Shown: piece by piece, positions 1 through 64,000 of the stretch
Position numbering within the stretch: the first letter of the stretch is position 1
How the letters are laid out: every line of letters begins with the position of its first letter
DNA from: an uncultured Desulfovibrionales bacterium
GTDB lineage: Bacteria; Desulfobacterota; Desulfovibrionia; Desulfovibrionales; Desulfonatronovibrionaceae
Direction: 5' to 3'
Length of the DNA stretch: 64,000 nt
Assembly (NCBI GenBank): GCA_964614055.1
Contig: CAZTKE010000001.1
Coordinates: 6,349-70,348 of the forward strand
Notes under the pieces: model-generated
Told to the model about the DNA's origin: nothing
Seen by the model: the letters and a program-made list of their open reading frames with translations, nothing else
The model's database searches: none
Program-made: the position numbers and the translations under genes

Positions 1-1
1 T

Positions 2-613
2 ACCGAGGCATCTCCCATAACCCATCTGAATCCATTGAACGGGGAAAGGAAATACGGTTCCATCGGCCTGCCCTTCCCGGACACGGACGCCCGCATAGTG
101 GACATGGAAGTAGGTACCATTCCCCTGCCTCCGGGTAAAATCGGAGAATTGACGATCCGCGGTCCGCAAATCATGAAGGGATACTGGAACAGACCGGACG
201 AAACCGCCACCGCTTTGCGCAACAACTGGCTGTACACCGGGGATATCGCCTACATGGACGAACAGGGCTACTTCTATATCGTGGACCGCAAAAAGGATCT
301 GATAATCTCCGGCGGATACAATATTTACCCCCGGGAAATAGACGAGGTCCTTTACGAGCACCCCAAAATACAGGAAGCGGTTACCGTGGGAGTACCGCAT
401 AAGGCCCGCGGGGAAATCGTAAAGGCGTTTATTGTCCCGGAGAGTGACGTAAAACTGGAAAAAAGCGAAATAATAGCCTTCTGTCGGGAAAAAATGGCCG
501 GATACAAGGTGCCCAAGAAAATCGAATTCCGGGAGGAGCTGCCCAAGACAATGGTGGGCAAAATACTGCGCCGCGCCCTTCGGGACGAGGAAATAAAGAA
601 AAATAAGAGTTGA
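2..613 (+). CDS. AMP-dependent acyl-CoA synthetase/ligase (FadD-like), C-terminal fragment; 5' end lies outside the window
   Basis: The frame is open from the window edge. The translation carries adenylate-forming-enzyme blocks ([70 protein letters not shown]). Confidence 0.85.
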
Positions 614-743
614 ACAGTCGCGTATCCCCGATCACTCCGAACCCCCGGATAATCAATTCTTCTGTTGAATATACAAGCATTGCTTGCTTCTTTGACTTTT
701 TCGGGTTACATTCAGTCATAAATATAGCTTGCGGGGGATAGAA

Positions 744-1658
744 ATGTATTGTTCCAAGTGTAAATACACATCTTTTGACAATCTGGATAAGTGCCCGAAA
801 TGCGGGGAAGATTGGACCGAATTAAAAAAGAAAATAAACCTGGAGTGGGTGGGGCACAATGCAACTCCCTGGTTGGAAATCGGCGAAGATGAACTCGCAT
901 CGGCAAAGGATAATAAATCGAATATTATCTCCGGGTTTGATGCCGATGAGGACATAGACTTCAGTTTTGACGAAAACGAAGCAGGGGAAGACCTGGAAGA
1001 GATGCTCACCGGTACGGAGGAGGAAACGGAAGAAAAACACCCTTCGGAAGAGAATATAATAGACTACTTCGGGGAAGAGGAAGGCACATCTCAGGAACCC
1101 GTTTTGGAGTTTGGACTGGATGAATTTGAAAACCAGGAATCCCAAAATAAAGACGGGGCCGAGGAAGAAATAGACATCAGTCAGCTGGAATGGGAAGAAG
1201 ACGAGCTGGACACCCAGAATATGGACAGCAGTCCCGAAGCGTCACCGTCTGAAGAATCCGAAAGCACCGAGGGAGAAACCGAACTCGGGGATCTGGACCT
1301 GGAGGGGATTGAAATCTCGGAAACAGATATTCCCCCGGAATCCGAAGAAAAATCATCCAGCGGGGACACGTACACTGACCTTCCTGACTCCGAGGATCTG
1401 GGCATTGACCTTGCCGGAGATGAACAAAGCGGGGAAACCCAACTTTCTCAGGTTGAAGCAGAGGCAGAAACTCCCTCGCCGGAGGATTTGGATGAGGATG
1501 AATTGCTCAAGGATTTATCCGCGGACAACGAGGGTGAAAACAACCGGGAGGAGACCTCGACCAATGAAGATACAAAGGAAAAAGATAACTCCAGCTCCGC
1601 AGAATTGGACGGGGATATAGATTACCCGGAACTGGATCTTTTTGAGGAAGAAAAATAA
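744..1658 (+). CDS. Zinc-ribbon protein with a very long D/E-rich acidic tail (hypothetical)
   Basis: ATG at 744 is preceded by GGGGGA. The N-terminus MYCSKCKYTSFDNLDKCPKCGEDW is a CxxC-x12-CxxC ribbon. The rest is acidic low-complexity sequence with almost no K/R. A strong terminator follows. Confidence 0.6.
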   Translation: MYCSKCKYTSFDNLDKCPKCGEDWTELKKKINLEWVGHNATPWLEIGEDELASAKDNKSNIISGFDADEDIDFSFDENEAGEDLEEMLTGTEEETEEKHPSEENIIDYFGEEEGTSQEPVLEFGLDEFENQESQNKDGAEEEIDISQLEWEEDELDTQNMDSSPEASPSEESESTEGETELGDLDLEGIEISETDIPPESEEKSSSGDTYTDLPDSEDLGIDLAGDEQSGETQLSQVEAEAETPSPEDLDEDELLKDLSADNEGENNREETSTNEDTKEKDNSSSAELDGDIDYPELDLFEEEK

Positions 1659-1703
1659 AACATACTAGACATATTAGTAGATTAGACAAATCCTTATACA
1701 TAG

Positions 1704-1742
1704 AAAACCCGGGAAGGTTTCTAAACAGCCTTTCCGGGTTTT
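1704..1742. terminator. Bidirectional intrinsic terminator between convergent genes
   Basis: AAAA-CCCGGGAAGG-(11 nt loop)-CCTTTCCGGG-TTTT forms a 10-bp stem with one G.U pair. It is flanked by an A-run and a T-run. Confidence 0.75.
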
Positions 1743-1820
1743 CTATCCCCGTTCGCACATATTCGCGTAACTTCCTTCCGGGCTTATCTTTTCCCGCCGC
1801 AATGCTACTTCGCGCGGAAT

Positions 1821-3188
1821 CTATTCGCTTAGAGGGGGCTGGGCGCTTAACAGGTCCGCCTCTCCATGGCTGTCTTCCAGGGGAACCCCGGGCATGTAAT
1901 CCTCGACCATGTCCAGCTTAGAGTGCACGGGGACAAATTTGTATCCCAGTATGTTCACCACATCCTCATATTTGTGCATGATCTCCTCGTGGCTGTCACC
2001 GGGGATATCCACCATGCAATAGCGGAAACTGTCCGGATTGTGCTTGAACTCGGACAGATTAAAGCCCTCGTGCACCAGATTGCGGACATGCACTTCCGGA
2101 TATTTCAGATGCATTTCCGCGTAAGCGCTCTGAGTCGGGGTCTGAACAATCCGGGCGTCTGCAAAATGGTGCAGTTCGAAATTATAGCAGTATTTAAAAC
2201 GATTTTCCCTTGTGGGGACCAAAGACGGCTTCTTGCCCACGGCCACATCGCACTGCAGATGCAGGGGATCAAAACCGCGCACCGCTTCTATGGTCTTGGC
2301 GAACTGAAAGGCGATGCGGCTGTTCACCTCCACTATTTTGAATGTATTGTCCTTTTCGTTGGCCCGAATCTCCACATTGAAAAAACTGTCATTTATCCCC
2401 AGAGCGGGGATAAGCCGGGATAGCCCCTCTTCTATCTTTTTGGTCAATTCCGGGGAAAATGAATAGGGAAAGAGATGATAAAAGAAGCTGTTGCTGTCCG
2501 GATAGTAATTGGCCTTGGTCACCCCGAAAAAGGTTATTTCCCCTTCATAAATAAAACCGTCAACCGTCACCTGAACCCCATCTATCAAGCCCTCGCACAG
2601 AAAACTGTTGCAAGTGGCGATATTCATGGCATTATGATATGATGGCCTGCGGGACAGGGCGTCCAGGTAATACTGGTTATAGCGGGCGATATCTATGCTC
2701 TCCCGGGTAATATAGTATTCCAGCTCTTTTTGGGATTCGATCCGGTGCGTCCCAAAGGAAATATTGGACCGGGCCGGCTTGGTAAAAAAGGGCAGGGATA
2801 GCCGGGAAGGATTGCGCAGATAATCCAGAGCAATCGCATAGTCCGGTGTAATCTCCGGTACGACCTGCTTTTGGATCCGCCGGGAAAGATACTTGTTCTG
2901 GCAGTTGACCACTGCATCCACGGAAGCGAAGCGTTTGCCGGTCTCCTGGGCTATTATGGCCGCTATAACCGCTGATGAGTCATGCGTCCCGATAATCCCG
3001 TCATAAAGCTCCGGGTTCTTCTTAATCCGTTCTATTGTCTCTTCCAGATAATCCAGGACTCCAAACCGGAGAATTTTTTCAAAGGATTCAATGGCCAGTT
3101 CATACTCCGGGTTATCGGCAAAACTCTCACTGACCACATCTATATCGCTTGCATCGCAGAGAAATAAAATCCTCTTCTTTTCAGACAT
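1821..3188 (-). CDS. ATP-grasp domain protein, substrate unknown
   Basis: Translation has an ATP-grasp-like layout (KKRILFL pre-ATP-grasp, FFTKPARS.., FNVEIRANEKDNTFKIVEVNSR). The start is set at the second ATG (MSEKKR) because AAGGAG lies 7 nt upstream. The ORF extends to 3230. Confidence 0.6.
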   Translation of the reverse strand: MSEKKRILFLCDASDIDVVSESFADNPEYELAIESFEKILRFGVLDYLEETIERIKKNPELYDGIIGTHDSSAVIAAIIAQETGKRFASVDAVVNCQNKYLSRRIQKQVVPEITPDYAIALDYLRNPSRLSLPFFTKPARSNISFGTHRIESQKELEYYITRESIDIARYNQYYLDALSRRPSYHNAMNIATCNSFLCEGLIDGVQVTVDGFIYEGEITFFGVTKANYYPDSNSFFYHLFPYSFSPELTKKIEEGLSRLIPALGINDSFFNVEIRANEKDNTFKIVEVNSRIAFQFAKTIEAVRGFDPLHLQCDVAVGKKPSLVPTRENRFKYCYNFELHHFADARIVQTPTQSAYAEMHLKYPEVHVRNLVHEGFNLSEFKHNPDSFRYCMVDIPGDSHEEIMHKYEDVVNILGYKFVPVHSKLDMVEDYMPGVPLEDSHGEADLLSAQPPLSE

Positions 3189-3567
3189 ACCCATCTCCTT
3201 ATTTTGAACACTTTCGTTCCGCAAATTCATTCAACTTTTCCGGAAATATACGCCCTGTTGGGCAACCAGCACAAATCCCCGGATCAGACTGCCGGTTTCC
3301 GGCCAAAAAGTCTTCCCGGCAATCCAATTCTTCGTGTACGCAGAAATAGCAAAACACATTATCCGAAAACGCGTTTCACACCCTGTCCCCGAACGAAGAT
3401 TCGGCAGACAGGCCGTAAAGCAAAGAAAATCGTTTTTAGGGTAGATGATAAGCCGAACCGAAACAATCCGGCACTGGCAAGAAAAAAGAAACAACCGAGC
3501 AGAAGCTGGCCTTATCCCGCGGACTAAAAAGCCTAAGACTGAATCCTACTTCCCTTTCCCATCAACA

Positions 3568-3595
3568 GTAAAAACAATTCAGCTCAGGGGCTGAA
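3568..3595 (-). terminator. Putative intrinsic terminator after the amidohydrolase gene
   Basis: On the minus strand, TTCAGC-CCCTGA-GCTGAA is followed by TTGTTTTT. The stem is short (6 bp). Confidence 0.4.
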
Positions 3596-3614
3596 AATGG
3601 CAATATCCTGCTGT

Positions 3615-4877
3615 TTATCCCGGGCCGAGCGGAGAAGCGGAAGACCACTGCTCCACATCCACCTCTCCTCTTACAAGCTCTCCGTCCTTAAAGATCATAA
3701 GGATATTCTCCAAAGAGGCCAGGACTTGAATATCCTCAAGCGGATTTCCCTGGAGCACCAGACAATCCGCCAGTTTTCCCTTTTTCAGGGTGCCCACCTG
3801 CTTGTGCAGGCCTATTCCTTCGGCGGCGATTTTGGTGGAGGCGATTATAGCCGACATCTCATCCATGATGCCCGTCTGCACAAACTGTATCACTTCCATG
3901 GCGTTTTTGCCATGAAAATTATGCGGGGTCCCCGCGTCAGTCCCCATTATTATTTTCACCCCGAGCTCGTGGGCCTTGTGCAGATTTTCCTTGCGGATTT
4001 TGGCCACCTCATTGGCCTTATCCGCCATAAACTGAGGCAACTCTTTTTTGTTGTCCGTTTGCAGCATCCAGAAATTAGAACTGAGCGTGGAAGTCAAGTA
4101 TACGTCATTATCCAGCATCATCTTCCGGGCTTCATCATCAGCCAGAGTGCCGTGCTCCACTGTGCGCACCCCGGCCCGCACCGAATTCTTGATCCCTTCC
4201 GCGCCATGTGCATGGGCCGCGGTATGTTTGCCCACCTTCTTCCCTTCCTGAACAACCACCCGGATTTCGTCCGTATCCAATTGCGGGGCGCCCGGGACTC
4301 CCCCGGGATTCATTATCGCCCCGGTGGCCATTACCTTCAAAATGTCCGCCCCGTGTTTCAGCTGCTCCCTGGCCGCCCGGCGATTCTCGTCTATTCCGCT
4401 CGCTTCCTGATAGAGCCCATTGAAATACTCATTCCCGGCCGACTGCATGCAGATTATTTTTCCGCTGGTCAGGATTCTAGGCCCGACTATCAGTCCCTCT
4501 TCCACTGCTTTTTTTACTGCGATATCTATATAGTGAGCTGATCCGGCGTTACGCACCGTGGTTATTCCCGCCCGTATGGTATTTCCCATTTCCAGGCCGG
4601 AACGAATCGACCTCAATTTATCCTCGACCAGACTTTCATGATAGGTATCAGACATTCCGTGCATATCCAGATGGATATGGGCATCTATAAGACCGGGGAT
4701 TACAAACTTGCCTTTCAGATCATATTTTTTGGCACCTTCCGGGATCTCTATGTCTTCTTTCCTGCCCACCCGGGCAATAACATCCCCTTCAAAGACCATT
4801 GCCGCATCCTTTATTATCTGCCCGGTCCCATCAATCAGGGTCATATTCTGTAAAACAATCTCTTGCATCAAATCCAT
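3615..4877 (-). CDS. Metal-dependent amidohydrolase family protein
   Basis: Motifs PGLIDAHIHLDMHG (HxH), HTAAHAHG and MGTDAG.. fit the amidohydrolase superfamily metal-ligand pattern. Confidence 0.8.
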   Translation of the reverse strand: MDLMQEIVLQNMTLIDGTGQIIKDAAMVFEGDVIARVGRKEDIEIPEGAKKYDLKGKFVIPGLIDAHIHLDMHGMSDTYHESLVEDKLRSIRSGLEMGNTIRAGITTVRNAGSAHYIDIAVKKAVEEGLIVGPRILTSGKIICMQSAGNEYFNGLYQEASGIDENRRAAREQLKHGADILKVMATGAIMNPGGVPGAPQLDTDEIRVVVQEGKKVGKHTAAHAHGAEGIKNSVRAGVRTVEHGTLADDEARKMMLDNDVYLTSTLSSNFWMLQTDNKKELPQFMADKANEVAKIRKENLHKAHELGVKIIMGTDAGTPHNFHGKNAMEVIQFVQTGIMDEMSAIIASTKIAAEGIGLHKQVGTLKKGKLADCLVLQGNPLEDIQVLASLENILMIFKDGELVRGEVDVEQWSSASPLGPG

Positions 4878-5044
4878 CCGCTATTTAAAAAATACTGTTA
4901 TTTCAAACCATTCAAAATTTAAGGCAATCAAAGCTAAAATAAGCAAAAACCACGATTAGTCAAGAAGCGGATATCCATTTTCCCCGCCTTTTTACAAAGC
5001 ATGGTTCCGTCGGTAAAAAGAAACAGAAAGTCCCGGGAAAATCC

Positions 5045-5073
5045 TTGACTAAACCCGGAGAAAAAAATAGAAA
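5045..5073 (+). promoter_or_regulatory. Sigma70-like promoter for tRNA-Arg
   Basis: TTGACT, 17 nt, then TAGAAA. The -10 element ends 11 nt before the mature tRNA 5' end. Confidence 0.4.
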
Positions 5074-5084
5074 TCTTCGCTGTT

Positions 5085-5161
5085 GCGCCAGTAGCTCAGT
5101 TGGATAGAGCGCCGGACTACGAATCCGTAGGTCGGGAGTTCGAATCTTCCCTGGCGCACCA
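5085..5161 (+). tRNA. tRNA-Arg (anticodon ACG), CCA encoded
   Basis: Manual cloverleaf: acceptor GCGCCAG/CTGGCGC, D-arm GCTC/GAGC, anticodon loop CTACGAA, T-arm GGGAG-TTCGAAT-CTTCC, discriminator A plus CCA. There is one C-U mismatch at the base of the anticodon stem. Confidence 0.9.
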
Positions 5162-5170
5162 AAATTTCCG

Positions 5171-5201
5171 GGGGTTGGATGCAAATCTAACCCCTTTTTT
5201 T
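5171..5201 (+). terminator. Intrinsic terminator after tRNA-Arg
   Basis: GGGGTTGGA-(loop)-TCTAACCCC is followed by TTTTTTT. Confidence 0.75.
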
Positions 5202-5223
5202 ATCCCCCGCACGGCATTACATC

Positions 5224-6225
5224 CTACTCTCCCCCGGACTCCAAGGCGGAATTATCCCGGGCGACCATCTTGGAGACAATAAAGCTGTCGATAACGATCT
5301 GGCTCACGTAAAAGACCACAATGGGGAAGATAGCCAGGGGATGGTGCTCCGCGTAGGTTACCGCCCATATGGCCACGGAAAGGGACATGGGCTTTTCCGA
5401 GGTAATGAGCATAAAGGACCTTCCGGATCGGTCTTCCAGCTTGAGCCAGTGCCTGGCGGCAACAAAAGCGAGGCCGAACATGACCACGTGCAGAAGCACG
5501 CTTGGAGCCACCACCTGAAAAAGATCGTGCAGCCTAAGCTCGCGCAAAAGATCCGCTTCCTTGGAGCAGGACAGATATACCAGCCCGGTGATGCAGATCA
5601 TGGGCAGATAGTGATTTATGCCGGTCATCCGGGAGGGGAGTTTGGGGAAGAATTTGCGCAGGATCTGACCGGTTATAATCGGGGCGAACAAATAAAACAC
5701 CATATTCTGCAAGACCTGTAGCTCCGAAACCGGGGACTCCGCACCCAGCCATACGGACAGGTTAAGAGGAATGGACACCAGCCCGATTATATTCAGGGCG
5801 GTCAAAAGGATTACCGCGGTCAAAGGATCGCCCCCGGCACTGGCGGACATGGCCATGGCCGCCTCCAGGGAATTGGGGAAACTGGCCATGAGTAAAAAAC
5901 CCACTTTATGATCGCTGGATAGGCCGAACAGCTTGACCACCACCCAGGCCAGAAATGGATAGGCGACAATGGCCACCAAGGCGGCCACCCCCACCAGTTT
6001 TAAGTAACTCTTGGCCTTGTGCGCCTGGGACAAGTCCATTTTAAGCCCCTGGCTGATAAATATCGCGGCCACGAGCAAGGCATTGACCCAGGAACTGTCC
6101 ATAATCGCGTGCGGAGCCGGGAGATAAACGGCCAAGCCTATGGCCAGAATAATTAAAAGCAAAAGAAGATTTCGTCTGGTAAAATCCTCCACCGTACTTA
6201 AAAGACCGCCAGTATCAGGGTGCAT
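5224..6225 (-). CDS. Bile acid:Na+ symporter (BASS/SBF-like) family transporter
   Basis: Polytopic membrane protein with SBF-like blocks (FISQGLKMD, LLMASFPNSLEAAMAMSASAGGD). The start is set at MHPDTGG because GGGAG lies 7 nt upstream. The ORF extends to 6261. Confidence 0.7.
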   Translation of the reverse strand: MHPDTGGLLSTVEDFTRRNLLLLLIILAIGLAVYLPAPHAIMDSSWVNALLVAAIFISQGLKMDLSQAHKAKSYLKLVGVAALVAIVAYPFLAWVVVKLFGLSSDHKVGFLLMASFPNSLEAAMAMSASAGGDPLTAVILLTALNIIGLVSIPLNLSVWLGAESPVSELQVLQNMVFYLFAPIITGQILRKFFPKLPSRMTGINHYLPMICITGLVYLSCSKEADLLRELRLHDLFQVVAPSVLLHVVMFGLAFVAARHWLKLEDRSGRSFMLITSEKPMSLSVAIWAVTYAEHHPLAIFPIVVFYVSQIVIDSFIVSKMVARDNSALESGGE

Positions 6226-6318
6226 AAAAAACTCCCGGCTGATGTTGTAAACTCCGCACATAAGGCTTTCGTCCGGGAAAAGGCAAGCCTTGAAAAGCTG
6301 ACTTTAAGTCGGATTGAT

Positions 6319-8412
6319 TTACATTTCGGATATGCTTAAATCAAATTCCGCCGGGGCATCGGGGCCGGGGCAAACCGCCACGTACCAAATTCCGGCATCG
6401 CCCTCCCAAGTGACTTTCCCTCGATCCTGCGCTACTTGCTCCACCAGATCGCCGTCCATTATGCGCAGCATGAATTCTTCATTTGCGGTGGAAAACTCGA
6501 TCGGTCCCCGGTGTTCATCCAATTCAAGCCTGTACCAATTATTGTGCATGAACCGCGATTCGCCATGTACCACCTCCCCGATTTGCATAGAAGGCACCAA
6601 AGCGGCATCGTATGCCTTGAATCCGCCCCCGCCCACCAGTTTTTCCCTGCCGTCTTCCCGGATCACCCGTATCGAGCTGTCCTCGCGCTGGCTCATGAGT
6701 CCCCGGAGAAACACGACATTTTCGTTCTCGGGAAAAACCGGGGCGTCCAGCATTCCGGTAAGCATAAGAAACCCGTTTTCCCGGCGCAATTTAAAATACG
6801 TATAATTCCAAAGATAAATATCGTTCCAGCCTATATTGTCTATTATGTATTTCTTGCCGGTTCGCTTCATCCAGGCCCCGGGGATATCCGCCTTTCCCGT
6901 CTTCAGCCCCAAACAACCAACGGAGCGGTTCCCGGAGATATAAGCGGCATGGCCCTCGGTCGCTCCGCTCTTGATCATAAACATATAATCCCGGCCTTGC
7001 CATTCCCGTTTTACAAAGGCCAGGCCATATTTTTCGCCCTGCACATCATACATGTCCTTTTGCGGATTATACACCAGGTCCACTTTTTCCGGCTCATCCT
7101 TTTGAATATTTCGGAGCCATACCGCCCGGTCGCCGCCGTCTTCAGCCGCAACTCGATCACAGCCGCCGATATGCACGTAAAGCCCTTCAATCTTCTCTTT
7201 CCCGCGCAGGGACTCGTACTGCGGTAGTTTTGGCGCACTCGGCTCAAGACCGCATTTTTCCCTTACCGCGTTTTTCAGGCATTCCCTGGCCACGGCATAC
7301 TTGAACCCGGAGGCGGTATCGCTGTTCGCGAGCACGATCACCCCAAGATTCTTGTCCGGCAATATCTCCATGAAGGTCTGAAAATTCTTGACTCCGCCGT
7401 CCTTGGCCCACGCCCTCCCGGCATAGCGCATCACCGGATCGTCGGCGGTGTCCAGGCCCAGGCCGGGCTGGAAATAGCTGCTTACATCCAGGGGGGTCTT
7501 TTCCATCTCGCCCATCATATCAACGCTCCCGGAGTTAAGCAGCCGTTTCCCGGTGGCGGACCGGCCCCGGTTCAAGATCATCTTTATGAATTCGGCCATG
7601 TCCAAGGCGGTTGTATACGCCCCGCCGGTAGGAGCTATGTTTAATTCCGCGTCCGGGCAGATCGGCTCCCCCTGGAAATAACCTTTTGCGGCGTTGGCTT
7701 TTATCTGCCGAAACGCACTGTTTTCCATGCCCAGGGGGACAAAAATGTTCTCACGCACATAATACCCGAAGCTTTCCGTACCGGACAGATTTCGCACCAT
7801 CTCTCCGGCCAGGGTAAACGCGGTATTGGAATAGCTGGCCACTTCACCCGGCCTGTGACTCGGGTAATCGCCGCGCAAATAATCGATCAGCCAGTCTTTG
7901 TATAAATCCCGGTCCCAATCCAGCCAGCTCCGGGAAACAAAAGCGGCGTTCACTACATCGCCGGGAATGCCGCTGTGGTGATTAAGCACTCTTTTTACGG
8001 TCATCCCCCGCATCTGGTCCGGATAACGCTCGCGCATGTCAAATCCGGGCAGGTACTTGCCCAAAGGATCATCCAGGTCCTCAATTTTTCCCCGGTCGAG
8101 GAGCTGCAGCACGGATACCGCGGTGAGCGTCTTGGATATGGACCCCAGCATGTACACGGTATCATCTTCCGCCGGGATGCCGTTTTCCCTGTCCGCAAAT
8201 CCGAAGCCCTCGGACCACACCGTTTCATTGCCGCTGACAAGGGCGATACTAAGCCCCACCAGGTCGTGTTCACGCATTCCCTTTTTGATAAACGCTGTGG
8301 TCTTTTGGATCGTGGAATTGAAATCCAGCTCGGCTTTTGATTCCTCCCCACCGGCGCATCCGCATAAAAGAACAAACGCAGCCAATAAACAAAAAAATTT
8401 TCCCGTCTTCAT
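6319..8412 (-). CDS. Lipoprotein serine hydrolase (beta-lactamase/PBP-like fold) with a large C-terminal extension
   Basis: Lipobox signal MKTGKFFCLLAAFVLLCGCAG. SxxK motif SISKT and class C-like YSN. GAGGA RBS before ATG 8412. About 300 aa of C-terminal sequence is unassigned. Confidence 0.75.
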   Translation of the reverse strand: MKTGKFFCLLAAFVLLCGCAGGEESKAELDFNSTIQKTTAFIKKGMREHDLVGLSIALVSGNETVWSEGFGFADRENGIPAEDDTVYMLGSISKTLTAVSVLQLLDRGKIEDLDDPLGKYLPGFDMRERYPDQMRGMTVKRVLNHHSGIPGDVVNAAFVSRSWLDWDRDLYKDWLIDYLRGDYPSHRPGEVASYSNTAFTLAGEMVRNLSGTESFGYYVRENIFVPLGMENSAFRQIKANAAKGYFQGEPICPDAELNIAPTGGAYTTALDMAEFIKMILNRGRSATGKRLLNSGSVDMMGEMEKTPLDVSSYFQPGLGLDTADDPVMRYAGRAWAKDGGVKNFQTFMEILPDKNLGVIVLANSDTASGFKYAVARECLKNAVREKCGLEPSAPKLPQYESLRGKEKIEGLYVHIGGCDRVAAEDGGDRAVWLRNIQKDEPEKVDLVYNPQKDMYDVQGEKYGLAFVKREWQGRDYMFMIKSGATEGHAAYISGNRSVGCLGLKTGKADIPGAWMKRTGKKYIIDNIGWNDIYLWNYTYFKLRRENGFLMLTGMLDAPVFPENENVVFLRGLMSQREDSSIRVIREDGREKLVGGGGFKAYDAALVPSMQIGEVVHGESRFMHNNWYRLELDEHRGPIEFSTANEEFMLRIMDGDLVEQVAQDRGKVTWEGDAGIWYVAVCPGPDAPAEFDLSISEM

Positions 8413-8467
8413 TTTATCCTCGCTAATTCGCAGAATTATTGAATGCTTGCCGGAAAGGGGTAAAACA

Positions 8468-9647
8468 TCAGCGCCCACCCACAGGCAAAGTTATAAGCGG
8501 CTTTACGCTCTTGATATCCCCGGAAAGAAGCGAAAAAACCGACTCCAAAAGCATCAGATACGCCTTGGAGTTGTAGTCCTCGTCGTTTATATAAAAATAC
8601 CTGCCCCGGTAGGCTATCTTGACATAAGCGCTGCTCGGCGGGGTCTGCACGGTTTTGATGCGTATCAGGCCGGCATGAAGCCCGCCGCGGGAAGCCAGAT
8701 CGCCTTCGGGAGGAGAAAACGGACGGGCTATTTTCTTTTTCAGATCTCTTTGGGCCACTTCAACAAAACCGGAAAAATCGTAAAGCATCTGGAAAAAGCT
8801 CTTGAGTCTGACCGGGACCTTGGGACATTCAGTTGCCCCGCCTCTTTGCGCGGTCAGATCCCGCACCGTGGTAAGCTCTATCTTGAATACAATACTTCCG
8901 TCCGGCAGAACGGTCCTGCGGGGTTCAATCCCCAGCAAGCTTTCCACTTTTCCCGGCCCGGGACCGGTCCAGAAATCGCAGTTGCATGCGCAGCCCCTCA
9001 TTGTCCTCATTCTTATTTCCTCCCACCCGGATGAATTCCAGATTGCCCTTAGCCTGCAAATCGCGGAAAATACGGGCCAGGTCAAGAAACTTGACGTAAT
9101 TCTCCCGCATACTGTCGGTTAAGGGACGGGAAGGATCGAAATTATTCAGATCGCCTATCCGGGCCACCGTGGTCCACATAAGGGAATTAATGTCGAATCC
9201 GGTCCGGGTCAGGATAAGGAAATGCTCCAGGCTCATTTCGGTCTGCAAACGCCTTATGGCCTCCTCGCCCTGGAGCGGGGCATAGGTAACCGTGGGCGAT
9301 TCCGATATCCTCGTCCCCAGAGAGGGGGAATAGGTGTCGATGCCGGGCGCGCTGTTTCTGAGGTTGTTGGTCAAGGCGGCGGAGGCGCCCATATTAAAGG
9401 AGTATCCGAAGGAAGAGGAAATCGAGCCGACCTGCAAAAAGAAAGGCGGTTCCCAGTATCTGGCCCGGACGAGATTCAGGACGATCTCCTCGCTCTTGCT
9501 CCTTTGCAGCATGACATTGTAATCGAAGCGGTTGCCCTTGAAGGTCCTGGGGCCCATTGAGCACCCGCTAACGCAGAGCAAAAGCACCAAGGACAACAAT
9601 GGAGGAATAAAATATAAACCGTTTTTGTTGCGTGCGGAAATGGACAT
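8468..9647 (-). pseudogene. Lipoprotein of unknown function, apparently disrupted by a 1-nt frameshift (or sequencing error)
   Basis: ORFs 8925..9647 (lipobox LLLCVSGCS) and 8468..9085 overlap by 161 nt in adjacent frames. Protein-like sequence switches frame at an A4 run (T4 on the plus strand, 8948-8951). Removing one base gives ..RSRAGKVESLLGIEPRR.. Confidence 0.55.
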
Positions 9648-9653
9648 AAATTC

Positions 9654-10586
9654 CTACCCCGTGGTTTTTGCCTCTTTATCCTTAAAATGCAGGGACGGAT
9701 CGCTCGAGTCCGCCGTATGCAGGAACTTGGCGTAATTCAGACCTCCCCGGGTGGCGATTAGAAGAATCAAAGCCAGGGCCACGCATCCGATCATGAGTCC
9801 AAGCTCGATATTTCCGGCCGCGGCCGAGGAAATGACATCTCTGGCCGCCAGGGAATGAATGTATGTGGCCGTTCCGTCCACCGAGGCATGCAGAAGCACG
9901 GCCAGAAGCAGGCTGCCCCGGGTATTGTTGAACAGCCAGGTGAATATAATGGTCAGCCCCAATGTGACCAGCATGAACACCGCAAAGGTAATGATCCCTT
10001 CGCCCAGGCCGGCTTTTTGTATGTTTCCGGGAAGATATACCGGGAGGTGCCAAAGGCCCCAAAAAACGCCCAAAATCAGGGTGCCCGCCAGGGGACCGAA
10101 TTTCCTCTGCAGCCTGGGCAGGGCAAAGCCGCGCCAAGCGGCTTCCTCGAAAAGAGGGCCGAAATAAAAGTGGGAAAAATAGGCACCCGGGTAAAGGATA
10201 AGAGCGGACGGGGCCAAGGCCTTAAAAGGCTCCGCCCCGGACATGAGCAGGGACCCCACGCAGATCTTTATTAGCGGCAGCCCCAAAACGGCGAAAACAT
10301 ACCAGCGCAACCCCACCCGCCAGAGCAAAAAGCGCTTGAGCAGTCCAAGCACTCCCGGCTTTCCGTAGACGAGTGCGGTAATCAAAAGGGCCGCGCCGCT
10401 GGCGCCCAGGGCGATGCCCGGAAGGATGAATATGGATGGGAGGTAAAGAGGTTCGACAATGGCGGGTATCCCGAAAACAAGCAGCGGGAGCCATAAGATC
10501 CAGGACAGAAAATAGACCAAGGCAAAAAAGGATAAAAGGGGCCGCTCGCGGACAAAAGACCCGGCGGAAAAACGATTTCTCTCCAT
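9654..10586 (-). CDS. CPBP (CAAX/Abi) family intramembrane glutamic protease
   Basis: Motifs EEAAWRG, FWGLWH and LLHASVDG in a multi-TM protein. The start is set at MERNRF, which has a GAGGGG RBS. The ORF extends to 10682. Confidence 0.8.
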   Translation of the reverse strand: MERNRFSAGSFVRERPLLSFFALVYFLSWILWLPLLVFGIPAIVEPLYLPSIFILPGIALGASGAALLITALVYGKPGVLGLLKRFLLWRVGLRWYVFAVLGLPLIKICVGSLLMSGAEPFKALAPSALILYPGAYFSHFYFGPLFEEAAWRGFALPRLQRKFGPLAGTLILGVFWGLWHLPVYLPGNIQKAGLGEGIITFAVFMLVTLGLTIIFTWLFNNTRGSLLLAVLLHASVDGTATYIHSLAARDVISSAAAGNIELGLMIGCVALALILLIATRGGLNYAKFLHTADSSDPSLHFKDKEAKTTG

Positions 10587-10722
10587 GATTTTCCCCTCGC
10601 CGATCGCTTGTCTGGCGCCGCTCTTCCGCCGGCCGCACGCTCCCGCTTTCAAGACCAAAGCCCGCCGAAAAGCCGTACGCAACTATATTTTGGGCATTAA
10701 ACTACTTAACCGTTTCTTTAAG

Positions 10723-13700
10723 TCAATACAGATATTTTTCCAAAACCCTTAATAGCTCATCCTTGTCCGCGGGCTTGGGGATATAATCGTCCATGCCCGC
10801 CTCCAGGAATTTTTCCCGGTCACCGTCCATGGCGTAGGCGGTCAGGGCAATAATGGGGACTCTTTTGCTATCCTGACTCCCGGCTTTCGACTCCCTTTCC
10901 TTGTTTTCAATATCCCTGATTTCCCGGGTGGCCCGCACCCCGTCCAGAATCGGCATCTGCACATCCATGAGCACGCAGTCGTATTCGTTTTCCGCAAGCT
11001 CGGCCAGGGCCTCTTCCCCATTTTCGGCCACACGCACCTGAAAACCGTATTTTTCCAGGAGGCGTTTTATATGCACCTGGGTCACCTTCTCGTCATCAAC
11101 CAGAAGCAGCCGTTTTTCCCGGAACTTATCCGTATCTTCCCTTGCCCGCTCGTAAGTAGTCTGCTCATCCTGCAGATAATCCGGAATGCGGAAAGGCAGA
11201 CTGACGTATATCTCGGTCCCCTCTTTGCTGCGGCTGGACAAAGCTGCGTTCCCGCCCATGAGCCGAACCAGTCTCTTGACCAGGGGCAGACCCAGCCCGG
11301 CCCCCTGGTACTCCCGGGTATAGGGTGACCCGGACTCATTGGCCTGGGTAAAGGTCTCAAAGACCTCTTCCTGCTTGTCATCCGGGATTCCCGGCCCATT
11401 GTCCCCGACCGTGAATAAGACCCGGCATTTTCCCGGATCGGAAACGGGCAAAAACGAGGCCCGGACCATGATTTCGCCCTCATGGGTATATTTGACTGCA
11501 TTGCCGGTCAGATTGAAAAGGATCTGGGTCAATCGGGTCTGGTCCCCGATCAGGGATTCGGGGATGTTTTCGTCCATTAAAACGCTTAGGGAATTGCGGT
11601 TTTTCTGGCAGGAGTGACGGAAGATGTCCTCTATGGACTGCAGTACTTCCGCCGGGCGGAACACCTCCTCGCTAAGTTCCAGCTTGCCCGCTTCAATCCG
11701 GGACAGATCCAGAATATCCGTTAGGAGCTTGTTCAGGCGCCGGGAAGATTCGTTGGCCATGCGCACGTATTCCTCCTGCTCATCGTCCAGATCCGTGGAC
11801 TGCATGAGCTGGTGCATGCCCATAATCCCGTTTAAAGGGGTGCGGATCTCGTGGCTCATATTGGCCAGGAATTCGGATTTGGTCCTGTTCGCGGCCTCGG
11901 CCTCCTCTTTGGCCGCGCGCAGGCCGTCTTCCGCCAGTTTGCGGTCGGTAACGTCCCAGACGGTGGAGACAACCAGATTGTTCTCCGGCAGGGGGATATT
12001 CTGGGCGGTTATATAAAACGGTTCCTCACCGGGACGGAAAACCGGCACATCTTTCCAGTACATGCGCTCCGGGTCCCCGCTGGCGCAGTCCTCCTGGACC
12101 CTGTTTTTAATCTTTTCCCGGAATTCCGGGTCGGGGTAGACCACTTCCCAGAAATCGTTCGGCGGGGCCAGGGCCTCCCTGGTTGTGCGGTAAAAACGGA
12201 CAAAATTGTCGTTCATATAGGTAAAATTAACCTCAGGCTCCACGGAATTTATGGCCACGCCCACGGGCAGATTGTCCAGGGTGGAAGTGATAAAGGACTC
12301 CCGCTCCCGCATACTCTCCTCCATCCGCTTGCGGTCGGTGACGTCCAAAAGGGAAGCAACACTCTTGTTCGTCCCCGGAATCATATCGATGTATAAATTT
12401 ATATTCCGGACCTCGCCCCGTCCGGTCACGAACCGAAACTCATACTCTTTGAGGGCCTTTTCCCTGCTTTTGCGTCTCAGCTCATGCTGTTCATACATCC
12501 AGGTCAGATCTTCCTGTAAAACAAAATCCATCCAGGTCTTTTTGCCCTGGATTTCTTCGAGGGAATAACCGGCCAGTTCGGCAAAACGGGCATTGGCCAG
12601 GGATATGGTCCCGTCCTTTTCCAGGATGGATGTAGCCGTTCCGGTATTCTCAAAGACCGTCCTGTACCTCTCCTCGCTCTCGCGCAGGGCTGCTTCCGAC
12701 TGCTTGCGGTCACCAATATCCCGGCAAATGCCTATAAGTACGTTTTCCCCCTGAATGCGGGCTCCGGAAAGACTGACCTCCACATCCACCAGGGAGCCGT
12801 CCTTTCGCCGGTGCCGGGTCTCAAAAGTGGTATTTATCCTGGATAAATCCCGGAAGCCCTCCCGGATGTTGTCCTCGGACATAACCCCCTCATAGTCCCA
12901 GGTATACATGCCCTGCACTTCATCCGGGCTGTATCCGAGCGTGGCCGCGAAACTCTGATTGGCCTCGATTACGCGGTGGTTCTGATCAATAATCACGATG
13001 CCGTCCCGGGAGCAGTTCATAAGGGCCTGACGGCGATCGTCCACGGCCATTAGGGAAGACCTGGCCTCCTCCAGTTCCTCGAGTTTCTCCCGCAGTTTAT
13101 GCTCGGCCTGTTTTCGATCCGTGATATCGAATGCCACCGGGAAAATCACCGGCTGCCCGTTCAGGGTGCTCGCTGTCATACGGATTTCCACCGGATACCG
13201 GGAGCCGTCCTTGCGGGTATGAACGGACTCAATGGTCCTAGTTTCACCCTCCTTGAGTCCTTGCCATATATCAGTAAACTGGTCCTTGCTCACGGCCTGA
13301 CGGTCGAGATCCTCCACCTTCATATTCAGGAGTTCTTCCCGGCTGTACCCGGTATTTTGGCAGGCGGAACTGTTGACCATGAGTATCCGGCCCTGCAGAT
13401 CATGGACAAAGAGCCCGCCGGGCAGATTACCCAGGACGACGCGCAAGCGCTCCTCGGCATCCAGCAAGGCCTCCTCGGCCATTTTCTTGTCCGTTATGTC
13501 CCGGGCCACCCCGATAATCCCGATTACATTTTCCTCGGCATCCCGATACGGGGTCTTAACCGTATCCAGAAGTACCGTGCGGCCGTCCGGGTAGCTCACC
13601 CACTCCTCATTGTGCCTGGACGAACCTTTCTCCAGCATGCGCCGGTCGTTTTTGCGGAAAAAATCGGCCATTTTTTTGCTGTACAGATCGTAGTCGGTTG

Positions 13701-14262
13701 CGCCTGTAATTTCCTGTTTTGTTCGTCCCACATGGCACGCGAATTCACTGTTGCATCCCTGATATATGCCGTTTACGTCCTTTATGAATATGATCTCCGG
13801 GATGGAATCCAAAAGGGAACTTATGAATTCCGACTGATCCCTTGATCTTTTTTCCTCTGCTTTGCGCGCATCAATATCGATCAAGAAGCCCTGATACAGG
13901 CTTACTTCCCCCCGGTCATCAAAAACCGCCCGGATATTTTCCAGGGCCCAGAACAGGCTGCCGTCCTTGCGGCAAAGCCGGCATTCATAGTTAAGCACGC
14001 TCCCCTTGTCCCGGACCAGACTCTTGAAACGCTCCCTGTCCTCCGGGTCCGCGTATATCTGCCCGGCAATATCCGTAACCGATTCCTTGAGTTCCTCTGG
14101 ACTCGCATATCCAAGCAATTCAGCCATGGCCGGATTAGCGGAAAGAAAACGGCCGTCCGGGGTGGAGGTAAAAACACCCACCGGGGCATTCATCAGGATA
14201 TCCTGAGGGTCCGGGAAAATATTCCGGGGAGATTTATTATTATCTTTGGAAGATCTGGACAT
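10723..14262 (-). CDS. Multi-PAS hybrid sensor histidine kinase with C-terminal receiver
   Basis: Repeated PAS/PAC blocks (..DITDRK.. recurring), H-box SHEIRTPLNGIMG, HATPase GAGLGLPLVKRLV, and receiver LLVDDE...VLMDVQMPILDG. Confidence 0.9.
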   Translation of the reverse strand: MSRSSKDNNKSPRNIFPDPQDILMNAPVGVFTSTPDGRFLSANPAMAELLGYASPEELKESVTDIAGQIYADPEDRERFKSLVRDKGSVLNYECRLCRKDGSLFWALENIRAVFDDRGEVSLYQGFLIDIDARKAEEKRSRDQSEFISSLLDSIPEIIFIKDVNGIYQGCNSEFACHVGRTKQEITGATDYDLYSKKMADFFRKNDRRMLEKGSSRHNEEWVSYPDGRTVLLDTVKTPYRDAEENVIGIIGVARDITDKKMAEEALLDAEERLRVVLGNLPGGLFVHDLQGRILMVNSSACQNTGYSREELLNMKVEDLDRQAVSKDQFTDIWQGLKEGETRTIESVHTRKDGSRYPVEIRMTASTLNGQPVIFPVAFDITDRKQAEHKLREKLEELEEARSSLMAVDDRRQALMNCSRDGIVIIDQNHRVIEANQSFAATLGYSPDEVQGMYTWDYEGVMSEDNIREGFRDLSRINTTFETRHRRKDGSLVDVEVSLSGARIQGENVLIGICRDIGDRKQSEAALRESEERYRTVFENTGTATSILEKDGTISLANARFAELAGYSLEEIQGKKTWMDFVLQEDLTWMYEQHELRRKSREKALKEYEFRFVTGRGEVRNINLYIDMIPGTNKSVASLLDVTDRKRMEESMRERESFITSTLDNLPVGVAINSVEPEVNFTYMNDNFVRFYRTTREALAPPNDFWEVVYPDPEFREKIKNRVQEDCASGDPERMYWKDVPVFRPGEEPFYITAQNIPLPENNLVVSTVWDVTDRKLAEDGLRAAKEEAEAANRTKSEFLANMSHEIRTPLNGIMGMHQLMQSTDLDDEQEEYVRMANESSRRLNKLLTDILDLSRIEAGKLELSEEVFRPAEVLQSIEDIFRHSCQKNRNSLSVLMDENIPESLIGDQTRLTQILFNLTGNAVKYTHEGEIMVRASFLPVSDPGKCRVLFTVGDNGPGIPDDKQEEVFETFTQANESGSPYTREYQGAGLGLPLVKRLVRLMGGNAALSSRSKEGTEIYVSLPFRIPDYLQDEQTTYERAREDTDKFREKRLLLVDDEKVTQVHIKRLLEKYGFQVRVAENGEEALAELAENEYDCVLMDVQMPILDGVRATREIRDIENKERESKAGSQDSKRVPIIALTAYAMDGDREKFLEAGMDDYIPKPADKDELLRVLEKYLY

Positions 14263-14641
14263 GCCACCTCCTTGGGGAGGCCTTTATAAATATTCAGCCA
14301 AAAGCTGAAAAAAATGCCGGGAAAATACGGTCTGATCCGTATGAAGGCCTGATTTACTTGCCCGACCCATTTAAATTTCTACTCGGGTATCCGAGTAAAT
14401 CAATTATCCGTTTAGATCAAGAGAACCCGCTTTTAACACCCTTTTGTCAGTTACTATTCTTACAAAAGGATTAAATTAATAAATACAGGCTCTCTGACAA
14501 TTGACAGATATTTAAGTCTGGTTAATCCTGCTTTACATAATCAGTCTTTTTTTGAATTCAATTTATAAAATTATCTTCACGAAATGCCCGCATCCGGTTT
14601 GAACCGGATAAGATACGAAAGACTCCGCACAGGGAGGAAAA

Positions 14642-16495
14642 ATGAACCAACACAGCCGCTGGGGAATTGTCCTGCTGCTCATCCTGGTTCTGCTGGGATG
14701 GCAATATTATCAAAGAACAGCCCACATCCAGAAAATAAACTACACCACGTTTATCAAGCATCTAAATAAAGACAATCTAAAGCAGGTTACCGTGCAGGGG
14801 GAAGAAATAAAAGGCTCCCTTAAAAAACCCGCCCGCATGCGGACTGCAAAGGACTCGCCCGGAGCCGAATATACAAACTTTGTTACCTATCTGCCCTCAT
14901 TCGGTGATCCGGATCTTTTAAAGAATCTGCGGGACAAGGGAGTGGAACTCGAGACCCTGCCGGAGAAAAAAGGCTCTTTTTGGCGGACATTCATACTCTT
15001 TTTGCCCTTTATATTTTTGATGCTTCTCGTGTACATGCAATACAAGCGGACTCAGGGCCAGGGCGGCGGACTTTTTTCCATCGGCAAGAGCCAGGCCACA
15101 AAATATGAACACAGCCAGGCGGACGTAACCTTCAATGACGTGGCCGGAGCCCAGGGTGCCAAGACCGAACTCAAGGAAGTGGTTTCCTTCCTCAAGGAGC
15201 CGGAACGCATCCGCAACCTGGGGGGCAAGGTGCCCAAGGGAGTCATGCTGGTCGGCCCCCCGGGCACGGGTAAAACCCTTTTGGCCCGGGCGGTGGCCGG
15301 GGAAGCGGACGCGCCGTTTTTCTCCATTACCGGCTCGGACTTTATGGAGATGTTTGTGGGAGTGGGAGCGAAAAGGGTGCGCAACCTGTTTGAGGACGCC
15401 AAGAAAAACGCCCCGAGCATAATTTTTATCGACGAGATAGATGCAATCGGCCGCAGCCGCGGAGCCGGATTGGGCGGAGGACACGACGAGCGGGAGCAGA
15501 CTTTGAATCAACTCCTATCCGAACTGGACGGATTTGAGGAAAAGCAGGACGTGATCGTCATGTGCGCCACGAACCGCCCGGACATACTGGATCCGGCGCT
15601 CATGCGCCCCGGTCGCTTCGACCGGCGGATTATCGTGGATCTGCCCAACACCAAGGACCGCCGGGAGATCCTTTCCATTTACGCCCAAAACAAAAAGTTC
15701 GATCCGGACGTGGACCTGGACCGACTGGCCCGGGGAACTCCGGGATTTTCCGGTGCGGACCTGGAAAACATGCTCAACGAGGCGGCCCTATTGGCGGCCA
15801 GAAAACAAAAGGACAGCATAAGCAATCAAAGCATTGAAGAGGCCAGGGACAAGATCCTTATGGGGCTGGTTCGGCAGGGCCTGTCCATGACCGAGGAGGA
15901 AAAAAGGATCGTGGCCTATCACGAAGCCGGGCACGCCGTTGTCGGAGCCCTGCTGGACAGGGCCGATCCGGTGCACAAGGTGTCCATCGTTCCCCGTACG
16001 CAGTCCATGGGCGTCACCCAGCAGCTTCCGGAGGATGAAAAATACATCTACGATCGCGAATATCTACTGGATCGGCTGGCGGTGATGATGGGCGGTCGTG
16101 CGGCGGAAAACCTCGTCTTCGGTACGGCCACCAGCGGAGCGGGTAACGATCTGCAGCAGGCCACTCAATTGGCCCGGCAGATGGTCCTGGAATGGGGCAT
16201 GAGCGGCAGATTCGAGCACATGGCCCTGGGAGGGAAAAAAGAACAGGTCTTTCTGGGGGAAGAACTGGGAAAACCCAGGGAATACAGTGAAAGCACCGCC
16301 CGGGAAGTGGACAGTGAAGTGGAATCGGTGCTGGGCAGCGCCTATAGCAAGGCGGAGGAAATTTTATCCGCTGAAAGAAAGGCCATGGACCGGCTGGCGG
16401 AAAAACTCATGAACGAGGATGAAGTACCCGGGGAAGAAGTCTACGCCCTGATTAAGGACAAACGGGAAGAAACCGACACGGGAGAAAAAGGTTAA
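14642..16495 (+). CDS. ftsH: ATP-dependent zinc metalloprotease FtsH
   Basis: Walker A GPPGTGKT, Walker [13 protein letters not shown] region, and HEAGHA zinc motif. GGGAGG RBS. Confidence 0.95.
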
Positions 16496-16496
16496 A

Positions 16497-17537
16497 TTAC
16501 CTGAGAAACCGGGAAAACTCCGCAAACGCCCTGTCTATAGGTATGGCGAAACCGAGCCCTTCAAATTTGCGGGTCAGTTTCTTGAAGGTATTTATCCCCG
16601 CAACGCGGCCGTTGGAGGTTATCAGCGCTCCCCCGCTGTTTCCGGGATAAATATGGGCGTCGGTCTGGATATAACCTTTCTCCCATCCGGAGACTATGCC
16701 CTTGCTCACCGAGTCGCGCAGGCCCAGGGGCGAACCCACGGCATACACGGTCATGCCCTGTTTTATTTCCGGGGCGGGCCTTAGGTAGGGAGTTTTATGC
16801 CCGTCCAGTTTGATAAGGGCCAAATCCGGATTTTTGCTTTCCGAAATCAGATGGGCATAAAACTCCCGCCCGTCCTTGGTCTTTATCCTGAAGTTGCGCT
16901 TCAATGCGCTATTGGACACGGAAAAATGAAAGCGTGATTCCTTGGCGTCAAATTCCCTTTTGTCTTTTTTGAATCGTCTGTAATTCTCCCGGTATTTGTC
17001 CCGCATGCTTTTGTATTTCTGTAGATACTTTTCGTATCTGTCTTGAAGCTCCTCTTTCCTTTCCGGATCGCTCACCTTTTGCATCCTGCGCCTGAATCCG
17101 TGTATATCTTCCTTATAGTTCCGGATATCCTCTTTCCATTTCCTGAATTTCTCTTCCTGCTCTTCCAGCTTGTGACTGTATTCAGCGAATTTTTCCTTTC
17201 TCTTCTCCGTTATCTCTTTGTTGCCGCGCAGGACGTGGCGGTTGGTCAGGACATATCCGTTATCGCTTACAAAAAAACCCGAACCGAAACCGGTACTGGA
17301 ATAAACCGTAACCACCGCCCGGGTGGCCTCCTCTATCTGGTTTTGTCCCTCCACCTCGGAAAAAAGAGGCTCTTTTGCGTTTTTTGCCGGAGAATCTTTT
17401 CCGTTTTCAAATTCGTCCGGGGCCGGACGGTCCACAAAATGCCACACTCCGTCCTCGGTTTTGTACTTATAGATTTCCGCGTGCAAAACAGAACAGGTAA
17501 AAACAAGAAAAAGCAAAATGAATAATTTAAGACGCAT
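16497..17537 (-). CDS. Secreted trypsin-like (S1) serine protease with DUF4124-like N-terminus and a large charged insertion
   Basis: Signal peptide. YKYKTEDGVWHFVDRP. Triad contexts TNRHVL, DLALIKL and GNSGGAL. About 100 aa of K/E/R-rich segment lies between His and Asp. Confidence 0.75.
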   Translation of the reverse strand: MRLKLFILLFLVFTCSVLHAEIYKYKTEDGVWHFVDRPAPDEFENGKDSPAKNAKEPLFSEVEGQNQIEEATRAVVTVYSSTGFGSGFFVSDNGYVLTNRHVLRGNKEITEKRKEKFAEYSHKLEEQEEKFRKWKEDIRNYKEDIHGFRRRMQKVSDPERKEELQDRYEKYLQKYKSMRDKYRENYRRFKKDKREFDAKESRFHFSVSNSALKRNFRIKTKDGREFYAHLISESKNPDLALIKLDGHKTPYLRPAPEIKQGMTVYAVGSPLGLRDSVSKGIVSGWEKGYIQTDAHIYPGNSGGALITSNGRVAGINTFKKLTRKFEGLGFAIPIDRAFAEFSRFLR

Positions 17538-17578
17538 AAATCAAAAACTTCCCGGATAAAAAATTTTAAAATCTGCTC

Positions 17579-18502
17579 CTATTCCGTGTAAACAGGGGGA
17601 TGGCGGCGCAGATAAAAGACTGATTCCCCGGTATATATGGCAATGCCGGTCCAGATACAGGAAAAGGTTATCAAATGGGCCGTGGTAAAAGGTTCGCCAA
17701 AGGCAAAAACCCCGAGCAGAAACATGCAGGTCGGGGCCAGATACTGCAGTATCCCCACCTCCACCAGTCGGAGCCGCCGGGCGCAAAAAGCGAACATAAG
17801 CAAGGGGATGGCGGTTACCGCGCCCGCCCCGACCAGAAGTATGTCTATTTCCGGATGCCCGCCCCCCAGGGCGGCCTGCCCGGTAGTTTGCAGCCAGCCC
17901 AGGAAAAAAAGGGCCGGGATACTCATGAAAAGGGACTCCACAAACAACCCGGGAAGGGATTCCACGCGGACCAGTTTGCGGATAAGACCATACAGGCCAA
18001 AAGAAAAAGCCAGAGTCAGGGCTATCCAGGGGAAGCGGCCGTAGTTTATGACCAGATTGGCCACTCCGGCCGCGGCCAGCAAAATGGCCACCACCTGAAA
18101 GCGGCGCAAACGGTCCTTGAAAAAGATAAACCCCAGAAGGACATTTACCAAGGGATTTATATAATAGCCCATGCTGGCGTCCAAAACAAACCCGGCATTC
18201 ACCCCCCAGATATAGGTCAGCCAGTTGACCGCCAAAAGACTGCTGCTGCCCAGGAAAAATAGCGCGTTTTTGCGGGAAAAAAGAGCGGCCCGCACTTCCG
18301 GCCAGCGCCGCCAAAGGGTTATCACCGCCCCGACAAAGACCAGGGACCAGAACATGCGGTGACACAAAATCTCAGGCGCGGGCACAACCTTGAGCGCCTT
18401 CCAGTAACAGGGCAAAAGGCCCCAGAACAAAAAGGCCCCGCCCCCGGCGAACAGCCCGGGAAGATTGCGTCCTTTAGGCGGTGTATATTTATTTTTCTGC
18501 AT
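17579..18502 (-). CDS. rarD: EamA/DMT family transporter RarD
   Basis: 10-TM DMT layout. The N-terminus (GLFAGGGAFLFWGLLPCYWK) is typical of RarD. Confidence 0.8.
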   Translation of the reverse strand: MQKNKYTPPKGRNLPGLFAGGGAFLFWGLLPCYWKALKVVPAPEILCHRMFWSLVFVGAVITLWRRWPEVRAALFSRKNALFFLGSSSLLAVNWLTYIWGVNAGFVLDASMGYYINPLVNVLLGFIFFKDRLRRFQVVAILLAAAGVANLVINYGRFPWIALTLAFSFGLYGLIRKLVRVESLPGLFVESLFMSIPALFFLGWLQTTGQAALGGGHPEIDILLVGAGAVTAIPLLMFAFCARRLRLVEVGILQYLAPTCMFLLGVFAFGEPFTTAHLITFSCIWTGIAIYTGESVFYLRRHPPVYTE

Positions 18503-18551
18503 ATTTATCCAAATTCAGCCAAAAGACGAGCTGAAAAGATTTTAGGGTCGT

Positions 18552-18825
18552 CTCAAGAATCTGTGCAACACATTTCATATCGTTGGGATTTCTTTCTTCG
18601 GGATCGCTATCGCTATCGGGATCGGAATCGACCCCATAAGGCGAAGATTCCTCCCGCACCGAACGACATATTCTTTCGATTTCGATAGCGATCCCGATAG
18701 CGATAGCGATTTGGATAATCCCAACGGTTAGTCAACTCAATAGCTTTTAACAAAAACCTTTAAATCCAAGTAGTTAAGTATTGCTCGTAGGTTTTTAACA
18801 ACAAACTTTTGCACAAATTCCTGAG
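18552..18825. repeat. Nested imperfect palindrome (MITE-like or structured intergenic element), about 274 bp
   Basis: Outer inverted repeats are 18552-18568 vs 18809-18825 (15/17). Middle repeats are 18581-18589 vs 18718-18726 (9/9). Core repeats are 18603-18624 vs 18689-18710 (22/22), built from ATCGnn hexamer repeats. Confidence 0.7.
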
Positions 18826-18832
18826 CCAAACC

Positions 18833-20065
18833 TCAATTCAGAACCCGCTTGTAAACCGCGAGCACTTTTTCAAATATCCCCGGCCAGGTATAGGATTCAA
18901 GCCTTTCCGCGAGTGATCTCATATCCGGGGCATGCTCCCGGCGGGCAAGTGCCATGTATTTTTGCAGGGCGGAGGCCAGCCTTTTTTCAAAATCCGGCCC
19001 GTCCTGGGGATAAGGCCGGTCCAGGCCATACAAGCGGGGCGGGTCAACCAGATGCACGTAACCGGCGGGAATATCCCCGGCCAGTTCCCTGGTTCCGGGC
19101 AGATCGGCAGCCACTACCCGGCAGCCGCAGGCCAGGCCCTCCAGGATAACCAGGGGCAGGCCCTCGTAAAACGAGGGCAAAACCAGGATATGGCTGTCGC
19201 GCATGATGCGGGAAAGCCCCTCTTGATCCACTGCGCCGTGAAAAATAATCCTTTCTTGCAGACTTTCCCCGATATTCAGGCACTCCTGTTTTTCCCTGCC
19301 GCTTCCACCGCCGACCACATGCAATTCCCACCCACGATCCCGCAGATGATGCAGGCAGCGCAAAAGCCAGGGCACTCCCTTGGCCCGGCTCAACTTTCCG
19401 GCATAAACCAGGCGCACCGGATCCGGTTCCGGCTTGGGTCCGGGATAGAACAAATCACTGTTATAACCGGCTCCCACAACCGCTATTCTTTGCGGAGAAA
19501 TCCCGTACAAGCGGGAAATATCCTTTTTTTGCTCCCCGTGCAGTGCCAGGACCCCGTCCACATCCCGGCATCCGGAAAGCACCCTCTCCCGCAGATGAGG
19601 GCAGTTGCCGAACTGCCTGATATCAGAACCATGGCAGGAAGTGACCACGGGAATATGCGAAAAAAGACGCCTGGCCAGAGAGGTGACGATCCACAGGTGA
19701 TGGGTATGAATTATATCCGGGGCAAAATCGCTTACAGCTTCTTTCAGCCGGCGGGAAAAGACCTTTTCGTAAGTGTTGAGCTCATCTTCTCCCATATCGC
19801 AGAAACGAACGCTTTTATAGGGCATGACGTCGCTCATGCCGGCAATAGGATGGGAGAGTTCCCGGGAATTGAAGTAAGCGAACAGGGATCTTGCCTGCGG
19901 CGGGCACTGCGGCGGGGAATTGTCTTTCTGGTCCGACCCGGCCAGCAGGAAATTCTCAAACCCGCGCTTGGCGGACTGGCAAATCATGGCCCGGATATAA
20001 ATCCCGCTCCCCGTGGAATCCGGCCTCTGGCTCAACACATGCAAAATCTTCAGTTTATTAGCCAT
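18833..20065 (-). CDS. Glycosyltransferase family 4 (GT-B)
   Basis: N-terminus KILHVLSQRPDSTGSGIY. C-terminal E-x7-E block EGLPLVILEGLACG. Confidence 0.85.
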   Translation of the reverse strand: MANKLKILHVLSQRPDSTGSGIYIRAMICQSAKRGFENFLLAGSDQKDNSPPQCPPQARSLFAYFNSRELSHPIAGMSDVMPYKSVRFCDMGEDELNTYEKVFSRRLKEAVSDFAPDIIHTHHLWIVTSLARRLFSHIPVVTSCHGSDIRQFGNCPHLRERVLSGCRDVDGVLALHGEQKKDISRLYGISPQRIAVVGAGYNSDLFYPGPKPEPDPVRLVYAGKLSRAKGVPWLLRCLHHLRDRGWELHVVGGGSGREKQECLNIGESLQERIIFHGAVDQEGLSRIMRDSHILVLPSFYEGLPLVILEGLACGCRVVAADLPGTRELAGDIPAGYVHLVDPPRLYGLDRPYPQDGPDFEKRLASALQKYMALARREHAPDMRSLAERLESYTWPGIFEKVLAVYKRVLN

Positions 20066-20115
20066 AACCGGGGACAGGCATATCCGAAGCGGCCGGGAAA
20101 GACAACAGAGAAAGA

Positions 20116-20886
20116 CTAATTTTGGGGCACCACCACCGGATTGCCTTTTATATTATGAATATCCACGGGCACTCCGTAAACATGACTGACTATCTCCGCA
20201 GTTACCCCGCTTTTATCCGTTCCGGCAAACACCCGGCCGTCCTTGATAAAAAGGAATTTGTCCGCGAAACGCAGGGCGGTATTCAGGCTGTGCATGGTCA
20301 TGACCGCGGCCACGGCATGCTCGGAAACCACCTGACGGACAAGATTGAGTATCTCCTGCTGATTCTTTAAATCCAGGGAACTGGTGGGCTCGTCCAGAAG
20401 CAAGACATCCGGGTCCTGGACCAGGGCCCGGGCGATATTCACCTTTTGCACCTCCCCCCCGCTCATCTGATCCAGGTAGCGAAGGGACAACTCTTCCATT
20501 CCCAGCCTTTTAATCGCCCCGTCCACTATCTTTAGATCCGGTTCACTTACCTTCCACCGGATATGCGGACGCCGGCCCATCAAAATGGCGTCGAACGCAG
20601 TGAGCCGGCCGGTTTCCGCTTTTTGCGGCACATAGCCCAATTTTCTGGCTATCTCGCTTCCGCTTAGGCCGCGGACATCCTCCTGGCCGACAAATACGCT
20701 ACCCTGTCTCGGGGTAAGGATATCGTTCATGCATTTGAGAAGCGTGGTCTTGCCCACCCCGTTCGGCCCCATGATCGCCAGTATTTCTCCGCGGTCCACC
20801 TGGAAATCGATACTTTCGAGCACCGGATGGCTATTGTAACTAAAGCTGACCCCGCAGACATCCATTTGCATTTTACCGTTCTCCAT
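20116..20886 (-). CDS. ABC transporter ATP-binding protein (FecE/BtuD-type)
   Basis: Walker A GPNGVGKT, signature MSGGE, Walker B LLLLDEP. Confidence 0.9.
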   Translation of the reverse strand: MENGKMQMDVCGVSFSYNSHPVLESIDFQVDRGEILAIMGPNGVGKTTLLKCMNDILTPRQGSVFVGQEDVRGLSGSEIARKLGYVPQKAETGRLTAFDAILMGRRPHIRWKVSEPDLKIVDGAIKRLGMEELSLRYLDQMSGGEVQKVNIARALVQDPDVLLLDEPTSSLDLKNQQEILNLVRQVVSEHAVAAVMTMHSLNTALRFADKFLFIKDGRVFAGTDKSGVTAEIVSHVYGVPVDIHNIKGNPVVVPQN

Positions 20887-20894
20887 TCCCCCGT

Positions 20895-21965
20895 TTACCT
20901 CGTATATCCCTTGATCAACAAATACAGAAAAACAGGCGCGCCCATGAATGCGGTCAAAATGGACACCGGAAGCACATTCGGGGCCAGAATGAGCCGGGCC
21001 GCGGTATCGGAAACAAGCAATAAAAGACCTCCGACCAGAATCGAGGCCGGCAGAAGGAAACGGTGGTCATCCCCGATTATGCGCCGGACAATATGCGGGC
21101 AGACCAGCCCGACAAAACCAATTACCCCGAGAAAGGAAATCACCACCGCAGTGATCAGGCTGGCCACCAGCATGCCCACCAGCCGAATCCTTTTTACCGG
21201 AACTCCCAGGCTCTTGGCGGTCTCGTCCCCGGCGTCTATGGCGTTGTAGTTCCACCTGTTTAAAATAAAATAAATCGCGGATACCGCGGTAATGCCGGCC
21301 ATTATCCCCAGCTCTGCCCAATCCGCCCGGGCTACGTCCCCGAAAGTCCAGAAGACCATGGCCGCCAATTGCACATCATCGGCAAAATACTGCAAAAACA
21401 TGGTCCCGGCGGTGAAAAGGGCCCCCAAAGCCACTCCGGCCAGGATCATGACTTCTGGAGAAGCGCCGCGGATGCGGGCTATACCCATGATCACCCCGGT
21501 AGCGGCCAGAGAAAACAGAAAAGCGGAAAAAGTGGTCAGATACGGGCTGCTTATAACCACGGCATCCGCGCCCGTGCTTCCCATCTGCCCAGCGCCCAGG
21601 AGCATGACCGACAGTGCCGCGCCAAAGGCAGCAGCATGGGAAATCCCCAGGGTAAACGGCGAGCCCAGGGGATTGCGCAAAATGGACTGCATGACCGCTC
21701 CGGACACGGACAAGGCGGCTCCGGCCACTATGGCCGTGAGTGCCTGGGGCAGGCGGATATTCCAGATAATGATCGATTCCCTGCTGCCCGCGTCCGGGGA
21801 TAAGAAAGTCTTGACCACTTGCAAAAGGGGAATGTTCACCGCTCCCAAAGACACGCCCACAAGCAGAAGAATGCCCAGAAGAACAAGGCAGACGAAGACA
21901 AAAGCGGTCTTGCGGCCGACATAACGGTTATACTCCGCAGGGATGGACCCGTCCTTGAAATGCAT
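20895..21965 (-). CDS. FecCD-family ABC permease (iron-chelate/cobalamin type)
   Basis: Polytopic protein with FecCD/BtuC-like blocks (RLPQALTAIVAGAALSVSGAVMQSILRNPL, GVALGALF). Confidence 0.85.
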   Translation of the reverse strand: MHFKDGSIPAEYNRYVGRKTAFVFVCLVLLGILLLVGVSLGAVNIPLLQVVKTFLSPDAGSRESIIIWNIRLPQALTAIVAGAALSVSGAVMQSILRNPLGSPFTLGISHAAAFGAALSVMLLGAGQMGSTGADAVVISSPYLTTFSAFLFSLAATGVIMGIARIRGASPEVMILAGVALGALFTAGTMFLQYFADDVQLAAMVFWTFGDVARADWAELGIMAGITAVSAIYFILNRWNYNAIDAGDETAKSLGVPVKRIRLVGMLVASLITAVVISFLGVIGFVGLVCPHIVRRIIGDDHRFLLPASILVGGLLLLVSDTAARLILAPNVLPVSILTAFMGAPVFLYLLIKGYTR

Positions 21966-23116
21966 CAGGAATCCGTGTCTATGGCTTTAAACGCCTGGTC
22001 GTCAAAGGCCGCGTTCATCTTATCAAAAACCGGCTCGCCCACGAGAAAGGAATATATCCGGTCGGCCTCTTTTTCCGGATCAATGTCTTTGAAACGCTTG
22101 GGATAAAGAATCTTGCCCACATAATAGGCATCAGCCAGGATGGAACCGAAATTCCGGGAATACCAGTTATAAGGCAGCACCCCATAGACTTTTCCCTTGT
22201 TTACAGCGGAAAGGCCGCGGTAGGCCGGGTCATGGCGAAGCTGATACAGGGCGCTTGCCTCGCCGGAATTTTGAATTGTGGATAGATCAAGGAACAGCAC
22301 TTGCGGGTCCCAGTCCACAATCTTTTCCTTGGCCACATCAGTATGCGCCGGCACCTGGCCCTCGGCGGTGTCCTCCAGGACCACACTTCTGGCATGGGTA
22401 AACACAAACGGCGGATACATGGGCTCGGTGGACTGAAAGCCGTGTGGACCCTTAAAGGCTATCCCGCCCACAAAACAGGTCCTTTTATCCTTTTTGGGAA
22501 TATCCGAGGTCCTGCTGTTTAAGGCGGCGATTTCCTTTTCAAAGAAATCCATGACCTCGGCGGCCCTTTCATCCCGATCCAGAACCCGCCCGAAAGTGCG
22601 CAAGGTATTAAATAGCTGATCCCTGTACTGGACAAAGGTGCCGTAATTCATGGCCAGTACCGGAATGCCGGTTTTTTCCTGCAGTTCGGCCGGATCATGC
22701 CCCATATTGGGATAGGTCTTGAGTATGACATCCGGCTGGGTTTTCAGGCCCAAGATGAGTTCCGGATTGTCAAAACCACGGAACTGCCCGAAAATAGGCT
22801 TGTCCTTGAACTGGGGATTGGCCAGGGCATAGGGACGGGCGTCAAATCGGGTTTCCCTGGTTTCAATATCATCCACCCCCACGATCATGTCCTCGGCTTC
22901 AAGATAAGTGATAAGCCGAAGGCACCCCGGACCGGAACAGATAATATGTTCCACCTGCTCGGGCACGCGAACCAGCCTCCCGGTGTCGTCCCGGACTTCA
23001 ATAAATGCATCACCCTCTTGCGCACTTTGCCCGGGTTGCTGTCCGTCATTACAAGCAAAAAGGAAAAAAAACGCCCCAAACAACAAAAAAAACGCTACCT
23101 TCAAACGCATCAACAA
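21965..23116 (-). CDS. Periplasmic substrate-binding lipoprotein of the FecB/BtuF class
   Basis: Lipobox-like signal (..FFFLFACND). Type III PBP-like sequence. Its stop overlaps the permease start. Confidence 0.75.
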   Translation of the reverse strand: MLMRLKVAFFLLFGAFFFLFACNDGQQPGQSAQEGDAFIEVRDDTGRLVRVPEQVEHIICSGPGCLRLITYLEAEDMIVGVDDIETRETRFDARPYALANPQFKDKPIFGQFRGFDNPELILGLKTQPDVILKTYPNMGHDPAELQEKTGIPVLAMNYGTFVQYRDQLFNTLRTFGRVLDRDERAAEVMDFFEKEIAALNSRTSDIPKKDKRTCFVGGIAFKGPHGFQSTEPMYPPFVFTHARSVVLEDTAEGQVPAHTDVAKEKIVDWDPQVLFLDLSTIQNSGEASALYQLRHDPAYRGLSAVNKGKVYGVLPYNWYSRNFGSILADAYYVGKILYPKRFKDIDPEKEADRIYSFLVGEPVFDKMNAAFDDQAFKAIDTDS

Positions 23117-23606
23117 TCTCCCTTGCCCTGGTTATTGCCCGAAAAAGCACTAATTTTTAAAATTTGTGTCACAGATAGCTTTTTTATTTGGGAACATCAA
23201 CAACAAAATCGTAAAACTCACGAATAAATAACAATCAAATCGTAACACTATGAATATGGAATCTTTCAGGCAAGCTATATCCGAAATTCGGGTCCTCGAC
23301 GTTTGATGTGGATTTTCTCCGCCTGATCCTTTTAAATGCCTTTATCGAAAGTCCGAATATTTTTATGCTCCTGCCAAAAGGGAAAACCGCATCCTGCCTC
23401 GAGGACACAGCTTTTTTCATCCGACGTATTCAAATTTTCAAAAACATCACTAACTATTTGGATTTAAAAATAAATTACAGGGCTTGAAAATCCTGCCAAA
23501 ATGAATATATCCTGTCTTTTCGCGCACAGGGGAAAGATGTACCGGTGCACGTATCTCTAAGGGACAAAAACCTCCGATCAAAATTTGCGTTTTTAATCTG
23601 ACCCGC

Positions 23607-23675
23607 CCGGCACTCACTTATTCGACCAACGGGTAGACCTTTGAAATACGAGTGCGGGAAAATAGTGAGTGCCGG
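23607..23675 (+). promoter_or_regulatory. Long-loop hairpin in the greA leader
   Basis: A perfect 12-bp stem, CCGGCACTCACT (23607-23618) with AGTGAGTGCCGG (23664-23675), encloses 45 nt. It ends 30 nt before the greA ATG. Confidence 0.45.
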
Positions 23676-23705
23676 ACCGTAATTTTACTTTTCAAGAGGA
23701 AAACC

Positions 23706-24197
23706 ATGAGCACGAACATCCCCATATCCAAACAGGGATTTGCCAAGCTGAAGCAGGAATTGGAAGAGCTGAAGAAGCAGAGACCAGAAATAACCCAGGC
23801 CATTAAAGAGGCCCGGGAGGAAGGTGATCTGCGGGAAAACGCCGGGTATGACGCGGCCAAGGAAAGACAGGGACTTCTGGAGGCCAAAATATCCCAGATT
23901 GAGTCCCGTATGCCCTACTTTCAGGTAATTGATCTGGAAGAAATGGGCGGAGAGAAGATCGCTTTCGGGGCAACCGTGGAAATAATGAATATCGAGACCG
24001 AAAAGAGCAAGCGCTACACCCTTTTAGGACCGGATGAATCCAACGTGGAAAAGGGGACCATATCCATTCAGGCCCCTCTGGCCAGGGCACTTCTGGGAAA
24101 ACAGGAAGGCGACGAAGTGGAAGTGAATGCACCCGGGGGGAAAGTGGAATACGAGATTATGTCCGTGGAGTACAACGGTTCCAAAATTTATGAATAA
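23706..24197 (+). CDS. greA: Transcription elongation factor GreA
   Basis: MSTNIPISKQGFAKLKQELEELK...EEGDLRENAGYDAAKERQ is the canonical GreA coiled-coil tip. AGAGGA RBS. Confidence 0.95.
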   Translation: MSTNIPISKQGFAKLKQELEELKKQRPEITQAIKEAREEGDLRENAGYDAAKERQGLLEAKISQIESRMPYFQVIDLEEMGGEKIAFGATVEIMNIETEKSKRYTLLGPDESNVEKGTISIQAPLARALLGKQEGDEVEVNAPGGKVEYEIMSVEYNGSKIYE

Positions 24198-24201
24198 TAA
24201 A

Positions 24202-24257
24202 GGCGGAAATACTGTTTTAATTCCCGCCCTGCTAATTCCCGGGGCATGGCGGGAAAT
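24202..24257. terminator. Hairpin pair between convergent greA and fumarase genes
   Basis: GGCGGAAAT..ATTCCCGCC and TTCCCG..CGGGAA hairpins. On the minus strand the distal hairpin is followed by TTTATTATT. Confidence 0.4.
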
Positions 24258-24267
24258 CCAATCCGGT

Positions 24268-24810
24268 TCAAATGCGCGGCTTCGCGTAAAGCTCCCCGCC
24301 CAAGGAATCATTTATCACCAAGACCGGAAAATCCTTGACCTTTAACACCCGAATCGCTTCCGGCCCCAGATCCTCGTAAGCAATCACCTTGGCCTGCTGG
24401 ATACAGGAGGACAGAAGCGCCCCGGCCCCGCCGGTGGCCCCGAAATACACCGCAGTATTCTTCTTCAGGCTTTCCTTTACTTTTGCATCTCTCTTTCCCT
24501 TGCCTATTGTGGCCTTCACTCCGAGATCGTGCAGGCGTGGGGCATAGGTATCCATGCGATAACTGGTGGTCGGACCGGCCGAACCAATGGGGCGATCCGG
24601 AGGAGCCGGAGTCGGCCCCACATAATAAATCACCGCTCCCTGCAGAGGGAACGGCGGGTTCTCGCCATTTCCCAGACAGTCCATAAGCCTTTTGTGCGCC
24701 GCATCCCGGGCTGTGTACAAAAGCCCGGATAAAAGGACCTTGTCCCCGGATCTGAGTTTGCCCACATCATCATCACCGAGCGGTGTCTGCAGCCTGTATT
24801 CACTGTTCAT
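24268..24810 (-). CDS. Class I (Fe-S) fumarate hydratase, beta (C-terminal domain) subunit
   Basis: Translation matches the Fe-S hydro-lyase beta type (GDKVLLSGLLYTARDAAHKR, GPTTSYRMD, IGKG). Start MNSEYR overlaps the alpha-subunit stop by 1 nt (TAATG). Confidence 0.85.
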   Translation of the reverse strand: MNSEYRLQTPLGDDDVGKLRSGDKVLLSGLLYTARDAAHKRLMDCLGNGENPPFPLQGAVIYYVGPTPAPPDRPIGSAGPTTSYRMDTYAPRLHDLGVKATIGKGKRDAKVKESLKKNTAVYFGATGGAGALLSSCIQQAKVIAYEDLGPEAIRVLKVKDFPVLVINDSLGGELYAKPRI

Positions 24811-25646
24811 TATATCCTCACTTGTGCATGCCGGGCGGAATGACACTGGATATTAACCGCCAGGGGCAGACTGGCTATGTGGCACGGAGCCATATTTATC
24901 TTCACTCCCAGGGAAGTCACCTCCCCTCCCAGCCCCATGGGACCGATGCCCAGATTATTGATCCCGGCTAAAAGCTCCTCTTCCATTTTTGCCAGCTCCG
25001 GATCCGGATTTGTTTCCTCCAGGGAGCGGAAAAGGGCCTTTTTGGCCAGAATCGGGGCCATATCAAACGTCCCCCCGATGCCTAAGCCGACAATGGTCGG
25101 GGGACATGGATTGGGTCCGGCCTCGGCCACCCGGCGGAGGACAAAATCCTTTATCCCCGCCCAGCCCTGGGCCGGGGCAAGCATGGTCGCCCGGGACATG
25201 TTCTCGCTTCCTCCGCCCTTGGCCATGAAGCGGATAATAAAATCCCGGCCCGGAACCTGCTCCAGATGAATTATCGCCGGGGTGTTGTCCGTGGTATTTT
25301 TCCGGGTCAGAGGGTGGCAGGCGGATTTGCGCAAATATCCCCGGGAGTATCCCCGGCGCACCGCCTCATTCAGGGCCTTGTTCAGATCGCCCTTCAGACA
25401 GCACTCCTCGCCCATGTATACGAAAAAAACAGCCAGGCCGGTATCCTGGCATAAAGGAAGGCCGGTATCCTCAGCCATCCGGGCGTTTTCCAGGAGCTGA
25501 TGCAAAATATCCCGACCGGCCGGGCTTGTTTCCCTTTCCCATGCCCGGCCCAGGGCCTTTTTTACATCCGGGGGCAAAAACTTGTTGGAGTTGACCACGG
25601 CCTCGGCCACGGGCTCAATCAACGAATCCGCCAGAATCTCACGCAT
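24810..25646 (-). CDS. Class I (Fe-S) fumarate hydratase, alpha (N-terminal domain) subunit
   Basis: LPLCQDTGLAVFF, KGGGSEN and GIGGT blocks are typical of the fumarase/tartrate dehydratase alpha domain. Confidence 0.85.
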   Translation of the reverse strand: MREILADSLIEPVAEAVVNSNKFLPPDVKKALGRAWERETSPAGRDILHQLLENARMAEDTGLPLCQDTGLAVFFVYMGEECCLKGDLNKALNEAVRRGYSRGYLRKSACHPLTRKNTTDNTPAIIHLEQVPGRDFIIRFMAKGGGSENMSRATMLAPAQGWAGIKDFVLRRVAEAGPNPCPPTIVGLGIGGTFDMAPILAKKALFRSLEETNPDPELAKMEEELLAGINNLGIGPMGLGGEVTSLGVKINMAPCHIASLPLAVNIQCHSARHAQVRI

Positions 25647-26415
25647 CCCGCTTCCTCTTCTTCATTTTTCTGCTTTCCGTGCCGGGGATCATCCGCTTCA
25701 GGGCATGCGTACCCATCTTGCGCCGCAGATAACCCAACTGATCCTGCAGGGGAATATTCTTGGGGCAGACATCCTCGCAGGCCAAAAGTCCCATGCATCC
25801 GAAGATGCCCTGGTCCGTACCCACCACCTCAAAATAGTCCTCCGGAGAACGTTCATCCCGGGGATCGATAATGAATCTGGCAATTCTGTTCAGGGCAACC
25901 GCTCCCAGAAAATCCTCCCGCATCCGGGCGGTCGCGCAGGCGGCAATGCAGCAGCCGCATTCTATGCACCGGTCCAGTTCATATATCTCCTCGGCCACAT
26001 GGTTTTCCATGCGCTCTTCCGATGCATCAGGATCGAATTGTTTATCCGTATGCACCCAGGACTCAACGCGCTCATTCATGCCCCGGAACCATTTGCCGCT
26101 GTCCACGGAAAGATCGCCTATCAGCTCGAAGCCCGGAAGGGGCATAAGCGTTATCTGTTCCGGCATATCCGCGGTCTTGGTGTGGCAGGCGAGTTCGGGG
26201 CGGCCGTTTATTACCATGGCGCAGGAACCGCAGATCCCGGCCCGGCAGCAGAAATCAAACTGCAGGGACGGATCCTGCTCCTCCCGAATCCTGTTCAGGG
26301 CGATAAACAGGGTCATATTCTCGGTCTCGTCCAGATAAAAGGACTGCATCCGCGGTTTTGAGTCCGGGTCCCGGGGGTTGTATCTGAATATCTCCAAATT
26401 AAGCATCCTGACCAT
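25639..26415 (-). CDS. frdB: Fumarate reductase/succinate dehydrogenase iron-sulfur subunit
   Basis: 2Fe-2S CRAGICGSCAM, plus CIECGCCIAAC and C..ACEDVCP cluster motifs. Confidence 0.9.
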   Translation of the reverse strand: MVRMLNLEIFRYNPRDPDSKPRMQSFYLDETENMTLFIALNRIREEQDPSLQFDFCCRAGICGSCAMVINGRPELACHTKTADMPEQITLMPLPGFELIGDLSVDSGKWFRGMNERVESWVHTDKQFDPDASEERMENHVAEEIYELDRCIECGCCIAACATARMREDFLGAVALNRIARFIIDPRDERSPEDYFEVVGTDQGIFGCMGLLACEDVCPKNIPLQDQLGYLRRKMGTHALKRMIPGTESRKMKKRKRDA

Positions 26416-26418
26416 GTA

Positions 26419-28251
26419 TCAACTCCCGTCCTTATCCGCGCTTATGACCTGTGCCCCGCCGTATCCCCGGTCTCCGGGGGGCAACTCCACCACGCTTGTA
26501 TTCGGTTCATATTCCAGAATCGGTCTTTCCCCGCCCTCGGGCCAGAAAGCAAGAGTTCTAACCAGCCAATCCCGGTCGTTTCTGGCCGGATAATCCTCCC
26601 GGGCGTGCGATCCCCGGCTCTCGGTCCGGGCCAGGGCCCCGCAGGTAACACACAGGGCCAAACGAACCATACCCGGCAGGCGCAAAGCCAAAGACAGCTC
26701 CGGACTGGCTCCCCGGCCGCTGGAGCGCAAGCCCACCTGCCTGGAACGGGCGTGGATGTCCTGCAGTTTCTCCACCGCCAGCTTCAGATCCTTTTCATTG
26801 CGGAATATGCCCACCCGATCCATGAGCACGGACTGCATCTCGTTTCGGACCTGATACACGTTCTCCCGACCGTCCCCGGAAACGATATCCTTGATCCTTT
26901 CCCGTTCCCTTTTTACAAAATCGTCCACGATGCCGGTATCAAAGCTGATCTCTCGTTCTTTCAGAAACTCAACAATGTTTTCCCCGACCAGCATGCCGGC
27001 AACCACAGTCTCCGCCAGGGAATTGCCGCCCAGGCGGTTGAACCCGTGCAGATCCCAGCAGGATGCCTCTCCGGCGGCAAACAGCCCGGAAAGGCCGTAG
27101 GCATGGCCGTTTTTGTCCGTTCTGACCCCGCCCATGCTGTAGTGCTGCGTGGGCCGGACCGGAATCAGGTCCCGGGCCGGGTCCCGCCCCAGAAAATCCA
27201 CGCATATCTGATGCACTTCCCTGAGCTTGGTCTTTAAATGCTCTTCCCCCAAATGGCGGATATCCAGCCACAAATGATCCCCGTAGGAACTTTTTACTCC
27301 GAACCCCTTGCGGATATGCTCGGTCATGCGCCGGGCGACCACATCCCTGGAGGCCAACTCCGCCTTTTCCGGCTCATAATCGGGCATGAACCGGTGCTCG
27401 TTTACGTCCAAAAGAGTCCCGCCGTCCCCGCGGCAGCCCTCGGTTATCAGGATATCCGTGGGCACCAGCCCGGTGGGATGGAACTGCACCGCCTCCATGT
27501 TGCCCAAAGGCACCACTCCGGTATCCAGGGCCGCGGCCTGGGCGGAACCTTCATTTATGACCGCGTTGGTCGAGGCCCGGTATATGCGTCCGAAACCGCC
27601 GGAGGCGATGAGAGTGGCCTTGGAAAGATAAACGCGCAATTCTCCGTTTTTCATGTCCCTGGCCACCACTCCCAGGCAATTTTCCCCCTCATGGATGAAC
27701 GAAAGGGCCTCCACCCGGTCGTGCACTTCCACGCCGACCTGAACCGCTTTGTTGTCCATGGTGTACAGAACAGCATGTCCGGTCCCGTCGCTGCAGTAGC
27801 AGGCCCGCCATTTGGCCGTTCCCCCGAAATTGCGGGCGGTTATAAGCCCCCGGCTTTCCTCGGGCTCCTCCTTTTCCTTTTTTTCCCCGCCCTGATAGAA
27901 AAAGGACCTGCCCGGCTGAACCCGGTTCCAGGGCACGCCCCAAAAAGCGGTCTGCCGGATGGCCCGGGGGGCGTTCTCCACAAACATCCGGGCCACTTGC
28001 TGATCGCATCCCCAATCCGAGCCCTTGACCGTGTCCTGGAAATGGACATCCGGACAATCACCCCGGCCCTTTATGCAATTTCCGAGAGCGGCCTGCATCC
28101 CGCCCTGGGCAGCCGAGGAATGCGAACGCCTGGCCGGGACCAGGCTCAGGGCGATCACCCTGAATCCGGCCTCGGCCGCTTCTATGGCCGCCCGTTCCCC
28201 GGCCAGCCCGGCCCCGATGCACAGTAAATCGGTATAAATGGTTTGTGTCAT
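26419..28251 (-). CDS. frdA: Fumarate reductase/succinate dehydrogenase flavoprotein subunit
   Basis: FAD fold GAGLAGERAA, covalent-FAD context RSHSSAAQGGM, and catalytic HPTG / GGNSL blocks. Confidence 0.92.
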   Translation of the reverse strand: MTQTIYTDLLCIGAGLAGERAAIEAAEAGFRVIALSLVPARRSHSSAAQGGMQAALGNCIKGRGDCPDVHFQDTVKGSDWGCDQQVARMFVENAPRAIRQTAFWGVPWNRVQPGRSFFYQGGEKKEKEEPEESRGLITARNFGGTAKWRACYCSDGTGHAVLYTMDNKAVQVGVEVHDRVEALSFIHEGENCLGVVARDMKNGELRVYLSKATLIASGGFGRIYRASTNAVINEGSAQAAALDTGVVPLGNMEAVQFHPTGLVPTDILITEGCRGDGGTLLDVNEHRFMPDYEPEKAELASRDVVARRMTEHIRKGFGVKSSYGDHLWLDIRHLGEEHLKTKLREVHQICVDFLGRDPARDLIPVRPTQHYSMGGVRTDKNGHAYGLSGLFAAGEASCWDLHGFNRLGGNSLAETVVAGMLVGENIVEFLKEREISFDTGIVDDFVKRERERIKDIVSGDGRENVYQVRNEMQSVLMDRVGIFRNEKDLKLAVEKLQDIHARSRQVGLRSSGRGASPELSLALRLPGMVRLALCVTCGALARTESRGSHAREDYPARNDRDWLVRTLAFWPEGGERPILEYEPNTSVVELPPGDRGYGGAQVISADKDGS

Positions 28252-28360
28252 GCAATTCGCCTGGTTAAACTTGGTAGATTCTTCGGCATGCTCAATGGAT
28301 TTTCCCGCAATCAGTTTGCCGCAGATAATGCCCAGGAACCACTTGGTATGTATTCCACGG

Positions 28361-28999
28361 CTAAAAATAAAAAATACAAAGAGAGACCAAATCCAGTAAT
28401 ATAAAAAGAATGGTTGCTATAAAAACGGCTTTTTTCATCCCCGCCCGGTTAAAACGGCGGATGAATCCCCATTTGACACCGATGCGGTATATTCCCGCCC
28501 CCAGATGGGCAAAGACCAGAAAGACAAAAAGGAGATAAAACCAGACCCAGAGCCCCTGATGCATGAGGTGCACCGATTTTTCCGCGGTTATGGGCAGATC
28601 GTTTAAAAGCACCCACATGTGCACCGAGCCCATTAAAAGGACAAGCATTCCGCTTACCGCCTGCACTACCCACATCCAGGTATCGGCATGCATGATCAAA
28701 AGGGCGTGTCTGGAAACTACCGCCTGCTCCCGGCTGGTAAAGGGTATCTTGCGCGCGGCTAGAACAAAATGGAAAAGAAAGACAAGACCGATAAACACTC
28801 CTCCGATTTGGGCCAGATAAGTGGACTCAAAGAATCCGGCCAGGGAGTCAAACGCTTTCGCCCCGAAAATAACACTGGCGATAAAAAAGGTATGCAAAAG
28901 CATGAACAAAGCCAAAAACAGACCGGAGAGCATCTGCATCCAGTCCAGCCCGGCGGCCCGGCCGGACGCCCCCGGATTCAAGCCGGTTAGGTGCGCCAC
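28361..28999 (-). CDS. frdC: Fumarate reductase membrane cytochrome b subunit (type B, five-TM style)
   Basis: Hydrophobic 212-aa protein with conserved-looking His in TM helices. It sits first in the frd operon. Confidence 0.7.
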   Translation of the reverse strand: MAHLTGLNPGASGRAAGLDWMQMLSGLFLALFMLLHTFFIASVIFGAKAFDSLAGFFESTYLAQIGGVFIGLVFLFHFVLAARKIPFTSREQAVVSRHALLIMHADTWMWVVQAVSGMLVLLMGSVHMWVLLNDLPITAEKSVHLMHQGLWVWFYLLFVFLVFAHLGAGIYRIGVKWGFIRRFNRAGMKKAVFIATILFILLDLVSLCIFYF

Positions 29000-29139
29000 T
29001 TCTTATCCTCCCGGATTATATTTAAAATCAAAAACATGCGTTCAAATGAGCAGCCTATAATCCTGTTTGCCGCAAAAGACAACAGCCGGGACAGCCCCGA
29101 TTTTTCCGGACCGAACAGCAATCAAGTCCGCAGCCGGGT

Positions 29140-29904
29140 CTAGAAGTCCAGCTCCAGGCCGATCGGGCAATGATCCGAGCCCATCACCTGCTGCTCTATC
29201 CAGGCGTTTTTCACCCTGGGGACGAGCTCCTCGGAGACAAAGAAATAGTCAATGCGCCACCCGGCGTTCCGGGCCCGGGCCCCGAATCTGTATGTCCACC
29301 AGGTGTATTCCCCCGGCTGGGAGTTGAACATGCGAAAGGTGTCCCTGTATCCGGCGGCAATAAATTTATCCAGCCATTCCCTTTCCTGGGGCAGAAAACC
29401 GGAGCGGTCGGAATTGGCCTTGGGATTTTTCAGATCGATTTCAGTATGCGCGGTATTGAAATCCCCGCAGACCACGATGGGTTTTTCCTTGCGCAGTTTC
29501 TGGACGTAATCCAGAAAGACGTCGTAATATCCCATCTTGAAATCCAGTCTTTCCTGGCTCATCTGTCCGTTGGGGAAATAAATGTTGAAAAAATAAAAAT
29601 TCTCGAATTCCATGCGGATGAGACGGCCTTCGCCGTTGTATTTCTCATCCGGAAGCCCCCGGTCCACCTTGAGCGGCTCTGTATTGTAAAAACAGGTCAC
29701 ACCGGAATATCCCTTTTTCTTGCGCGAAGGGTTCCAAAAGGAATGATAACCGTCCGGCTCCCTTTCTTCGGGGTTTAGCTGATCCGGTTCCATCTTTATC
29801 TCCTGCAGGCCGACTACATCCGCTGCAGCCGAAGAGAGCCAGTCCCAGAACCCTTTCTTGACCACTGCCCGAAAGCCGTTCACGTTCCATGAATAAAGAC
29901 GCAT
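29140..29904 (-). CDS. xthA: Exodeoxyribonuclease III
   Basis: MRLYSWNVNG, LQEIK, GDFNTAH and SDHCP motifs of the EEP/ExoIII family. Confidence 0.92.
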   Translation of the reverse strand: MRLYSWNVNGFRAVVKKGFWDWLSSAAADVVGLQEIKMEPDQLNPEEREPDGYHSFWNPSRKKKGYSGVTCFYNTEPLKVDRGLPDEKYNGEGRLIRMEFENFYFFNIYFPNGQMSQERLDFKMGYYDVFLDYVQKLRKEKPIVVCGDFNTAHTEIDLKNPKANSDRSGFLPQEREWLDKFIAAGYRDTFRMFNSQPGEYTWWTYRFGARARNAGWRIDYFFVSEELVPRVKNAWIEQQVMGSDHCPIGLELDF

Positions 29905-29907
29905 GGT

Positions 29908-30579
29908 TCAGGACACTCCCTTTAATGCCGCCTTCAGGCCGCCATCAATCAAATCTATGCGCACATAACCGCCATTTCCGGCCATTCCCGGATTTATAAC
30001 CGGACAATTACCGATCCAGTCCTCGGCAACAGCCTCGTGGATATGACCGGTCACGCACACATCCGGCTGAACCACCTCGATAAATTCCCGCACGGAGGGA
30101 CTGCCCACATGCGTTCCCGAACCCAGGGCGTCGGTAAGCGTATCCAGGGGCGGAGTATGAGTAACAAAGATCAATTTTCCCGCCAGCTCCCGGCATTTAT
30201 CCTGAGCAGCCTTGAGCCAGGAGGAAAGCTCTTTTTCCTCCACTTCCAGGGGAGTGCCAAAGGGAGTGGGCGTGGAATACCCGACCGCGAACAGATAAAC
30301 ATCCCTGTCCAGGGAAACAAGCCTGTTGTGTATGTCCAGGCCTTCTTCCTCCAGCCACTTCCCGGCAGCCGGGGTATCCATGTTCCCCACCTGGGCCAGG
30401 ACGCGGGAATTTTTTCCCCGGATGCGGTCGACTATGCGTTCTGCATCTTCCCGGCCGCCGTGGTTGGTCAAATCCCCGGAGACAATTATTCCCTCAGCAC
30501 CGGGCAATTCCTTATTGCTTTCCACAAAGGACAAATCCGTATGAATATCGCCAAGAGCGATCCAGTATTTATCAGCCAT
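29908..30579 (-). CDS. Calcineurin-like metallophosphoesterase
   Basis: ALGDIH, SGDLTNHG, THTPP and GHIHE metal-ligand blocks. Confidence 0.8.
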   Translation of the reverse strand: MADKYWIALGDIHTDLSFVESNKELPGAEGIIVSGDLTNHGGREDAERIVDRIRGKNSRVLAQVGNMDTPAAGKWLEEEGLDIHNRLVSLDRDVYLFAVGYSTPTPFGTPLEVEEKELSSWLKAAQDKCRELAGKLIFVTHTPPLDTLTDALGSGTHVGSPSVREFIEVVQPDVCVTGHIHEAVAEDWIGNCPVINPGMAGNGGYVRIDLIDGGLKAALKGVS

Positions 30580-30667
30580 GCAAAGCCTCCTTGATTTGCG
30601 GATTCAACATATCAAAAACACCCTGTTTAAAGGAAAAAAATCGTCTTTTTTGATCCCTCTATGTTGG

Positions 30668-32986
30668 TCACGATTTTTCCGCTTTATCCGCCTTGAATAC
30701 CTGCACTCCCTGCGGGGAATCAACAAGCCTGAAGCCGCGCTCAAGCAGCTTATCCCTTATATCGTCCGCCCGGGAGAAATCCTTTTTTTGCCTGGCCTCT
30801 TCCCTCCGGGCGATCATTTCCCGGATCTCGCTGCTCAGACGGGAGAAAACAAAGGGCACATTCCCCCAATCCAGAATGCACAGGACCTTATCCATTTCCT
30901 TCAGGGCATTTATGAGCACCTTTTGTTCTTCGGCGCTCATCCCGCTTTGATCCACCAGCTTGTGTACGGTCCGGGTCAACCGGAAAAGGACCGGCCAAAA
31001 GCCCTGCAGGCTCAAGTCCTCTTCCATGCTTTTTTTTAACTCTGATTTGAGATCAAAAACCGCCTGATCCACCTCCGATCTGAGCCCGCCTTCTTTTTCC
31101 GGGCGCAAGGCGTTTAATTTGACCAGCATGTCCTGGACCCGCTTCCAGTTGCGATGCCACATATGCAGGTTCTTTTCCCCGGAAACCAGTGGCTTGTGAT
31201 AGGAAGTGGACAAAAACCACATGCGCAGGGGCGGAAAGCCGCCGCAGTCAACGGCCAGATCGCGCAGATCCCGTTTTTCCTCGGTTCCGGATTCGTCCAC
31301 CACCGGATAGGAAACCGCCCAGGCCTGGGCCTGGATGCGCAAAGCGGAACTCCAGATGCTGCGCAGGTTGTCCAGATGAGGGAATATATGCGGCTGCCCG
31401 CCCAGGACCAAAAGTATCTGCCCCAAATGATCAGCCGCGGCAGCAGCCTGCTGCAAATACCAGGTGGGACGGACGTTGCCCCATTTGGTCTTGACCACGC
31501 TGCCTTCCTTTAAATCCTGGAGAGTGGCCCGCTTGAGCAGGGTGAAATCCCGGGGATTACCCTTGTCATAGCTTTCCAGATCCACTGTCTTACCGGAAAG
31601 CAACTTTTCCGGATCCATCCGGGCCAGGCCGCCATATTCATTATCCCGGCGCACATCGTAATAAACCGAGCGCAAACGCTCATAAGCAAGCCCCTTGGAA
31701 AGGAGACGGTCGCACAGGTCAACGGCCGTATCCATGCACCCGGCATCAGAGACGAAGCGGACCTGTTCATGCACCCCGAGATCCGCGGCCAGGGCATAGA
31801 CTTCCTCAAGTTTTTGGCGACTGAACGCATCCCTGGAGAGCCCCATGCCGCGTCCGGCCTGAAGAGTGCGGTCGTCAAAATCAGCCATGCCCAAAACAGC
31901 GGCCGGCCGCAAACCCTTTTGGTCCAGATACCTCTTCAGCACATCCAGAAAAATTATCCTGCGCCATGCTTCCGGGCAGCCGATATTGTCCAGACTGGGG
32001 CCGAAGCTGAAAAGACCGGCTTCCCGGGACTCGGATTCCAGATAAACCTTCTTGCGGGAGGCGATGTCCCACAGGGCCACGCCCTGCCGACTGGGTTCGA
32101 CAAAAAGTGAAGTACTCAGATAGCGATCTCCCCCGTCCGGAAAGATGGTCACGATTTTTCCGTTTTCAATCTCCCCGGCCAGTTTCAGGGCCCCGGCCAG
32201 AGCGGCGCCGGAACTCATACCCACAAAAATGCCTTCCTCCCGGGCCAATCTGCGGCATGTCTCAAATGCATCTTCATCCTGGACATGGATGATCCCGTCC
32301 AGAAGCTTTTTGTCATATATGCCCGGAGGATAGGATTCGTGCATATTTTTAAGCCCCTGGATCTTGTGTCCGGCATAAGGCTCGATCCCGATTACCTTGA
32401 TCCGGGGATTGTATTCCTTGAGCCGCTTGTTCAGGCCCATCACGGTTCCGGTAGTCCCCATGCATGCCAGGACGTGGGTAACCTCTCCTGCGGTATCCTC
32501 CCATACCTCCGGAGCTGTTCCTTGATAATGGGCATCAATGCTGGCCGGGTTGTTGTATTGATCCATAAGCACATATTTTTCCGCCTCCTCCCGCCCCAGC
32601 CGGTAGGCCTCCTCTATGGCCCCGTCCGTACCCAGATGACCGGGTGTAAGCTCTATTTCCGCGCCGTAAGCCCGCATTATCCGCTTTCTTTCCTCGGAGG
32701 CGGAAGAAGGCATAATCAGCTTTAGTTTGTATCCCTTAATCGCACAAACCATGGCCAGCCCGATACCGGTATTGCCGGAAGTGGCCTCCACCACGGTCTT
32801 GTCCGGGGTAAGCTCCCCGGACCTCTCCGCGGCCTCGATCATGCTCAGGGCCACCCGATCCTTGATGGAACCACCGGGGTTATTCATCTCCAGCTTGGCC
32901 TGTATGGATACGTCCACGTACGGATTAAGCCGGGAAATATGTACCAAGGGGGTTTTACCTATAAGTTCGATTACGCTGTCTTTCAA
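30668..32986 (-). CDS. Fusion protein: cysteine synthase (CysK/CysM-type PLP enzyme) plus CysRS-like domain with degenerate catalytic motifs
   Basis: aa 1-295 have GGSIKDR (PLP Lys), TSGNTG and GMSSGA. aa ~303-772 are collinear with class I cysteinyl-tRNA synthetase (ADFDDRTL, LLSKGLAYE, NPRDFTLLKR, GGQPHIFPHLDN, LRMWFLSTSYHKPL, C-terminal ADDIRDKLLERGFRLVDSPQG). HIGH, KMSKS and most Zn ligands are replaced. Confidence 0.8.
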   Translation of the reverse strand: MKDSVIELIGKTPLVHISRLNPYVDVSIQAKLEMNNPGGSIKDRVALSMIEAAERSGELTPDKTVVEATSGNTGIGLAMVCAIKGYKLKLIMPSSASEERKRIMRAYGAEIELTPGHLGTDGAIEEAYRLGREEAEKYVLMDQYNNPASIDAHYQGTAPEVWEDTAGEVTHVLACMGTTGTVMGLNKRLKEYNPRIKVIGIEPYAGHKIQGLKNMHESYPPGIYDKKLLDGIIHVQDEDAFETCRRLAREEGIFVGMSSGAALAGALKLAGEIENGKIVTIFPDGGDRYLSTSLFVEPSRQGVALWDIASRKKVYLESESREAGLFSFGPSLDNIGCPEAWRRIIFLDVLKRYLDQKGLRPAAVLGMADFDDRTLQAGRGMGLSRDAFSRQKLEEVYALAADLGVHEQVRFVSDAGCMDTAVDLCDRLLSKGLAYERLRSVYYDVRRDNEYGGLARMDPEKLLSGKTVDLESYDKGNPRDFTLLKRATLQDLKEGSVVKTKWGNVRPTWYLQQAAAAADHLGQILLVLGGQPHIFPHLDNLRSIWSSALRIQAQAWAVSYPVVDESGTEEKRDLRDLAVDCGGFPPLRMWFLSTSYHKPLVSGEKNLHMWHRNWKRVQDMLVKLNALRPEKEGGLRSEVDQAVFDLKSELKKSMEEDLSLQGFWPVLFRLTRTVHKLVDQSGMSAEEQKVLINALKEMDKVLCILDWGNVPFVFSRLSSEIREMIARREEARQKKDFSRADDIRDKLLERGFRLVDSPQGVQVFKADKAEKS

Positions 32987-33251
32987 AATGCTGTCCTTTT
33001 AGGTCCAAAAATCAATTGAAAACAAGCCAATATAAAAGTACAAAAACAGAATATAAGTTAACCCATTTTTTGAGCACAGGCAATTAAGGACAAGCCGGGT
33101 CCTATAAATGAGGTTAACACGACAGGTATAAAAACAAGGTCGGGAGATAAGGCTGCAGTATCCAATCGAAATGCGCGGATAATACACCGGCACGAGCCAA
33201 TCCGCTTTTTGGATTAATCCCCAAAACACGACTGCACACAGAGATAAAGAC

Positions 33252-34394
33252 ATGACCCAGCAGGCACACCAACCGTTCCCGGAAAAGATCCCGGGGGAAG
33301 TAAGCGAAAAAGATGAAAAATTCTTTCTTTTTGCCACCTCGGAAGATCTGACCCCGGAACAGATCAAAAGGATCAAGGCCCCGACCAGGATAGTCCCGGA
33401 GCAAAGAGCGGCCCTGGCCACTCACTGGCATCCGGAATTCGTGCCTGTTGACCTTGCAGTAGAACGGATGCAGGCCATGTTCCCCAATCTTGAAGAGGCA
33501 CTGATCATTCCCACTCAGCACAATGAACTTCTGAGTTACAGGGGATACAGCGGTGTGGAGGTGGATTGCTACTCCAAGGGATTCAACCAGAAAGTGCAGC
33601 TTCTGCTGCATTTTGAAAAAGACCGGGTGGAGAATGCTTCCCGGCTCAGGTCCATTCTGGAGCATACCCGGAAATACAGGGCCACCCAGCTATTTGAATT
33701 CATCCGGGCCGTAAACGATGAAAACGGAAACAAAGTAGAAAAGGCGGTGCGGGAAACCGGGGCCGGAAAAGAAATAGTGAATTTTACCCGAATTTATGTG
33801 CGAAAAATTGAAAGACTAATCCAAAAACACCACTCTTCCCTGCCTGCAAACAGCCTGAAGAACAAATTGCTGCGCAATTTCTTCCATCATCTGCGTCAGG
33901 ATTATCCGGATCCGTTCATAGACAGGGTGCAGATATTTCTGAAAACAATCAAAAACATGGTCAAGGCGGATTTCAATCTGGACTATTTTTATCGCACCTC
34001 GGAGATAATAGAAGAGGCCCGCCTGCACGGAGGAGGAATCGTGATCCCCCATCCGGAACAATTCTGGCCCATCCTGCTTGCAGAATACGACGTGGACGGC
34101 TACGAGGTATGGAACCCCCAATCACAGAGATATACAGAATTCCTCATATCCGTGGTCAATCGCAAAAATAAAGAAAAAAAACACCTGCAAAAGGAAATCC
34201 TCATCTTTATGGGAGACGACACGCACATGGGGGAAAAGGCAATGCATGCCGCCTATCAGGACAAGAAAAAAGCGGAACGGGAAATCGGCTGCCAACCGGC
34301 CTGGGAGGATCCGAATATCAAAAGGAAACTTGACTCCGCCGGGATAACCCGGACAAGTGTAATTGAGAGGTACAAACAGCGTTTAGCCGGCTGA
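33252..34394 (+). CDS. Divergent PHP-like metal-dependent phosphoesterase (first gene of the GAK-type cassette)
   Basis: ATHWHPEF (HxH), GGIVIPHPEQ and IFMGDDTHMGE follow the order of PHP-domain ligand motifs, with a long helical insert between them. Confidence 0.45.
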   Translation: MTQQAHQPFPEKIPGEVSEKDEKFFLFATSEDLTPEQIKRIKAPTRIVPEQRAALATHWHPEFVPVDLAVERMQAMFPNLEEALIIPTQHNELLSYRGYSGVEVDCYSKGFNQKVQLLLHFEKDRVENASRLRSILEHTRKYRATQLFEFIRAVNDENGNKVEKAVRETGAGKEIVNFTRIYVRKIERLIQKHHSSLPANSLKNKLLRNFFHHLRQDYPDPFIDRVQIFLKTIKNMVKADFNLDYFYRTSEIIEEARLHGGGIVIPHPEQFWPILLAEYDVDGYEVWNPQSQRYTEFLISVVNRKNKEKKHLQKEILIFMGDDTHMGEKAMHAAYQDKKKAEREIGCQPAWEDPNIKRKLDSAGITRTSVIERYKQRLAG

Positions 34395-34441
34395 GCAGAC
34401 GGCTAGAACTGTCCAAAAAAATTTACAAGGCTGGAGAATGC

Positions 34442-34720
34442 ATGTCCAAGAAACAAAATTTCTTTCACGAATCCATTCAGGACACACAGTCAATAAAAAA
34501 ATTCCTGGAGGCCCTGCAAGAAGGACTGGAAAAAGGCAGCCTGCATCTCTCCGGGCCATCGGAAAACATTGACCTTTCCCCGCAAGGTCTTTTGAATTTT
34601 ACTGTAACCGCCCGGAAAAAGGAGGATTCCAACAAAATATCCCTTGAAATCGAATGGAAAGACTCCAAGGACAGCGAACTCACATCCACCGCTCCAGTAC
34701 AGATAACCTCATCCGGATAA
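34442..34720 (+). CDS. Amphi-Trp domain mini-protein (92 aa)
   Basis: GGAG RBS 6 nt upstream. Alternating polar/non-polar strand KISLEIEWKDSKD around the single Trp. No enzymatic motif. The family name is from memory. Confidence 0.6.
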   Translation: MSKKQNFFHESIQDTQSIKKFLEALQEGLEKGSLHLSGPSENIDLSPQGLLNFTVTARKKEDSNKISLEIEWKDSKDSELTSTAPVQITSSG

Positions 34721-34729
34721 AAACAATTC

Positions 34730-36376
34730 ATGATCTCTTTTGAAACAATACAGGAAAACTTTTATTTCATGGTCCTGGAAGTAAAAAATCAGGTATACAA
34801 CACCTTTGATTTCCTGAACTCCCCGGAACCGGAGCTGTACGAGAAAATAATCTCCAAGGACGACTACATAGACAACCTCAAAAATGTAATTGAAAGCAAA
34901 TGCTTTTCCAGGATTCTGCCCTCTTCCGGACTAATAAAAAAAGAAATCAATAAAATCCGGGCAATTCATACCATAACCGTGAATCTGGAAAGGATCGGGG
35001 ACTTTTGCGTGAATGTAGCCGAGCAGATGAAATACCTGAGCGACTACAAGGTCCTGTACGGATTTGATTATGATGAAATGCTCACGGAAATAGTTCGGGG
35101 GCTTTCCAATATAAATGCGGCCATGCGCAAAAACGACCTGTCCCTTACCCTGGATATCTGTCGCACGGAAAACAACCTGGACAAGCTATACAAAATCCAC
35201 CTCGACCGCATCCTGGAAGAACTTTCCGAAAACCGGACCCATCCCGGGGATTATGTCACCATACTTTTCATGATCCGGTACCTGGAACGCATAGGCGACT
35301 CCCTCTTGAACATTGGGGAAGCCATCCTATTCAATATCATTGGAGAAAAGATCAAAATCAACCAGTTCCAGGCCCTGCAGCAGAATCTGGATCAGAGCGG
35401 ATTTGACGCTCCCATATCCGAGGTGGACTTCCAGGGGATATGGGGAACAAGGTCCGGATGCCGGATAGGAAGAATTGAGGACAAGCAGCATCCGGACAGC
35501 GCCCTGGGAAGCATTTTCAAGGAGGGGTCCAGGGAAAAAATATCCAGGGAAAGGGAAAACCTTAATCTCTGGCAGGAAAAATTCCCCGGGCTAGTGCCCA
35601 GGGTATTCAGTTATCAGCAAAGTAAATCCGAAGACAAGGCCTCCATGCTGATTGAATTCCTCCCCGGGTGCACTCTGGACGAGGAAATACTCACCTCTGA
35701 GCTGGACACGCTAAAAATAGCCTATGCCGGTCTTGAAAAAAAACTGACCCGGATATGGGAGGGCACGCTCAGAAAGGAAAAAGCTCCCACAAACTACGTG
35801 GAACAATTTCGAGCCAGGATGGATTCGGTCCTCCAGGTCCATCCGGGATTCAGCCGCAGGGAGCAAACCATACAAAGCGTCCGGATAAGATCACTGGAAA
35901 ACCTTCTAAAAAAAGCGGCCCACCTGGAGACAAGGCACCCCTCCCCTGTAAGTGTTTTCATTCACGGGGATTTCAATATAAACAATATTGTCTATGAACA
36001 CCGGGAGAATACCGTGCATTTCATAGACCTGCACCGTTCCCGGCAATATGATTACATCCAGGATGTATCCGTGTTTCTGATCTCCAATTTCCGGATGCCA
36101 ATATTTGATTCCAGTCTGCGGCGGCGCCTTAACTGGGTGACTAGAAAATTTTATTCCTTTGCCCGGGCATTCGCGGAAAAACACGGGGATACCACGTTTG
36201 ATGCCAGATTGTCCCTGGCCCTGGCCAGATCGTTTTATACCTCCACCCGTTTTGAACTCAACCATTTATTCGCAAAAGAGATGTTCCTTCGGGCTCAATA
36301 TCTTCTGGATCAACTATTGGCTCCGGAGCGGAAATGGTCCGAATTCAGGATGCCGCAAGAAATCCTTTTTTACTGA
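34730..36376 (+). CDS. PhoU-domain / APH-type phosphotransferase (kinase) fusion protein
   Basis: Two PhoU-like helices are present (ERIGDFCVNVAEQM, ERIGDSLLNIGEAI). The C-terminal half has a kinase core (FIHGDFNINNIV ... VHFIDLHRS) as in aminoglycoside/choline kinases. Confidence 0.7.
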   Translation: MISFETIQENFYFMVLEVKNQVYNTFDFLNSPEPELYEKIISKDDYIDNLKNVIESKCFSRILPSSGLIKKEINKIRAIHTITVNLERIGDFCVNVAEQMKYLSDYKVLYGFDYDEMLTEIVRGLSNINAAMRKNDLSLTLDICRTENNLDKLYKIHLDRILEELSENRTHPGDYVTILFMIRYLERIGDSLLNIGEAILFNIIGEKIKINQFQALQQNLDQSGFDAPISEVDFQGIWGTRSGCRIGRIEDKQHPDSALGSIFKEGSREKISRERENLNLWQEKFPGLVPRVFSYQQSKSEDKASMLIEFLPGCTLDEEILTSELDTLKIAYAGLEKKLTRIWEGTLRKEKAPTNYVEQFRARMDSVLQVHPGFSRREQTIQSVRIRSLENLLKKAAHLETRHPSPVSVFIHGDFNINNIVYEHRENTVHFIDLHRSRQYDYIQDVSVFLISNFRMPIFDSSLRRRLNWVTRKFYSFARAFAEKHGDTTFDARLSLALARSFYTSTRFELNHLFAKEMFLRAQYLLDQLLAPERKWSEFRMPQEILFY

Positions 36377-36395
36377 AAATAAAAAGAGGCAATAA

Positions 36396-37271
36396 ATGCG
36401 CATAGGAGTTGTCGGGACCATCGGCGGATGGTCCTCGGAAAAACTGGCGGACGCGGTGCAAGACCTCACCGGATACCGGCTTTTAGTGGATATGGATCGG
36501 TTTTCCCTTGATCTCGATTCTAAAAAGGCCTTTTTTAAGGACATGGACCTGAGCCGGCTGGATGCCCTGATCATAAAGAAAGTCGGATCCAAATACTCCT
36601 CCAGTCTGCTGGATCGTCTGGAGTGCCTGCGTTTTTTGCACGAATCCGGCCTGCCCGTATTTTCCGCGCCGGGCAGCATAATGCGGGTTCTAAACAGACT
36701 CAGCTGCACGACAACCATGCGCCTGGCCGGCATTCCCATGCCGGAAACTACTGTTACCGAGGACATAGACACAGCCCTAAAGGCGGTGGAAAAATACGGC
36801 CAGGCCGTATTTAAGCCCCTGTATTCCACCAAGGCCCGGGGTATGGCTTTGATACAGGCGGGGCGGGGAGCCCGGGAAAAAATAGCGGATTTTAACAGAA
36901 ATAATTCGATAATGTATATCCAGAAAAAGATTGAACTAAACGGCAGGGATCTGGGACTGGCTTTTCTGGGCGGCAAATACCTGGCCACCTACTCCCGCTT
37001 AAAACAGAATTCCTCCTGGAACACGAGCACGGTAAACGGCGGCAAATACGCCTTCTGCGAACCAAGCCGGGAGAGCATTGACGTGGCGGAAAAAGCCCAG
37101 TCGCTGTTTTCCCTGGATTTTACATGTGTGGACGTTGCACAGACCGCAAGCGGCCCGGTTGTATTTGAAGTCTCCGCCTTCGGTGGTTTCAAGGGAATTC
37201 AGGAAGCCTGCGGACTGGACGCGGCAAAATTGTATGTCCAGTATGTACTAAAAAAACTGCACTCGGGCTGA
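36396..37271 (+). CDS. RimK-like ATP-grasp ligase
   Basis: 291 aa. Layout and blocks (VFKPLYSTKARGM, MYIQKKIE, DFTCVDVA..GPVVFEVSAFGGFKG) resemble the RimK/GshB-type ATP-grasp. Confidence 0.7.
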   Translation: MRIGVVGTIGGWSSEKLADAVQDLTGYRLLVDMDRFSLDLDSKKAFFKDMDLSRLDALIIKKVGSKYSSSLLDRLECLRFLHESGLPVFSAPGSIMRVLNRLSCTTTMRLAGIPMPETTVTEDIDTALKAVEKYGQAVFKPLYSTKARGMALIQAGRGAREKIADFNRNNSIMYIQKKIELNGRDLGLAFLGGKYLATYSRLKQNSSWNTSTVNGGKYAFCEPSRESIDVAEKAQSLFSLDFTCVDVAQTASGPVVFEVSAFGGFKGIQEACGLDAAKLYVQYVLKKLHSG

Positions 37272-37276
37272 ATCTT

Positions 37277-38473
37277 ATGTGCGCAAATATATGGATGAAC
37301 CGGGAAATCCGGATCCCGGACGGATATAAACTGGCCCGGTTCAAGGGCTCGCCCGAGCTTGGCCCGAAAATCCTTTTTTTCAGCGGCGGTTCCGCACTGA
37401 AAGGCGTCAGCCAAAAAATCACCGCCTACACCCACAACTCCGTACACATAATTACTCCCTTTGATTCCGGCGGGAGTTCTGCGGTTCTGCGCAAGGCATT
37501 CGATATGCCCGCTGTCGGGGATATCCGCAACAGACTTTTGGCTCTGGCGGACAAAACCATGACCGGAAACCCGGAAATTTTCGCTCTGCTTGGGCACAGA
37601 CTGCCGGCCGATGAAAACCAGGAAGAACTCAGGCGGACACTCCGGGATATGGTCCGGGGCAAACACGGTTTAGTTCGTTCCGTTCCCGAGCCAATGCAGA
37701 AAATAATCCGGCATTATCTGGAAATTTTCTCTGAAAACATGCCTGCAGATTTTGACCTGCGCGGGGCAAGCATCGGCAATCTCGTCCTTACCGGGGGATA
37801 CCTGGAAAACAAAAGGAACCCGGATTCGATCATCTATATCTTTTCCCAATTGGTGAAAGCAAAAGGCACGGTTCGCCCGGTGGTTAACCGCAGCCTGCAC
37901 CTGGGAGCGCGCTTGGAAGACGGGGAAATCGTTAGCGGACAACACAGAATAACCGGCAAGCAAACCCCCAAAATCAGTCAGCAGATAAAGGACATATTCC
38001 TGGTGCGGGATCTGAACAGCAAACAGCCTGTAAAAGCCGATATCCGAGAAGAAATAGCCCTGGAAATAAGCCGGGCGGATCTGATTTGTTATCCGATGGG
38101 CAGTTTTTTCACCAGCATCCTGGCTAATCTGCTCCCCTCAGGAGTAGGCCGGGCCATAAAAAATGCGCGCTGCCCCAAAATATTTATCCCCAATACCTTT
38201 TTTGACCCGGAATGCTATGCGCTGCCCCCGGCAAATCAGATAGATCGCCTTTTGGAGATTTTGGGCCGCGACTGCCCCGGGTCCGGCCAAAAAACCGATT
38301 TTTTGGATTTAATTCTTCTAAACCGGGACTATTCCCTGTACCCGGGCGGGGTAGACAGGGAAAAGATCTCCGGCTTGGGATCAAGAATCCTGGAATACGA
38401 TCTGGTCACCGAACAATCTAAACCGGGGATTGATCCGGAAAGACTCTGCGAAGTACTGCTTTCCCTGTGCTAA
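37277..38473 (+). CDS. CofD/YvcK-like (2-phospho-L-lactate transferase family) protein
   Basis: FFSGGSALKG, FDSGGSSAVLRK, VGDIRNRLLAL, IGNLVLTG and YPMGSFFTSILANLLP match the CofD/YvcK signature blocks in order. Confidence 0.75.
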   Translation: MCANIWMNREIRIPDGYKLARFKGSPELGPKILFFSGGSALKGVSQKITAYTHNSVHIITPFDSGGSSAVLRKAFDMPAVGDIRNRLLALADKTMTGNPEIFALLGHRLPADENQEELRRTLRDMVRGKHGLVRSVPEPMQKIIRHYLEIFSENMPADFDLRGASIGNLVLTGGYLENKRNPDSIIYIFSQLVKAKGTVRPVVNRSLHLGARLEDGEIVSGQHRITGKQTPKISQQIKDIFLVRDLNSKQPVKADIREEIALEISRADLICYPMGSFFTSILANLLPSGVGRAIKNARCPKIFIPNTFFDPECYALPPANQIDRLLEILGRDCPGSGQKTDFLDLILLNRDYSLYPGGVDREKISGLGSRILEYDLVTEQSKPGIDPERLCEVLLSLC

Positions 38474-38538
38474 ACTATCCCGGAACCTAAAATCGCACCG
38501 GGAAAACAAAAATTGCGGACATTGAGGAGCAACCGTTC

Positions 38539-39420
38539 ATGCGGGACCAGAAAAAGGCTTATATATTTGGACTTCTCACCGTTTTAATCTGGTCAACGGT
38601 GGCCTCGGCCTTCAAGATAAGCCTGAGGTACCTGGATGTGGTCCAGCTGCTCTTCTACTCCAGCCTGACCTCCCTATTCTGTCTTTTTATCCTGGCTGTC
38701 TTCTTTCACGGCCCTCGCTTTACCCGCCTCTTTTCCCGCGAGGACATTATGCGCTCGGCCTTCCTGGGACTTCTCAATCCCTTTATGTATTATCTGGTCC
38801 TGTTCAAGGCCTACGACCTTTTGCCCGCCCAAGAGGCCCAGCCGCTCAACTATACCTGGGGCATAACCATCACCATTCTTGCAGTCCCTCTTCTGGGCCA
38901 GAAAATAACCGGGAAAAGATTCGCGGCCATTGTAATCAGCTACCTGGGTGTTGTTGTCATTTCCACGCACGGCACTCCATGGGACATGAATTTTTCTGAC
39001 CCATGGGGCGTTTTTTTGGCCCTTTTCAGTACCATAATCTGGGCTCTTTACTGGATCGCCAATACCAGGGACAACCTGCCGGCCATTTTGCGCCTGCTTT
39101 TGAATTTTCTGGCGGGAACTGTCTATCTGGGCATTCTTTTACCTTTTGTCTCCACTCCGCTTATTTTCTCCTTCAAGGGACTTGCCGGGGCAATTTACGT
39201 GGGACTTTTTGAGATGGGCATCACTTTTGTCTTCTGGCTGCAGGCCCTTAAATATTCGAAAACCACGGCCCAGGTGAGCAATCTTATTTATCTCTCCCCG
39301 TTTCTGTCCCTTGTATTCATCCACTACCTGGTCGGGGAAAAAATCCTGCCCTCCACCCTAGTCGGCCTGGTTTTGATCCTGTCCGGGCTGATCATGCAAA
39401 ACAGGGTGAAAAACACTTAA
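38539..39420 (+). CDS. EamA/DMT family permease
   Basis: 10-TM protein with duplicated EamA halves. It lies 65 nt downstream of the cassette on the same strand. Confidence 0.8.
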   Translation: MRDQKKAYIFGLLTVLIWSTVASAFKISLRYLDVVQLLFYSSLTSLFCLFILAVFFHGPRFTRLFSREDIMRSAFLGLLNPFMYYLVLFKAYDLLPAQEAQPLNYTWGITITILAVPLLGQKITGKRFAAIVISYLGVVVISTHGTPWDMNFSDPWGVFLALFSTIIWALYWIANTRDNLPAILRLLLNFLAGTVYLGILLPFVSTPLIFSFKGLAGAIYVGLFEMGITFVFWLQALKYSKTTAQVSNLIYLSPFLSLVFIHYLVGEKILPSTLVGLVLILSGLIMQNRVKNT

Positions 39421-39553
39421 GCCGGGGCATGGATTTATAAAAAACGCCTTTCTTGTAAAAAAGAAAAATAATCCATATACTTTCACCTATCCTGGTAATT
39501 TGGATCCGAGGATTTAAAACCATGCACAGCAAAGCAAGCCGAAAGGGATTTCA

Positions 39554-40345
39554 ATGGACGCGAATGTAGTGGAAAGACTGATAAAAGCCTTGGAAAACGT
39601 GGCCCGGGGAACATACTCAAACGACGTAATGGAATTCACCAAACCCGATTATGCTCCGAGCGTCCGCCGCGTTGCCGAGGCCATGGGCATGATGATGGTC
39701 AAGGTGGAAGCCAGGGAAATGCGCCTGGAGGAACTGGTGGCCGACCTGCGGCAGGCCAACCAGCAATTGCGGGAAAACATCCTGGACACGGTATCCACCA
39801 TGGCCAACGCCCTGGAGGCCAGGGACGAATACACCCGGGGACACTCGCACCGGGTCTCCAATTACTGCAACCGGCTGGCCTGCAGGATAAATCTGCCCGC
39901 ACAGGAAGTAACCAATGTCAAACTGGGAGGGATGCTCCACGACATCGGCAAAATAGGATTCAGCGACTCTTTATTCGCGAACGGGGAAACAAGTCCGGAC
40001 GAGAAGATGCGGGCAGAAATCGTCCAGCACCCCCTTATCGGGGAAAGGATACTCAAGGACCTGCATTTCCTGGGACCGATACTCAAATATGTCCGTTATC
40101 ACCACGAACGGGTGGACGGACAGGGCTATCCTTACGGACTTTATGGTCCGCAAATACCGCTGGGAGCGAAGATCATAAGCGTGGCCGACTGCTTTGACGC
40201 CATTACTTCCAACAGACCGTATCAGAATAAGCGCTCACCAAGCGAGGCGTTCAAAACCATGCGCGGTCTGGCCGGATACGCCCTGGAAAAAGACCTGGTC
40301 CACGAATTCATCGTTGAAATCCAGGATAATGGCATGGAGGACTGA
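39554..40345 (+). CDS. HD-GYP domain c-di-GMP phosphodiesterase-type protein
   Basis: HSHRV, GGMLHDIGKIG and HHERVDGQGYPYGL. Confidence 0.88.
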   Translation: MDANVVERLIKALENVARGTYSNDVMEFTKPDYAPSVRRVAEAMGMMMVKVEAREMRLEELVADLRQANQQLRENILDTVSTMANALEARDEYTRGHSHRVSNYCNRLACRINLPAQEVTNVKLGGMLHDIGKIGFSDSLFANGETSPDEKMRAEIVQHPLIGERILKDLHFLGPILKYVRYHHERVDGQGYPYGLYGPQIPLGAKIISVADCFDAITSNRPYQNKRSPSEAFKTMRGLAGYALEKDLVHEFIVEIQDNGMED

Positions 40346-40409
40346 GCTGGGTAAAATTTTCTCTGCACATGCGCGCAAGCAGGCCATTTTGCCCGGAATG
40401 CACCAATCG

Positions 40410-41453
40410 TCAAAGGCTATACTGCGTCTTTTTATTGTATCTGGGCTGACCATAGACCTTTTCATAAAATCGGTCCATGTTGACCTGGGGACCTATGGCT
40501 ATCAGGATATCCCCGGCGTGGACCAGCTCCAGCGATGAAGGATTGTATATCCGCGTTCCGTCGGCCCGTTTTATGGCTACAACGATCAAATCGAATTCGT
40601 CCCGGATATTGGAATCCATAAGCGATTGTTCCACAAATGAAGAATCCTCCGGGATATGCAGTTCTTCCAGGGCCAATTCCACTCCCTCCCCGGAAAGAGC
40701 CAACTCCAGAAAATCGGTAATCGTCGGGCGGAGGATATTCTGGGTTATGCGCATCGCGGCGCTGGCATATGGGGAGACAACATGGTCGGCTCCGGCCCGG
40801 AACAATTTTTTTTCCACCCCCTTGCTGCTGGCGCGGGCGCAGATAAAAAGATCGGGATTCAAAGCCCGTGCGGTAAGAACTATAAAGACATTGTCCGCAT
40901 CCCGATTAACCACTGAGATAAGTCCCTTGGCCCTCTCTACTCCGGCCTGGAGCAGATTTTCCTCTTCCATGGCGTCGTCCCGCAAATGGTGCAGACCGGC
41001 TTCCCGGCAATGGTCTATGGCGTCCTCGTCATTATCGATAACCACCAGGGGCAATCCCTTGCAGGAAAGCTCCGAGGCCACAATCTGGCCCATTTGTCCA
41101 TGGCCGCAGATAATATAATGATCCTTAAAAGCCTCAAGTTCCTTTTGCACTTTTCGCCTCCGATAAAGTTCAAGCCAGTTGCCGTCCATGAATATGCTTC
41201 CGATATACGCGGCCGTAGCCGCTATTAGCCCGAAACCGGCCAAAAGAAGGATAATGGTAAAAAAGCGGCCCCAGTGGGAGAGTTCAAACGGGGCCACGGT
41301 AGTCAGGGCGCCTATGGTCAAGTACAGGGCCTCTATCGCTGGCTGATCCTCCAGGAACATGTACCCGAGCGTGCCCAGCAAAAAAAGAAAGATAAGGGAC
41401 AAAAGAAGGAGTCCCAGATAGCGGTTTTTATAAAAAAATAATGGATGCTTCAC
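40410..41453 (-). CDS. 2-TM ion channel with RCK (TrkA-N/TrkA-C) gating domains and a non-canonical pore signature
   Basis: The pore helix/filter region is ALYLTIGALTTVAPFE, where TVGYGD would be expected. Rossmann ICGHGQMG. TrkA-C-like tail. Confidence 0.75.
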   Translation of the reverse strand: MKHPLFFYKNRYLGLLLLSLIFLFLLGTLGYMFLEDQPAIEALYLTIGALTTVAPFELSHWGRFFTIILLLAGFGLIAATAAYIGSIFMDGNWLELYRRRKVQKELEAFKDHYIICGHGQMGQIVASELSCKGLPLVVIDNDEDAIDHCREAGLHHLRDDAMEEENLLQAGVERAKGLISVVNRDADNVFIVLTARALNPDLFICARASSKGVEKKLFRAGADHVVSPYASAAMRITQNILRPTITDFLELALSGEGVELALEELHIPEDSSFVEQSLMDSNIRDEFDLIVVAIKRADGTRIYNPSSLELVHAGDILIAIGPQVNMDRFYEKVYGQPRYNKKTQYSL

Positions 41454-41523
41454 ATCAAACCCGGCGGTTAAATATAATAAAGGCGGCCGATATCTTTCTT
41501 TCTTCGGCGGGAGCCGAACTCAT

Positions 41524-42069
41524 TCATTGCTGCGCGGTGTATATTCCCTGGGCCTGCAGATACTCCCGGATCCTTTCCAGGACTCCTATAAACAGTTTTG
41601 TCCCGGCATGCACGCAAAAGATATCGTCCTTTTTTCCGCAGACCGCGGCAAATTCCGGACCAATAACCGCAGCCGGACTGTAATTTTCTCCGGTCCGATT
41701 CAGGGCCCGAACATAAGTATTGAATCTTTCCTTGATTATCTGAAAATAATCCAGCTCCTGACCGATCAAAAGCCCGGTACCCTGGGAGAGACTCGCGCAT
41801 AGATCCCTTATCGCTTCCCAGTAGGCGGAGGAAAGAAACTCTCTTGTCTCCCGATCCTGAATATAATAGGCAAAGCCCCAGCCAACACTTATAAATTTGA
41901 GTATCTGCAGCTCATATTCCACATTGTCCGGGCTTATTTCACAATCCTGGGGAATCCCGGAGGCGATAAGCTTTATATCCTCACGCTCCGTTGCGTAATT
42001 AAACAGATCCTCACCTACCCGGATCAGTATATCCTCCCGGCTCTCTTTTGTCTCCTGGCTCATAGGCAT
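41524..42069 (-). CDS. Hypothetical protein (181 aa)
   Basis: Clean ORF with protein-like composition between two annotated genes. I recognise no motif. Confidence 0.5.
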   Translation of the reverse strand: MPMSQETKESREDILIRVGEDLFNYATEREDIKLIASGIPQDCEISPDNVEYELQILKFISVGWGFAYYIQDRETREFLSSAYWEAIRDLCASLSQGTGLLIGQELDYFQIIKERFNTYVRALNRTGENYSPAAVIGPEFAAVCGKKDDIFCVHAGTKLFIGVLERIREYLQAQGIYTAQQ

Positions 42070-42170
42070 CCACCTGAAAGTCTGTTTTTAATTTTTCTCA
42101 AATCAAGGATTTACGCCGCCATTATTGTATTCGGGGTTGCGGGATATACTTATAAATAGATCCCGTACAT

Positions 42171-42563
42171 TTAAAAACGACGATAATGGATATCCCTGTT
42201 TCTTATCCACTCTTCCAGCTTTTCCCGGACAAATTTTCTGATCACCCGGCGTGAGGGTTTAAAAAGAAGCAAAAGCCCGAAGAAGTCGGTCACAAACCCC
42301 GGAGTGAGCAAGACCAGGCCTGCCACCAGAATAAGCAGGGCGTCCAGGATATCGTCCCCGGGCATAATCCCCTGATCCATGTTCGCCCGGACCCGGAGCA
42401 TGGCCTGCGCCCCTTCCGACCTGGCCAAATAAGCCCCGACAATTGCGGTGAATATAACCAAAATAATGGTGTATCCAGCTCCCAGAACCGACCCCACCTT
42501 TATCAGTACATAAATCTCCACCAAAGGAACCAATAAAAACAATAGTAGCAATCTAGCAAACAT
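42171..42563 (-). CDS. fxsA: FxsA family membrane protein
   Basis: MFARLLLLFLLVPLVEIYVLIKVG...LLLTPGFVTD is typical of FxsA. The start lies 4 nt after the MATE stop. The ORF extends to 42626. Confidence 0.8.
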   Translation of the reverse strand: MFARLLLLFLLVPLVEIYVLIKVGSVLGAGYTIILVIFTAIVGAYLARSEGAQAMLRVRANMDQGIMPGDDILDALLILVAGLVLLTPGFVTDFFGLLLLFKPSRRVIRKFVREKLEEWIRNRDIHYRRF

Positions 42564-42567
42564 AATC

Positions 42568-43995
42568 TCACGCCCTCGCTTTTTTACGCATGGCGAATTT
42601 AGTCCAGTCCTTGAACTGATACACATAAATCATAAACGCGGCCTGGATAACCATGGAAATAAACATGGCCATCCATATCCCGTCCGCTTCGCGGATTACC
42701 AAATGTCCCAGTATGTAGGCCAGGGGAATGCGCACAAGCCAGGCGGACCCGCCCATGACCAGCATCTGGTAAAAGGTCGCTCCCGCTCCCATCAAGGCCC
42801 CGCCCAGAATCATGGCCGGGAGCAAGAAAGGTATGGCCGCCATGTTGTATTTCAGATAATCCACGGTTTCCATCTGCACTTGCGGGTCCGGGGCGATAAA
42901 AGCGGCTATGGGCTCGACTACCAGCCACAAAAGCAAAGTCACCAGACTGACCATAACCAGGCCGGAGAACATGATCTGATAGCCGGCCCTGCGCGCCCCG
43001 GCGGCATCCCCTTCCCCCAGCTTGTGCCCGACAATGATCGAGGCCGTGAAATTAAAGGCGGCCCCGGGCAAAAACAAGAGAGATTCCACTCTGATACCCG
43101 CGCTCATTCCGGCCAGGGCGACCACGCTGCCCACCGGCAGAGCCGCGGTCAGGGCATACAAGGCCAGATAGGCCGAATGCCATACCAGCTGACTCAGTCC
43201 TGCCGGCCAGGCCACTTTGAACAGATACGGCCAGGCCCTCTTTATCCATCTAAAGGGCGGAAAGCTGCATTTCTGCAAAAAGCCGGTTCGCCTGAGAGCC
43301 CAGAGGTTAAAAAGCATCCCGCAGGCCACGGAGGCAAAAGTGCTCCAGGCCAGTCCCTTATAGCCTATCCTGGGCAGACCGAACCATCCCAGGCCCAGAC
43401 CGAAATCTCCCGCGGTATTCACGGTCATGACAATAAGCATGGCAAAAAGCGGGCACATGACCTTTTTCTGGGCCCGGAAAAAGGCGTTGCAGATGATGAA
43501 TATATAATAAGCCGGAACTATATAGATAAAAACCTTAAACAGATACCTGGCTATGGAAAATATTTCCTCCGGGATCTGCAGGAACTGCAGAAAAAAATCC
43601 CCGAAAAGAATACCCACGGTCAGAAAGACGATCCCGAAAAGAACGCCCACTTCCAGCCCCAGCCCTATATAACGCTTGGCCCGGAGAATCAGCCCCGCTC
43701 CCAGGGACTGGCTTATGGCGGCAATACTGCCGTTGCCCAGGGCCACCGCCACCATAAGAAAAAAGAAAAGGGCGTGGGTTATCATGCCCATGCAGGCCTG
43801 AACATCCTTGCCCAGTCTACCGGCCACCAGGACGTCCACGAACCCGATCAAGAAATGAAAGAGCATCATCAGGACCTGGGGCCAGGTAAGTTTCCAGATG
43901 GACCACAGCGAGGTCCCTTTGCTTCCGGGCGCGGCCGAGGCCTCCGGCACGGGGGCCTTGGAAGCGGAACGGAAAAAAAGACGGGATTTAGCCAT
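42568..43995 (-). CDS. MATE family efflux transporter
   Basis: 12-TM protein with a MATE-like N-terminus (WPQVLMMLFHFLIGFVDVLVAGRLG). The start is uncertain (43995 or 44025). It overlaps the upstream gene's end. Confidence 0.8.
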   Translation of the reverse strand: MAKSRLFFRSASKAPVPEASAAPGSKGTSLWSIWKLTWPQVLMMLFHFLIGFVDVLVAGRLGKDVQACMGMITHALFFFLMVAVALGNGSIAAISQSLGAGLILRAKRYIGLGLEVGVLFGIVFLTVGILFGDFFLQFLQIPEEIFSIARYLFKVFIYIVPAYYIFIICNAFFRAQKKVMCPLFAMLIVMTVNTAGDFGLGLGWFGLPRIGYKGLAWSTFASVACGMLFNLWALRRTGFLQKCSFPPFRWIKRAWPYLFKVAWPAGLSQLVWHSAYLALYALTAALPVGSVVALAGMSAGIRVESLLFLPGAAFNFTASIIVGHKLGEGDAAGARRAGYQIMFSGLVMVSLVTLLLWLVVEPIAAFIAPDPQVQMETVDYLKYNMAAIPFLLPAMILGGALMGAGATFYQMLVMGGSAWLVRIPLAYILGHLVIREADGIWMAMFISMVIQAAFMIYVYQFKDWTKFAMRKKARA

Positions 43996-44962
43996 CCCCA
44001 CGCACCAGTTTGGCGAATTCGGCATCCATAAGTTTTTCCACTTCCAGGGGCGCTCCCCTGTCCGGGGCTTTTTCCAGACACAAGGCGCCCTGGGGACAAT
44101 TATTCACGCACACCCCGCAACCCATACATTTCTCTTCATCAACCACGGCCGTACCATCTTCTACTATTATGGCCTCAAACTGACAGTTGCGCATGCAAAG
44201 ACCGCACCCGATGCACAAATCCTGATCCGTGCGGCAGACATAACCGGAGGAAGCCAGCATGGGCACCCCGTTTCTCTGGGCCTGCATGGCCCCGCAGCAG
44301 CAGGAGCAGCAATTGCATATGGCGTAGAAACGGCCCAGCATGGCCTCCTTGAAAAAGGCATGGTGTACGTGTCCGCGTTTGTCCTCGGACCGGAGTATAT
44401 CCAGGGCCTCCTGGTAAGTAATCCATTTGGCCCGGCCGGGATGGTGCTCGACAATAAAATTGGCAAACGGCTCGCCTATGATCAGGCAGACATCCAGTGG
44501 ATAACACGGGTTTTTGCGGGCGGAGCGGCAGGGACAGCGCAAAACCGCGATCGACCGGGGATTCTTGAGCACTATATCCCGGGCGGTTGTGTATGGAATA
44601 ATCTTTTCCATATCCCGTATATCAATATCCCGATCCATGCGGATAAGCTGCTCCGCCCCGTCCAGAGGAACTACCTTGCCGTGGTAACTGTCCGCAAAGG
44701 ACTTTTTGGCCCGATCCTTTTTTTGGGAAAAGTCCTTGTCCCACAGGCAAAGCCTGCGGCCCAGCCAGTCGAAAAAAGGATTCAGGAATTTGGCCAGGCG
44801 ATGTTCCCCGGAGGCCATGGATATATAGAAATACGGCCAGCGGCCGTAAACATAAGCATGCAGCCTCTCCGCAAAGGGCAAGTTCTCTTTTTCCGCCTCC
44901 CGCCAAAACGCGCGGGTGGACGGCCGGAAAAACCTTTCCCGGAGTCTAAAAAAATCGGGCAT
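43988..44962 (-). CDS. Fe-S protein with a C-terminal 2x[4Fe-4S] ferredoxin domain and a CNCCSCCC motif
   Basis: CIGCGLCMRNC and CMGCGVCVNNCP, preceded by LRCPCRS and ICNCCSCCCG cysteine clusters. Confidence 0.7.
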   Translation of the reverse strand: MPDFFRLRERFFRPSTRAFWREAEKENLPFAERLHAYVYGRWPYFYISMASGEHRLAKFLNPFFDWLGRRLCLWDKDFSQKKDRAKKSFADSYHGKVVPLDGAEQLIRMDRDIDIRDMEKIIPYTTARDIVLKNPRSIAVLRCPCRSARKNPCYPLDVCLIIGEPFANFIVEHHPGRAKWITYQEALDILRSEDKRGHVHHAFFKEAMLGRFYAICNCCSCCCGAMQAQRNGVPMLASSGYVCRTDQDLCIGCGLCMRNCQFEAIIVEDGTAVVDEEKCMGCGVCVNNCPQGALCLEKAPDRGAPLEVEKLMDAEFAKLVRGDG

Positions 44963-45016
44963 TTCCCATATTCTCCCGTATTCAGCTGATTTAAACCAGG
45001 GTATAACGGCCGGAGT

Positions 45017-45934
45017 CTATGCAAGGGCCAGATGCCAGGCGATAACCACAACCAAAAAAGTCGCCGTTCCCAGAAAAAAGGATATAGCTTTTGACGGAGG
45101 CAAGGGCAAGGGCTGGAAACGCAGGATTGCCCCCCAGGCCAAACCGCAGAATACCCCCCAGAAATGAGCGGCCAGATCTGTATTTTCTCCGCCGGCACCG
45201 AGCAGGGCCAAAAGGGCCAGGGCCATGACAACCGCATCAATGCCGTTTTTAAGCCCCCTTCGGTTCTTGTGCACAGCCACCATAATCCCGGCCGCGGCAA
45301 AAACAGAGGTGGAAAAACCGATGCTCAAATGTCCCGGTCCGCGGATCCAGGCATTGACCATATTTCCAGCCCAGCCGGAAAAGACAATCCCCGTCCAGCC
45401 AAGACCTGTTCCCAGACGGGAACAGACCAAAACCACAAAAGGGGCGCCGAAAACCACATTGCCCAGGACATGGGCGGGATCGGCATGCAGGGTCAGGGCG
45501 GTCAAACCCAGCCACCACTGCCCGGACAGAATCGCCCCGGAATCAGCCGCTCCTTTCTCGGTCCAGCTTATATGCCCCAGGCCGGGCAGCTCCGCCCCGC
45601 CCTGAAACAGGCTGAAAAAAAGAAGCAGCCCGCCCAGAATAAGCAAATTTCCGGACCAGGGCAGAGGGAGGCTCTCGGTGCTCCTTTCCGGAACAGAAAC
45701 ATTTTCCCTTTCATAGGCCAGGATATTATCCAGGGCCCGGGGAGCACTGCTGGGAGTGACCTTGATCCGCCCGGAAGCCAATTCGTAAGGGATGCCCATC
45801 GCCTCCAGAACCAGGGTCCATTCATCGCCTTTGCCTTCCGGGCGCAAACCGGCTTCCCGGGCTTTTTGACCTATATCCACTTTGTTTTGCGGATCAGTTA
45901 GATCGCTTGGGATATAATCCTGGGTAACGTTCAA
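45017..45934 (-). CDS. Rhomboid family intramembrane serine protease
   Basis: HADPAHVLGN, GFSTSVFAAAG (GxSx) and AHFWGVFCG (His) in a 6-7 TM core. There is an N-terminal soluble domain. Confidence 0.8.
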   Translation of the reverse strand: MNVTQDYIPSDLTDPQNKVDIGQKAREAGLRPEGKGDEWTLVLEAMGIPYELASGRIKVTPSSAPRALDNILAYERENVSVPERSTESLPLPWSGNLLILGGLLLFFSLFQGGAELPGLGHISWTEKGAADSGAILSGQWWLGLTALTLHADPAHVLGNVVFGAPFVVLVCSRLGTGLGWTGIVFSGWAGNMVNAWIRGPGHLSIGFSTSVFAAAGIMVAVHKNRRGLKNGIDAVVMALALLALLGAGGENTDLAAHFWGVFCGLAWGAILRFQPLPLPPSKAISFFLGTATFLVVVIAWHLALA

Positions 45935-46081
45935 TTGATTTTAAAACCCGTTTTATATGTTTACCGATCAATTGGGCACCTGCCCTGTATTTGTCAATTA
46001 CAACAAAAAATATTAAGGAAAGCCAGTTTCGCGGGGGGCGAAAATTCCCAACAGCCGCAATAAAAAAAGGAAAAGGATTCA

Positions 46082-47065
46082 ATGTCCAAGGTACTGGTCA
46101 CCGGCGGCGCCGGATACATAGGATCGCACACGGTTTTAGCCCTGAATCAGGCCGGATACGAGGTAGTGGTTTTCGACAATTTGTCCACCGGGCAAAAGGA
46201 CGCGGTCCTCCCCCCGGCCAGGCTGGAAACCGGGGATCTTGAGGAAACAGAAAAGCTGGACCGTATCATGCACAGGGAAAAATTCAGCGCGATCATTCAT
46301 TTCGCGGCCAGCATCATTGTCCCGGAATCCGTGAGCGATCCCCTTAAATACTACCAGAACAACACAGCAAAGACCACCGGGCTTATAAATCTGGCCATCA
46401 AAAACAATATCCCCAATTTTGTTTTCTCCTCCACGGCCGCGGTCTACGGAATGCCCAAGGAGGTGCCCGTGGATGAAACCGCCCCACCGGACCCGATAAA
46501 TCCTTACGGCCGGAGCAAGCTCATGAGTGAATGGGTGATCCGGGATGCGCACAAAGCCCATCCGGGGTTCAAATATGTGATCCTGCGCTATTTCAATGTG
46601 GCTGGAGCGGACCCGGAGGGCAGAATCGGCCAGCAAACCCCCAACGCCACCCACCTGATAAAGATCGCCTGCCAGACCGCCCTGGGCAGAAGGAACAATC
46701 TCCCGGTTTACGGTACGGACTATCCCACGCGGGACGGCACCGGGGAGCGGGATTACATCCATGTATCTGACCTTGCGGACGTGCACGTAAAAACTCTTGA
46801 ATACCTGAAAAGAGGTAATGAACCGGAGATATTCAATTGCGGATACGGGCACGGATATACGGTCCGGGAAATAGTGGAGGCGGTGCGCAAAGTCAGCGGC
46901 AAGCCGTTTGAAATCCGCGAGGAGGAGCGCAGACCCGGCGATCCGGCCCGGCTGATCGCCGATCCCTCTTTACTGGGCACCAGGGTGGACTGGCATCCGC
47001 GCCTGGACAACATTGAGGAAATAGTTAAAAGCGCCCTGGACTGGGAAGAAAAAATGCCCGTCTAG
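46082..47065 (+). CDS. galE: UDP-glucose 4-epimerase
   Basis: GGAGYIGSH, SSTAAVYG and YGRSK (YxxxK). Confidence 0.9.
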   Translation: MSKVLVTGGAGYIGSHTVLALNQAGYEVVVFDNLSTGQKDAVLPPARLETGDLEETEKLDRIMHREKFSAIIHFAASIIVPESVSDPLKYYQNNTAKTTGLINLAIKNNIPNFVFSSTAAVYGMPKEVPVDETAPPDPINPYGRSKLMSEWVIRDAHKAHPGFKYVILRYFNVAGADPEGRIGQQTPNATHLIKIACQTALGRRNNLPVYGTDYPTRDGTGERDYIHVSDLADVHVKTLEYLKRGNEPEIFNCGYGHGYTVREIVEAVRKVSGKPFEIREEERRPGDPARLIADPSLLGTRVDWHPRLDNIEEIVKSALDWEEKMPV

Positions 47066-47288
47066 TCATGAGGTGAAATTTGGCTCCCGGACTTTTATGT
47101 GAATAAGGCACTTGCAATCCATTTCTTTTCCCGGAGAGTCGGTTTCCAGAAGTATCCCGGTATACCGGGAAAAAACAATTTTTTCCTTTCCGCGCCAGAG
47201 GCCAAGTTTCTTGACTTCAGCCGGGTGATATTACATTTTTAGTGCTTACGATTTACATGCAACAAAATTTGCGGAGGATCCGAACCTG

Positions 47289-50111
47289 ATGAGCGATTAT
47301 AAAGACACCCTGAACCTGCCCAAGACAAAATTCCCCATGCGGGCCAACCTGACCAAAAACGAACCCAAGATGCTTGAATACTGGGAAAAAATCGACGCCT
47401 ACGGGCAAATGGTCAGGCAAAGCAAAGAAAAAACACCCTTCACCCTGCATGACGGCCCCCCGTATGCCAACGGCAATATCCATCTGGGCACGGCCATGAA
47501 CAAGATCCTCAAGGACATGATCGTAAAGTCCAGAAACATGAACGGGTACAAGGCGGAATATGTGCCCGGCTGGGACTGCCACGGCCTGCCCATCGAACTC
47601 AAGGTGGAGCAGTCCCTGGGGAAGGATAAAAAGGACATGTCCATTTTGGATATCCGTAAACTCTGCCGTGAATATGCCCTCAAGTACCTGGATATCCAGC
47701 GCAATGAGTTCAAGCGGCTGGGTGCTTTCGGGACCTGGGAGGAGCCCTATCTGACCATGAGCCCGGAATACGAGGCGGCCACTGCCGGAGAGCTGGGAAA
47801 ATTCATTGCCCGCGGCTCGGTGAAGAGGAGCAAGAAGCCCATATACTGGTGCTCCTCCTGTGAAACCGCCCTGGCCGAAGCAGAGGTGGAATATTTCGAC
47901 CATACCTCACCTTCCATATATGTAAGCTTCCCTTTGCCGGATAATAATATCTCCCGGGTTATACCGGAAGCAGATCCAGAAAACCTGTTTGTCCTCATCT
48001 GGACCACCACCCCGTGGACAATACCGGACAACATGGGAATTGCCCTGCATCCCCAAGCCGAATATGTCCTGGCGGAAGCAGGAGGCAAGCAATTCATACT
48101 CGCGGCGGAGCTTCTGGAGGAATGCGCGGAAAAGACAAACTGGCAGGAGCCAAAAATACTGACCAGATTTCCCGGAAGCAAACTGGAAGGCCTGCAAGCC
48201 AGACACCCTATTTATGAACGCACGTCGCATATCGTGCTCGCGGACTACGTCACCCTGGAGACCGGTACCGGCTGCGTGCACACCGCTCCCGGACACGGAC
48301 GCGAGGACTATGAAACCGGCCTTAAATACGGGCTTGAGGTCTACTCCCCCCTGGACGATAAAGGCCGATTTTTGCCCGAGGTGGAATTCTTTGCCGGTCT
48401 GAACGTGTTCGAGGCCAATCCCGAGGTCGTTTCCAAGCTGAAGGAACGGGGCAATCTCCTGGCCGAGGAGAAGATATCCCACTCCTATCCGCATTGCTGG
48501 CGATGCAAAAAACCGGTCATATTCCGGGCCACGACCCAGTGGTTCATCTCCATGCAGGAAAACGACCTGCGGGACAAGACCTTGAAAGCCATTGACAATG
48601 AGGTCACCTGGATCCCCTCCTGGGGCCGGGAGAGAATACACAACATGATTGAACACCGTCCGGACTGGTGTATCTCCAGGCAAAGGAACTGGGGAGTGCC
48701 CATAATCGCCCTTATATGCAAGGACTGTGGCCAGGCCTGGTATGACCCGGACTGGGTCCGGGAAATAGTCAACCGGTTTGAAAACCATCCCACGGGTGCG
48801 GACTACTGGTTCGAGACCCCGCTTAAAGAACTCATGCCCAAAGACTTGAGTTGTCCGCATTGCAAAGGACAAAACTTCAAGAAAGAAGACAATATCCTGG
48901 ATGTATGGTTTGATTCCGGGACCAGCTTCGCAGCGGTAGTGGAAAAGAGAAAGGAATGCGACTTCCCGGCCGATCTTTATCTGGAGGGCACGGACCAGCA
49001 CCGGGGATGGTTCCACAGCTCGCTTCTGGCCAGCGTGGGCACCAGGGACAAGCCCCCGTACAAGGCGGTTCTCACCCACGGCTTTGTCGTGGACGGGTAT
49101 GGCCGGAAAATGTCCAAATCCATCGGGAACGTTGTTGCCCCGCATGAGATAATCGACAAATACGGGGCGGAAATATTGCGTATGTGGGTCTCCTCGGAAA
49201 ATTACCAGGAAGACATGCGCATTTCCGAGGAAATCCTGAAAAGGCTGGTGGATGCCTACAGGCGGATTCGCAATACCAGCCGCTTTCTTTTGGGGAACCT
49301 ATATGATTTTCACCCGGAAACCGACAGCCTCAATCCGGAAGAAATGCTCCCACTGGATCGCTTTGCCCTGGATCTTATCCTGGAACGGAACCGGAAGATG
49401 CTGTCTTCATTTGAAAGATATGAATTCCACAAGGTATTTCATCTCCTGCACAATCTGTGCGTGACCGACCTCTCCGCATTCTATCTGGACATAATAAAAG
49501 ACCGTATCTACGTTAATCCCCCGGACAGCAGGGAAAGGCGTTCCGCCCAGACCGTTTTGTACCAGGCGGCCATGCTCCTCTTGCACAATATGGCTCCCAT
49601 TTTAAGCTTTACCGCCGAGGAAGCCTATCAACACCTTCCGGAACAACTGCGCGAGCACGATTCGGTATTCAGTCTAAGACACGAGTTTCCAGACCGGGGA
49701 ATAATCTCCGAGGAGGAAAAGTCCGACTGGGAAATAATTGTCAAGTTGCGCAATGAAATCACCAGAGCCATTGAACCGGAACGCAAAAACGGCACCCTGG
49801 GGCATTCCCTGGATGCACGGGTGACTGTATTCGTACCGGAAGAGATGCTCCGGAAACTGAAAAACGTGGAAGAGCACCTGCGGGAAACTTTTATTGTCTC
49901 CCAGGTGGTTCTGGACAAGCTGGGCAACGCACCGCAAGACAGCTACGAGGGACAGGATCTGGAGGACATCCGAATCGGGGTGGAGACTGCCCGAGGCGAA
50001 AAATGCGCCAGATGCTGGACCTTCAGCGAAGAATTGGGAACAGATCCCGACCATCCCCAGGCTTGTCCCAGATGCACGCGCATACTACATAAATTAGAAA
50101 AAAAAGAGTAA
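47289..50111 (+). CDS. ileS: Isoleucine--tRNA ligase (type 1, C-terminal Zn finger)
   Basis: [15 protein letters not shown] (HIGH), [10 protein letters not shown]1 editing region, and C-terminal CARCW...CPRC. Confidence 0.95.
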
Positions 50112-50116
50112 CTTAT

Positions 50117-50611
50117 ATGCAAAACAAATACAAACTGGTCGGCGGGCTGGGCCTTATAACGGTCATTCTGGACCAGGCCAGCAAACTATGGATACAAAAA
50201 ACCCTGAGTTATTTTGATTCCATAGATATAATTCCCGGATTCTTTCAGTTGGTGTACGTACTGAACAAGGGTGCGGCCTTCGGCTTCCTGAATCGGGCCG
50301 ACAGCAGCTGGCAGACCTATTTTTTCATAATAGTCACCGCCCTGGCCATAGTCCTTATATTCCACCTGGTCCGCTCCGTGGATCGCCGCGACCTGCTTCT
50401 TTTTACCGGACTGGGGCTTATTCTCGGCGGAGCTGTCGGAAATCTGATAGACAGGATCAGAATCGGACAAGTCATCGACTTTCTCGACTTTTATCTCGGA
50501 TCGCATCATTGGCCGGCCTTTAACGTTGCGGACATAGCCATATTCATAGGGACTGCTTCGCTTATAATCTCCTTTTACAAAAGGAAAAAGAATGCATCCA
50601 ATACTCCTTGA
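50117..50611 (+). CDS. lspA: Lipoprotein signal peptidase II
   Basis: NKGAAFG and FNVADIAI blocks. It starts 5 nt after ileS. Confidence 0.92.
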   Translation: MQNKYKLVGGLGLITVILDQASKLWIQKTLSYFDSIDIIPGFFQLVYVLNKGAAFGFLNRADSSWQTYFFIIVTALAIVLIFHLVRSVDRRDLLLFTGLGLILGGAVGNLIDRIRIGQVIDFLDFYLGSHHWPAFNVADIAIFIGTASLIISFYKRKKNASNTP

Positions 50612-51347
50612 ATTCGGGCCGCTGACCGTACACAGCTATGGTTTTTTCATCGCCCTGGCCTTCCTGGCCGGGATGGGCTGGACCATGCGCGAGGCCGGGC
50701 AAAGAGGACTGCCGTCCAAATATGTCCCGGATTTTTCCTTCTACATAATCCTGGGCAGCATTATCGGAGCCAGGATACTGTATGTACTCCTCAATCCTTC
50801 CTATTTCCTGGAAAATCCCCTGGAAGCCTTCATGTTCTGGAAAGGCGGGCTGGTCTTTCTGGGCGGGGCCATAGTAGCCACCTTTCTGGGTTATCTGTTC
50901 TTAAGAAAAAAGTCCCAACCCATTTGGCCCTGGCTGGACGCACTCGCTCCCGGTCTGGCCCTGGGGCAGGCCATTGGGCGTCTGGGGTGTGTCTCTGCCG
51001 GATGCTGCTACGGGAAACCCTGCGATCTTCCCTGGGCCATCACCTTTTCCGACGTCAACAGTCTGGCACCTCTGCATACTTCCTTGCATCCCACCCAAGC
51101 ATACCATTCCCTGGCCGGCCTGCTTTCTTTTATAATCCTGCTGATCTTTAAAAAAAGGATTACCACTCCGGGGAAACTGATGGGAACGTTTCTCGTCCTT
51201 TACTCCACCTTTAGGTTTGGTATAGAATTTTTTCGTGGTGACTACCGCGGAGATCTCGGGATATTAAGCGTCACCCAGATTCTGGCCGCGGGGATATTTG
51301 TTTTGGGAATATCCATACTCACATTAAGGAAAAATAAATGTTCGTAA
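50592..51347 (+). CDS. lgt: Prolipoprotein diacylglyceryl transferase
   Basis: HSYGFFIALAF, GARILYV, GRLGC..GCCYGKP and HPTQAY blocks. It overlaps lspA by 20 nt. Confidence 0.92.
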   Translation: MHPILLEFGPLTVHSYGFFIALAFLAGMGWTMREAGQRGLPSKYVPDFSFYIILGSIIGARILYVLLNPSYFLENPLEAFMFWKGGLVFLGGAIVATFLGYLFLRKKSQPIWPWLDALAPGLALGQAIGRLGCVSAGCCYGKPCDLPWAITFSDVNSLAPLHTSLHPTQAYHSLAGLLSFIILLIFKKRITTPGKLMGTFLVLYSTFRFGIEFFRGDYRGDLGILSVTQILAAGIFVLGISILTLRKNKCS

Positions 51348-51550
51348 AACTTTTCAGCTCTCCTCTTCTGTTTTTATTGCTTATAATTCCCATTTTGCCC
51401 AATTTGTGGGCCATCTGGCACAGTTTTCGCTGCGAATTCAACACACCGCAGGAAAAAATGGCCTGGCTGGCTGCTGCTGTATTTCTGCCGGTCATCGGCG
51501 GAATCATATACATCATCTGGGGGAGAAGACGTGGACAAAAAGTCATATAA
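51338..51550 (+). CDS. PLDc_N-type small membrane protein
   Basis: 70 aa with two TM segments. W..FLPVIGGIIYIIWGRR is typical of the PLD N-terminal small-protein family. It overlaps both neighbours. Confidence 0.6.
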   Translation: MFVKLFSSPLLFLLLIIPILPNLWAIWHSFRCEFNTPQEKMAWLAAAVFLPVIGGIIYIIWGRRRGQKVI

Positions 51551-52424
51551 AATAATCCTGTTTTCCGGTTGCTTAGCCTGTCTTTTCCTGGCCGGATGCG
51601 CGAGCAAAACCGAACTGCAGAACCTGCAATCCGGAATGCGCAGTCAAAACAATGAACTGCGCAAGGAAAACAAGGAATTAAAAACCAAGCTCCAGGGACT
51701 TGAAGACAAACTTAAACAGGTTAAAAAGGATATCCAGGAAACCAGCTCCCCGGTCCGTTCCAAACAGGCGGAAATCTGGGCGGAAGTGGAATCCCTGCGT
51801 GTGCAGCAGGCCACGCTCATGGGCCAGGTTGATTCCCTGGAGCGGGAAATAAACCTGCTCAAATCCGGAGACAAAAACGCCAGCCGCTCTGAATACGCAA
51901 GCAATCTGGCCGATCTGGTCCAGAAACACGAAAAATACTGGCAAATGGCCAAAAGCCAACTGGACCTGGATCTTAAAGAAAAACAGGACAAAAAATCCCC
52001 GCCGGAAAAAAAACCAGAGCCGGCCGAAGACAAGAAAAAATATTCCTTTGACAGTCCGGAGGAGATGTACAAGCAGGCGTTGAAGTCTTTTTACGACCGC
52101 AAATACGACAAGGCGCAGGAGTTGTGGCAGGGATTCGCCCGCGAATACCCGGATCACTCCCTGGTTCCCAACGCCTGGTTCTGGCAGGGGGAAGCCTATT
52201 ATCAAATGCAGGACTACGCCCATGCGGTATTGGGATATCAAAAGGTCATTGCCGATTATTCCCAAAGCAACAAGATCAAACCCAGCATGCTCAAGCAGGG
52301 CATCTCCTTTTATAAGATGGGCAAGGAAAAGGCGGGCCGGCTGATCCTGCAGGAGCTGATAAAAAAATATCCGGACTCCACAGAGGCCCGTCGGGCCAAA
52401 GGTTTTCTAACCAAAAAAGACTAA
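51531..52424 (+). CDS. ybgF: Tol-Pal system protein YbgF/CpoB-like (coiled coil plus TPR lipoprotein)
   Basis: GTG start. Lipobox FLAGCAS. Coiled-coil region. C-terminal YKQALKSFYDRKYDKAQELWQGFAREYPDHSL..AWFWQGEAYY TPR block. Confidence 0.75.
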   Translation: MDKKSYKIILFSGCLACLFLAGCASKTELQNLQSGMRSQNNELRKENKELKTKLQGLEDKLKQVKKDIQETSSPVRSKQAEIWAEVESLRVQQATLMGQVDSLEREINLLKSGDKNASRSEYASNLADLVQKHEKYWQMAKSQLDLDLKEKQDKKSPPEKKPEPAEDKKKYSFDSPEEMYKQALKSFYDRKYDKAQELWQGFAREYPDHSLVPNAWFWQGEAYYQMQDYAHAVLGYQKVIADYSQSNKIKPSMLKQGISFYKMGKEKAGRLILQELIKKYPDSTEARRAKGFLTKKD

Positions 52425-52450
52425 CCTCAAACCTTGGGATTTTAAGCTTT

Positions 52451-52885
52451 ATGTTGGCTTCACCAAAACAGTACTCCAAATTCATAATTCTTCATTTTGC
52501 TCCGGAAATAGCCCGAAGCCCGATGATGTATAATCTGGCCCGGAATTTTGATCTCACTTTCAACATTTTAAAGGCCAGAATCAATCCCCGGGAGGAAGGA
52601 CACATGATCCTGGAACTTTCCGGGGCGGAAGACGATTTTCACCGCGGAGTCTCCTATCTCCAGGAACACGGCATATCGGTCCAGAATGTATCCCAGCACA
52701 TATCCAGGGATGAAAAGAAATGCATGCACTGCGGTGTGTGCACGGCTGTATGCGCGACCAAGGCGTTGTATCTGGATACGGAGTCCAGGGAAGTATGCTT
52801 TGATTCCAACAAATGTTCGGGGTGCGGGATGTGCACGGTGGTCTGCCCTGTTGATGCCATGCACGTGGAAATCGATGACCTGTAG
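52451..52885 (+). CDS. NIL domain / 2x[4Fe-4S] ferredoxin fusion protein
   Basis: The N-terminal NIL-like region is IILHFAPEIARSPMMYNLARNFDLTFNILKARI. It is followed by CMHCGVCTAVC and CSGCGMCTVVCP. Confidence 0.8.
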   Translation: MLASPKQYSKFIILHFAPEIARSPMMYNLARNFDLTFNILKARINPREEGHMILELSGAEDDFHRGVSYLQEHGISVQNVSQHISRDEKKCMHCGVCTAVCATKALYLDTESREVCFDSNKCSGCGMCTVVCPVDAMHVEIDDL

Positions 52886-52945
52886 ATGCCGGGCCCGTTC
52901 ACTTAACACCTAAAAAGGCACCAAGTGCCGCAGCTGGAGGTGGAC

Positions 52946-53479
52946 ATGGAAAAGCAAAGCCGCACATACATGCGGATATCAACGCGGACAAAGGCCTATA
53001 TTCGCCGCCTGGCCTCTCCGGATACCCGTCCCCTGGCCTCCGGGTGCGCTTCCTGCTTTACCCATTCCGCGTCCAAAAGCCTGCAGGGCGCCCAGCTCCC
53101 CCAGGACCTGATCAATTTCCTAAAAGAAATGGACTCCAAGCTGGATATGGTCTTGAACCTTTTGAACCAGGAATACCTGCACGGCCAGTTCGATTATGAA
53201 TGCGATGTTGTGGAGATAAGCGGTGCCGGACTGCAATTCACAAGCAGCGAGGAATTCGAGTCCGGGGAAGCGGTGGAATTGGCCATAATCCTGTCCCAGA
53301 TCCCTTTCCGCATAGTCGGCCTTGTCGGCTCCATCCACAGGGTGGAAAAAGAGGATACAGAAGAACACAAGACCTATGCGGTTGAATACACCTCGATTCG
53401 GGATGAGGATCGGGAGGCGATTGTTCAGTTCGTATTTCACGAGCAACGCGAACAGATAAGGGAGCGTCAGAATGATTGA
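52946..53479 (+). CDS. PilZ domain protein
   Basis: RISTRTKAYIRR (RxxxR) and DVVEISGAGLQF (D/NxSxxG). An alternative GTG start lies at 52925. Confidence 0.7.
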   Translation: MEKQSRTYMRISTRTKAYIRRLASPDTRPLASGCASCFTHSASKSLQGAQLPQDLINFLKEMDSKLDMVLNLLNQEYLHGQFDYECDVVEISGAGLQFTSSEEFESGEAVELAIILSQIPFRIVGLVGSIHRVEKEDTEEHKTYAVEYTSIRDEDREAIVQFVFHEQREQIRERQND

Positions 53480-54221
53480 GAATATATCCTGGCAGACATG
53501 GGTTCCCTTGTATCTACAATGCAATGCCGGACTTAAGATTCCCGGGATAACCCACAACCTGAACAACTATATCCATATCCTGGATATGCAGGTTTCCCTA
53601 CTGAGTTCCAAATGCAACTCCAAGCCGGACACCCCAATTTCCGATTACCGGGACAGGCTGGACAAAATCAATGAAAACAACCGCAATCTTCTGGATTTCC
53701 TGCATATAAACAGCAACTGGTCGTTTTACACCCAAAAGGAACGCATCCAGACCGGCATTCCGGATTTTATTGACTGGCTGACCCGGTTCTGGACCAACGA
53801 CCTGTTCTGCAAACACAAGATAAGCATTGAAATCGAGCTGGAGGACAATCTGCCCAACCTGGATCTTCCGGCACTTACCCTGACCTTCTGCATGGACCAG
53901 GCTCTGAGCAATGCAACTGAAGCCTGCTGCCTAATAAATCCGGACGTTGAACAAAACATCGCCCTCAATGCTGCGGCGGAAAAAAACGGGGTCAGATTAA
54001 GCCTTGTTTCTCCCCAGCCCATGGCCATGGACGAAAATACCGCCTGGCAGGCGGGAACAAGTAGCAAGGAAGGCCATCTGGGACTGGGCCTGTATCTGAT
54101 ACAGGACATGTGCGCGGATCTCGGCTGGGAACCACGCATCATCACTGGAGCGGAATCAACCGAGTTTCATCTCCTGATCCCGGAGAAAAAGACCGAATTT
54201 GAATTCGGGCGGGCGGATTAA
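53472..54221 (+). CDS. Sensor-less histidine-kinase-like protein (H-box plus HATPase_c)
   Basis: ITHNLNNYIHIL is a candidate H-box. The N-box is QALSNATEA and the G-box is GHLGLGLYLIQDM. It overlaps the PilZ gene by 8 nt. Confidence 0.6.
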   Translation: MIENISWQTWVPLYLQCNAGLKIPGITHNLNNYIHILDMQVSLLSSKCNSKPDTPISDYRDRLDKINENNRNLLDFLHINSNWSFYTQKERIQTGIPDFIDWLTRFWTNDLFCKHKISIEIELEDNLPNLDLPALTLTFCMDQALSNATEACCLINPDVEQNIALNAAAEKNGVRLSLVSPQPMAMDENTAWQAGTSSKEGHLGLGLYLIQDMCADLGWEPRIITGAESTEFHLLIPEKKTEFEFGRAD

Positions 54222-54380
54222 CCGACTGCTAAAAAACTCCTTATAACGCAGGTCCTTTAAAAATCCCCTGGGCAAGGCGAAGAAAATATTAAAAATCCAC
54301 GCGCGGCGTCGGAAAGCCAAAGATTTTAAGCCGGTCTGCCCGAATATCCGCCGGACCGATGCGAAAAAAACAGTACCAAT

Positions 54381-55304
54381 TCACTTCTTTTTCTTGGATC
54401 GGGGATGGGCCTGATCATAGACCCGGCTCAAGCTGTCCAGGTCAAGGTGGGTATATCTCTGGGTGGTGGAGATGCGCTTGTGTCCCAAAAGTTCCTGCAC
54501 GCTTCTTAAATCCGCCCCGCCCTGCAAAAGGTGAGTGGCAAAGCTGTGCCTGAGATCATGCGGGCTCACTGCCGCCGGGAGCCCGGCCTTGAGGCACATC
54601 TTTTCCAGAATTCGCCTTACTTCTCTGCGGTCCAGCCTTGCCCCGCGCATGCCCAGAAATACCGCCCGCTCCCGGGGATCGGAAACAAACGCATCTCTTT
54701 GCTCCAGATAGCGCTCCAAACTCTCCATGCCGGGCCGGGTTAGAGGACTGAGCCTTTCCTTGTTCCCTTTCCCCCACACCCGGACAAGCCCCTGGGAAAT
54801 ATCCACATCCTCCAGGTCCAGACCCGTTGCCTCGCTCACCCGAAGTCCGGAACCATACATGAGCTCGGCCAGGGCGAGGTTGCGCAAAGACTTGGGGTCC
54901 GTCCCGGAATTTTCCCGCATCAGGGTCAAGAGCTGATCCACATTAAGCGTATTCGGCTGGCCCTTTTTCTGCTTGGGATTGTGCACCCCGCGGCAGGGAT
55001 CGTCCGCGAGCATTTCCCGCCGGATCAAGAAACGAAAAAAAGCCCGCAGGGAAGAAAGCTTGCGGGCCGTGGAAGACTTGGCCGTGTTTTTTTCGTGCAG
55101 CCTGCCCAGAAAAAAGGTTATATCCCGGGCGGTAATATCCTGCGGGGAATGCAGGCCCTTGTCCATTTCCAACAAAAAGTCGTTGAACTGCAAAAGGTCA
55201 CGGCCGTATGCGGACAATGTCGCCCCGCTGTAGCCCTTTTCCACATCCAGATAGGCCAAAAAAAGCTGTAGTGGTTCAGGTAGATGTTCTTCGGTCCAGG
55301 ACAT
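54381..55304 (-). CDS. xerC: Tyrosine recombinase XerC/XerD family
   Basis: N-terminal SAM-like domain (LFLAYLDVEKGYSGATLSAYGRDL). Catalytic ARLDRRE.., HDLRHSFATHLL and LGHKRISTTQRYTH. Confidence 0.88.
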   Translation of the reverse strand: MSWTEEHLPEPLQLFLAYLDVEKGYSGATLSAYGRDLLQFNDFLLEMDKGLHSPQDITARDITFFLGRLHEKNTAKSSTARKLSSLRAFFRFLIRREMLADDPCRGVHNPKQKKGQPNTLNVDQLLTLMRENSGTDPKSLRNLALAELMYGSGLRVSEATGLDLEDVDISQGLVRVWGKGNKERLSPLTRPGMESLERYLEQRDAFVSDPRERAVFLGMRGARLDRREVRRILEKMCLKAGLPAAVSPHDLRHSFATHLLQGGADLRSVQELLGHKRISTTQRYTHLDLDSLSRVYDQAHPRSKKKK

Positions 55305-56214
55305 AGGAACTCTTGGGGTCCTCTTTGGCCACCCTTTTCAGGTTCATGGCCCGCTGCGAGGCCTCACCGTAATGGGTGAGGCTGCCGTCTTGGTTAAAGA
55401 CCACGGCTACGGAAATGGCCATCAGGGAAAAAGTCTGGGTATTACCCTTGCGGTCCACGGAAATTATCTGCTCTCTTTCCCGGTCCTCCCGGTCGTAGAA
55501 ATTGGGGACAATGCCGTCAAAACTCTTGATGAGCATGCGGCAAACCTGCTCGGCCACATCCACGGGAACAATAAATACGAAGTCGTCTCCCCCGACATGA
55601 CCGACAAAGGAGTCCACCCCGCCAAAGGCCCGGATGGTATTCACGATGACCCTGGAGGTCATCATCAGTACCTCGTCTCCCCGGGAAAAACCGTATTTGT
55701 CGTTAAAGGACTTGAAATGGTCCAGATCGGCATAAGCCAGGGCAAAATCCTCTTTCTTGTCGATTAAGTCCTGTATCTTGTGAATTATCGAGGTATTGCC
55801 CGGCAGCTTGGTCAAGGGGTTGGCGTCCAGGGCCCGGGCGGAGCGGGCCAGAACCAAGTCCAGCCTGGCCTTGGTCTGCGTTCTGGAAAGAGGAGCAACC
55901 AGGAAATCGTCCGCCTCAGTAGTGCTGAAATCAATCCCTTCAGTCAGATCGTCCTCGGAAATGCACAGAACAACCGGTACCTGGCGATATACATTTTCGC
56001 TCTTTAAAATGCGTATAAGTTCCTTGCCCCCGAAATCCGGGAGGTCGTTGTCCACCAGCAAAAGCTCGGGAGGGTCATTGAAAATATGCTCGATGGCGCC
56101 GGCGCCGCGTTCAAACACGGACCATTCCGCCTCGGGCATGATTTCCTTCAGGATCTGGTATTTCTCCGGATCATCGGAAACCAGAAAAAAATGATATCTC
56201 TCAAAAATAGCCAT
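55276..56214 (-). CDS. Response-regulator receiver plus GGDEF-type domain (motif reads GGDDF)
   Basis: Receiver LLLVDNDLPDFGGKEL. GGDEF domain ALAYADLDHFKSFNDKYGF..GHVGGDDFVFIV. Confidence 0.8.
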   Translation of the reverse strand: MAIFERYHFFLVSDDPEKYQILKEIMPEAEWSVFERGAGAIEHIFNDPPELLLVDNDLPDFGGKELIRILKSENVYRQVPVVLCISEDDLTEGIDFSTTEADDFLVAPLSRTQTKARLDLVLARSARALDANPLTKLPGNTSIIHKIQDLIDKKEDFALAYADLDHFKSFNDKYGFSRGDEVLMMTSRVIVNTIRAFGGVDSFVGHVGGDDFVFIVPVDVAEQVCRMLIKSFDGIVPNFYDREDREREQIISVDRKGNTQTFSLMAISVAVVFNQDGSLTHYGEASQRAMNLKRVAKEDPKSSYVLDRRTST

Positions 56215-56249
56215 GTGCCTGCTTTTGTGTATTCAGTCCCAAGCCCCGG

Positions 56250-57089
56250 CTACTCGTCCGGCCGGAAGCTGGAAAGTTCCATGAATTGCTCCCCGAGTTC
56301 ATCCATGACCTGTTCCAGGTCATTGAGCTCAAGCTTCAGGGTGTCCAGGGCGTAAGGACGCAGATAACTGACATTGTCGTCTCCGCTGTTTCCGGTCTCA
56401 TACAATCTGGCCAGAAAATCGGCCACATGAACCACGCAGGCCATTTCCGGATAAAGCTGGGCGGAGCGGGGACGATGATGCCAGGCCAAACCCTCCCGAA
56501 TATTTTTGGGCAGATTCCAGTGATCGGCAAGCCAGGCATTGACCCGGTCATGTCCAAAACCCAGGATCTCGTTTTCCGCATCTATATACAACATGTCCTT
56601 TTCCTGGACCAGATTGTCCACCTCTTCCTTCATTTCCGGCAGTTGCAGGGCTATGACCACCTTACCCAGATCATGGAGCAGACCGGCCACCGAATATTCC
56701 TCCGGGTCCTTGAACCCCGCCTTTTTGGCCACGCTGGAACAGGCCAGGGCGCAACCCAGACTGTGCTCCCACAAGCCGACCATATTCTTGGCCATGACAT
56801 CAAAAACCGAGGTGCTTATGATCAGTCCGCGAATCACGTTCAGTCCCAAAAGAACCAGAGCGTGCTGGATGGTGCTGATCCTGCGGGGGAAACCGTATAT
56901 GGGGGAATTGACCATTTTGAGCACCTTGGCGGACAAGACCTGATCCTGGGAAATAAGTGCCGCCACCTGTTCGGTGGAGGAGCTAGGGTCCTGAATCAGC
57001 TTGGTTACCTCGTCCAGTACCGCGGGTAATGTGGGTAAATCCTTGACCGCCAGTATCTGGCCTTTTTTATCCACGCGCAAATCTTGCAT
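56250..57089 (-). CDS. HDOD domain protein
   Basis: LPTLPAVLDEVTKLIQDP, VNSPIYGFPRRISTIQHALVLLG and GLLHDLGK. Confidence 0.85.
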   Translation of the reverse strand: MQDLRVDKKGQILAVKDLPTLPAVLDEVTKLIQDPSSSTEQVAALISQDQVLSAKVLKMVNSPIYGFPRRISTIQHALVLLGLNVIRGLIISTSVFDVMAKNMVGLWEHSLGCALACSSVAKKAGFKDPEEYSVAGLLHDLGKVVIALQLPEMKEEVDNLVQEKDMLYIDAENEILGFGHDRVNAWLADHWNLPKNIREGLAWHHRPRSAQLYPEMACVVHVADFLARLYETGNSGDDNVSYLRPYALDTLKLELNDLEQVMDELGEQFMELSSFRPDE

Positions 57090-57105
57090 ATCCGGAACAA
57101 TCCCT

Positions 57106-57453
57106 TTAGCTTTCAGTTTCTTGCATTGCAGAGGCTTCCGCGGCCGCCCTGGCCTGATAATAACCGCGGATAAATTCCTTTACTTCCTGCATCCATTCAT
57201 CGTTTTCATGCAGCCTGAACAGGTGATCCAGCCTTTCTATCCGCTTGGCGTAGGTAGTGCTGCTCCCCACCCCCTCCATGTCCACGGGTTCACCCTTGAC
57301 CACGATACTGCTTATGCCCATGTTTTCCAAACGGGAAATAAGGGCGGAGGTGAGCTTGGTTCCCTCGCCCACCAAGACCATACCGTTATCGCGCATAACC
57401 GGCTTTTCCAGGGCCATGCCCTCCCGGGCCAGACTTATGGGAATCTTTTGCAT
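57106..57453 (-). CDS. Small hypothetical protein (115 aa), resembles N-terminal modules of HD-GYP/HDOD regulators
   Basis: Clean ORF 16 nt upstream of the HDOD gene. MQKIPISLAREGMALEKPV..G..LV..GT.LT..LI.RL...GI pattern. Confidence 0.5.
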   Translation of the reverse strand: MQKIPISLAREGMALEKPVMRDNGMVLVGEGTKLTSALISRLENMGISSIVVKGEPVDMEGVGSSTTYAKRIERLDHLFRLHENDEWMQEVKEFIRGYYQARAAAEASAMQETES

Positions 57454-57480
57454 CTTAAAAACCTCAATGTCTTTAATCTC

Positions 57481-58626
57481 TTAAACGGACACACTGTAAT
57501 ACATGCCCGGGGACTTGCGGACAAATCCCTTTATCTCCAATCCGGTCAAAATCCTGGAGACCTCCGAGCTGCTCCAGCCCGTTTTCCGGGTTATTGTATC
57601 TATGTGCAACTCATCTCCGGGAAAAAGGAGCTCCATTATCCCGGCCTCATCTTCATCCACTTCCAGTTCTGATAATCGCATATTATTTGCGGAAAGGGAA
57701 TGTCTATCCGGGGCATGCAGATCACTGCCCACGACTTCCAGTATATCCCGGGCACTGCGCACCAGATAGGCTCCGTCCCGGATAAGTTGATTGCACCCCT
57801 CATATCCGGGCATATTCACTCCCCCGGGAACCGCAAAAACCTCCCGGCCCTGATCCAGGGCCAAAGAGGCGGTAATCAGGCTGCCGCTTTTCATTTCCCC
57901 CTGAAGCACTAATACCCCATTGCTCATCCCGGCGATTATTCGGTTCCTGTGCGGGAAATTATACCCGTCCGGCTCGGTACCGGGCGGAAATTCAGTGAGG
58001 ACAAGCCCTTTCTGGACCAGTTGAGACCAGAGATCACGGTTGCGGGCCGGGTATATAAGATCAATTCCCGTGCCCAGAACGGCAATGGAGCTCCCAGGTC
58101 CGGACAGACCGGCCAGATGAGCCTCGCGGTCGATCCCGGACGCGAATCCGGATACTATGCAGATATTGTTTTCGGAGAGCTCGGAACAAATGCTTTTGGC
58201 CATTTCCACTCCGTAAACCGAGCACTTGCGTGAGCCCACCGCGGCCAGGCAGGTCCGGGATAAAAGGCTAATATCGCCGCGGTAATAAAAAAGAAGCGGA
58301 GGATCCGGAATGTTGCGCAAAAGCTCCGGATATTCCGAATCGGTCCAGATGATGGTCTTATAGCCCTTTTTGGCGATGATTTCCGCGTCCCGGGCGGCAT
58401 CCCTTTTTGCGCTGCCATCCTTAAGGGACCGAACCTGGCGCTTGTTTACCAATGAACGCGAAAGCCACTCTTCCCATCCGGAGCTGATGGCCCGGGCCGG
58501 ACTACCGTAGGCGCGGACCAACTCTTTCCAGGTCCGGGCCCCCAGATAACGGCAGTTAAAAAGTGTAAGGCAGGCCAAAAGTTCCCTATCCCGGGACTGG
58601 GAAGACATCTCTTTTTCCGCTTGCAT
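57481..58626 (-). CDS. dprA: DNA-processing protein DprA (Smf)
   Basis: Rossmann-like core GSRKCSVYG, SGFASGIDREAH, IAVLGTGID. C-terminal winged-helix tail. Confidence 0.9.
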   Translation of the reverse strand: MQAEKEMSSQSRDRELLACLTLFNCRYLGARTWKELVRAYGSPARAISSGWEEWLSRSLVNKRQVRSLKDGSAKRDAARDAEIIAKKGYKTIIWTDSEYPELLRNIPDPPLLFYYRGDISLLSRTCLAAVGSRKCSVYGVEMAKSICSELSENNICIVSGFASGIDREAHLAGLSGPGSSIAVLGTGIDLIYPARNRDLWSQLVQKGLVLTEFPPGTEPDGYNFPHRNRIIAGMSNGVLVLQGEMKSGSLITASLALDQGREVFAVPGGVNMPGYEGCNQLIRDGAYLVRSARDILEVVGSDLHAPDRHSLSANNMRLSELEVDEDEAGIMELLFPGDELHIDTITRKTGWSSSEVSRILTGLEIKGFVRKSPGMYYSVSV

Positions 58627-58646
58627 ACACCGCCTTTGCCGGGGAT

Positions 58647-59447
58647 TTACTTCAGTTTAGCCGCCGCCTCCGAGTCCGGATAATCCTCGGAGAGGACTCT
58701 TTTATAAAACGCGGCGTTTTGCTTGTCCCCGAGCTGGGAATAGCTGTAAGAGATTTTCAGAAGCGCGGCCGGAGCCTTATTGCTCTTCGGATAGTTCTGG
58801 ACCACCTGCTTGAAGGCAAGGATCGCCTGGGCGTACCTCTTTTGGGAATAATATGTTTCGCCTATCCAATACTGGAAATTGGGCTGCAGACTGTTTTGGG
58901 GATAACTTTCCTTGAGGCGAATAAGCCTTTCCCGAGAGGGGCCGGGCTTGTCGTTTTGCAAAAGATCAAGGGCCCGGGTATATTTTTCCTGCACCGCCCC
59001 GTTTTTCCCCGCATTGTTTTTTGCGCTATTTTCAGTTTCAGACGGCCGCATGGCTGGTTTGGTTCCTCGGGGCCTTACGGAGACCTTCTCCTTTTCCGAT
59101 TGTTCGGATTTGTTAGAGTCTGTATTTTTGACCTGCACAGAGTCCTCGCCCGGAGCCGGACCACGGACAAAGCCGCCATCTTCAGTATCCAAGTCCGTTA
59201 CCGCAAACTCCCCAGGATCACTTTCCACTTCCTGTATCCGGGACTCCAGCCTGGAAACCCTCTTCTCCAACTCCTCCTGTTCCCTTGACTTGTACCTCTG
59301 CTTTTCCTGGAGATTGTAAAGCCCCTTCTCTACCTGCTGCAGACGCCAGGAATCGCTTTCCGAAAAGTGGGAGGCACAGCCGGAAACAAGAAAAACTAAA
59401 GCCGCTGCCGCAAGAAAATATACCCTGTGCATATCCGGATACTCCAA
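58647..59447 (-). CDS. Second YbgF/CpoB-like coiled-coil plus TPR lipoprotein
   Basis: Lipobox LVSGCAS. Coiled coil. Low-complexity linker. C-terminal YTRALDLLQNDK..YPQNSLQPNFQYWIGETYY..AILAFKQVVQNYPKS. Confidence 0.7.
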   Translation of the reverse strand: MEYPDMHRVYFLAAAALVFLVSGCASHFSESDSWRLQQVEKGLYNLQEKQRYKSREQEELEKRVSRLESRIQEVESDPGEFAVTDLDTEDGGFVRGPAPGEDSVQVKNTDSNKSEQSEKEKVSVRPRGTKPAMRPSETENSAKNNAGKNGAVQEKYTRALDLLQNDKPGPSRERLIRLKESYPQNSLQPNFQYWIGETYYSQKRYAQAILAFKQVVQNYPKSNKAPAALLKISYSYSQLGDKQNAAFYKRVLSEDYPDSEAAAKLK

Positions 59448-59780
59448 AGTTTATGGTCGAATATCATCCGCCTGAAAGCATTTTATCAAATTTTTTCACC
59501 CCGAGTGGATTCCGCAAACAAGGGCAAAAAAACATAAAAGATACACTAGGCCAAGCCCGGAAATTTTTCAAGCCGCTCCCGTCGGGAGAAGTTTTAAAAA
59601 GAGGTTTCCCACTTTGCCGGGACTTGCCATAGGGGAAAATATAAGGCACAGAAAATCCCGATCGGATTAATAAAATTGGGTGCTCGAGGTTTAATGCGGA
59701 CTCCCTCCGCTTGATCCTTTTAAAAATTTAGAATAAGCCCAACCCGGCTCCCCGGCAATAATTAACGGAGATAAGCATAT

Positions 59781-60725
59781 ATGGTTATTGAATACACTCC
59801 CGGCATGGCCATTGTCCTGCCTTTGATCCTGATAGCAGTACTAATCCCCTTTGCAACCGCGGTCATTGCCCTGGGCAGCGAAATGGCCGGACAGATCCAG
59901 AACAAACTGGCGGACAAATTCTCGCAGCAGATAAGCCGCCTGGGATGTCTTGTTGCGCTGGCCATACTCCTGGCCGGAGTAGCCCTGACCGTAATTTTCG
60001 GACCGACCGGCAAGGGGACCGAATACGTAGGCGGACTGTCTTTTCTCCTTTTCCGGCTTGCCCCGGGGCTGATTCTGGGAACCGGAATATTTTTTATCTA
60101 TCTTTTCTCCTGGAAAAAATTAAAACAAAACAAGCCCGCCCATGCCAGCCTTGGGGCCATGGCCGCTGTTCTTTTAGGGATATTTTTGTTTGTCTTTTTG
60201 CAAACATCCATGAGCCGCACACCGCTTGTAAACGTACAGGATTTACCGGCAATGGATTCAGTCATCTATCCCCTTGTTCTGCAGTGGCTCATTTTCGCCT
60301 TGAGCGCCGGGGGCACAATCGGTTTGGCCTTTTTACTCGCCCGCCGCAACAGGGACGACTTCGGCAGGGATTATTACAAATACGCCCTGGGGCTTTCCTC
60401 CAAATGGGCACTGACCGGAACCATTCTCGGATTTCTCCCCTGCATCTGGACCGGATGGCTCTTATGGCCTCATGTGCATCTTATGCCCCTGGTCCTGCCC
60501 GGAACAATATCCGTAATAGCCGCGGCCTACATCTGCATCCTGGCAGTGGTGCTCATTCGCGCCTCCCAGCCACTGCGCTTCAAGGGAATGATTATCCTGG
60601 GCCAATTCTTTCTGTGGCTGTTTTTTGCAGCCAGGATTCTGGTTCACCTGGAAATCATGAACATGATGCCGGATATGCCGGATACCCATATCTTTACCAC
60701 ACAATGGATAAACATCCTCTTCTGA
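59781..60725 (+). CDS. Polytopic membrane protein, unknown function
   Basis: 314-aa ORF with about 8 hydrophobic segments. I recognise no motif. Confidence 0.55.
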   Translation: MVIEYTPGMAIVLPLILIAVLIPFATAVIALGSEMAGQIQNKLADKFSQQISRLGCLVALAILLAGVALTVIFGPTGKGTEYVGGLSFLLFRLAPGLILGTGIFFIYLFSWKKLKQNKPAHASLGAMAAVLLGIFLFVFLQTSMSRTPLVNVQDLPAMDSVIYPLVLQWLIFALSAGGTIGLAFLLARRNRDDFGRDYYKYALGLSSKWALTGTILGFLPCIWTGWLLWPHVHLMPLVLPGTISVIAAAYICILAVVLIRASQPLRFKGMIILGQFFLWLFFAARILVHLEIMNMMPDMPDTHIFTTQWINILF

Positions 60726-61057
60726 TCCTGTTTATTTCAGTCCGACTCATTGTCGGCTAAAAAGCCGGGATAGCGCATTTCTCCCGGTTTAAGCCGCGGA
60801 TAACTGACCAATGAATGATCGCACCCCTTCCTCTATAATTTCCTTGCCTGTGTAACCTTTTGCTGAACACAAGGATCCAATTCCGCAGTTGAATTCTGCC
60901 GGCCTTTTTACGCATATCCATAGGTTTTTCCAATAGATTTTCCCAGTATTGATTGAAAATTACTATTGGCCAACAACCCGGCAATAGTGTTTTTTATGGA
61001 TTTATAAAAATTCAAGTGATGTGCAAGTAATTGTTAACGCCAAATCAGGAGGGGACG

Positions 61058-62143
61058 ATGAAGAATTTTTTTGCCACCCGCTGGGGAGTGATTGCTGTGG
61101 GAACGGTTATCGGGATCCTGGCGGCACTTCTGCAAAAACTGGGCAATCCGGGGAACATGGGGATATGCGTCGCCTGTTTTGAAAGGGACATAGCCGGAGC
61201 TGTGGGAATGCATAGAGCTTCCGTTGTCCAATACATGCGGCCGGAAATAATCGGGTTCGTACTCGGTTCCCTGGGCGCGGCCCTGGGAACAAAGGATTAC
61301 CGGCCCCGAACCGGTTCCGCTCCGGTTGTTCGCTTTATCCTGGGGGTCTTCGCCATGATCGGGGCCCTGGTATTTCTGGGATGTCCATGGCGAGCCCTGC
61401 TTCGACTGGCCGGCGGTGACCTGAATGCCATTTTTGGTCTTCTCGGGCTGATTGTCGGGATCTGGATAGGGACCATTTTCCTTAAAAAAGGCTACAATCT
61501 GGGACCGGCCAAAAAGACGTACAATTCAGTCGGACTGATTATGCCGGCGATAATGCTCTTTTTCCTTGTCCTCATGTTTATTTATCCCCAAATATCCGGA
61601 GAGCACAAAAGCGGCGTGCTTTTCTACAGCCTCAAGGGTCCGGGAGCCATGCACGCGGCCCTTTTCATATCCCTGATCATTGGGCTGGTTGTCGGGGCAA
61701 TCGCCCAGCGTAGCCGTTTTTGCACCATGGGCGCTTTCCGGGACCTGATTCTTTTCAGGCAAACGCATCTCTTCGGCGGTCTGCTGGCCCTTTTGGTTTT
61801 CGCCTTTGTAAGTAACCTGGTTTTCGGCCAGTTTAACGTCGGATTCGAGGGACAGCCGGTCGCCCATACCCAAGCCGTGTGGAATTTCGCGGGCATGGTT
61901 TTGGCTGGCCTGGCCTTTGCCCTGGCCGGAGGATGCCCCGGAAGGCAGCTGTTCATGGCCGGAGAAGGGGATGGAGATGCAGCCGTGTTTGTATTCGGCA
62001 TGATAGTCGGAGCCGCGTTCTCGCATAATTTCGGCCTGGCCAGTTCTCCCAAGGGAGTCGGGCCGCACGGAATCGCCGCGGTTTTCATCGGCTTGGCGGT
62101 CTGCCTGATAATCGGCTTCACCATGCGTAAAAGAGCAAAATAA
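61058..62143 (+). CDS. yedE: YedE/FdhT family putative selenium/sulfur transporter
   Basis: AGGAGG RBS. Membrane protein with paired conserved Cys contexts (GICVACFERD, RSRFCTMGAFRD, GGCPGRQL). Confidence 0.8.
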   Translation: MKNFFATRWGVIAVGTVIGILAALLQKLGNPGNMGICVACFERDIAGAVGMHRASVVQYMRPEIIGFVLGSLGAALGTKDYRPRTGSAPVVRFILGVFAMIGALVFLGCPWRALLRLAGGDLNAIFGLLGLIVGIWIGTIFLKKGYNLGPAKKTYNSVGLIMPAIMLFFLVLMFIYPQISGEHKSGVLFYSLKGPGAMHAALFISLIIGLVVGAIAQRSRFCTMGAFRDLILFRQTHLFGGLLALLVFAFVSNLVFGQFNVGFEGQPVAHTQAVWNFAGMVLAGLAFALAGGCPGRQLFMAGEGDGDAAVFVFGMIVGAAFSHNFGLASSPKGVGPHGIAAVFIGLAVCLIIGFTMRKRAK

Positions 62144-62166
62144 CAATCTGCAAGGAGGATATATAA

Positions 62167-62385
62167 ATGGCGGAAACAGTAGATGCACGCGGACTTTCCT
62201 GCCCTCAGCCGGTTCTGGACACAATGCAGGCCCTAAGCCAAACCTCCGAATCCGAGGTCAAAGTACTTGTGGACACCGACGCCTCAAAAGAGAACGTCTC
62301 CAGAGCTGCTCAAGGAAAAGGCTGGCAGGTAAAGGAAATCAATGAAAGTAATGGAGAATACCACCTGACTCTGAGCAGGGGCTAA
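62167..62385 (+). CDS. yedF: TusA/SirA/YedF-type sulfurtransferase-like protein
   Basis: 72 aa. DARGLSCPQPVL (CPxP motif). Confidence 0.85.
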   Translation: MAETVDARGLSCPQPVLDTMQALSQTSESEVKVLVDTDASKENVSRAAQGKGWQVKEINESNGEYHLTLSRG

Positions 62386-62461
62386 AGCAAACAAATTGTC
62401 TCATAGCCGGGCCGGATGCCAATTTCCGGTCCGGTTTTTTAGGCGTGTAAAAGGCACCAAA

Positions 62462-63016
62462 ATGTACATGCACAATCTTCTTAAAAGGATAAAATCAAGG
62501 TTCGGTCCGGCTAAAAAATCCTCTGATCGGGGCATTTTCCTGTTTGAAAACACCAGCGAAGTCATTGCCGGGGAAAATGCGCTTAAGAGCCGGGGCTGGG
62601 AAATCAAGGTAATGGGGCCTCCCCCGGAGATACAGAAAGGATGCGACCTGGTCATTGAATTTCCCCTGATCGAGCAGATGAATCTTTTGCGCACCCTTAC
62701 CGAACAAAACATCCATCCTTTGGAAACGATACCCGTAACCGGTCCTTTGCTGAAGCCCGTGGACATTTACCAGACAAAGGACTTCGGGGAATTTCTCATG
62801 TGCCGGGCCGCGAATATGAAAATCACCGTGGACAAAAGCACCCGGATCATCGTGAACATCTCCGGGGGAGGATGTCCGGATGTTCCCTATCTGGCCGCGG
62901 AACTATGCGGCAAAAAAATCGAGGAAGCAACTCCGCCCCTCAGGCTTGGGCATACTTTATGCGGATATGCGCTGGAAAAGGCCTATCAGGAGATAAAAAG
63001 ACAATGCCGACAATAG
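62462..63016 (+). CDS. DUF3343-like (putative Se/S carrier-like) domain protein with a Cys-containing C-terminal extension
   Basis: GIFLFENTSEVIAGENALKSRGWEIKVMGPPPEIQKGCDLVIEF resembles DUF3343. The tail has ISGGGCPDVPYL. The start is uncertain (ORF opens at 62396). Confidence 0.55.
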   Translation: MYMHNLLKRIKSRFGPAKKSSDRGIFLFENTSEVIAGENALKSRGWEIKVMGPPPEIQKGCDLVIEFPLIEQMNLLRTLTEQNIHPLETIPVTGPLLKPVDIYQTKDFGEFLMCRAANMKITVDKSTRIIVNISGGGCPDVPYLAAELCGKKIEEATPPLRLGHTLCGYALEKAYQEIKRQCRQ

Positions 63017-63870
63017 TGGGTACCGTACCCGAAGCCGGTTTTCCTCTCACCTATGGAGAGGTGCATATAAAAGGCCGGGACATGTACATAGGAGAAAGAA
63101 AAGTAGCGGTAAACAGAGGTACCCCGGCCCTGGTGGCCGCTGCTTTCCATACTGCAAACGCGCTCGGGGGTAAAAGGCCTCGGGCGTATCTGGTGGGAGA
63201 CATCGGCCTGGGAGACGGCAGCCGCGAACTGTATGCCTGGCTGTCCGAAAATCTGGCCCATACTGAACATGAAACCATTGTTTTTCACTATCTGCAGCCG
63301 GATGTGGACTGGCAATTCAAGATATTAAAAGCGGCCAACAACATGCCTCGAAAACCAACATTGATAGCGGACGCCGGTTTCATGTACGCGGCCAAGATGA
63401 GCGGACTGGCCGGAGAGTACGATCTTTTCACCCCGGATATCGGGGAACTGGCCTTTCTGGCTGATGAACAAGCACCGCATCCTTTTTACACCCGGGGGTT
63501 TATCCTACATGAGGACCAGGACGCAAAAAAGCTGATTGAGCTGGCCTACAAGCATAATAATGCCGCCAAACACATGCTGGTCAAGGGGTCTGCGGACCTG
63601 ATAGTCAATGAAAACGCTGTCCTGCACGAAATAGACAGCCCGGGATGCGAGCACATGGAGGCCATCGGCGGAACAGGAGATACGGTTACCGGAACCGTAT
63701 CCGCATTTATTGCCTCCGGCATGCCTATTGCGGAAGCCTCGCGCAGGGCCGCGCTTATAAACCGCTGGGCGGGAAAAATCACCTCGCCTACTCCGGCAAC
63801 GCAGATATTGGACATCGCGAAGAATATAGACAAGGCCTGTGAAAAAGTCCTGGGTCAGCTGAGAGCTTAA
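63004..63870 (+). CDS. YjeF_C / NAD(P)HX-dehydratase-like (ribokinase-fold) protein
   Basis: LFTPDIGELAFLA, MLVKGSADLIV and AIGGTGDTVTGTVSAFIASG match the YjeF C-terminal domain blocks. ATG 63004 has an AGGAGA upstream. It overlaps the preceding gene by 13 nt. Confidence 0.65.
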   Translation: MPTIVGTVPEAGFPLTYGEVHIKGRDMYIGERKVAVNRGTPALVAAAFHTANALGGKRPRAYLVGDIGLGDGSRELYAWLSENLAHTEHETIVFHYLQPDVDWQFKILKAANNMPRKPTLIADAGFMYAAKMSGLAGEYDLFTPDIGELAFLADEQAPHPFYTRGFILHEDQDAKKLIELAYKHNNAAKHMLVKGSADLIVNENAVLHEIDSPGCEHMEAIGGTGDTVTGTVSAFIASGMPIAEASRRAALINRWAGKITSPTPATQILDIAKNIDKACEKVLGQLRA

Positions 63871-64000
63871 AATTCTTTAATACGCACCTCGCATTAAAGG
63901 CTAAAAACAAGGCGCAACAAGTTCAAAATCGCAGCGGATTTATTCGTTCGTAAGGGTTTGAACTTGTTCCCGCTCTGCCTCCATTGGAAGAATTTAAGGC

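Follow-up and report, generated by a model that had tools for sequence, protein, structure and literature searches.

In GCN2, the HisRS-like domain is a dead synthetase that binds uncharged tRNA and switches the attached kinase. Class I synthetase chemistry, that of MshC included, requires an ATP site, and MshC chemistry depends on both ATP and zinc sites. In IlvA and cystathionine beta-synthase, a PALP core is followed by a fused C-terminal effector-binding domain. HisZ, a paralogue of HisRS, gives the ATP phosphoribosyltransferase HisG its allosteric control (PMC9437257). Among CysRS paralogues, the CysRS* of Mukai et al. 2016 has the CP1 motif PTVS, adjoins selC*/selB* and has the charging of a special tRNA as its proposed role (PMC5389517). 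In CysRS itself, the CP1 domain reads the first acceptor base pair, through the motif MSGA in the D. tiedjei enzyme (PMC5389517), and the anticodon contacts of the E. coli enzyme are Arg427, Trp432, Asp436 and Arg439 (PMC13449415).

Here we analyze a gene from an uncultured Desulfovibrionales bacterium that joins a CysM-type cysteine synthase to a degenerate CysRS; it lies in a 64,000-nucleotide stretch of DNA, hereafter the window. No description of this fusion was found in the literature searched. It occurs in at least 584 species-level genomes of the Desulfovibrionales, Desulfobacterales and Syntrophobacterales, and 1339 clusters (90% identity) match at E ≤ 1e-30. This spread over three orders, together with invariant residues, suggests that the dead domain is under selection. 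Our preferred reading, to which we assign a probability of roughly 0.45, is that the protein is an active cysteine synthase carrying a non-catalytic module that would bind tRNA-Cys as a sensor or a tether.

Results

Gene organization and locus

An initial annotation of the window had described the gene as a single fusion, and the ORF listing bears this out with one uninterrupted, two-domain ORF of 772 aa (Table 1). An AAGGA Shine-Dalgarno sequence lies 7 nt 5′ of the TTG start, and the resulting N-terminus lines up with the start of the homologues (M..D(L/V)L.LIG.TPLV). All motif strings quoted in that annotation were found in the ORF (GGSIKDR, TSGNTG, GMSSGA, NIGCPEAW, TWYLQQA, HLDNL and ADDIRDKLLERGFRLVDSPQG), and only ~8 residues link the CysM and CysRS-like domains. 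A check for a frameshift or assembly artefact showed the fusion to be genuine: an identical 772-aa protein (P0001) is present on 17 contigs, and of the related loci with sufficient sequence upstream, nearly all show an ORF of ~745–850 aa with the CysM domain first.

The 265-bp gap reported between the fusion and a divergent GAK-type cassette was confirmed, with the divergent ORF starting at 33252, and the cassette is a GAK system by its TIGR04356 (441.7 bits) and TIGR04357 (516.5 bits) scores. This adjacency is absent from the related loci examined, and a functional link between fusion and cassette is not supported. On the other side, the order of fusion and metallophosphoesterase gene recurs in 10 loci of the Desulfonatronovibrio/Desulfonatronospira clade, and in locus L001 the stop and start codons of the two genes overlap. 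The metallophosphoesterase neighbor is absent in the loci examined from other clades, and it is likely an operon partner of the fusion in this clade only. The order of xth and metallophosphoesterase genes is kept in 9 loci. Since gene context is conserved within sub-clades only, it provides no guilt-by-association support for a function of the fusion. No tRNA-Cys gene was found beside the fusion in 56 loci examined, and an Rfam survey of 11 loci and the window's leader detected no riboswitch or T-box.

Table 1. Features of the fusion gene and its downstream neighbors, in window coordinates.
Feature	Residues (aa)	Position	Strand	Remarks
Whole ORF, CysM-type cysteine synthase + degenerate CysRS	1-772	30668..32986	-	stop codon 30668-30670
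Start region		32984..32998	-	TTG start codon 32984-32986 and AAGGA ribosome-binding site 32994-32998, read from the sequence
CysM-type cysteine synthase domain	1-298	32093..32986	-	fold-type II PLP enzyme, catalytic signatures intact
PLP-binding lysine codon (GGSIKDR)	K42	32861..32863	-	invariant in 58 relatives
Rossmann core + CP1 insertion	299-586	31229..32092	-	tRNA-synt_1e 2.6e-23; aligned to 1LI5, 8QHP
HIGH position	C337-P338-E339-A340	31967..31978	-	followed by the family hallmark W341-R342-R343
CP1 domain	431-507	31466..31696	-	invariant blocks GLAYE.LRSVY.DV.RD..YG, GKTVDL..Y.K.NPRDFTLLKR, WGNVRP
GWHIECS position, TWYLQQA	508-514	31445..31465	-	site of Trp205 and zinc ligand Cys209
HHENE position, HLDNL	537-541	31364..31378	-	site of zinc ligands His234, Glu238
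KMSKS-loop replacement	559-586	31229..31312	-	length and sequence variable
Stem-contact fold + helical bundle	587-715	30842..31228	-	RMW(L/F)LS.SY.KPL, MW.RNW..VQ, EDDLSL..FWP.LF; aligned to CysRS
Alpha/beta anticodon-binding domain	716-765	30692..30841	-	CysS_C 4e-5; aligned to E. coli residues 415-456
Anticodon-contact stretch	R732...F737...D741...R744	30755..30793	-	match E. coli CysRS Arg427, Trp432, Asp436, Arg439
Metallophosphoesterase gene	223 aa	29908..30579	-	Pfam Metallophos; 88 bp downstream of the fusion
Exodeoxyribonuclease III (xth)		29140..29904	-	TIGR00633 310 bits; next gene, same direction

The cysteine synthase domain

The N-terminal domain matches Pfam PALP over aa 7–284 (2.2e-75) and scores above the 344.15 cut-off of the cysKM model TIGR01136 (374.5 bits over aa 7–295). 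Its scores with the CysM equivalogs TIGR01138 and NF008735 (378.8 and 360.7 bits) are close to but below the cut-offs of 394.2 and 413. The top PDB sequence matches are the CysM structures 2JC3, 2V03 and 2BHS, at about 1e-82, and the AF2 model of the domain agrees with 2BHS and 2JC3 at TM 0.94–0.95. The initial annotation called the CysK/CysM motifs intact, and every catalytic signature is indeed there: the PLP Schiff-base lysine, the Asn loop TSGNTG, the PLP-phosphate loop GT(T/S)GT and the serine facing PLP N1 (GxSSGA), with K42, T69–G74, G177/T178/G180/T181 and S258/G260/A261 invariant among 58 relatives. Lys213, also invariant, occupies the putative position of E. coli CysM Arg210 and M. 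tuberculosis Arg220. Median identity is 69.8% for this domain versus 43.4% for the C-terminal domain, which places the N-terminal domain under the tighter constraint. The N-terminal domain is apparently a catalytically competent, PLP-dependent cysteine synthase of the CysM type, in which sulfide or thiosulfate would replace the leaving group of O-acetyl- or O-phosphoserine by beta-replacement.

The invariant active site bears on a further proposal of the initial annotation, tRNA-linked cysteine chemistry. Here a tRNA-bound precursor would be converted to Cys-tRNA, as by SepCysS, or an aminocarboxyethyl group would be transferred from the PLP-aminoacrylate to a tRNA nucleophile, with the dead CysRS acting as adaptor for tRNA-Cys. 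Physical coupling of cysteine synthesis to tRNA-Cys already exists in the SepRS/SepCysS/SepCysE transsulfursome (PMC8762117), and the fusion does keep tRNA-binding modules beside an active beta-replacement enzyme. However, the TSGNTG loop that clamps the free alpha-carboxylate is invariant in the 58 relatives, as is the rest of the free-amino-acid site, which favors a free amino-acid substrate and disfavors the tRNA-linked chemistry. The CCA end would sit in the defunct CysRS pocket, away from the PLP site, and the gene is without a linked mischarging enzyme. We know of no tRNA modification of this kind. The proposal was not borne out, and we consider it very unlikely.

Lost catalytic sites of the CysRS-like domain

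Judged from its sequence, the C-terminal domain has the CysRS fold in full and goes back to a true CysRS. Its 474 residues (299–772) align end to end with residues 13–456 of E. coli CysRS 1LI5 (E 5.6e-25), and end-to-end alignment to 1LI5, 3TQO and 8QHP recovers the full-length CysRS domain order, in agreement with the secondary structure of the AF2 model. Pfam finds tRNA-synt_1e at aa 340–543 (2.6e-23) and CysS_C at aa 717–754 (4e-5). The family profile matches CysRS at 1.3e-53 over residues 3–457 (1e-53 to 1e-55 for CysRS structures overall).

Alignment to 1LI5 confirms that HIGH, GWHIECS and HHENE are replaced and that KMSKS is missing, as first annotated. Neither HIGH histidine position holds His in any of 114 relatives, both KIIK lysines are lost throughout these relatives, and no KMSKS-like string (K[MLIF][SG][KR][ST]) occurs in the fusion or in the 114. 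The E. coli zinc ligands Cys28, Cys209, His234 and Glu238 correspond to F328, Q513, H537 and L541, so that only the His is kept, and the three other positions are hydrophobic or variable among the relatives: the Cys28 position holds P/M/I/F, Cys209 is replaced by M/H/Q/V/I/L, and Glu238 by L/F/V/I/M (114/114). His234 is kept in 111/114. At the GWHIECS position the Trp is retained in 114/114 and Glu208 is Gln in 114/114. With no HIGH histidine, three of four zinc ligands lost and no KMSKS across the 114 relatives, the designation as a pseudo-synthetase stands. Because the ATP motifs (HIGH, KMSKS) are gone and zinc-mediated cysteine binding is lost, we infer that the domain is unable to aminoacylate.

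It is extremely improbable that the C-terminal domain is still an enzyme, whether a housekeeping CysRS whose motifs are unorthodox or an ATP-dependent cysteine ligase similar to MshC. Its homology to CysRS does run along the full length, and closely related fused forms pass the cysS equivalog cut-off and carry the NCBI name cysteine--tRNA ligase. The window's fusion, however, scores 149.8 bits with TIGR00435 cysS against a cut-off of 340, and the HIGH histidines, the KMSKS loop, the KIIK lysines and three zinc ligands are missing in 114/114 clade members. The match to MshC is weak and confined to the catalytic part (E 7.6e-13 versus 1e-53 to 1e-55 for CysRS), and the MshC-like thiol-ligase role put forward earlier is unsupported because the ATP and zinc sites that it needs are missing. 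An MshC origin was likewise rejected, as the family profile is far closer to CysRS over the full length and the anticodon-binding domain is present. The family profile has 17 PDB matches at E ≤ 1, none of them named BshC, whose presence in the library is unconfirmed.

A decay series of fusions

Related fusions form a decay series that runs from fully canonical through near-canonical deltaproteobacterial and Desulfobacterales forms to those of the Desulfovibrionales. The fully canonical P0147, from a Nanoarchaeota MAG (MFW6014224.1), has HIGN, GWHLECS, FPHHQNE and KMSKS, scores 517 bits with the cysS HMM and groups within canonical CysRS; an independent origin of this fusion is probable. In the deltaproteobacterial P0133 and P0285 the motifs still read H(L/I)G(N/L) and KMSRS, and both proteins score above the cut-off (451 and 419 bits). 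All three share the two-domain order and length (768–783 aa) of the window's fusion. Desulfobacterales-type fusions (410–419 bits) keep the cysteine/zinc pocket (C28, T68, W205, C209, H234 and some E238) with degenerate ATP motifs, and the Syntrophobacteraceae type scores 254 bits. The window's fusion looks like the decayed end of this series, reached via deltaproteobacterial fusions with near-canonical motifs.

The complete zinc pocket and decaying ATP motifs of the Desulfobacterales type would fit non-catalytic cysteine binding, and hence an allosteric module that senses a small molecule (cysteine, O-acetylserine, a nucleotide or a cysteinyl-adenylate-like ligand) and not tRNA. HisZ provides a precedent in its sensing of histidine (PMC9437257), and in the window's clade conservation persists at W205, G29 and the D-x-D-D motif. 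In that same clade, however, three of four zinc ligands are replaced, which implies that thiolate-zinc recognition of cysteine was lost, and the fourth pocket position is variable. The loss of HIGH and KMSKS makes nucleotide binding unlikely as well, and retention of the anticodon-binding domain is left unexplained. Small-molecule sensing is for us a quite unlikely account of the window's protein.

Retained tRNA-contact features

The four anticodon-contact positions are kept among the relatives as R/K (111/114), F/Y (114/114), D (114/114) and R (114/114), and the Desulfobacterales and Syntrophobacteraceae forms likewise keep all four residues. The conservation of each module was expressed relative to the domain mean and compared between the fusion family and canonical CysRS. 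Within the dead domain CP1 ranks highest, at 1.36 times the mean versus 1.10 in canonical CysRS. The catalytic core falls from 1.38 in canonical CysRS to 1.07 in the fusion family, and the KMSKS-loop region, the least conserved module, falls from 0.95 to 0.58. The stem-contact fold stands at 1.11 versus 0.91 in canonical CysRS, the helical bundle at 0.89 versus 0.63, and the anticodon-binding domain at 0.98 in both. Many residues of the dead domain are invariant in a family-specific manner.

The acceptor-reading motif of CP1 is represented by an invariant S-x-G-K-T-V-D block, in which the canonical CP1 Arg (GARV) is replaced by Thr (GKTV) throughout the fusion family. In the AF2 model (pLDDT 87, pTM 0.78), loop 467–476 is the sole low-confidence stretch of the C-terminal domain (pLDDT < 50). 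Low confidence in this CP1 block is as expected, going by the model, if the loop orders on a ligand.

These features also allow the dead CysRS to be weighed as a protein module that binds no RNA, be it a structural, oligomerization or folding scaffold, arisen by constructive neutral evolution, or a protein-docking surface. The ~8-residue linker and the confident, fixed domain arrangement of the model (pTM 0.78) would suit such a role. So would the invariant family-specific tryptophans and the hydrophobic replacements at the former zinc and ATP sites, which resemble a plugged, fold-stabilizing pocket, and the loci examined hold no RNA-related gene context. Yet constraint on the anticodon-binding domain equal to that in a working CysRS (0.98) is unexpected for a pure scaffold, and the four anticodon-contact residues are all kept across three orders. 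Synthetase paralogues that do not use the anticodon, MshC and CysRS*, have lost that domain (PMC5389517, PMC9437257). We regard a scaffold as rather unlikely.

Discussion

Under our preferred reading of a cysteine synthase with a tRNA-Cys-binding module, the dead synthetase would still bind tRNA-Cys via CP1, the stem-contact fold, the helical bundle and the anticodon-binding domain. With tRNA-Cys bound, it would act on the attached cysteine synthase as a sensor or tether, and cysteine production would thereby be coupled either to the level of tRNA-Cys or to its charging state. Control of the CysM domain by the C-terminal domain is purely hypothetical. The initial annotation had suggested tethering or sensing of tRNA-Cys, and this is plausible by inference from the conserved anticodon-binding domain, its four contact residues and CP1. 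The published contact data compared here comprise one CP1 motif and the four anticodon contacts; a structural role may instead account for the conserved Arg and Asp residues, and the invariant CP1 blocks may serve another partner, such as some other protein, a small molecule or a second subunit's CysM domain. The Arg-to-Thr change in the CP1 motif also speaks against tRNA-Cys binding, as does the lack of an accompanying tRNA-Cys gene, riboswitch or T-box in the loci surveyed.

A more specific form of this reading, which we would call tentative and on balance rather unlikely, makes the dead CysRS domain a specific receptor for uncharged tRNA-Cys that turns on the attached cysteine synthase. If true, it would be a bacterial, single-polypeptide and amino-acid-specific counterpart of the GCN2 principle, in which a biosynthetic enzyme directly reads how far its own tRNA is charged, without a transcription factor, riboswitch or alarmone in between. 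The Desulfobacterales forms, in which the zinc site survives, may then integrate free cysteine and tRNA-Cys.

Comparison with known systems

CysM (2BHS, 2JC3, 2V03) is the closest match of the N-terminal domain in sequence and structure and shares its PLP lysine, Asn loop, phosphate loop and Ser at the PLP N1 position, whereas no characterized CysM bears a C-terminal domain such as the 474 aa found here. IlvA and cystathionine beta-synthase resemble the fusion in their layout of a fold-type II PLP core and a C-terminal domain, but the regulatory modules of these two enzymes, ACT-like or CBS (Bateman), bind small molecules and do not have a synthetase fold. With E. coli CysS (1LI5, 1U0B) the C-terminal domain shares the Rossmann fold, CP1, the stem-contact fold, the helical bundle and the alpha/beta anticodon-binding domain, and it keeps Trp205, His234, D-x-D-D, NPxDF, WGxxRP and the four anticodon-contact residues. 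It differs from CysRS in being without HIGH, KMSKS, the KIIK lysines and three of four zinc ligands, in a cysS score less than half the cut-off, in its place behind a cysteine synthase and in a shift of constraint from the catalytic core to CP1.

MshC (3C8Z, 8HFM; TIGR03447) likewise derives from CysRS and has a role outside translation. It is an active ligase with ATP and zinc/cysteine sites and without the anticodon-binding region, and the fusion is the reverse. CysRS* of the Desulfobacterales is a further CysRS paralogue in the fusion's bacterial group and shows that tRNA-Cys biology there is unusually elaborate; unlike the fusion, it is without an anticodon-binding domain and is not joined to a cysteine synthase. 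The SepRS-SepCysS-SepCysE system of methanogens also couples cysteine formation physically to tRNA-Cys (PMC8762117), but with unrelated proteins (class II SepRS and a fold-type I PLP enzyme) and by chemistry on the tRNA. By analogy, transsulfursome-like coupling in sulfide-rich anaerobes may explain why CysM and CysRS were fused in the ancestor.

The HisRS-like domain of GCN2 serves as the model for the proposed sensor mechanism, although it has no homology to the fusion, belongs to a eukaryotic protein, is of class II, shows no specificity for a particular tRNA and has a protein kinase as its output. The closest functional analogy is HisZ, an inactive synthetase paralogue acting on the biosynthetic enzyme of its own amino acid. 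The attachment is of the same kind here, in that a synthetase without its motifs is covalently fused to the enzyme of its cognate amino acid. HisZ is a class II protein and a separate subunit, is without an anticodon-binding domain and senses the free amino acid, whereas the module of the fusion is class I and covalently attached, and has kept its anticodon-binding domain while losing its zinc-dependent amino-acid site.

Results

The fusion gene and its distribution

The fusion gene is one 772-codon ORF, as the initial annotation described it (coordinates of this and the other features are collected in the table of features). Translation starts at a TTG at 32986, which an AAGGA ribosome-binding site precedes by 7 nt, and the N-terminus of the product aligns with the start of all homologues. 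Pfam assigns PALP to aa 7–284 (2.2e-75), the class I CysRS catalytic domain tRNA-synt_1e to aa 340–543 (2.6e-23), and the CysRS anticodon-binding domain CysS_C to aa 717–754 (4e-5). The last 474 residues align end to end with residues 13–456 of E. coli CysRS (1LI5), and the linker between the two halves is ~8 residues. With a probability of roughly 95%, we regard this protein as a working CysM joined to a CysRS that is catalytically dead.

Used as a query, the C-terminal half retrieved more than 200 relatives, nearly all of 745–820 aa with both Pfam domains, and those with names were all Desulfovibrionales. A second protein search gave 1339 clusters (90% identity) at E ≤ 1e-30. When one genome per species was scanned with two family-specific peptide patterns, family members turned up in at least 584 species-level genomes of sulfate reducers and related bacteria, including Desulfobacterales and Syntrophobacteraceae members at 32–36% identity. 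The fusion is real, old, and widespread. In databases, these proteins are named “cysteine synthase”, “cystathionine beta-synthase”, or “cysteinyl-tRNA synthetase”.

The frameshift or two-gene artefact raised in the initial annotation was ruled out. An identical protein (P0001) occurs on 17 metagenomic contigs, and the ORF extends into the N-terminal cysteine synthase domain in nearly all related loci with sufficient upstream DNA. The sole apparent stand-alone form on a long contig, the 446-aa CysRS-like P0362, was rejected as such. It is the gene caller's output for a long-read metagenome contig (locus L084) on which the two halves of the fusion sit in different frames, together with a spurious antisense gene across the CysM half. 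This frame change is likely an indel error.

The N-terminal half resembles a working cysteine synthase

The N-terminal half passes the CysK/CysM subfamily model (374.5 bits; cut-off 344.15), and on the CysM equivalog it falls just short (378.8 bits; cut-off 394.2). Its closest solved structures are the CysM enzymes of Salmonella and E. coli (~1e-82), and its predicted structure superimposes on these with TM 0.94–0.95. The PDB matches listed in a structure search with the full-length model cover the N-terminal domain only (TMq ≤ 0.37). In 58 relatives there is no variation at the PLP lysine K42, the carboxylate-binding loop T69–G74, the phosphate loop, or the serine that faces the pyridine nitrogen. 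The N-terminal half is the more constrained of the two, with a median identity of 69.8% to the window protein versus 43.4% for the C-terminal half. Judged by sequence, it appears to be a functional cysteine synthase. The initial annotation had listed tRNA-linked cysteine chemistry among possible roles; the CysM loop that takes a free carboxylate is invariant, which argues against a fusion that itself does chemistry on tRNA.

The AlphaFold model of the window protein (pLDDT 87.1, pTM 0.78) has its two lowest-confidence stretches in highly conserved sequence, one in each domain. The first, aa 214–221, is a CysM active-site loop within an invariant QGLKNM.ESYPPG block. A tentative comparison of the CysM loop with Arg210 (E. 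coli) and Arg220 (M. tuberculosis) carries no evidential weight.

The C-terminal half has lost the CysRS catalytic sites

In the 1LI5 alignment, HIGH is replaced by CPEA, GWHIECS by TWYLQQA, and HHENE by HLDNL, and KMSKS is absent; these are the substitutions originally noted. Across 114 full-length relatives (E. coli numbering), no protein has His at either HIGH histidine position. Within the clade, the zinc ligands Cys28, Cys209, and Glu238 are replaced by Pro/Met/Ile/Phe, Met/His/Gln/Val, and Leu/Phe/Val, in that order, and the ligand His234 is retained in 111/114. Both KIIK lysines are lost, no KMSKS-like string was found in clade members, and the stretch in place of the KMSKS loop is less conserved than any other part of the C-terminal domain. 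The window protein scores 149.8 bits on the curated cysS model, against a cut-off of 340. A class I synthetase without these sites can neither form an aminoacyl-adenylate nor select cysteine through zinc. The substitutions mark the C-terminal half as a predicted pseudo-synthetase throughout its clade, and with the required sites missing, it is very unlikely to retain activity as a synthetase or as an MshC-like ligase. The persulfide-synthase (CPERS) activity of CysRS reportedly depends on the KIIK and KMSKS lysines (work attributed to Akaike et al., 2017). Such moonlighting was rejected for the C-terminal half, in which both sets of lysines are absent.

The family profile matches solved CysRS structures at 1e-53 to 1e-55 over full length, versus 7.6e-13 over the catalytic part alone for MshC, and none of its PDB matches at E ≤ 1 could be identified as BshC. 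Judged by these profiles, the C-terminal half descends from a true CysRS and not from MshC. The MshC-like role suggested in the initial annotation is not supported.

tRNA-side modules are conserved

In the E. coli CysRS–tRNA complex, Arg427, Trp432, Asp436, and Arg439 contact the anticodon, with Arg427 bonding G34 (PMC13449415). The window-protein equivalents are R732, F737, D741, and R744, and these positions hold R/K in 111/114, F/Y in 114/114, D in 114/114, and R in 114/114 relatives. The Desulfobacterales and Syntrophobacteraceae forms have these equivalents as well. CP1 of CysRS reads the first acceptor-stem base pair, with an MSGA motif in D. tiedjei CysRS (PMC5389517); at that position the family has an invariant S-x-G-K-T-V-D. 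The residues tied to published contact data are these four anticodon contacts and the one CP1 motif.

Module conservation was compared between 114 pseudo-synthetases and 73 canonical CysRS, each normalised to its own set mean. The second, catalytic half of the Rossmann fold stands at 1.07 in pseudo-synthetases versus 1.38 in canonical CysRS, and the KMSKS loop at 0.58 versus 0.95. CP1 (1.36 versus 1.10) and the helical bundle (0.89 versus 0.63) run the other way, and the anticodon-binding domain is at 0.98 in both. These data show strong purifying selection on the tRNA-side modules. The CP1 loop (aa 467–476, TVDL..Y.K) is the one low-confidence stretch of the otherwise confidently modelled C-terminal domain, and low model confidence at an invariant loop is the behaviour expected of one that would become ordered on ligand. 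Those paralogues of CysRS for which the anticodon plays no part (MshC and CysRS*) have lost the anticodon-binding domain (PMC5389517, PMC9437257), whereas the family of the window protein has kept it.

From this conservation we lean towards retention of tRNA binding by the dead domain. It would still bind tRNA-Cys through the anticodon and acceptor arm, and by that binding could serve as a sensor or tether on the cysteine-making enzyme. The main alternative is that the C-terminal half is a purely structural scaffold. The short linker, the rigid domain arrangement in the predicted model, and the hydrophobic plugging of the former pockets all fit a scaffold, which nonetheless leaves the conserved anticodon-binding residues unexplained.

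A series from near-canonical to dead fusions

When 1.84 billion representative proteins were searched exhaustively by profile, the scores formed a continuum between family members and ordinary CysRS of 470 aa. Motif states were read for the best 150 matches and the fetched loci (cysS cut-off 340 bits). At the canonical end is P0147 (MFW6014224.1), a 768-aa fusion from a Nanoarchaeota MAG named cysteine--tRNA ligase, with HIGN, GWHLECS, FPHHQNE, and KMSKS all canonical (517 bits). Since it falls among ordinary CysRS in our rough distance (NJ) tree of the C-domain, it is probably an independent fusion. The deltaproteobacterial fusions P0133 (783 aa) and P0285 (782 aa, MBL6975143.1) have H(L/I)G(N/L) and KMSRS, P0133 with a full zinc site (451 and 419 bits). 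Judged by their motifs, P0147, P0133, and P0285 may be true bifunctional enzymes for cysteine synthesis and tRNA-Cys charging.

The Desulfobacterales type (L078 and L061; 419 and 410 bits) keeps Cys28, Thr68, GWHIEC, FPHHEN, and the DDDFN motif, with a degenerate HIGH (HLGQ, DLGH, NLGT, among others) and KMSKS mostly missing. The zinc ligands are lost too in the Syntrophobacteraceae type (L066; 254 bits) and in the Desulfovibrionales type of the window protein. An Arg-Arg hallmark after the HIGH position and NPRDFTLLKR and WGNVRP blocks are common to all Desulfobacterota forms. These motif states indicate that loss began with the ATP motifs and reached the cysteine/zinc site afterwards, in at least two lineages; no lineage lost the tRNA-side modules. 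With their cysteine pocket kept, the Desulfobacterales forms would suit a small-molecule sensor, a reading that does not fit the Desulfovibrionales clade of the window protein.

The whole cysteine/zinc pocket is kept in the Desulfobacterales-type loci L061, L062, L064, L065, L067, L068, L070–L072, L074–L078, L080, and L081, a group with degenerate HIGH and, in most, no KMSKS. At 410–419 bits on the cysS model, such fusions may be called cysteine--tRNA ligase by pipelines. The stand-alone CysRS-like proteins P0138 (468 aa, 58-member cluster), P0145 (484 aa, 269-kb contig), and P0144 carry the Arg-Arg hallmark, have KMSRS or no KMSKS loop, and are placed between canonical CysRS and the fused forms in the rough tree.

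Gene neighbourhood

All ORFs of 84 loci were clustered. No gene is shared family-wide near the fusion among them, and synteny is at clade level only. In the window and nine related loci of the Desulfonatronovibrio/Desulfonatronospira clade, a metallophosphoesterase gene directly follows the fusion gene, with exonuclease III (xth) next in all but one. Desulfonatronospira thiodismutans (L001) has the same downstream order, and the stop and start codons of its first three genes overlap. A phosphoesterase and a 3'-end nuclease beside a putative tRNA-binding protein make a curious, clade-specific arrangement.

The Desulfovibrionaceae (Maridesulfovibrio, Pseudodesulfovibrio, Solidesulfovibrio, Humidesulfovibrio, and Desulfocurvus) have a divergent MptE-like/Maf gene, with a PAP2 phosphatase gene beyond it in several loci. 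Clade neighbours elsewhere are a YchF-like GTPase gene in Desulfohalobiaceae and a 342-aa gene without assignment in some Desulfobacterales. The GAK system reported 265 bp from the fusion gene was borne out, with TIGR04356 and TIGR04357 above their cut-offs; this adjacency is absent from the other related loci whose neighbours were examined.

Table of features. Positions in the window or in the related locus named
Feature	Location	Positions	Strand	Remarks
Fusion gene	window	30668–32986	-	
CysM active-site loop	window	32324–32347		
CP1 loop	window	31550–31585		
Metallophosphoesterase, exonuclease III, FrdCAB, two-subunit fumarase	window	24268–30579	-	follow fusion gene
Same gene order	L001	10328–16518		
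GAK cassette, complete	window	33252–39420	+	divergent from fusion gene
380-aa protein without family match	window	33252–34394	+	GAK cassette
Amphi-Trp protein	window	34442–34720	+	GAK cassette
PhoU-APH kinase fusion	window	34730–36376	+	GAK cassette
GAK ATP-grasp enzyme	window	36396–37271	+	TIGR04356, 441.7 bits
GAK CofD-like protein	window	37277–38473	+	TIGR04357, 516.5 bits
EamA transporter	window	38539–39420	+	GAK cassette
MptE-like/Maf-type gene, 590 aa	L002	6038–7801		flagellin glycosylation-like; divergent upstream of fusion; equivalent in ~29 Desulfovibrionaceae loci
tRNA-Ser pair	L061	7717–7933		pairs lie 0.3 to ~5 kb from fusion gene
tRNA-Ser pair	L072	6685–6895		
tRNA-Ser pair	L077	12446–12732		
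tRNA-Ser pair	L081	9174–9387		
tRNA-SeC call, 77 nt	L051	8183–8259		ARAGORN, anticodon TCA
Frame-changed fusion	L084	4061–6341		

Neither the window gene's own 5' leader nor 11 other loci gave an Rfam match (riboswitch, T-box). No tRNA-Cys gene was found in 56 loci. Four Desulfobacterales loci carry a tRNA-Ser pair (GCU and UGA anticodons) downstream of the fusion on the opposite strand, probably as inherited synteny. A tRNA-SeC call ~780 bp downstream of the fusion in Solidesulfovibrio alcoholivorans is probably a false positive, as the DNA there is GC-rich, coding-like, and spanned by long ORFs; selC*-type tRNA-Cys does occur in deltaproteobacteria. Neither a canonical cysS nor a cysK is present in the window or any locus flank, nor a canonical cysE in the window or any fetched flank.

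Discussion

Full-text literature searches returned no description of this fusion, and a 2022 review of synthetase paralogues gives CysRS* and MshC alone for CysRS (PMC9437257). The dead domain appears to be a third CysRS-derived type, attached to an enzyme of cognate amino-acid biosynthesis. Near-canonical fused forms are mislabelled as the housekeeping ligase by annotation pipelines, which could distort metabolic reconstructions of Desulfobacterota. The natural series from active-looking to dead fusions can be used as it stands to study the evolution of a synthetase into a pseudo-enzyme.

If the dead domain still reads tRNA-Cys, it would be a direct protein-level link between amino-acid supply and tRNA state in bacteria. 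Regulation of the synthase by tRNA-Cys binding, part of the mechanism that we favour over the alternatives, is a tentative proposal and by itself less likely than not. Pseudo-enzymes derived from synthetases and joined to the pathway for their cognate amino acid are an already known kind. To our knowledge, few synthetase-like pseudo-enzymes regulate metabolism, and HisZ and the HisRS-like domain of GCN2 are each instructive. Precedents for the proposed logic include GCN2, in which the HisRS-like domain binds uncharged tRNA and switches the kinase, and fold-type II PLP enzymes, among which a regulatory domain at the C-terminus is common (IlvA and cystathionine beta-synthase are examples). A further precedent is HisZ, a dead HisRS paralogue that confers feedback control on HisG (PMC9437257).

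The near-canonical fused forms suggest that the ancestral benefit of the fusion was the coupling of cysteine synthesis to tRNA-Cys charging. A similar coupling is achieved by the methanogen SepRS/SepCysS/SepCysE complex, which joins cysteine synthesis with tRNA-Cys charging (PMC8762117) and is unrelated to the fusion proteins.

Follow-up and report, generated by a model that had tools for sequence, protein, structure and literature searches.

The five-gene cassette in the window (the whole 64-kb stretch of DNA analyzed here) is a trimmed form of the GAK system, consisting of p1, an amphi-Trp protein, a PhoU-kinase, an ATP-grasp ligase, and a CofD-like protein. The GAK system already bears a name in the databases, and the cassette represents a variant of this uncharacterised system, for which our literature search found no experimental work, in line with the sequence-only reading of this DNA, which knew of no experimental function. 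It is a real and strongly conserved operon of sulfate-reducing bacteria. New here is the Pho-regulon neighbourhood of the cassette; the sequence-only reading had made no link to the phosphate regulon. As the most likely reading, held tentatively, we propose a module for phospho-modification that responds to phosphate status and has the amphi-Trp protein at its centre.

ORF calling across the window returned five ORFs, all on the plus strand and separated by 47, 9, 19, and 5 nt (Table 1), confirming the layout described earlier, and every motif quoted at that time was found in the translations and is invariant in orthologues. JGI gene calls place an alternative start of p5 at 37295 (392 aa). 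A clear ribosome binding site precedes neither this start nor the one at 37277, and the two possible starts leave a p4-p5 spacer of either 5 or 23 nt; the ribosome binding site of p2 is good (GGAG). Judged by their spacing, the five genes are probably co-transcribed as one operon. The 265-nt upstream region, being the sole sizeable non-coding gap beside the cassette, presumably hosts the promoter, and within it no Rfam match was found, nor any more sigma-70-like or terminator-like sites than shuffled sequence would give.

Table 1. Features of the cassette and its immediate surroundings, with positions counted from the first letter of the window.
Feature	Position	Strand	Description
Upstream intergenic region	32987..33251	.	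265 nt, divergent, upstream of p1
p1	33252..34394	+	380 aa; unnamed isolated family, PHP-like fold, candidate metal-dependent phosphoesterase
p2	34442..34720	+	92 aa; amphi-Trp mini-protein, candidate substrate or partner
p3	34730..36376	+	548 aa; two PhoU repeats fused to APH/EcKL-type kinase domain
p4	36396..37271	+	291 aa; GAK-system ATP-grasp ligase (RimK/LysX/MptN relatives)
p5	37277..38473	+	398 aa; GAK-system CofD-like, YvcK/UPF0052 branch
EamA/DMT permease	38539..39420	+	PF00892 132.7 bits; adjoins cassette, not a conserved part

Membership in the GAK system was evaluated with its NCBIfam/TIGRFAMs models, i.e., TIGR04354 (amphi-Trp), TIGR04355 (HprK_rel_B), TIGR04356 (grasp_GAK), TIGR04357 (CofD_rel_GAK), and TIGR04358 (XXXCH). 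Three of these five families are present in canonical order: p2 matched TIGR04354 with 67.6 bits (cut-off 31), p4 matched TIGR04356 with 441.7 bits (cut-off 300), and p5 matched TIGR04357 with 516.5 bits (cut-off 340), the latter two over their full length. With all three above cut-off, the earlier assignment as a GAK-type cassette is borne out. A tblastn search of the 64-kb window with a verified HprK_rel_B member (539 bits) as query gave no match, and this protein may be encoded elsewhere in the genome. The XXXCH protein likewise had no match in the window, which also lacks a second amphi-Trp gene. The absence of HprK_rel_B and XXXCH from the window defines it as a reduced variant, in contrast to the orthologous full cassettes, which carry all five modelled families. 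Among 41 untruncated related loci, 32 contain HprK_rel_B and no fewer than 26 have XXXCH ahead of p1, and the clade of the window is one in which HprK_rel_B was lost. No GAK model exists for the remaining two proteins, p1 and the PhoU-APH kinase, yet they are syntenic nearly everywhere. In this respect the sequence-only reading needs correction, as it had counted the kinase as a member of the GAK system: only HprK_rel_B, and not the PhoU-kinase, has a neighbourhood-tied NCBIfam model.

Comparison of approximately 85 related loci revealed a full cassette in the order XXXCH, p1, amphi-Trp, PhoU-kinase, grasp, HprK_rel_B, and CofD-like, often with a second amphi-Trp gene. This order recurs in several orders of Desulfobacterota, in a Coatesbacteria MAG, and partly in an alphaproteobacterium, and it is also kept in Thiovibrio and in loci anchored on amphi-Trp instead of p1; the arrangement is far beyond chance. 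p1 and amphi-Trp are syntenic in 39 of the 41 untruncated loci, the PhoU-kinase in 35 (and in all amphi-Trp-anchored loci examined), and the grasp gene is kept in 35 as well. The tightest junction involving the amphi-Trp gene is the one to the PhoU-kinase, with a median gap of 7.5 nt. Among 36-53 orthologues, which share only 39-62% identity with the window proteins, catalytic and nucleotide-binding residues do not vary, and, judged by these residues, the cassette enzymes look active. The alphaproteobacterial variant lacks p1 and the CofD-like gene on its short contig, where p1 may lie off the contig end, and carries between HprK_rel_B and amphi-Trp a SixA-like phosphatase fused to a NUDIX domain, a second His_Phos_1 protein, and an ApaH-like metallophosphatase. 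In one further locus (L001), a GAK-type CofD-like protein stands alone beside an RsbW/RsbV/PP2C partner-switching module.

The link to phosphate starts with p3, in which PhoU repeats (approximately residues 1-215) are fused to an APH/EcKL-type kinase domain (approximately residues 240-548). Pfam matches comprise PF01895 (88.5 bits in two stretches), PF01636 (42 bits, cut-off 23.2), and PF02958 (37.7 bits), while sequence matches in the PDB are PhoU proteins only. Two LERIGD PhoU helices, HGDFNINN, and IDLHRS can be read in the sequence, and 53 orthologues show no variation in K264, H412-G-D414-x-N416..N419, D433, or the E/D-xxx-D motifs of the PhoU repeats. Considering the PF01895 and PF01636 matches and these invariant motifs, the earlier assignment as PhoU plus APH kinase was right. 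Over its N-terminal 210 residues, p3 can be aligned with the whole of PhoU, and both metal-binding motifs are retained; unlike PhoU, p3 is kinase-fused, and its score of 92.9 against TIGR02135, below the equivalog cut-off of 130.25, is a domain-level match only. A weak Pfam match to TCAD9 (E 0.0034) was also noted in the cassette.

Genes of the Pho regulon (pstSCAB, phoU, phoB/R, and PhoH2) are the top recurrent neighbours of the cassette, true phoU genes being frequent among them. Of 29 independent lineages, 11 have such genes beside the cassette, in some cases immediately upstream and on the same strand. In Thiovibrio the order is pstSCAB-phoU-phoB-XXXCH-p1-amphiTrp-kinase-grasp-HprK-CofD, and in the closest HprK_rel_B-less relatives of the window (L034 and L048) 77-118 nt separate the start of the cassette from a preceding phoU gene with the same orientation. 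These flanks and the two PhoU repeats of p3 support a phosphate link; against it, a simple Pho-box-like pattern was not found in 66 orthologous upstream regions, and no pst genes lie near the cassette in the window itself.

For p1, no sequence match was found in Pfam, NCBIfam, PADLOC, or the PDB. It has 1,621 homologues with approximately 55-60% identity across orders, every one labelled "hypothetical", and its matches among 1.84 billion cluster representatives number only 105. Its AF2 model is confident (pLDDT 91, pTM 0.89), and the only significant Foldseek matches, which are also the top three, are the PHP enzymes RNase AM (9etk) and BAD_1165 (3e0f, 3o0f), with TM 0.35-0.48, E 2e-4 to 1e-3, and probability 1.0. 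The PHP pattern described earlier for this protein therefore stands on the level of the fold, but not on the level of sequence: profile searches of Pfam, NCBIfam, and the PDB matched neither PF02811 nor a known PHP member, and hhalign against E. coli RNase AM was not significant (probability 0.2%). Many His, Asp, and Glu residues are invariant, including the motifs H58-W-H60, H267-P268, and G321-D-D-T-H325, and H58/H60, E103, H120, H267, and D323/H325 follow the PHP-ligand order at predicted strand ends. p1 shares with TrpH/YciV-type PHP proteins (RNase AM and the pAp phosphatase BAD_1165) the layout of a barrel with a helical insertion as well as HxH, HP, and DxH motifs in the same order, but it differs in lacking detectable sequence homology, in a TM-score below 0.5, and in a far larger helical insertion (approximately residues 123-258). 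Based on the model, p1 is a candidate metal-dependent phosphoesterase.

The mini-protein p2 also passes PF20068 (34.7 bits, cut-off 27). Its AF2 model (pLDDT 85) predicts a helix at residues 15-31, four strands within 34-71, and a disordered tail at 72-92; neither a fold neighbour in the PDB nor similarity to HPr was found. F7, S11, and W72 do not vary and D14 hardly does, although S11 and D14 may be a mere helix N-capping box. The amphi-Trp proteins end in the motif hydrophobic-x-I-x-[S/A/T], the last residue being S in 30 of 63 and otherwise A, T, G, N, P, K, R, D, or, in 4 of 63, E. RimK and LysX act on substrates with an acidic C-terminus, but that of amphi-Trp is not acidic, and its last residue does not co-vary with the presence of HprK_rel_B. 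Three loci without grasp (L023, L041, and L070) keep the tail, and L009 has grasp but no tail.

The assignments of p4 as a RimK-type ATP-grasp and of p5 as a CofD/YvcK-type protein proved right by HMM, PDB relatives, and conserved residues. Below its GAK model, p4 scores highest with MptN (154.4 bits, cut-off 350), rimK_fam (106.2, cut-off 143.4), and LysX (83.1, cut-off 275.6), all under their cut-offs; the CofF model is also detected, the RimK domain PF08443 is passed, and the ATP-grasp residues K140, D246, and E258 are conserved. p5 matches PF01933 (131 bits), and its blocks FFSGG, DSGGSS, GD-R-R, GN, and PmGSF are those of CofD/YvcK, with the nucleotide-binding blocks invariant in 36 orthologues. 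Its closest solved relatives are YvcK-type UPF0052 structures (2ppv, 2o2z, and 2hzb), not CofD, although it stays below the cut-off of the YvcK model TIGR01826 (118.8 versus 196). With YvcK/GlmR of Firmicutes it has nucleotide-sugar-binding blocks in common, but only approximately 25-30% identity, and the gene context differs.

The analysis shows the family or fold identities of the five proteins, their intact catalytic motifs, the strict synteny, and the Pho-regulon neighbourhood; what the module acts on, how each step proceeds chemically, and which way the regulation runs are inferred. In the proposed module, the PhoU domains would couple the fused APH-type kinase to Pst/PhoU/PhoR phosphate sensing, and the kinase would have as its target or partner the amphi-Trp protein, whose gene lies immediately upstream. 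This target may also receive an amino-acyl group from the RimK/LysX-like ligase and a phospho-linked one from the YvcK/CofD-like protein, acting as a nucleotide-phospho-transferase, while PHP-fold p1 could hydrolyse a phosphoester, either to undo the modification or to process an intermediate. A write/erase pathway that acts on a small protein or a metabolite, as suggested earlier, would be compatible with the data. A protein-centred reading is favoured by the small folded amphi-Trp domain with its flexible tail and conserved terminal motif, by the near-fused kinase gene, and by the solved relatives of p4, all of them LysX, ArgX, or RimK, which ligate onto protein C-termini. HprK-type kinases act on small proteins and peptides (HPr Ser46; the C-terminal Ser of lasso peptides), and the phosphatase genes of the alphaproteobacterial variant support the phosphoesterase theme. 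As in the LysW/LysX/LysZ amino-group carrier-protein pathway and in the modification of ribosomal protein S6 by RimK, a gene for a small protein with a flexible C-terminal tail lies beside a RimK/LysX-type ATP-grasp and a kinase. Amphi-Trp, however, has a different fold without a Zn ribbon and ends in S/A/T/G rather than Glu, the kinase is APH-type and not an amino-acid kinase, and p4 scores below the LysX and RimK cut-offs. Against the proposed module also speaks the tail itself, which is non-acidic, does not follow the presence of grasp, and ends in a variable residue that does not co-vary with HprK_rel_B, and against a protein target that MptN, the best-scoring characterised relative of p4 by HMM, is a small-molecule ligase.

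This last point leads to a small-molecule pathway, which we consider rather unlikely. Kinase, CofD-like protein, and ATP-grasp would build a phosphodiester-linked, glutamylated metabolite, comparable to F420 with its phospholactyl-glutamyl tail or to tetrahydrosarcinapterin with its glutamate cap, with p1 trimming phosphate and amphi-Trp serving only as scaffold, chaperone, or regulator. Like the synthesis of the F420 and methanopterin side chains (CofD, CofF, and MptN), the cassette pairs a CofD-superfamily protein with an MptN/CofF-like ATP-grasp, suggesting phosphodiester formation followed by glutamylation. APH/EcKL/choline-kinase-type kinases, to which the p3 kinase domain belongs, mostly phosphorylate small-molecule hydroxyls; the non-acidic tail lacking co-variation with enzyme content also fits, and the NUDIX domain of the alphaproteobacterial variant points to NDP-X chemistry. 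On the other hand, p5 groups with YvcK rather than CofD, all scores lie far under the equivalog cut-offs of these F420 and methanopterin enzymes, and neither a donor-making enzyme such as a CofC-like nucleotidyl-transferase nor CofE, CofG, or CofH was found in the cassette or among its recurrent flanking families. The non-enzymatic mini-protein is retained in nearly all untruncated loci and closely coupled to the kinase gene. Full cassettes can hold as many as three amphi-Trp-type proteins, a number for which a purely metabolic pathway would not readily account, and no transporter is conserved.

The YvcK affinity of p5 would instead fit a pure signalling switch, to which we assign a lower likelihood still. 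Here the PhoU-kinase, together with HprK_rel_B where present, would phosphorylate amphi-Trp as an HPr/Crh-like phospho-switch without a built-up adduct and p1 would dephosphorylate it, the CofD-like protein being a UDP-sugar-binding regulator of the YvcK/GlmR type and grasp acting on another target. In Bacillus subtilis, yvcK shares an operon with crh, and Crh is an HPr-like substrate of HprK, which speaks for this reading; the lone CofD-like protein beside the partner-switching module, the regulatory nature of PhoU domains, and the Pho neighbourhood agree with it. However, the amphi-Trp fold is unlike that of HPr, and the retention of grasp together with its close coupling to HprK_rel_B and CofD-like (gaps of -2 and 13 nt) suggests joint chemistry rather than independent roles.

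A more specific proposal, in our view improbable, is a phosphate-controlled carrier-protein system in which a group of a new kind, phosphodiester-linked, amino-acylated, and resembling the F420 tail, is built on the amphi-Trp mini-protein. Kinase and CofD-like protein would install the phospho-linked unit, the ATP-grasp would add glutamate, and p1 would remove the group; if true, this would represent a new type of reversible protein modification, or a new principle of biosynthesis on a carrier protein, connected with the Pho regulon. A role in anti-phage defence, or in a mobile conflict system of another kind, to which the multi-enzyme composition with a kinase and nucleotide-binding proteins, the NUDIX domain of one variant, and the weak TCAD9 match could point, is very improbable and disfavoured by the lack of PADLOC matches for the six proteins queried, the lack of plasmid matches for p1 and only remote YvcK-like matches of p5 in phage records, housekeeping neighbours (rpoBC, pst, nuo, and aroC), a composition like that of the flanks, and the strong conservation of p1 across orders.

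The EamA/DMT gene is not among the recurrent flanking families, and the cassette-linked exporter of the sequence-only reading did not hold. Its position 65 nt downstream was correct, the adjacency being seen only in the contigs of the window (L004 and L006).

The cassette is real and strongly conserved. We collected gene neighbourhoods anchored on p1, the 380-aa PHP-like product of its first gene, in Desulfonema ishimotonii and Desulfovibrio mangrovi, on the metagenome contigs of the window itself and at 80 metagenome loci. The dominant gene order is XXXCH (TIGR04358), p1, amphi-Trp, PhoU-kinase, ATP-grasp ("grasp"), HprK_rel_B (TIGR04355) and CofD-like, often followed by a second amphi-Trp gene. 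Within the 41 loci whose cassette touches no contig end, p1 occurs together with amphi-Trp in 39, with the PhoU-kinase and the grasp enzyme in 35 each, with HprK_rel_B in 32, and with the CofD-like and XXXCH proteins in at least 26 each. Amphi-Trp-anchored loci, e.g., those of a Coatesbacteria MAG and Thiovibrio frasassiensis, repeat this picture; with either anchor a conserved operon-like unit recurs, in agreement with the gene cassette that a sequence-only reading of the window had proposed. This unit exceeds the five curated families of the GAK system, as it also includes an isolated family with a PHP fold and a kinase fused to PhoU. A minimal core of p1, amphi-Trp and PhoU-kinase is visible, with grasp and CofD-like usually present too. 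The tightest junctions (amphi-Trp/kinase, median 7.5 nt; grasp/HprK_rel_B, -2 nt, and HprK_rel_B/CofD-like, 13 nt) suggest that the cassette is built of two sub-modules.

In the window, the five ORFs are located, oriented and spaced as that reading had stated; the spacers measure 47, 9, 19 and 5 nt, and the next gene, 65 nt further downstream, is of the EamA/DMT type. The sole ambiguity among them is the start of p5, a clear ribosome-binding site being present neither at 37277 nor at the JGI alternative. GC3 and base composition of the cassette are those of its flanks and therefore give no hint of recent transfer. Neither the scans for promoters and terminators nor an Rfam search returned anything above chance. 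The DMT permease, previously regarded as an exporter belonging to the cassette, drops out of it: among the loci compared, this gene, the HD-GYP gene and the PALP-CysRS fusion gene, which is divergent from the cassette, are restricted to the window's own contigs. The Metallophos and Exo_endo_phos proteins represent two further phosphoesterases close to the window cassette, and a TrkA-domain channel gene follows the HD-GYP gene on the opposite strand; none of these four genes is conserved with the cassette.

Coordinates of cassette genes, neighbouring genes and related loci (window positions unless a locus is named)
Feature	Position	Strand	Remark
p1 ORF	33252-34394	+	ORF listing
p2 ORF	34442-34720	+	ORF listing
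p3 ORF	34730-36376	+	ORF listing
p4 ORF	36396-37271	+	ORF listing
p5 ORF	37277-38473	+	alternative start 37295 in JGI calls
PALP (cysteine-synthase-like) + class-I cysteinyl-tRNA-synthetase-like fusion, 772 aa	30668-32986	-	PF00291 + PF01406
Metallophos phosphoesterase and Exo_endo_phos family protein (next gene upstream)	29908-30579 and neighbour	-	just upstream of PALP-CysRS gene
HD-GYP-type (HD_5/HD) protein	39554-40345	+	downstream of DMT gene
Second amphi-Trp gene closing full cassettes	L015:16273-16620, L052:16362-16922		about 12 other loci
XXXCH protein (TIGR04358)	L002:9135-9683, L003:9434-9994		27 other loci
Lone GAK-type CofD-like protein, 478 bits	L001:4589-5785		Desulfohalobiaceae MAG
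Alphaproteobacterial variant	L088:343-7215		Candidatus Terasakiella magnetica
813-aa fusion, N-terminal PHP-like domain + GT4 glycosyltransferase	L049:4012-6453	-	10 kb or less from cassette; three other loci too

Family models place p2 (the 92-aa amphi-Trp mini-protein), p4 (the 291-aa grasp enzyme) and p5 (the CofD-like protein) in GAK-specific NCBIfam families, with scores that exceed the curated cut-offs by a wide margin (amphi-Trp TIGR04354, 67.6 with a cut-off of 31; grasp_GAK TIGR04356, 441.7 with a cut-off of 300; CofD_rel_GAK TIGR04357, 516.5 with a cut-off of 340). The initial family assignments for the cassette proteins were essentially right. The equation of the cassette with the canonical GAK set went too far, as neither HprK_rel_B nor XXXCH, nor a second amphi-Trp gene, is found in the 64 kb. 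Three of the five defining GAK families are encoded and two are missing, so the window locus is a member of the GAK neighbourhood in the form of a reduced variant. The p1 tree shows loss of HprK_rel_B in no fewer than three or four clades, and the window clusters with L009, L034 and L048, three loci likewise devoid of this gene; the HprK-type kinase is dispensable and was lost repeatedly.

Further variation concerns the full cassettes and several rearranged forms. In the second amphi-Trp product, the N-terminal F-x-x-x-S-x-Q-D motif is missing, and the tail is of low complexity, rich in Pro, Ala and Lys and often ending in AKKK. The XXXCH protein possesses a helical C-terminal domain with an invariant final C-H dipeptide, and its N-terminal half looks amphi-Trp-like (helix plus K-rich strands); thus, full cassettes encode up to three amphi-Trp-type proteins. 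Loci L062 and L085 are rearranged to amphi-Trp, kinase, p1, grasp, HprK, (CofD), and L051 carries two partial sets ~8 kb apart, XXXCH-grasp-HprK upstream and amphi-Trp, XXXCH, p1, grasp, CofD downstream. The alphaproteobacterial variant L088 shows the order PhoU-kinase, grasp_GAK, HprK_rel_B, SixA-like+NUDIX fusion, His_Phos_1, ApaH-like metallophosphatase and amphi-Trp; its short contig contains neither a CofD-like nor a p1 gene, and p1 could lie beyond the contig end. Scanning genome contigs for the CofD-like protein alone revealed a single locus, L001, from which the rest of the cassette is missing. There, the gene adjoins an RsbW/RsbV-like pair and a HAMP-PP2C phosphatase, with no other GAK gene on the 9.7-kb contig.

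The p1 family is tight and isolated, with 1621 homologues, all labelled hypothetical, sharing ~55-60% identity across Desulfobacterota orders, and a family profile matching only 105 of 1.84 billion cluster representatives. Searches of p1 against Pfam, NCBIfam, PADLOC and PDB sequences gave no match. His, Asp and Glu are frequent among its invariant residues (HWHPE, PTQHN, VEVDC, PHPEQ, YDVDG-E-WNP, MGDD-H). The confident AlphaFold model (pLDDT 91, pTM 0.89) has only three significant structural neighbours, namely RNase AM (9etk) and BAD_1165 (3e0f/3o0f), with E-values of 2e-4 to 1e-3 and TM-scores of 0.35-0.48; all three are TrpH/YciV-type PHP phosphoesterases, likewise with a helical insertion. 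PHP membership was not recovered by sequence: besides the empty PDB sequence search, the profile comparison with E. coli RNase AM was not significant, its alignment pairing VIPHPEQ...DVDGYEV with VLAHPGR...GDAMEV. The earlier designation of p1 as PHP-like thus stands at the fold level only, but not at the sequence level. PHP enzymes include protein phosphatases (CpsB, YwqE) and nucleotide phosphatases.

In the 548-aa p3, a pair of PhoU repeats is joined to a kinase of the APH/EcKL type; its relatives among PDB sequences are PhoU proteins only. Every solved relative of p4 is a LysX, ArgX or RimK protein, and its best characterized relative by HMM is MptN, for which it scores under the cut-off; the solved relatives of p5 belong to YvcK/UPF0052 rather than to CofD. 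In p3, p4 and p5 alike, the residues for catalysis and ligand binding are intact and invariant across 36-53 orthologues despite only ~39-62% identity to the window's proteins and, therefore, all three are probably active enzymes. HprK-type kinases have small proteins or peptides as substrates, and LysX and RimK act at protein C-termini; CofD makes phosphodiesters from NDP-activated donors, and YvcK/GlmR binds UDP-GlcNAc.

Clustering of all flanking ORFs identified PstB, PhoU and a PIN-PhoH2-type ATPase as the most recurrent cassette neighbours, with PstA/C and a PhoR/PnpS-type sensor also recurring, an association the sequence-only reading had not remarked. After collapsing loci at 85% p1 identity and counting only lineages whose flanks hold 3 kb or more of coding sequence, a Pho-regulon gene is located within 10 kb of the cassette in 11 of 29 lineages. 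In Thiovibrio, pstSCAB-phoU-phoB directly precedes the cassette, in Desulfonema the cassette comes after pstSCAB-phoU, and in L034 and L048, the window's nearest relatives without HprK_rel_B, it begins 77-118 nt past a phoU gene of the same orientation. This neighbourhood and the PhoU domains of p3 argue for a connection of the system to phosphate sensing. A simple pattern gave no Pho-box match upstream of the cassettes, and no pst genes lie near the cassette in the window itself.

Our best hypothesis, put forward tentatively, regards the cassette as a phosphate-linked module for phospho-modification, with the amphi-Trp protein at its centre. The PhoU domains of p3 would gate the fused kinase by Pst/PhoU/PhoR status, and the kinase would act on or with the amphi-Trp protein encoded directly upstream; the grasp enzyme may add an amino-acyl group and the CofD-like protein a phospho-linked group, with p1 taking off a phosphate ester.

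In the model of the amphi-Trp protein (pLDDT 85), one helix (15-31) packs against a sheet of four strands (34-71), after which comes a disordered tail of 20 residues; no neighbour was found among PDB folds. Three positions, F7, S11 and W72, are invariant and a fourth, D14, is almost so, and the tail terminates in a hydrophobic-x-I-x-[S/A/T] motif. The idea, modelled on lasso-peptide kinases, that a C-terminal Ser might be the HprK phospho-acceptor is not supported, because the last residue varies (Ser in 30 of 63 sequences) and shows no co-variation with HprK_rel_B. A role of the tail as grasp substrate is weakened because the tail is kept in grasp-less loci and is not acidic, and graspetide-like cross-linking was rejected because sequence conservation is missing between W72 and the motif at the terminus. 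Since the former points (non-acidic C-terminus, variable last residue, tail persisting without grasp) speak against a simple tail modification, a small-molecule pathway and a pure signalling switch stay serious rivals to the phospho-modification module. A role in anti-phage defence or as a mobile element is unlikely, PADLOC, plasmid and phage searches being negative.

The GAK system has been a name in protein-family databases for years, without an assigned function. The cassette itself is not new, because NCBI's annotation pipeline would name three of its genes. Our literature search found no study on the GAK system, HprK-related kinase B or the combination of CofD-like and ATP-grasp proteins, and nothing relevant on PhoU-domain/aminoglycoside-phosphotransferase proteins in Desulfovibrio. 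We found no earlier description of the enlarged set of components, of a minimal core, of the recurrent loss of the HprK-type kinase, of the p1 fold or of the association with the Pho regulon. The phosphate link provides a testable physiological handle, with phosphate limitation as experimental condition and, as cultured carriers, Desulfovibrio mangrovi for the reduced cassette and Desulfonema ishimotonii and Thiovibrio frasassiensis for the full one. If the amphi-Trp protein were a modified carrier, this would represent novel protein chemistry and a further output of phosphate signalling in bacteria, itself new. The term "amphi-Trp" occurred once in the literature searched, in a proteome table of Dissulfuribacter thermophilus, where the amphi-Trp domain protein DITHS69_2464 ranks within the top 20 by abundance (PMC13490349).

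Follow-up and report, generated by a model that had tools for sequence, protein, structure and literature searches.

[quoted passage not shown] In the LysW pathway, LysX loads the conserved C-terminal Glu of LysW, and enzymes that resemble small-molecule enzymes work on the carrier-bound substrate (PMC12998189). The HprK-family kinases PadeK and PsmK phosphorylate the C-terminal Ser of lasso peptides (PMC6993621). Closest of all to the locus considered here is the GAK system (TIGR04354-TIGR04358), which is defined in databases but experimentally uncharacterised. No paper on the function of this system or of its amphi-Trp family was found in the literature, and the sole paper found that mentions 'amphi-Trp' does so in a proteomics table (PMC13490349).

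The window, by which we mean the whole 64,000-nt stretch of DNA that was analysed, carries a reduced copy of the GAK cassette, and the 92-aa protein encoded in it is a member of this known but uncharacterised amphi-Trp family. The features to which the text refers are listed below.

33252..34394, + strand: 380-aa cassette protein, family unassigned, placed by position, with PHP-like motifs recognised by eye only
34383-34559, - strand: antisense ORF overlapping the amphi-Trp gene
34433..34436, + strand: Shine-Dalgarno sequence GGAG, read from the sequence, 5 nt before the ATG
34442..34720, + strand: amphi-Trp gene, 92 aa, type A (GAK type), identified by TIGR04354, PF20068, dN/dS and AlphaFold
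34460..34483, + strand: N-terminal signature of the GAK subtype, residues 7-14, FFHESIQD, from alignment conservation
34477-34731, - strand: antisense ORF overlapping the amphi-Trp gene
34484..34657, + strand: predicted folded core ending in W72, with a helix at residues 15-31 and strands at 34-37, 42-45, 52-59 and 64-71 (AlphaFold pLDDT 91-96)
34658..34717, + strand: tail, residues 73-92, an unconserved polar linker, the mini-strand V86-Q-I88 and a variable end (TSSG), from alignment and AlphaFold
34730..36376, + strand: fusion of a PhoU domain and an APH-type kinase (PF01895, PF01636), hereafter PhoU-kinase
36396..37271, + strand: GAK-system ATP-grasp of the RimK family (TIGR04356, 441.7 bits vs cut-off 300)
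37277..38473, + strand: GAK-system CofD-like protein (TIGR04357, 516.5 bits vs cut-off 340; PF01933)
38539..39420, + strand: EamA/DMT permease after the cassette (PF00892)

The cassette genes follow one another on the + strand in the order 380-aa protein, amphi-Trp, PhoU-kinase, GAK ATP-grasp and CofD-like protein. The PhoU-kinase starts 9 nt after the TAA stop codon of the amphi-Trp gene and in the same reading frame (34718-34732), and the ATP-grasp and CofD-like genes are separated by 5 nt. CofD-type transferases (PF01933) act on small molecules. The 380-aa protein matched nothing in NCBIfam or in a Pfam search run up to E 10, which left a tentative PHP assignment without confirmation. In most cassettes its orthologues (45-67% identical) immediately precede the amphi-Trp gene. 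The EamA/DMT permease belongs to this lineage only; it is present in the close relatives L053-L055, and tblastn at E<=1e-30 did not detect it in the other surveyed cassettes. Inspection of 32987-33251 by eye revealed no Pho box. A divergently transcribed cysteine synthase/CysRS-like fusion gene (30668-32986, - strand) adjoins the cassette in the window and also in L053 and L055; it was not seen beside more distant cassettes.

Compared with the GAK system as defined, the window protein scores above both family cut-offs and is encoded beside the GAK ATP-grasp and the GAK CofD-like protein, but the cassette lacks two members of the set. HprK-related kinase B (TIGR04355) had no match in the window's 65%-complete genome and was also absent from L053-L055, L081 and L084. 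The XXXCH protein (TIGR04358) gave no match in the genome either, in a weak search that likewise returned nothing from control genomes, and no XXXCH ORF was seen flanking the window cassette. Both components are missing in the window, in its closest relatives L053-L055 and in two Desulfohalobiaceae MAGs.

The likeness to LysW and LysX is that a small non-catalytic protein has a RimK/LysX-family ATP-grasp and a kinase encoded next to it. The differences are that the window protein ends in Gly, that the C-terminus of its family is variable, that the window protein has no Cys and only a mild acidity, and that its ligase is not a LysX equivalog (TIGR02144, 83.1 bits vs cut-off 275.6). The ligase is of the RimK family, as for S6, but it reaches only 59.9 bits with NF007764 against a cut-off of 331; the next-best models overall were MptN (154 bits), LysX (83) and RimK (60), all below their cut-offs. 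An S6-like substrate of a RimK-type enzyme is expected to have a conserved acidic C-terminal end. Such an end is missing here, Asp or Glu being the last residue in 18% of the relatives. With PadeK and PsmK there is a likeness in that full GAK cassettes have an HprK-related kinase and that Ser is a frequent last residue of amphi-Trp proteins. The window, by contrast, lacks a kinase of this kind, and the protein it encodes has a final Gly and forms a folded domain of 92 aa rather than a leader-core peptide. A RiPP precursor (graspetide or phosphorylated lasso peptide) was considered and rejected on the folded domain (pLDDT 86.4) and the lack of an HprK-type kinase. With the ATP-grasp maturase model TIGR04187, the ligase scored 23 bits vs a cut-off of 350.

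The 92-aa ORF is a real gene under purifying selection and a clear member of the amphi-Trp family. Its length alone proves nothing, because ORFs of that size are abundant locally (118 ORFs of >=50 aa within 18 kb around the gene), and it is on this abundance, including the two antisense ORFs (58 and 84 aa) that overlap the gene, that a chance ORF between two enzyme genes could be argued. That reading, which we regard as having practically no chance of being right, is refuted by the conserved position of the gene, by matches to TIGR04354 (E 8.5e-19, 67.6 bits vs cut-off 31) and PF20068 (34.7 bits vs cut-off 27), by 410 relatives at E<=0.001 in a HMMER scan of 50%-identity representatives, by a dN/dS of 0.235 overall and 0.15 over residues 1-72 (relative to a 78%-identical orthologue), and by a confident AlphaFold fold. 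The antisense ORFs themselves are most likely spurious, since the selection pattern sits on the + strand. A word-indexed search with the single protein had returned 2 relatives only; the full HMMER scan and a profile search gave the wider set. Four proteins of 777-1718 aa in the HMMER list, each matched over several stretches, are Ig/PKD/YDG repeat proteins and were discarded as false positives.

The gene starts with ATG, its 92 residues are exactly those quoted in the sequence-only reading, and in L053, the 78%-identical orthologue, the Shine-Dalgarno sequence is GGAGG. That reading had described a short ORF with a good ribosome-binding site between enzyme genes, and this observation is confirmed. 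It had also noted the absence of a catalytic motif; we found no matching enzyme family in Pfam, NCBIfam, PADLOC or PHROGs, and the last two libraries gave zero matches of any kind. The single Trp that it placed in an alternating polar/apolar strand is W72, which closes KISLEIEW at the end of the strand that AlphaFold predicts at 64-71. The Ser/Thr-rich tail ending in Gly is likewise present (TSTAPVQITSSG), with 40% Ser/Thr in the last 20 residues, and the name it used, amphi-Trp, is the database name of the family (TIGR04354). The protein is mildly acidic (pI 5.3; family median 6.1).

Folding of the 92-aa protein by AlphaFold with 80 sequences gave a pTM of 0.70. The tail had no secondary structure in this monomer model (pLDDT 62-70), and no PDB match was found for the fold model. 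Because the amphi-Trp and kinase genes share a frame, with the TAA and 9 nt between them, a tethered construct was possible, in which the amphi-Trp protein was read through into the kinase (7 paired rows plus 112 kinase-only rows). No confident docking of the two was seen in the tethered model (pTM 0.63), although with 7 paired rows this is a weak test. The linker at 79-99 was below pLDDT 50 and the small domain, at 62-81, showed no gain in confidence. Residues 4-13 were modelled as a strand and residues 86-88 as a low-confidence strand. Foldseek matched the kinase half of the model to APH(3') and ethanolamine kinases and the PhoU half to PhoU (target TM 0.85-0.91).

The linkage of the gene to the enzymes was followed in 301 genomes of the window's phylum, of which 61 had an amphi-Trp match and 21 a GAK ATP-grasp above its cut-off. 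Among the cassettes of these 21 genomes, 18 were assessable, and in 17 of them an amphi-Trp gene lies directly upstream of the PhoU-kinase and after the 380-aa gene. The order in the 17 is 380-aa protein, amphi-Trp (~90 aa), PhoU-kinase, ATP-grasp, HprK-related kinase B, CofD-like protein and additional amphi-Trp paralogues, a number of which carry a fused XXXCH domain. The exception, G074, is a 98%-complete genome whose cassette has a 69-nt gap instead of the type-A gene (the type found in the window; see below), so the type-A protein must be dispensable somewhere. GAK cassettes extend beyond the phylum to Nitrospinota, Myxococcota, Planctomycetota, Ignavibacteria and Gammaproteobacteria. Three relatives of the amphi-Trp protein were picked blind to context (Enhygromyxa, a Nitrospinae MAG and Maridesulfovibrio), and in 3/3 its gene has the PhoU-kinase and RimK-type genes as neighbours. 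Relatives amenable to experiment, such as Pseudodesulfovibrio mercurii ND132 (protein P0161) and Maridesulfovibrio, are among the carriers of the cassette. Another 18 loci were found via the ATP-grasp (in Ignavibacteria, Planctomycetota, Nitrospinota, Gammaproteobacteria and others), and every one whose contig extends far enough contains a small amphi-Trp gene; type-A genes occur in cassettes of all four of the groups named. The PhoU-kinase itself is represented by 1616 protein clusters at E<=1e-30.

This conserved linkage defines amphi-Trp, PhoU-kinase and ATP-grasp as the constant core of the cassette, while the 380-aa protein, HprK-related kinase B, the CofD-like protein and the XXXCH proteins are variable. 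A functional link of the amphi-Trp protein to the cassette enzymes is well supported by the position found in 17/18 cassettes and by the same arrangement in other phyla. In most loci the amphi-Trp gene either overlaps the kinase gene by a few bases or is separated from it by up to ~55 nt, a spacing suggestive of coupled expression. The shared frame of the two genes recurs in 7/18 other loci checked with a kinase ORF, where the stop codons differ; there was no sign of read-through between the ORFs in the same-frame loci. Apparent fusions of the 380-aa and amphi-Trp proteins in L041 and L046 were rejected: the 380-aa gene ends in a stop in each locus, and the supposed fusions are long spurious ORFs read in a different frame of G+C-rich DNA.

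The accessory genes form a mosaic. HprK-related kinase B is the part missing from the window (36396-38473), L081 and L084, and the CofD-like gene is missing in G041, in the Enhygromyxa locus (L050) and in the Nitrospinae locus (L051). G041, a genome of the same taxonomic order as the window, keeps HprK-related kinase B without the CofD-like gene. The 380-aa protein is missing in the Enhygromyxa and Planctomycetota loci. In two gammaproteobacteria, Catenovulum sediminis and a Thiohalophilus MAG (L090:11049-11327, L091:11128-11553), the type-A gene does not have its usual place before the PhoU-kinase and is found elsewhere in the cluster, ~3 kb downstream of HprK-related kinase B. A separate PhoU-like gene was seen a few kb upstream of the cassette in L032, L045, L049, L080, L084 and L087, and a PhoX phosphatase (L051:2996-5032) near the Nitrospinae cassette.

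Three types of amphi-Trp protein could be separated. Type A, to which the window protein belongs, is encoded beside the PhoU-kinase and carries F-x-[HYF]-E-S-x-Q-D at residues 7-14; in the loci surveyed it was seen only inside GAK cassettes. The strict motif is present in 34/38 genes just upstream of a PhoU-kinase, in 1/24 other cassette paralogues and in 0/79 stand-alone proteins, and the single carrier among the 24 is a relocated type A. As judged from this distribution, the ES.QD segment is the mark of the enzyme-linked subtype. In Planctomycetota orthologues residue 11 is Ala, which speaks against a universal acceptor role of Ser11.

Type B comprises the motif-free downstream paralogues of full cassettes, which have two to four amphi-Trp paralogues with different appendages. 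Type B proteins often carry a long extension, acidic or Pro-rich, with D/E at its end, or are fused to XXXCH; the window has no type B paralogue. Second paralogues after the CofD-like gene (L033:6099-6413, L039:12047-12361, L049:6910-7224, L089:9207-9521 and others) end in ...EASEDDD, ...ETEEDE or ...NSEDDE. Should there be a RimK-like C-terminal acceptor among the amphi-Trp proteins, these acidic-tailed sequences would make type B a better candidate than the window protein. Where the XXXCH domain is fused to a degenerate amphi-Trp domain (L034:11537-12148, L038:6128-6652), it shows a weak likeness to the C-terminal haem-binding end of cytochrome b562 and cytochrome c' (Pfam E 0.006-0.01), which hints at a single-Cys haem site.

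Type C proteins stand alone, are ~91 aa long and start with MGRETRLFKSEERK. Their identity is 60-84% across Desulfobacterota, Chloroflexota, Acidobacteriota, Bacteroidota, Cyanobacteria, Gammaproteobacteria and others, a cross-phylum conservation that is unusually high for an orphan small protein. No conserved neighbour was found for type C, the best candidate gene occurring in 11/80 loci (L096-L175, e.g. L096:4001-4273). The type A and type C profiles are related with an hhalign probability of 95.5%. W72 and a hydrophobic-x-hydrophobic element in the tail are common to all three types and so belong to the fold, not to the enzyme link.

The conservation of the window protein was mapped with 194 non-redundant relatives. 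F7 (100%) and W72 are invariant, and S11 (97%), P47 (97%), D14 (94%), Q13 (88%) and E10 (83%) are close behind. Positions 75-85 have 0.5-1.1 bits of conservation. Beyond them, position 86 is L in 74% and position 88 is I in 84% (I, V or L in 99%), and the hydrophobic-x-hydrophobic element, V86-Q-I88 in the window protein, is present in 191/194 relatives by a mini-strand criterion that was derived in this analysis and is not a published family definition. The residues that follow I88 number from 1 to 29, and the last one is S in 26%, K in 16%, G in 12%, D in 10% and E in 8%. The Ser/Thr richness of the tail is lineage-specific, at 0.40 in the window against a family median of 0.14. Relative to the nearest orthologue the tail has a dN/dS of ~1, a value that comes from only ~10 substitutions over few sites. 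In L084, whose cassette is intact, the orthologue has 78 aa, ends in ...IEWKDSENK and is followed by AT-rich non-coding DNA in place of a tail; the tail is missing also in a few representatives such as P0026. The conserved L86-x-I88 pair recurs in amphi-Trp proteins without GAK enzymes nearby and for that reason is a feature of the fold, not an enzyme handle.

These data bear directly on the site of modification proposed in the sequence-only reading, in which the flexible tail or the C-terminal alpha-carboxylate is modified by the ATP-grasp, kinase or transferase. In its favour, the ligase is a RimK-family enzyme, and S6 receives glutamates at its C-terminus from RimK (PMC10375531), LysX loads the C-terminal Glu of LysW (PMC12998189) and lasso peptides are phosphorylated at a C-terminal Ser by HprK-family kinases (PMC6993621). 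Three sequences of the window's own clade share the ending (S/T)SG, and Ser is the commonest last residue in the family. Set against this are the variable last residue and the varying length beyond I88, the unconserved linker and the tail dN/dS of ~1, the tail-less orthologues, the L-x-I pair of the enzyme-free paralogues, the lack of an HprK-type kinase in the window and a ligase far below the RimK and LysX equivalog cut-offs. The alignment indicates that the C-terminal carboxylate is not a conserved handle, and the homologue comparison, which the sequence-only reading had itself named as a possible refutation, went against it for both the carboxylate and the Ser/Thr tail. We therefore regard a C-terminal site as improbable, the least probable of the functional readings weighed here. 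What survives of the broader claim is a role as substrate, carrier or partner, which is favoured by the constant companionship upstream of the kinase in 17/18 cassettes and in other phyla.

Our preferred reading, to which we give a probability of roughly one half, is that the window protein works in stoichiometric amounts as a non-catalytic partner of the PhoU-kinase and the GAK ATP-grasp. By the AlphaFold models the type-A protein is a small folded domain made of an N-terminal strand, a helix and a four-strand amphipathic sheet ending in W72, after which a loose linker leads to a short hydrophobic mini-strand. Its N-terminal F-x-H-E-S-x-Q-D would be presented to the PhoU-kinase and the ATP-grasp, where the segment may accept or carry a group or may confer specificity. 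The identity of the amphi-Trp protein, its predicted fold, the pattern of its conservation and the linkage of its gene are matters of observation; its physical interaction with the enzymes, and any covalent modification, we infer. Several results sit uneasily with this reading. The three enzymes are each most similar to enzymes of small molecules (APH(3')/ethanolamine kinases, MptN and CofD), G074 has a cassette without the type-A gene, the Planctomycetota have Ala11, and the tethered model gave no confident docking, weak as that test was. The stand-alone paralogues without a conserved neighbour also imply that the amphi-Trp fold can work without these enzymes.

In the strongest competitor, the cassette makes or modifies a small phospho-ester or glutamyl compound, and the amphi-Trp protein, itself never covalently modified, would serve the PhoU-kinase only non-covalently, as regulator, chaperone or assembly subunit. 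In structure the kinase is nearest to aminoglycoside and ethanolamine kinases, and among named families the ligase comes nearest to the cofactor ligase MptN. CofD-type transferases likewise have small molecules as substrates, and in the window's lineage the cassette is followed by a DMT exporter. Genes that overlap or nearly abut would suit subunits produced in equal numbers, and G074 manages without a type-A gene. However, no small-molecule product is known, and two to four paralogues with different appendages would be unusual for a mere regulator. The LysW pathway, moreover, has enzymes of the small-molecule kind acting on carrier-bound substrates (PMC12998189), and for the same reason leaves room for a covalent carrier role. 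We hold this competitor to be possible, with the odds clearly against it. Somewhat less likely still is that the type-A protein is a new protein acceptor or carrier, in which E10, S11 or D14 would be decorated by the PhoU-kinase and the ATP-grasp (phospho- or glutamyl-) and the CofD-like protein would elaborate the product. An autonomous role like that of the stand-alone amphi-Trp proteins, for example as an abundant structural or stress protein that is only co-transcribed with the enzymes, seems unlikely. In its favour are stand-alone paralogues 60-84% identical across phyla with no conserved neighbours, and an amphi-Trp protein of Dissulfuribacter thermophilus, subtype not given, that ranked in the top 20 proteins by abundance in one growth condition (PMC13490349). 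Yet the type-A protein with its own N-terminal motif was seen in the surveyed loci only inside GAK cassettes, and its place beside the kinase is kept across phyla.

Our analysis shifts interest from the C-terminus to the N-terminal F-x-H-E-S-x-Q-D segment, and the separation of three amphi-Trp subtypes means that results from one are not to be carried over to another. The GAK cassette is widespread across phyla, and its amphi-Trp family, though catalogued, is functionally uncharacterised in the literature found. As the sole constant non-enzymatic part of the cassette, the amphi-Trp protein is a natural entry point for its biochemistry. If the acceptor reading were true, the cassette would represent a novel protein-modification pathway, possibly tied to phosphate status.

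Follow-up and report, generated by a model that had tools for sequence, protein, structure and literature searches.

Two neighbouring genes in the stretch of DNA analysed here (64,000 nucleotides, hereafter the window) raise the question of what a CofD-like protein and a RimK-like ATP-grasp ligase do side by side. A preliminary description held that the pair mirrors the logic of cofactor-tail biosynthesis, and might assemble a phosphodiester-linked, amino-acid-capped group on a different acceptor. Both open reading frames were confirmed on the + strand, the ligase (291 aa) at 36396..37271 and the CofD-like protein (398 aa) at 37277..38473. The first ends with TGA at 37269-37271 and is followed by a 5-nt spacer, ATCTT (37272..37276), and by the ATG of the second at 37277; if translation began instead at the next in-frame ATG, at 37295, the gap would be 23 nt. 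The domain families proposed for the pair were correct by Pfam, with RimK scoring 44 bits on the ATP-grasp frame and CofD (PF01933) 131 bits on the other. The ATP-grasp protein also matched TIGR04356 with 441.7 bits (curated cut-off 300) over model positions 1-287 of 287, and the CofD-like protein matched TIGR04357 with 516.5 bits (curated cut-off 340) over positions 1-368 of 368. These are two of the GAK models of TIGRFAMs/NCBIfam, the others being TIGR04354 (amphi-Trp), TIGR04355 (HprK-related kinase B) and TIGR04358 (XXXCH). Databases already name the genes 'GAK system ATP-grasp enzyme' and 'GAK system CofD-like protein', and an amphi-Trp gene lies two genes upstream of the ligase gene on the same strand (34442-34720), the arrangement that marks a GAK cluster. 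These family matches identify the pair as members of a catalogued GAK cassette of five to eight genes, one encoding its ATP-grasp ligase and the other its CofD/YvcK-like protein. Our best explanation of the locus as a whole, to which we assign a probability of roughly 60%, is a reduced GAK cassette, unrelated to F420, which would run a phosphate-linked write/erase cycle on the amphi-Trp protein or its ligand.

The GAK cassette is widespread in sulfate reducers and other anaerobes and occurs in hundreds of species. More than 4000 homologues were found, the named ones carrying the name 'GAK system CofD-like protein', and at least 583 species-level genomes contained a relative. Full-text searching of the literature turned up no work on HprK-related kinase B, XXXCH, amphi-Trp or the GAK system as a whole. 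Biochemical or genetic data on any GAK protein were likewise not found in the literature, which we count against the best explanation.

The pair forms the 3' end of a cassette of five co-directional genes (33252-38473, + strand). The first gene (33252..34394) encodes a 380-aa PHP-type phosphoesterase-like protein that carries a long helical insert, and is followed on the same strand by the gene for an amphi-Trp mini-protein of 92 aa (34442..34720) and that for a 548-aa protein in which two PhoU repeats are fused to an APH/choline-kinase-type kinase (34730..36376). The ligase and CofD-like genes complete the set. A scan for promoters and terminators gave signal no higher than in the shuffled expectation, and PADLOC matched none of the five cassette proteins to anti-phage defence.

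The canonical cassette has eight genes in the order XXXCH, PHP, amphi-Trp, PhoU-kinase, ATP-grasp, HprK-related kinase B (HprK-B), CofD-like and amphi-Trp. All eight were present in the nearest relatives (L083 and L002), in which the flanking genes (CysM-CysRS, EamA, HD and RCK) are syntenic with the window. Where the window has its 5-nt spacer, both relatives carry a TIGR04355 gene of about 1.1 kb. Where the window has a 65-nt spacer (38474..38538) between the CofD-like gene and EamA, they carry a second amphi-Trp gene (7353-7817 in L002, 9310-9774 in L083) encoding a 154-aa protein with a Lys/Ala/Pro-rich tail; this gene is absent at that position in the window. A remnant of the XXXCH gene was located at 33007..33133 (+) within a 265-bp divergent intergenic region, by local alignment to the XXXCH upstream region and gene start of the same two relatives (TAACCCATTTTT...GCAATTAAGGA..GGTCC..ATG), and is what is left of the leader and initial codons of the XXXCH/amphi-Trp gene deleted here. 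HprK-B was not found in the window's assembly by tblastn, NCBIfam or a custom HMM, and the PhoU::APH fusion is the sole kinase left in the cassette. The identical 5-nt junction between the ligase and CofD-like genes was recovered from an independent ENA contig (L082). HprK-B, the XXXCH protein and the second amphi-Trp have been cleanly deleted in this lineage; their syntenic sites are empty, although with 65% of the genome recovered all three might still be present in DNA that was not assembled.

The locus resembles the GAK system in its amphi-Trp, PhoU::APH kinase and PHP-like genes, which stand in canonical order, and differs from it in the three genes it is without. The dN/dS values of the ATP-grasp gene (0.14, versus L082) and the CofD-like gene (0.22) indicate that the remaining genes are still under purifying selection, and the window proteins showed no excess of deviations at conserved sites. 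The tight adjacency of the two genes is atypical for the family, and the combination of ligase and CofD-like genes without HprK-B occurred in none of 300 sampled genomes. A general rule that HprK-B, XXXCH and the 3' amphi-Trp are lost together was considered and rejected, since other HprK-less loci differ: one (L067) lacks both HprK-B and the small amphi-Trp gene, yet XXXCH and an amphi-Trp gene at the 3' side are still present. The window has no counterpart of the Pho-box-like element seen in the nearest relatives, and this too was counted against the best explanation.

Could the two genes nevertheless be the canonical cofD and cofF of F420 biosynthesis, the remaining pathway genes being located in other parts of the genome? 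Membership of PF01933, the place of the ligase in the RimK family, which also holds CofF, and the incompleteness of the genome speak for this. The preliminary description had seen no other F420 genes in the 64 kb and had proposed a genome-wide search for cofC, cofE and cofGH. In the whole 1.89-Mb assembly (65% complete), neither CofE nor CofC was found and CofG scored no higher than 20 bits, far short of its cut-off (213), so that the original remark holds beyond the window. The window gene was the only CofD-family match in the assembly; the canonical CofD model TIGR01819 had no match in the whole genome even at E<=1, and a PDB sequence search with the CofD-like protein returned no CofD/FbiA match at E<=0.01. 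CofE and CofG were also not found in five complete GAK-positive genomes, and among 300 near-complete genomes of the same phylum the 25 with a GAK CofD-like gene and the 13 with CofE showed an overlap of 0. The view that the pair is not a canonical cofD/cofF and has no F420 pathway beside it is borne out in the five complete and 25 near-complete GAK-positive genomes as well as here. To the extent that gene content can decide the matter, the canonical reading is refuted and we regard its chance as negligible; on the same evidence the GAK cassette is unrelated to coenzyme F420. Weak TIGR04357 matches from CofE-positive genomes were considered as candidate true CofDs and neither was a canonical CofD, one being a YvcK-type protein (L085) and the other a further divergent CofD-family branch (L084); of the two, only L085 entered the alignment comparison.

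Gene content also bears on whether the two genes form a unit. The preliminary description had spoken of them as a pair; a self-contained pair was not supported. Among the related loci that could be assessed, 55 of 66 kept the order ATP-grasp, HprK-B, CofD-like, the kinase gene lying between the other two. Nor is the pair obligate, the CofD-like gene occurring without the ligase in 8/25 genomes and the ligase without an intact CofD-like gene in 3/20; cassettes without a CofD-like gene were seen in G042 and G087. Where both ligase and CofD-like genes were present, HprK-B was also found in 17/17 sampled genomes. The ATP-grasp and PHP genes co-occurred in 20 of 21 genomes. Ligase and phosphoesterase thus belong together, and gene order adds the PhoU-kinase and amphi-Trp to them, while the YvcK-like protein is an accessory, lost from some lineages and retained by itself in others. 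Stand-alone CofD-like genes had unrelated neighbours (SmpB/PtsI, a nitroreductase, a lactate MFS, TRAP, jag-mnmE), and many had no nearby amphi-Trp gene, a further point against the best explanation. A stand-alone phoU adjoined the cassette in 6/80 loci, and a genome of the phylum sample (L087) had the order pstB-phoU-CofD-like-mgtE, the only pstB-phoU case among the stand-alone genes; these neighbours and the PhoU domain on the kinase were counted in favour of a phosphate link.

With respect to the CofD-like protein itself, two characterized families are relevant. In Firmicutes, YvcK/GlmR binds UDP-GlcNAc and serves as a regulator and accessory uridyltransferase; CofD/FbiA is the 2-phospho-L-lactate (or enolpyruvyl) transferase of F420 biosynthesis. 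The AlphaFold2 model of the window protein (pLDDT 89.5) gave Foldseek TMt values of 0.85 to YvcK (2o2z), 0.63-0.66 to CofD and about 0.55 to FbiA, and YvcK structures were its only PDB sequence matches. By sequence and predicted fold, the protein is nearer to YvcK/GlmR than to CofD. It shares with YvcK/GlmR (UPF0052; 2O2Z, 2HZB, 2PPV) the motifs GG(T/S).L, D-x-GGSS, GD(I/V)RN, GS(L/F).(T/S)S and (P/D)(G/P)E, and differs in a 44-residue helical insert, an N-terminal extension and a genomic context without the yvcJ-yvcK-whiA operon. The superfamily fold is common to CofD/FbiA also (3C3D/3C3E, 6UW1-6UW7; TMt 0.5-0.66), but identity is only 11-13% and there is no co-occurrence with CofC, CofE or CofG/H. 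D63, S64, D82, D310 and E312 are invariant in the GAK CofD-like family. D63 and N284, the latter conserved in 90%, align with D40 and N198 of Listeria monocytogenes GlmR, and the invariant S64 takes the place of the second Asp of the YvcK DD pair (D41 in L. monocytogenes). The D40/D41/N198 triple mutant of that GlmR has been reported to lose activity about 100-fold. D63 and D82 probably correspond to the FbiA metal ligands Asp45 and Asp57, a correspondence drawn through the YvcK alignment.

This kinship suggests that the protein might be no cassette enzyme and instead a nucleotide-sugar-binding sensor which controls partners, as Bacillus subtilis GlmR/YvcK does; where the cassette is complete, the HprK-like P-loop protein might be such a partner, much like YvcJ for YvcK. 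Besides the structural matches and the retention of all YvcK signature motifs, such a role is consistent with the position of the CofD-like gene directly 3' of the P-loop kinase-like gene in full cassettes, with its frequent survival alone beside housekeeping genes, and with a GT4 glycosyltransferase neighbour in 10 loci. GlmR has also been reported to switch partners upon binding UDP-GlcNAc (PMC7525490). Against a sensor, the protein scored below the YvcK family cut-off (TIGR01826, 118.8 bits versus 196) and has the 44-residue insert, and the B. subtilis UDP-GlcNAc residues Y265 and R301 were not recognisably conserved, falling in a poorly aligned C-terminal region. Moreover, the HprK-like partner is gone in the window yet the CofD-like gene is still under selection, and L. 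monocytogenes GlmR is itself reported to be catalytic. We consider a pure sensor distinctly unlikely.

The ligase was below the cut-off of every characterized family, its best such HMM being MptN (154.4 bits, cut-off 350), followed by rimK_fam (106, cut-off 143) and LysX (83, cut-off 276). Its best PDB matches were LysX, RimK and ArgX (E about 1e-14 for LysX and RimK). The targets of these enzymes vary: MptN and CofF act on cofactor tails, RimK on ribosomal protein S6, and LysX/ArgX on the carrier protein LysW. The GAK ligase is like the RimK-family alpha-L-glutamate ligases in its ATP-grasp fold and full-length alignment, but a search for a partner protein ending in a conserved acidic C-terminus, as RimK and LysX have, gave none; it differs from MptN/CofF in being unaccompanied by an F420 pathway. 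The sequence E258-V-S260, invariant in 61/61 GAK ligases, aligns to NEVN of LysX and stands in place of the canonical Mg-binding E-x-N (Asn to Ser), which counts against the best explanation.

The small-molecule product suggested at the outset, in which a CofD-like transferase and the ATP-grasp ligase build a phosphodiester-linked, amino-acid-capped compound on a non-F420 acceptor with the kinase and PHP enzyme as pathway steps, must be weighed here. MptN, the closest characterized model, adds glutamate to a cofactor tail, the CofD fold and the probable equivalence of the two aspartates to FbiA ligands would suit a transferase, a kinase and a phosphoesterase suit a pathway with phospho-intermediates, and the next gene after the cassette in this lineage encodes an EamA exporter. 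That neighbour is confined to this family, however, and the cassette contains no CofC-like nucleotidyltransferase that could supply an activated donor, a gap that also undercuts the original cofactor-tail logic. The non-obligate pairing, usually with a protein-kinase-like gene between the two, and the affinity to YvcK instead of CofD, with no match to TIGR01819, also weigh against it, and one to three small non-enzymatic amphi-Trp proteins would be left unexplained. On balance we judge a small-molecule pathway unlikely.

The PHP-like protein had no Pfam or NCBIfam match, and a PDB profile search was also empty. Its AlphaFold2 model (pLDDT 90) matched best in Foldseek to the PHP phosphoesterases 3e0f/3o0f and to RNase AM 9etk (E 2e-5, TMt 0.5), and H58xH60, H120, H267 and D323xH325 were invariant. 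Fold and the HxH...H...H...DxH ligand pattern are those of the TrpH/YciV type (BAD_1165 3E0F; RNase AM 9ETK), from which the cassette protein differs in a helical insert of about 120 residues and in having no family match at the sequence level. The amphi-Trp protein matched TIGR04354 with 67.6 bits (cut-off 31) and PF20068, with F8, S12, Q14, D15, P47, K60 and W72 conserved. Its C-terminal residue varied (S 39%, E 16%, N 11%, others), and there is no conserved acidic C-terminus as in RimK/LysX substrates, again counted against the best explanation. A PDB profile search gave just a weak match to a designed Ig-like protein. In one proteomics table an amphi-Trp protein was among the 20 most abundant of Dissulfuribacter. 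The kinase scored 88.5 bits for Pfam PhoU and 42 bits for APH; its HGDxNxxN motif and D..RS loop were conserved across 64 orthologues, with no deviations specific to the window.

In the write/erase cycle that we favour, the target would be the small amphi-Trp protein or a ligand held by it. The PhoU-kinase would phosphorylate a hydroxyl, and the ATP-grasp enzyme would extend a carboxylate by an amino acid. The YvcK-like protein would bind a nucleoside-diphosphate-activated compound through its putative conserved two-aspartate metal site and then either transfer the phospho-moiety or sense it, and the PHP enzyme would remove the phosphoester. A more specific version is a new reversible protein mark, in which the YvcK-like protein puts an NDP-carried, phosphodiester-linked group on Ser12, the single conserved serine of the amphi-Trp proteins (F-x-x-E-S-x-Q-D), the ATP-grasp enzyme might extend it, the PhoU-kinase gates the process by phosphate supply and the PHP enzyme erases the mark, the five genes being the minimal working set; we hold this version to be very doubtful.

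These data place the locus in a catalogued system and not in a new kind of system; what is new is the reduced variant. The gene-content statistics split a ligase/phosphoesterase core from the YvcK-like accessory, and this split makes nucleotide-sugar binding and amphi-Trp modification better targets for biochemistry than assays of the F420 type. The lineage represents a natural deletion experiment, in which five genes under selection define a smaller set for reconstitution.

The two ORFs on the forward strand, encoding a 291-aa ATP-grasp ligase (36396-37271) and a 398-aa CofD-like protein (37277-38473), lie 5 nt apart as originally described. The ligase ORF ends in TGA and is followed by the spacer ATCTT; an alternative in-frame ATG of the CofD-like ORF at 37295 would give a gap of 23 nt. 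The RimK-like and CofD-like domain calls were confirmed by Pfam (44 and 131 bits, respectively). When compared with NCBIfam models, the ligase scored 441.7 bits against TIGR04356, "GAK system ATP-grasp enzyme" (cut-off 300), and the CofD-like protein 516.5 bits against TIGR04357, "GAK system CofD-like protein" (cut-off 340). Runner-up models all fell under their own cut-offs (MptN 154 bits, rimK_fam 106 and LysX 83 for the ligase; YvcK 118.8, cut-off 196, for the CofD-like protein). More than 4000 homologues of the CofD-like protein, the named ones annotated as "GAK system CofD-like protein", were found mostly in Desulfovibrionales and Desulfobacterales, with further members in Zixibacteria, Ignavibacteria and others. 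By these profile scores the pair are genuine members of the GAK system, a catalogued cassette for which no publication was found in a literature search.

The preliminary description had proposed F420-like tail chemistry on a different acceptor, with no other F420 genes in view. No match to canonical CofD (TIGR01819) was obtained in the genome of the window even at E ≤ 1, CofE and CofC were not found in its assembly, and the best CofG score there was at most 20 bits (cut-off 213). As this assembly is only 65% complete, the genomes of relatives were also tested. Five complete GAK-positive genomes had neither CofE nor CofG above cut-off, and among 300 genomes of the same phylum (completeness at least 90%) the GAK CofD-like gene was present in 25 and CofE in 13, with no overlap. 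The reported lack of other F420 genes thus extends to the whole assembly, the five complete genomes and the 25 GAK-positive genomes. As far as gene content can show, the pair has no F420 role, and the GAK cassette is unrelated to F420.

The CofD-like protein is closer to YvcK than to CofD, as judged by profile search and model superposition. A 25-member family profile matched only five structures in the PDB, all YvcK/UPF0052 (E 4e-33 to 1e-17), and neither CofD nor FbiA. The AF2 model (pLDDT 89.5) superposed best on YvcK 2o2z (TMt 0.85), compared with 0.63-0.66 for CofD and approximately 0.55 for FbiA. An hhalign comparison with a YvcK-type paralogue found within the phylum gave 99.4% probability and 31% identity, with every signature motif in register; the GAK protein carries an extra 44-residue insert (residues 114-157). 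In Maridesulfovibrio (L015, L017, L046, L059) a second CofD-family paralogue was observed on the opposite strand, some 7-8 kb past the downstream side of the cassette. Residues D63, S64 and N284 align with D40, D41 and N198 of Listeria monocytogenes GlmR, the triple mutant of which has approximately 100-fold lower uridyltransferase activity (PMC10128056), and D63 and D82 may be equivalent to Asp45 and Asp57, through which FbiA holds its catalytic metal (PMC7253369). Because D63, S64, D82, D310 and E312 were invariant in 81 sequences and N284 was kept in 90%, the putative nucleotide and metal site appears intact; the loss of nucleotide- or substrate-binding residues, which would have counted against the preliminary description, was not seen. 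A rival reading, that the YvcK-like protein is purely a regulatory sensor, bears on this same protein.

The treatment of ligase and CofD-like protein as a unit did not hold up. In 80 genome loci the canonical order was XXXCH, PHP, amphi-Trp, PhoU-kinase, ATP-grasp, HprK-related kinase B (HprK-B, TIGR04355), CofD-like and a second amphi-Trp. Of the 66 loci with sufficient upstream sequence, 55 had HprK-B between ligase and CofD-like genes, and only L010 and L067 had the two directly adjoining. In the 300-genome sample all three genes occurred in 17 genomes, CofD-like alone in eight (an entire genus, 7/7, and one other), ligase with HprK-B but no intact CofD-like in two (one with a stop-riddled copy), ligase alone in one, and ligase with CofD-like but no HprK-B in none; genome G042 carries a CofD-less cassette. 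The YvcK-like gene is an accessory that can be detached. Since a PHP-like gene was present in 20/20 ligase-positive genomes (and one more), the tight partner of the ligase is the PHP phosphoesterase, and gene order places the PhoU-kinase and amphi-Trp with it too. A decaying cassette in the near-complete genome G087 (C6:812-7453) has in-frame TGA and TAG stops in both CofD-like and PHP-like genes, with ligase and HprK-B apparently intact. At L073:5919-7934, directly upstream of a CofD-like gene, a 671-aa protein has an HprK-B domain in its C-terminal half and a weak N-terminal match (38 bits) to the PhoU-kinase profile.

Within the window, the pair forms the 3' end of a co-directional five-gene cassette with intergenic gaps of 5-47 nt; PADLOC gave no match for the cassette proteins. 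The first gene (33252-34394, +) encodes a 380-aa PHP-type phosphoesterase-like protein with no family match in Pfam or NCBIfam, a confident predicted fold (pLDDT 90) resembling TrpH/YciV-type PHP phosphoesterases (3e0f, 9etk; E 2e-5, TMt 0.5) and an invariant HxH...H...H...DxH pattern. It is followed by an amphi-Trp mini-protein (34442-34720, +, TIGR04354) and a PhoU::APH-type kinase fusion (34730-36376, +) with two PhoU repeats by Pfam. The nearest relatives, L083 and the Desulfonatronovibrionaceae MAG locus L002, have all eight genes and share the window's flanks: on the upstream side lies a divergently transcribed CysM-CysRS fusion, and the downstream side carries EamA, HD-domain and RCK-channel genes. 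This fusion of CysM cysteine synthase with a CysRS-like domain (30668-32986, -) also lies beside the L083, L075 and L079 cassettes. In the window, XXXCH is missing except for approximately 125 nt of leader and first codons (33007-33133), and HprK-B and the 154-aa amphi-Trp gene are replaced by gaps of 5 and 65 nt; none of the three was found elsewhere in the 65% complete assembly by tblastn or custom HMMs. Both the junction and the neighbours recur unchanged in L082, an ENA contig of independent origin with 89% amino-acid identity, and the reduction is therefore no mis-assembly. The window cassette is an unusual reduced form of the GAK system. Against L082 the ligase had a dN/dS of 0.14 and the CofD-like gene one of 0.22, and near-invariant sites of the five retained proteins were not altered more often than expected, the sole changes being F105L and D349N, both in the CofD-like protein; selection therefore maintains the five-gene set. 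In the comparison with L082, synonymous divergence differed threefold between the adjoining ligase and CofD-like genes (dS 0.77 and 0.26), which hints at recombination inside the cassette. In full cassettes, the second amphi-Trp protein (L002:7353-7817; L047:9206-9763; L031:9227-9781) has a long disordered Lys/Ala/Pro-rich tail, histone H1-like, which suggests that it may bind a polyanion (DNA, RNA or polyphosphate).

Several loci carried phosphate-related neighbours. Stand-alone phoU adjoined the cassette in 6/80 loci, and in a seventh case, L087 (G250:C1:1443000-1452500), a lone CofD-like gene stood in the order pstB, phoU, CofD-like, mgtE. The cassettes of L020, L024, L039 and L054 are likewise followed by MgtE. 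Upstream of the L002 and L083 cassettes there is a Pho-box-like repeat, TTGTCATTAAATCGTAACAAA, present as direct repeats TTGTCATTAAA / TCGTAACAAAA / ATATGCCATTA with 11-bp phasing (L002:100-135; L083:2043-2080). No Pho box was found in the window, where the relatives' repeat stretch has been lost from the shortened intergenic region.

The closest solved relatives of the ligase were LysX, RimK and ArgX, which are ligases of protein C-termini, and its top characterised HMM was MptN, a ligase of a cofactor tail; neither likeness decides the substrate. The small-molecule pathway of the preliminary description is a rival reading here. ATP-grasp enzymes usually bind Mg through an E-x-N motif, and at this position all 61 GAK ligases have E258-V-S260, within an invariant FEVSAFGGF(R/K)G block. 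The conserved residues of the amphi-Trp protein (F8, S12, Q14, D15, P47, K60, W72) include no catalytic motif, and its C-terminal residue is variable (S 39%, E 16%, N 11%), in contrast to RimK or LysX substrates. The mechanism favoured here is a proposed cycle of phosphate-linked modification, with the amphi-Trp protein, or a ligand held by it, at its centre. In such a cycle phosphorylation would fall to the PhoU-kinase and ligation of an amino acid to the ATP-grasp enzyme. An NDP-activated compound would be bound by the YvcK-like protein, which would then transfer the phospho-moiety or else sense it, and removal of the phosphoester would be the task of the PHP enzyme. The window's five-gene cassette is of moderate interest as a natural minimal version of the system for reconstitution.
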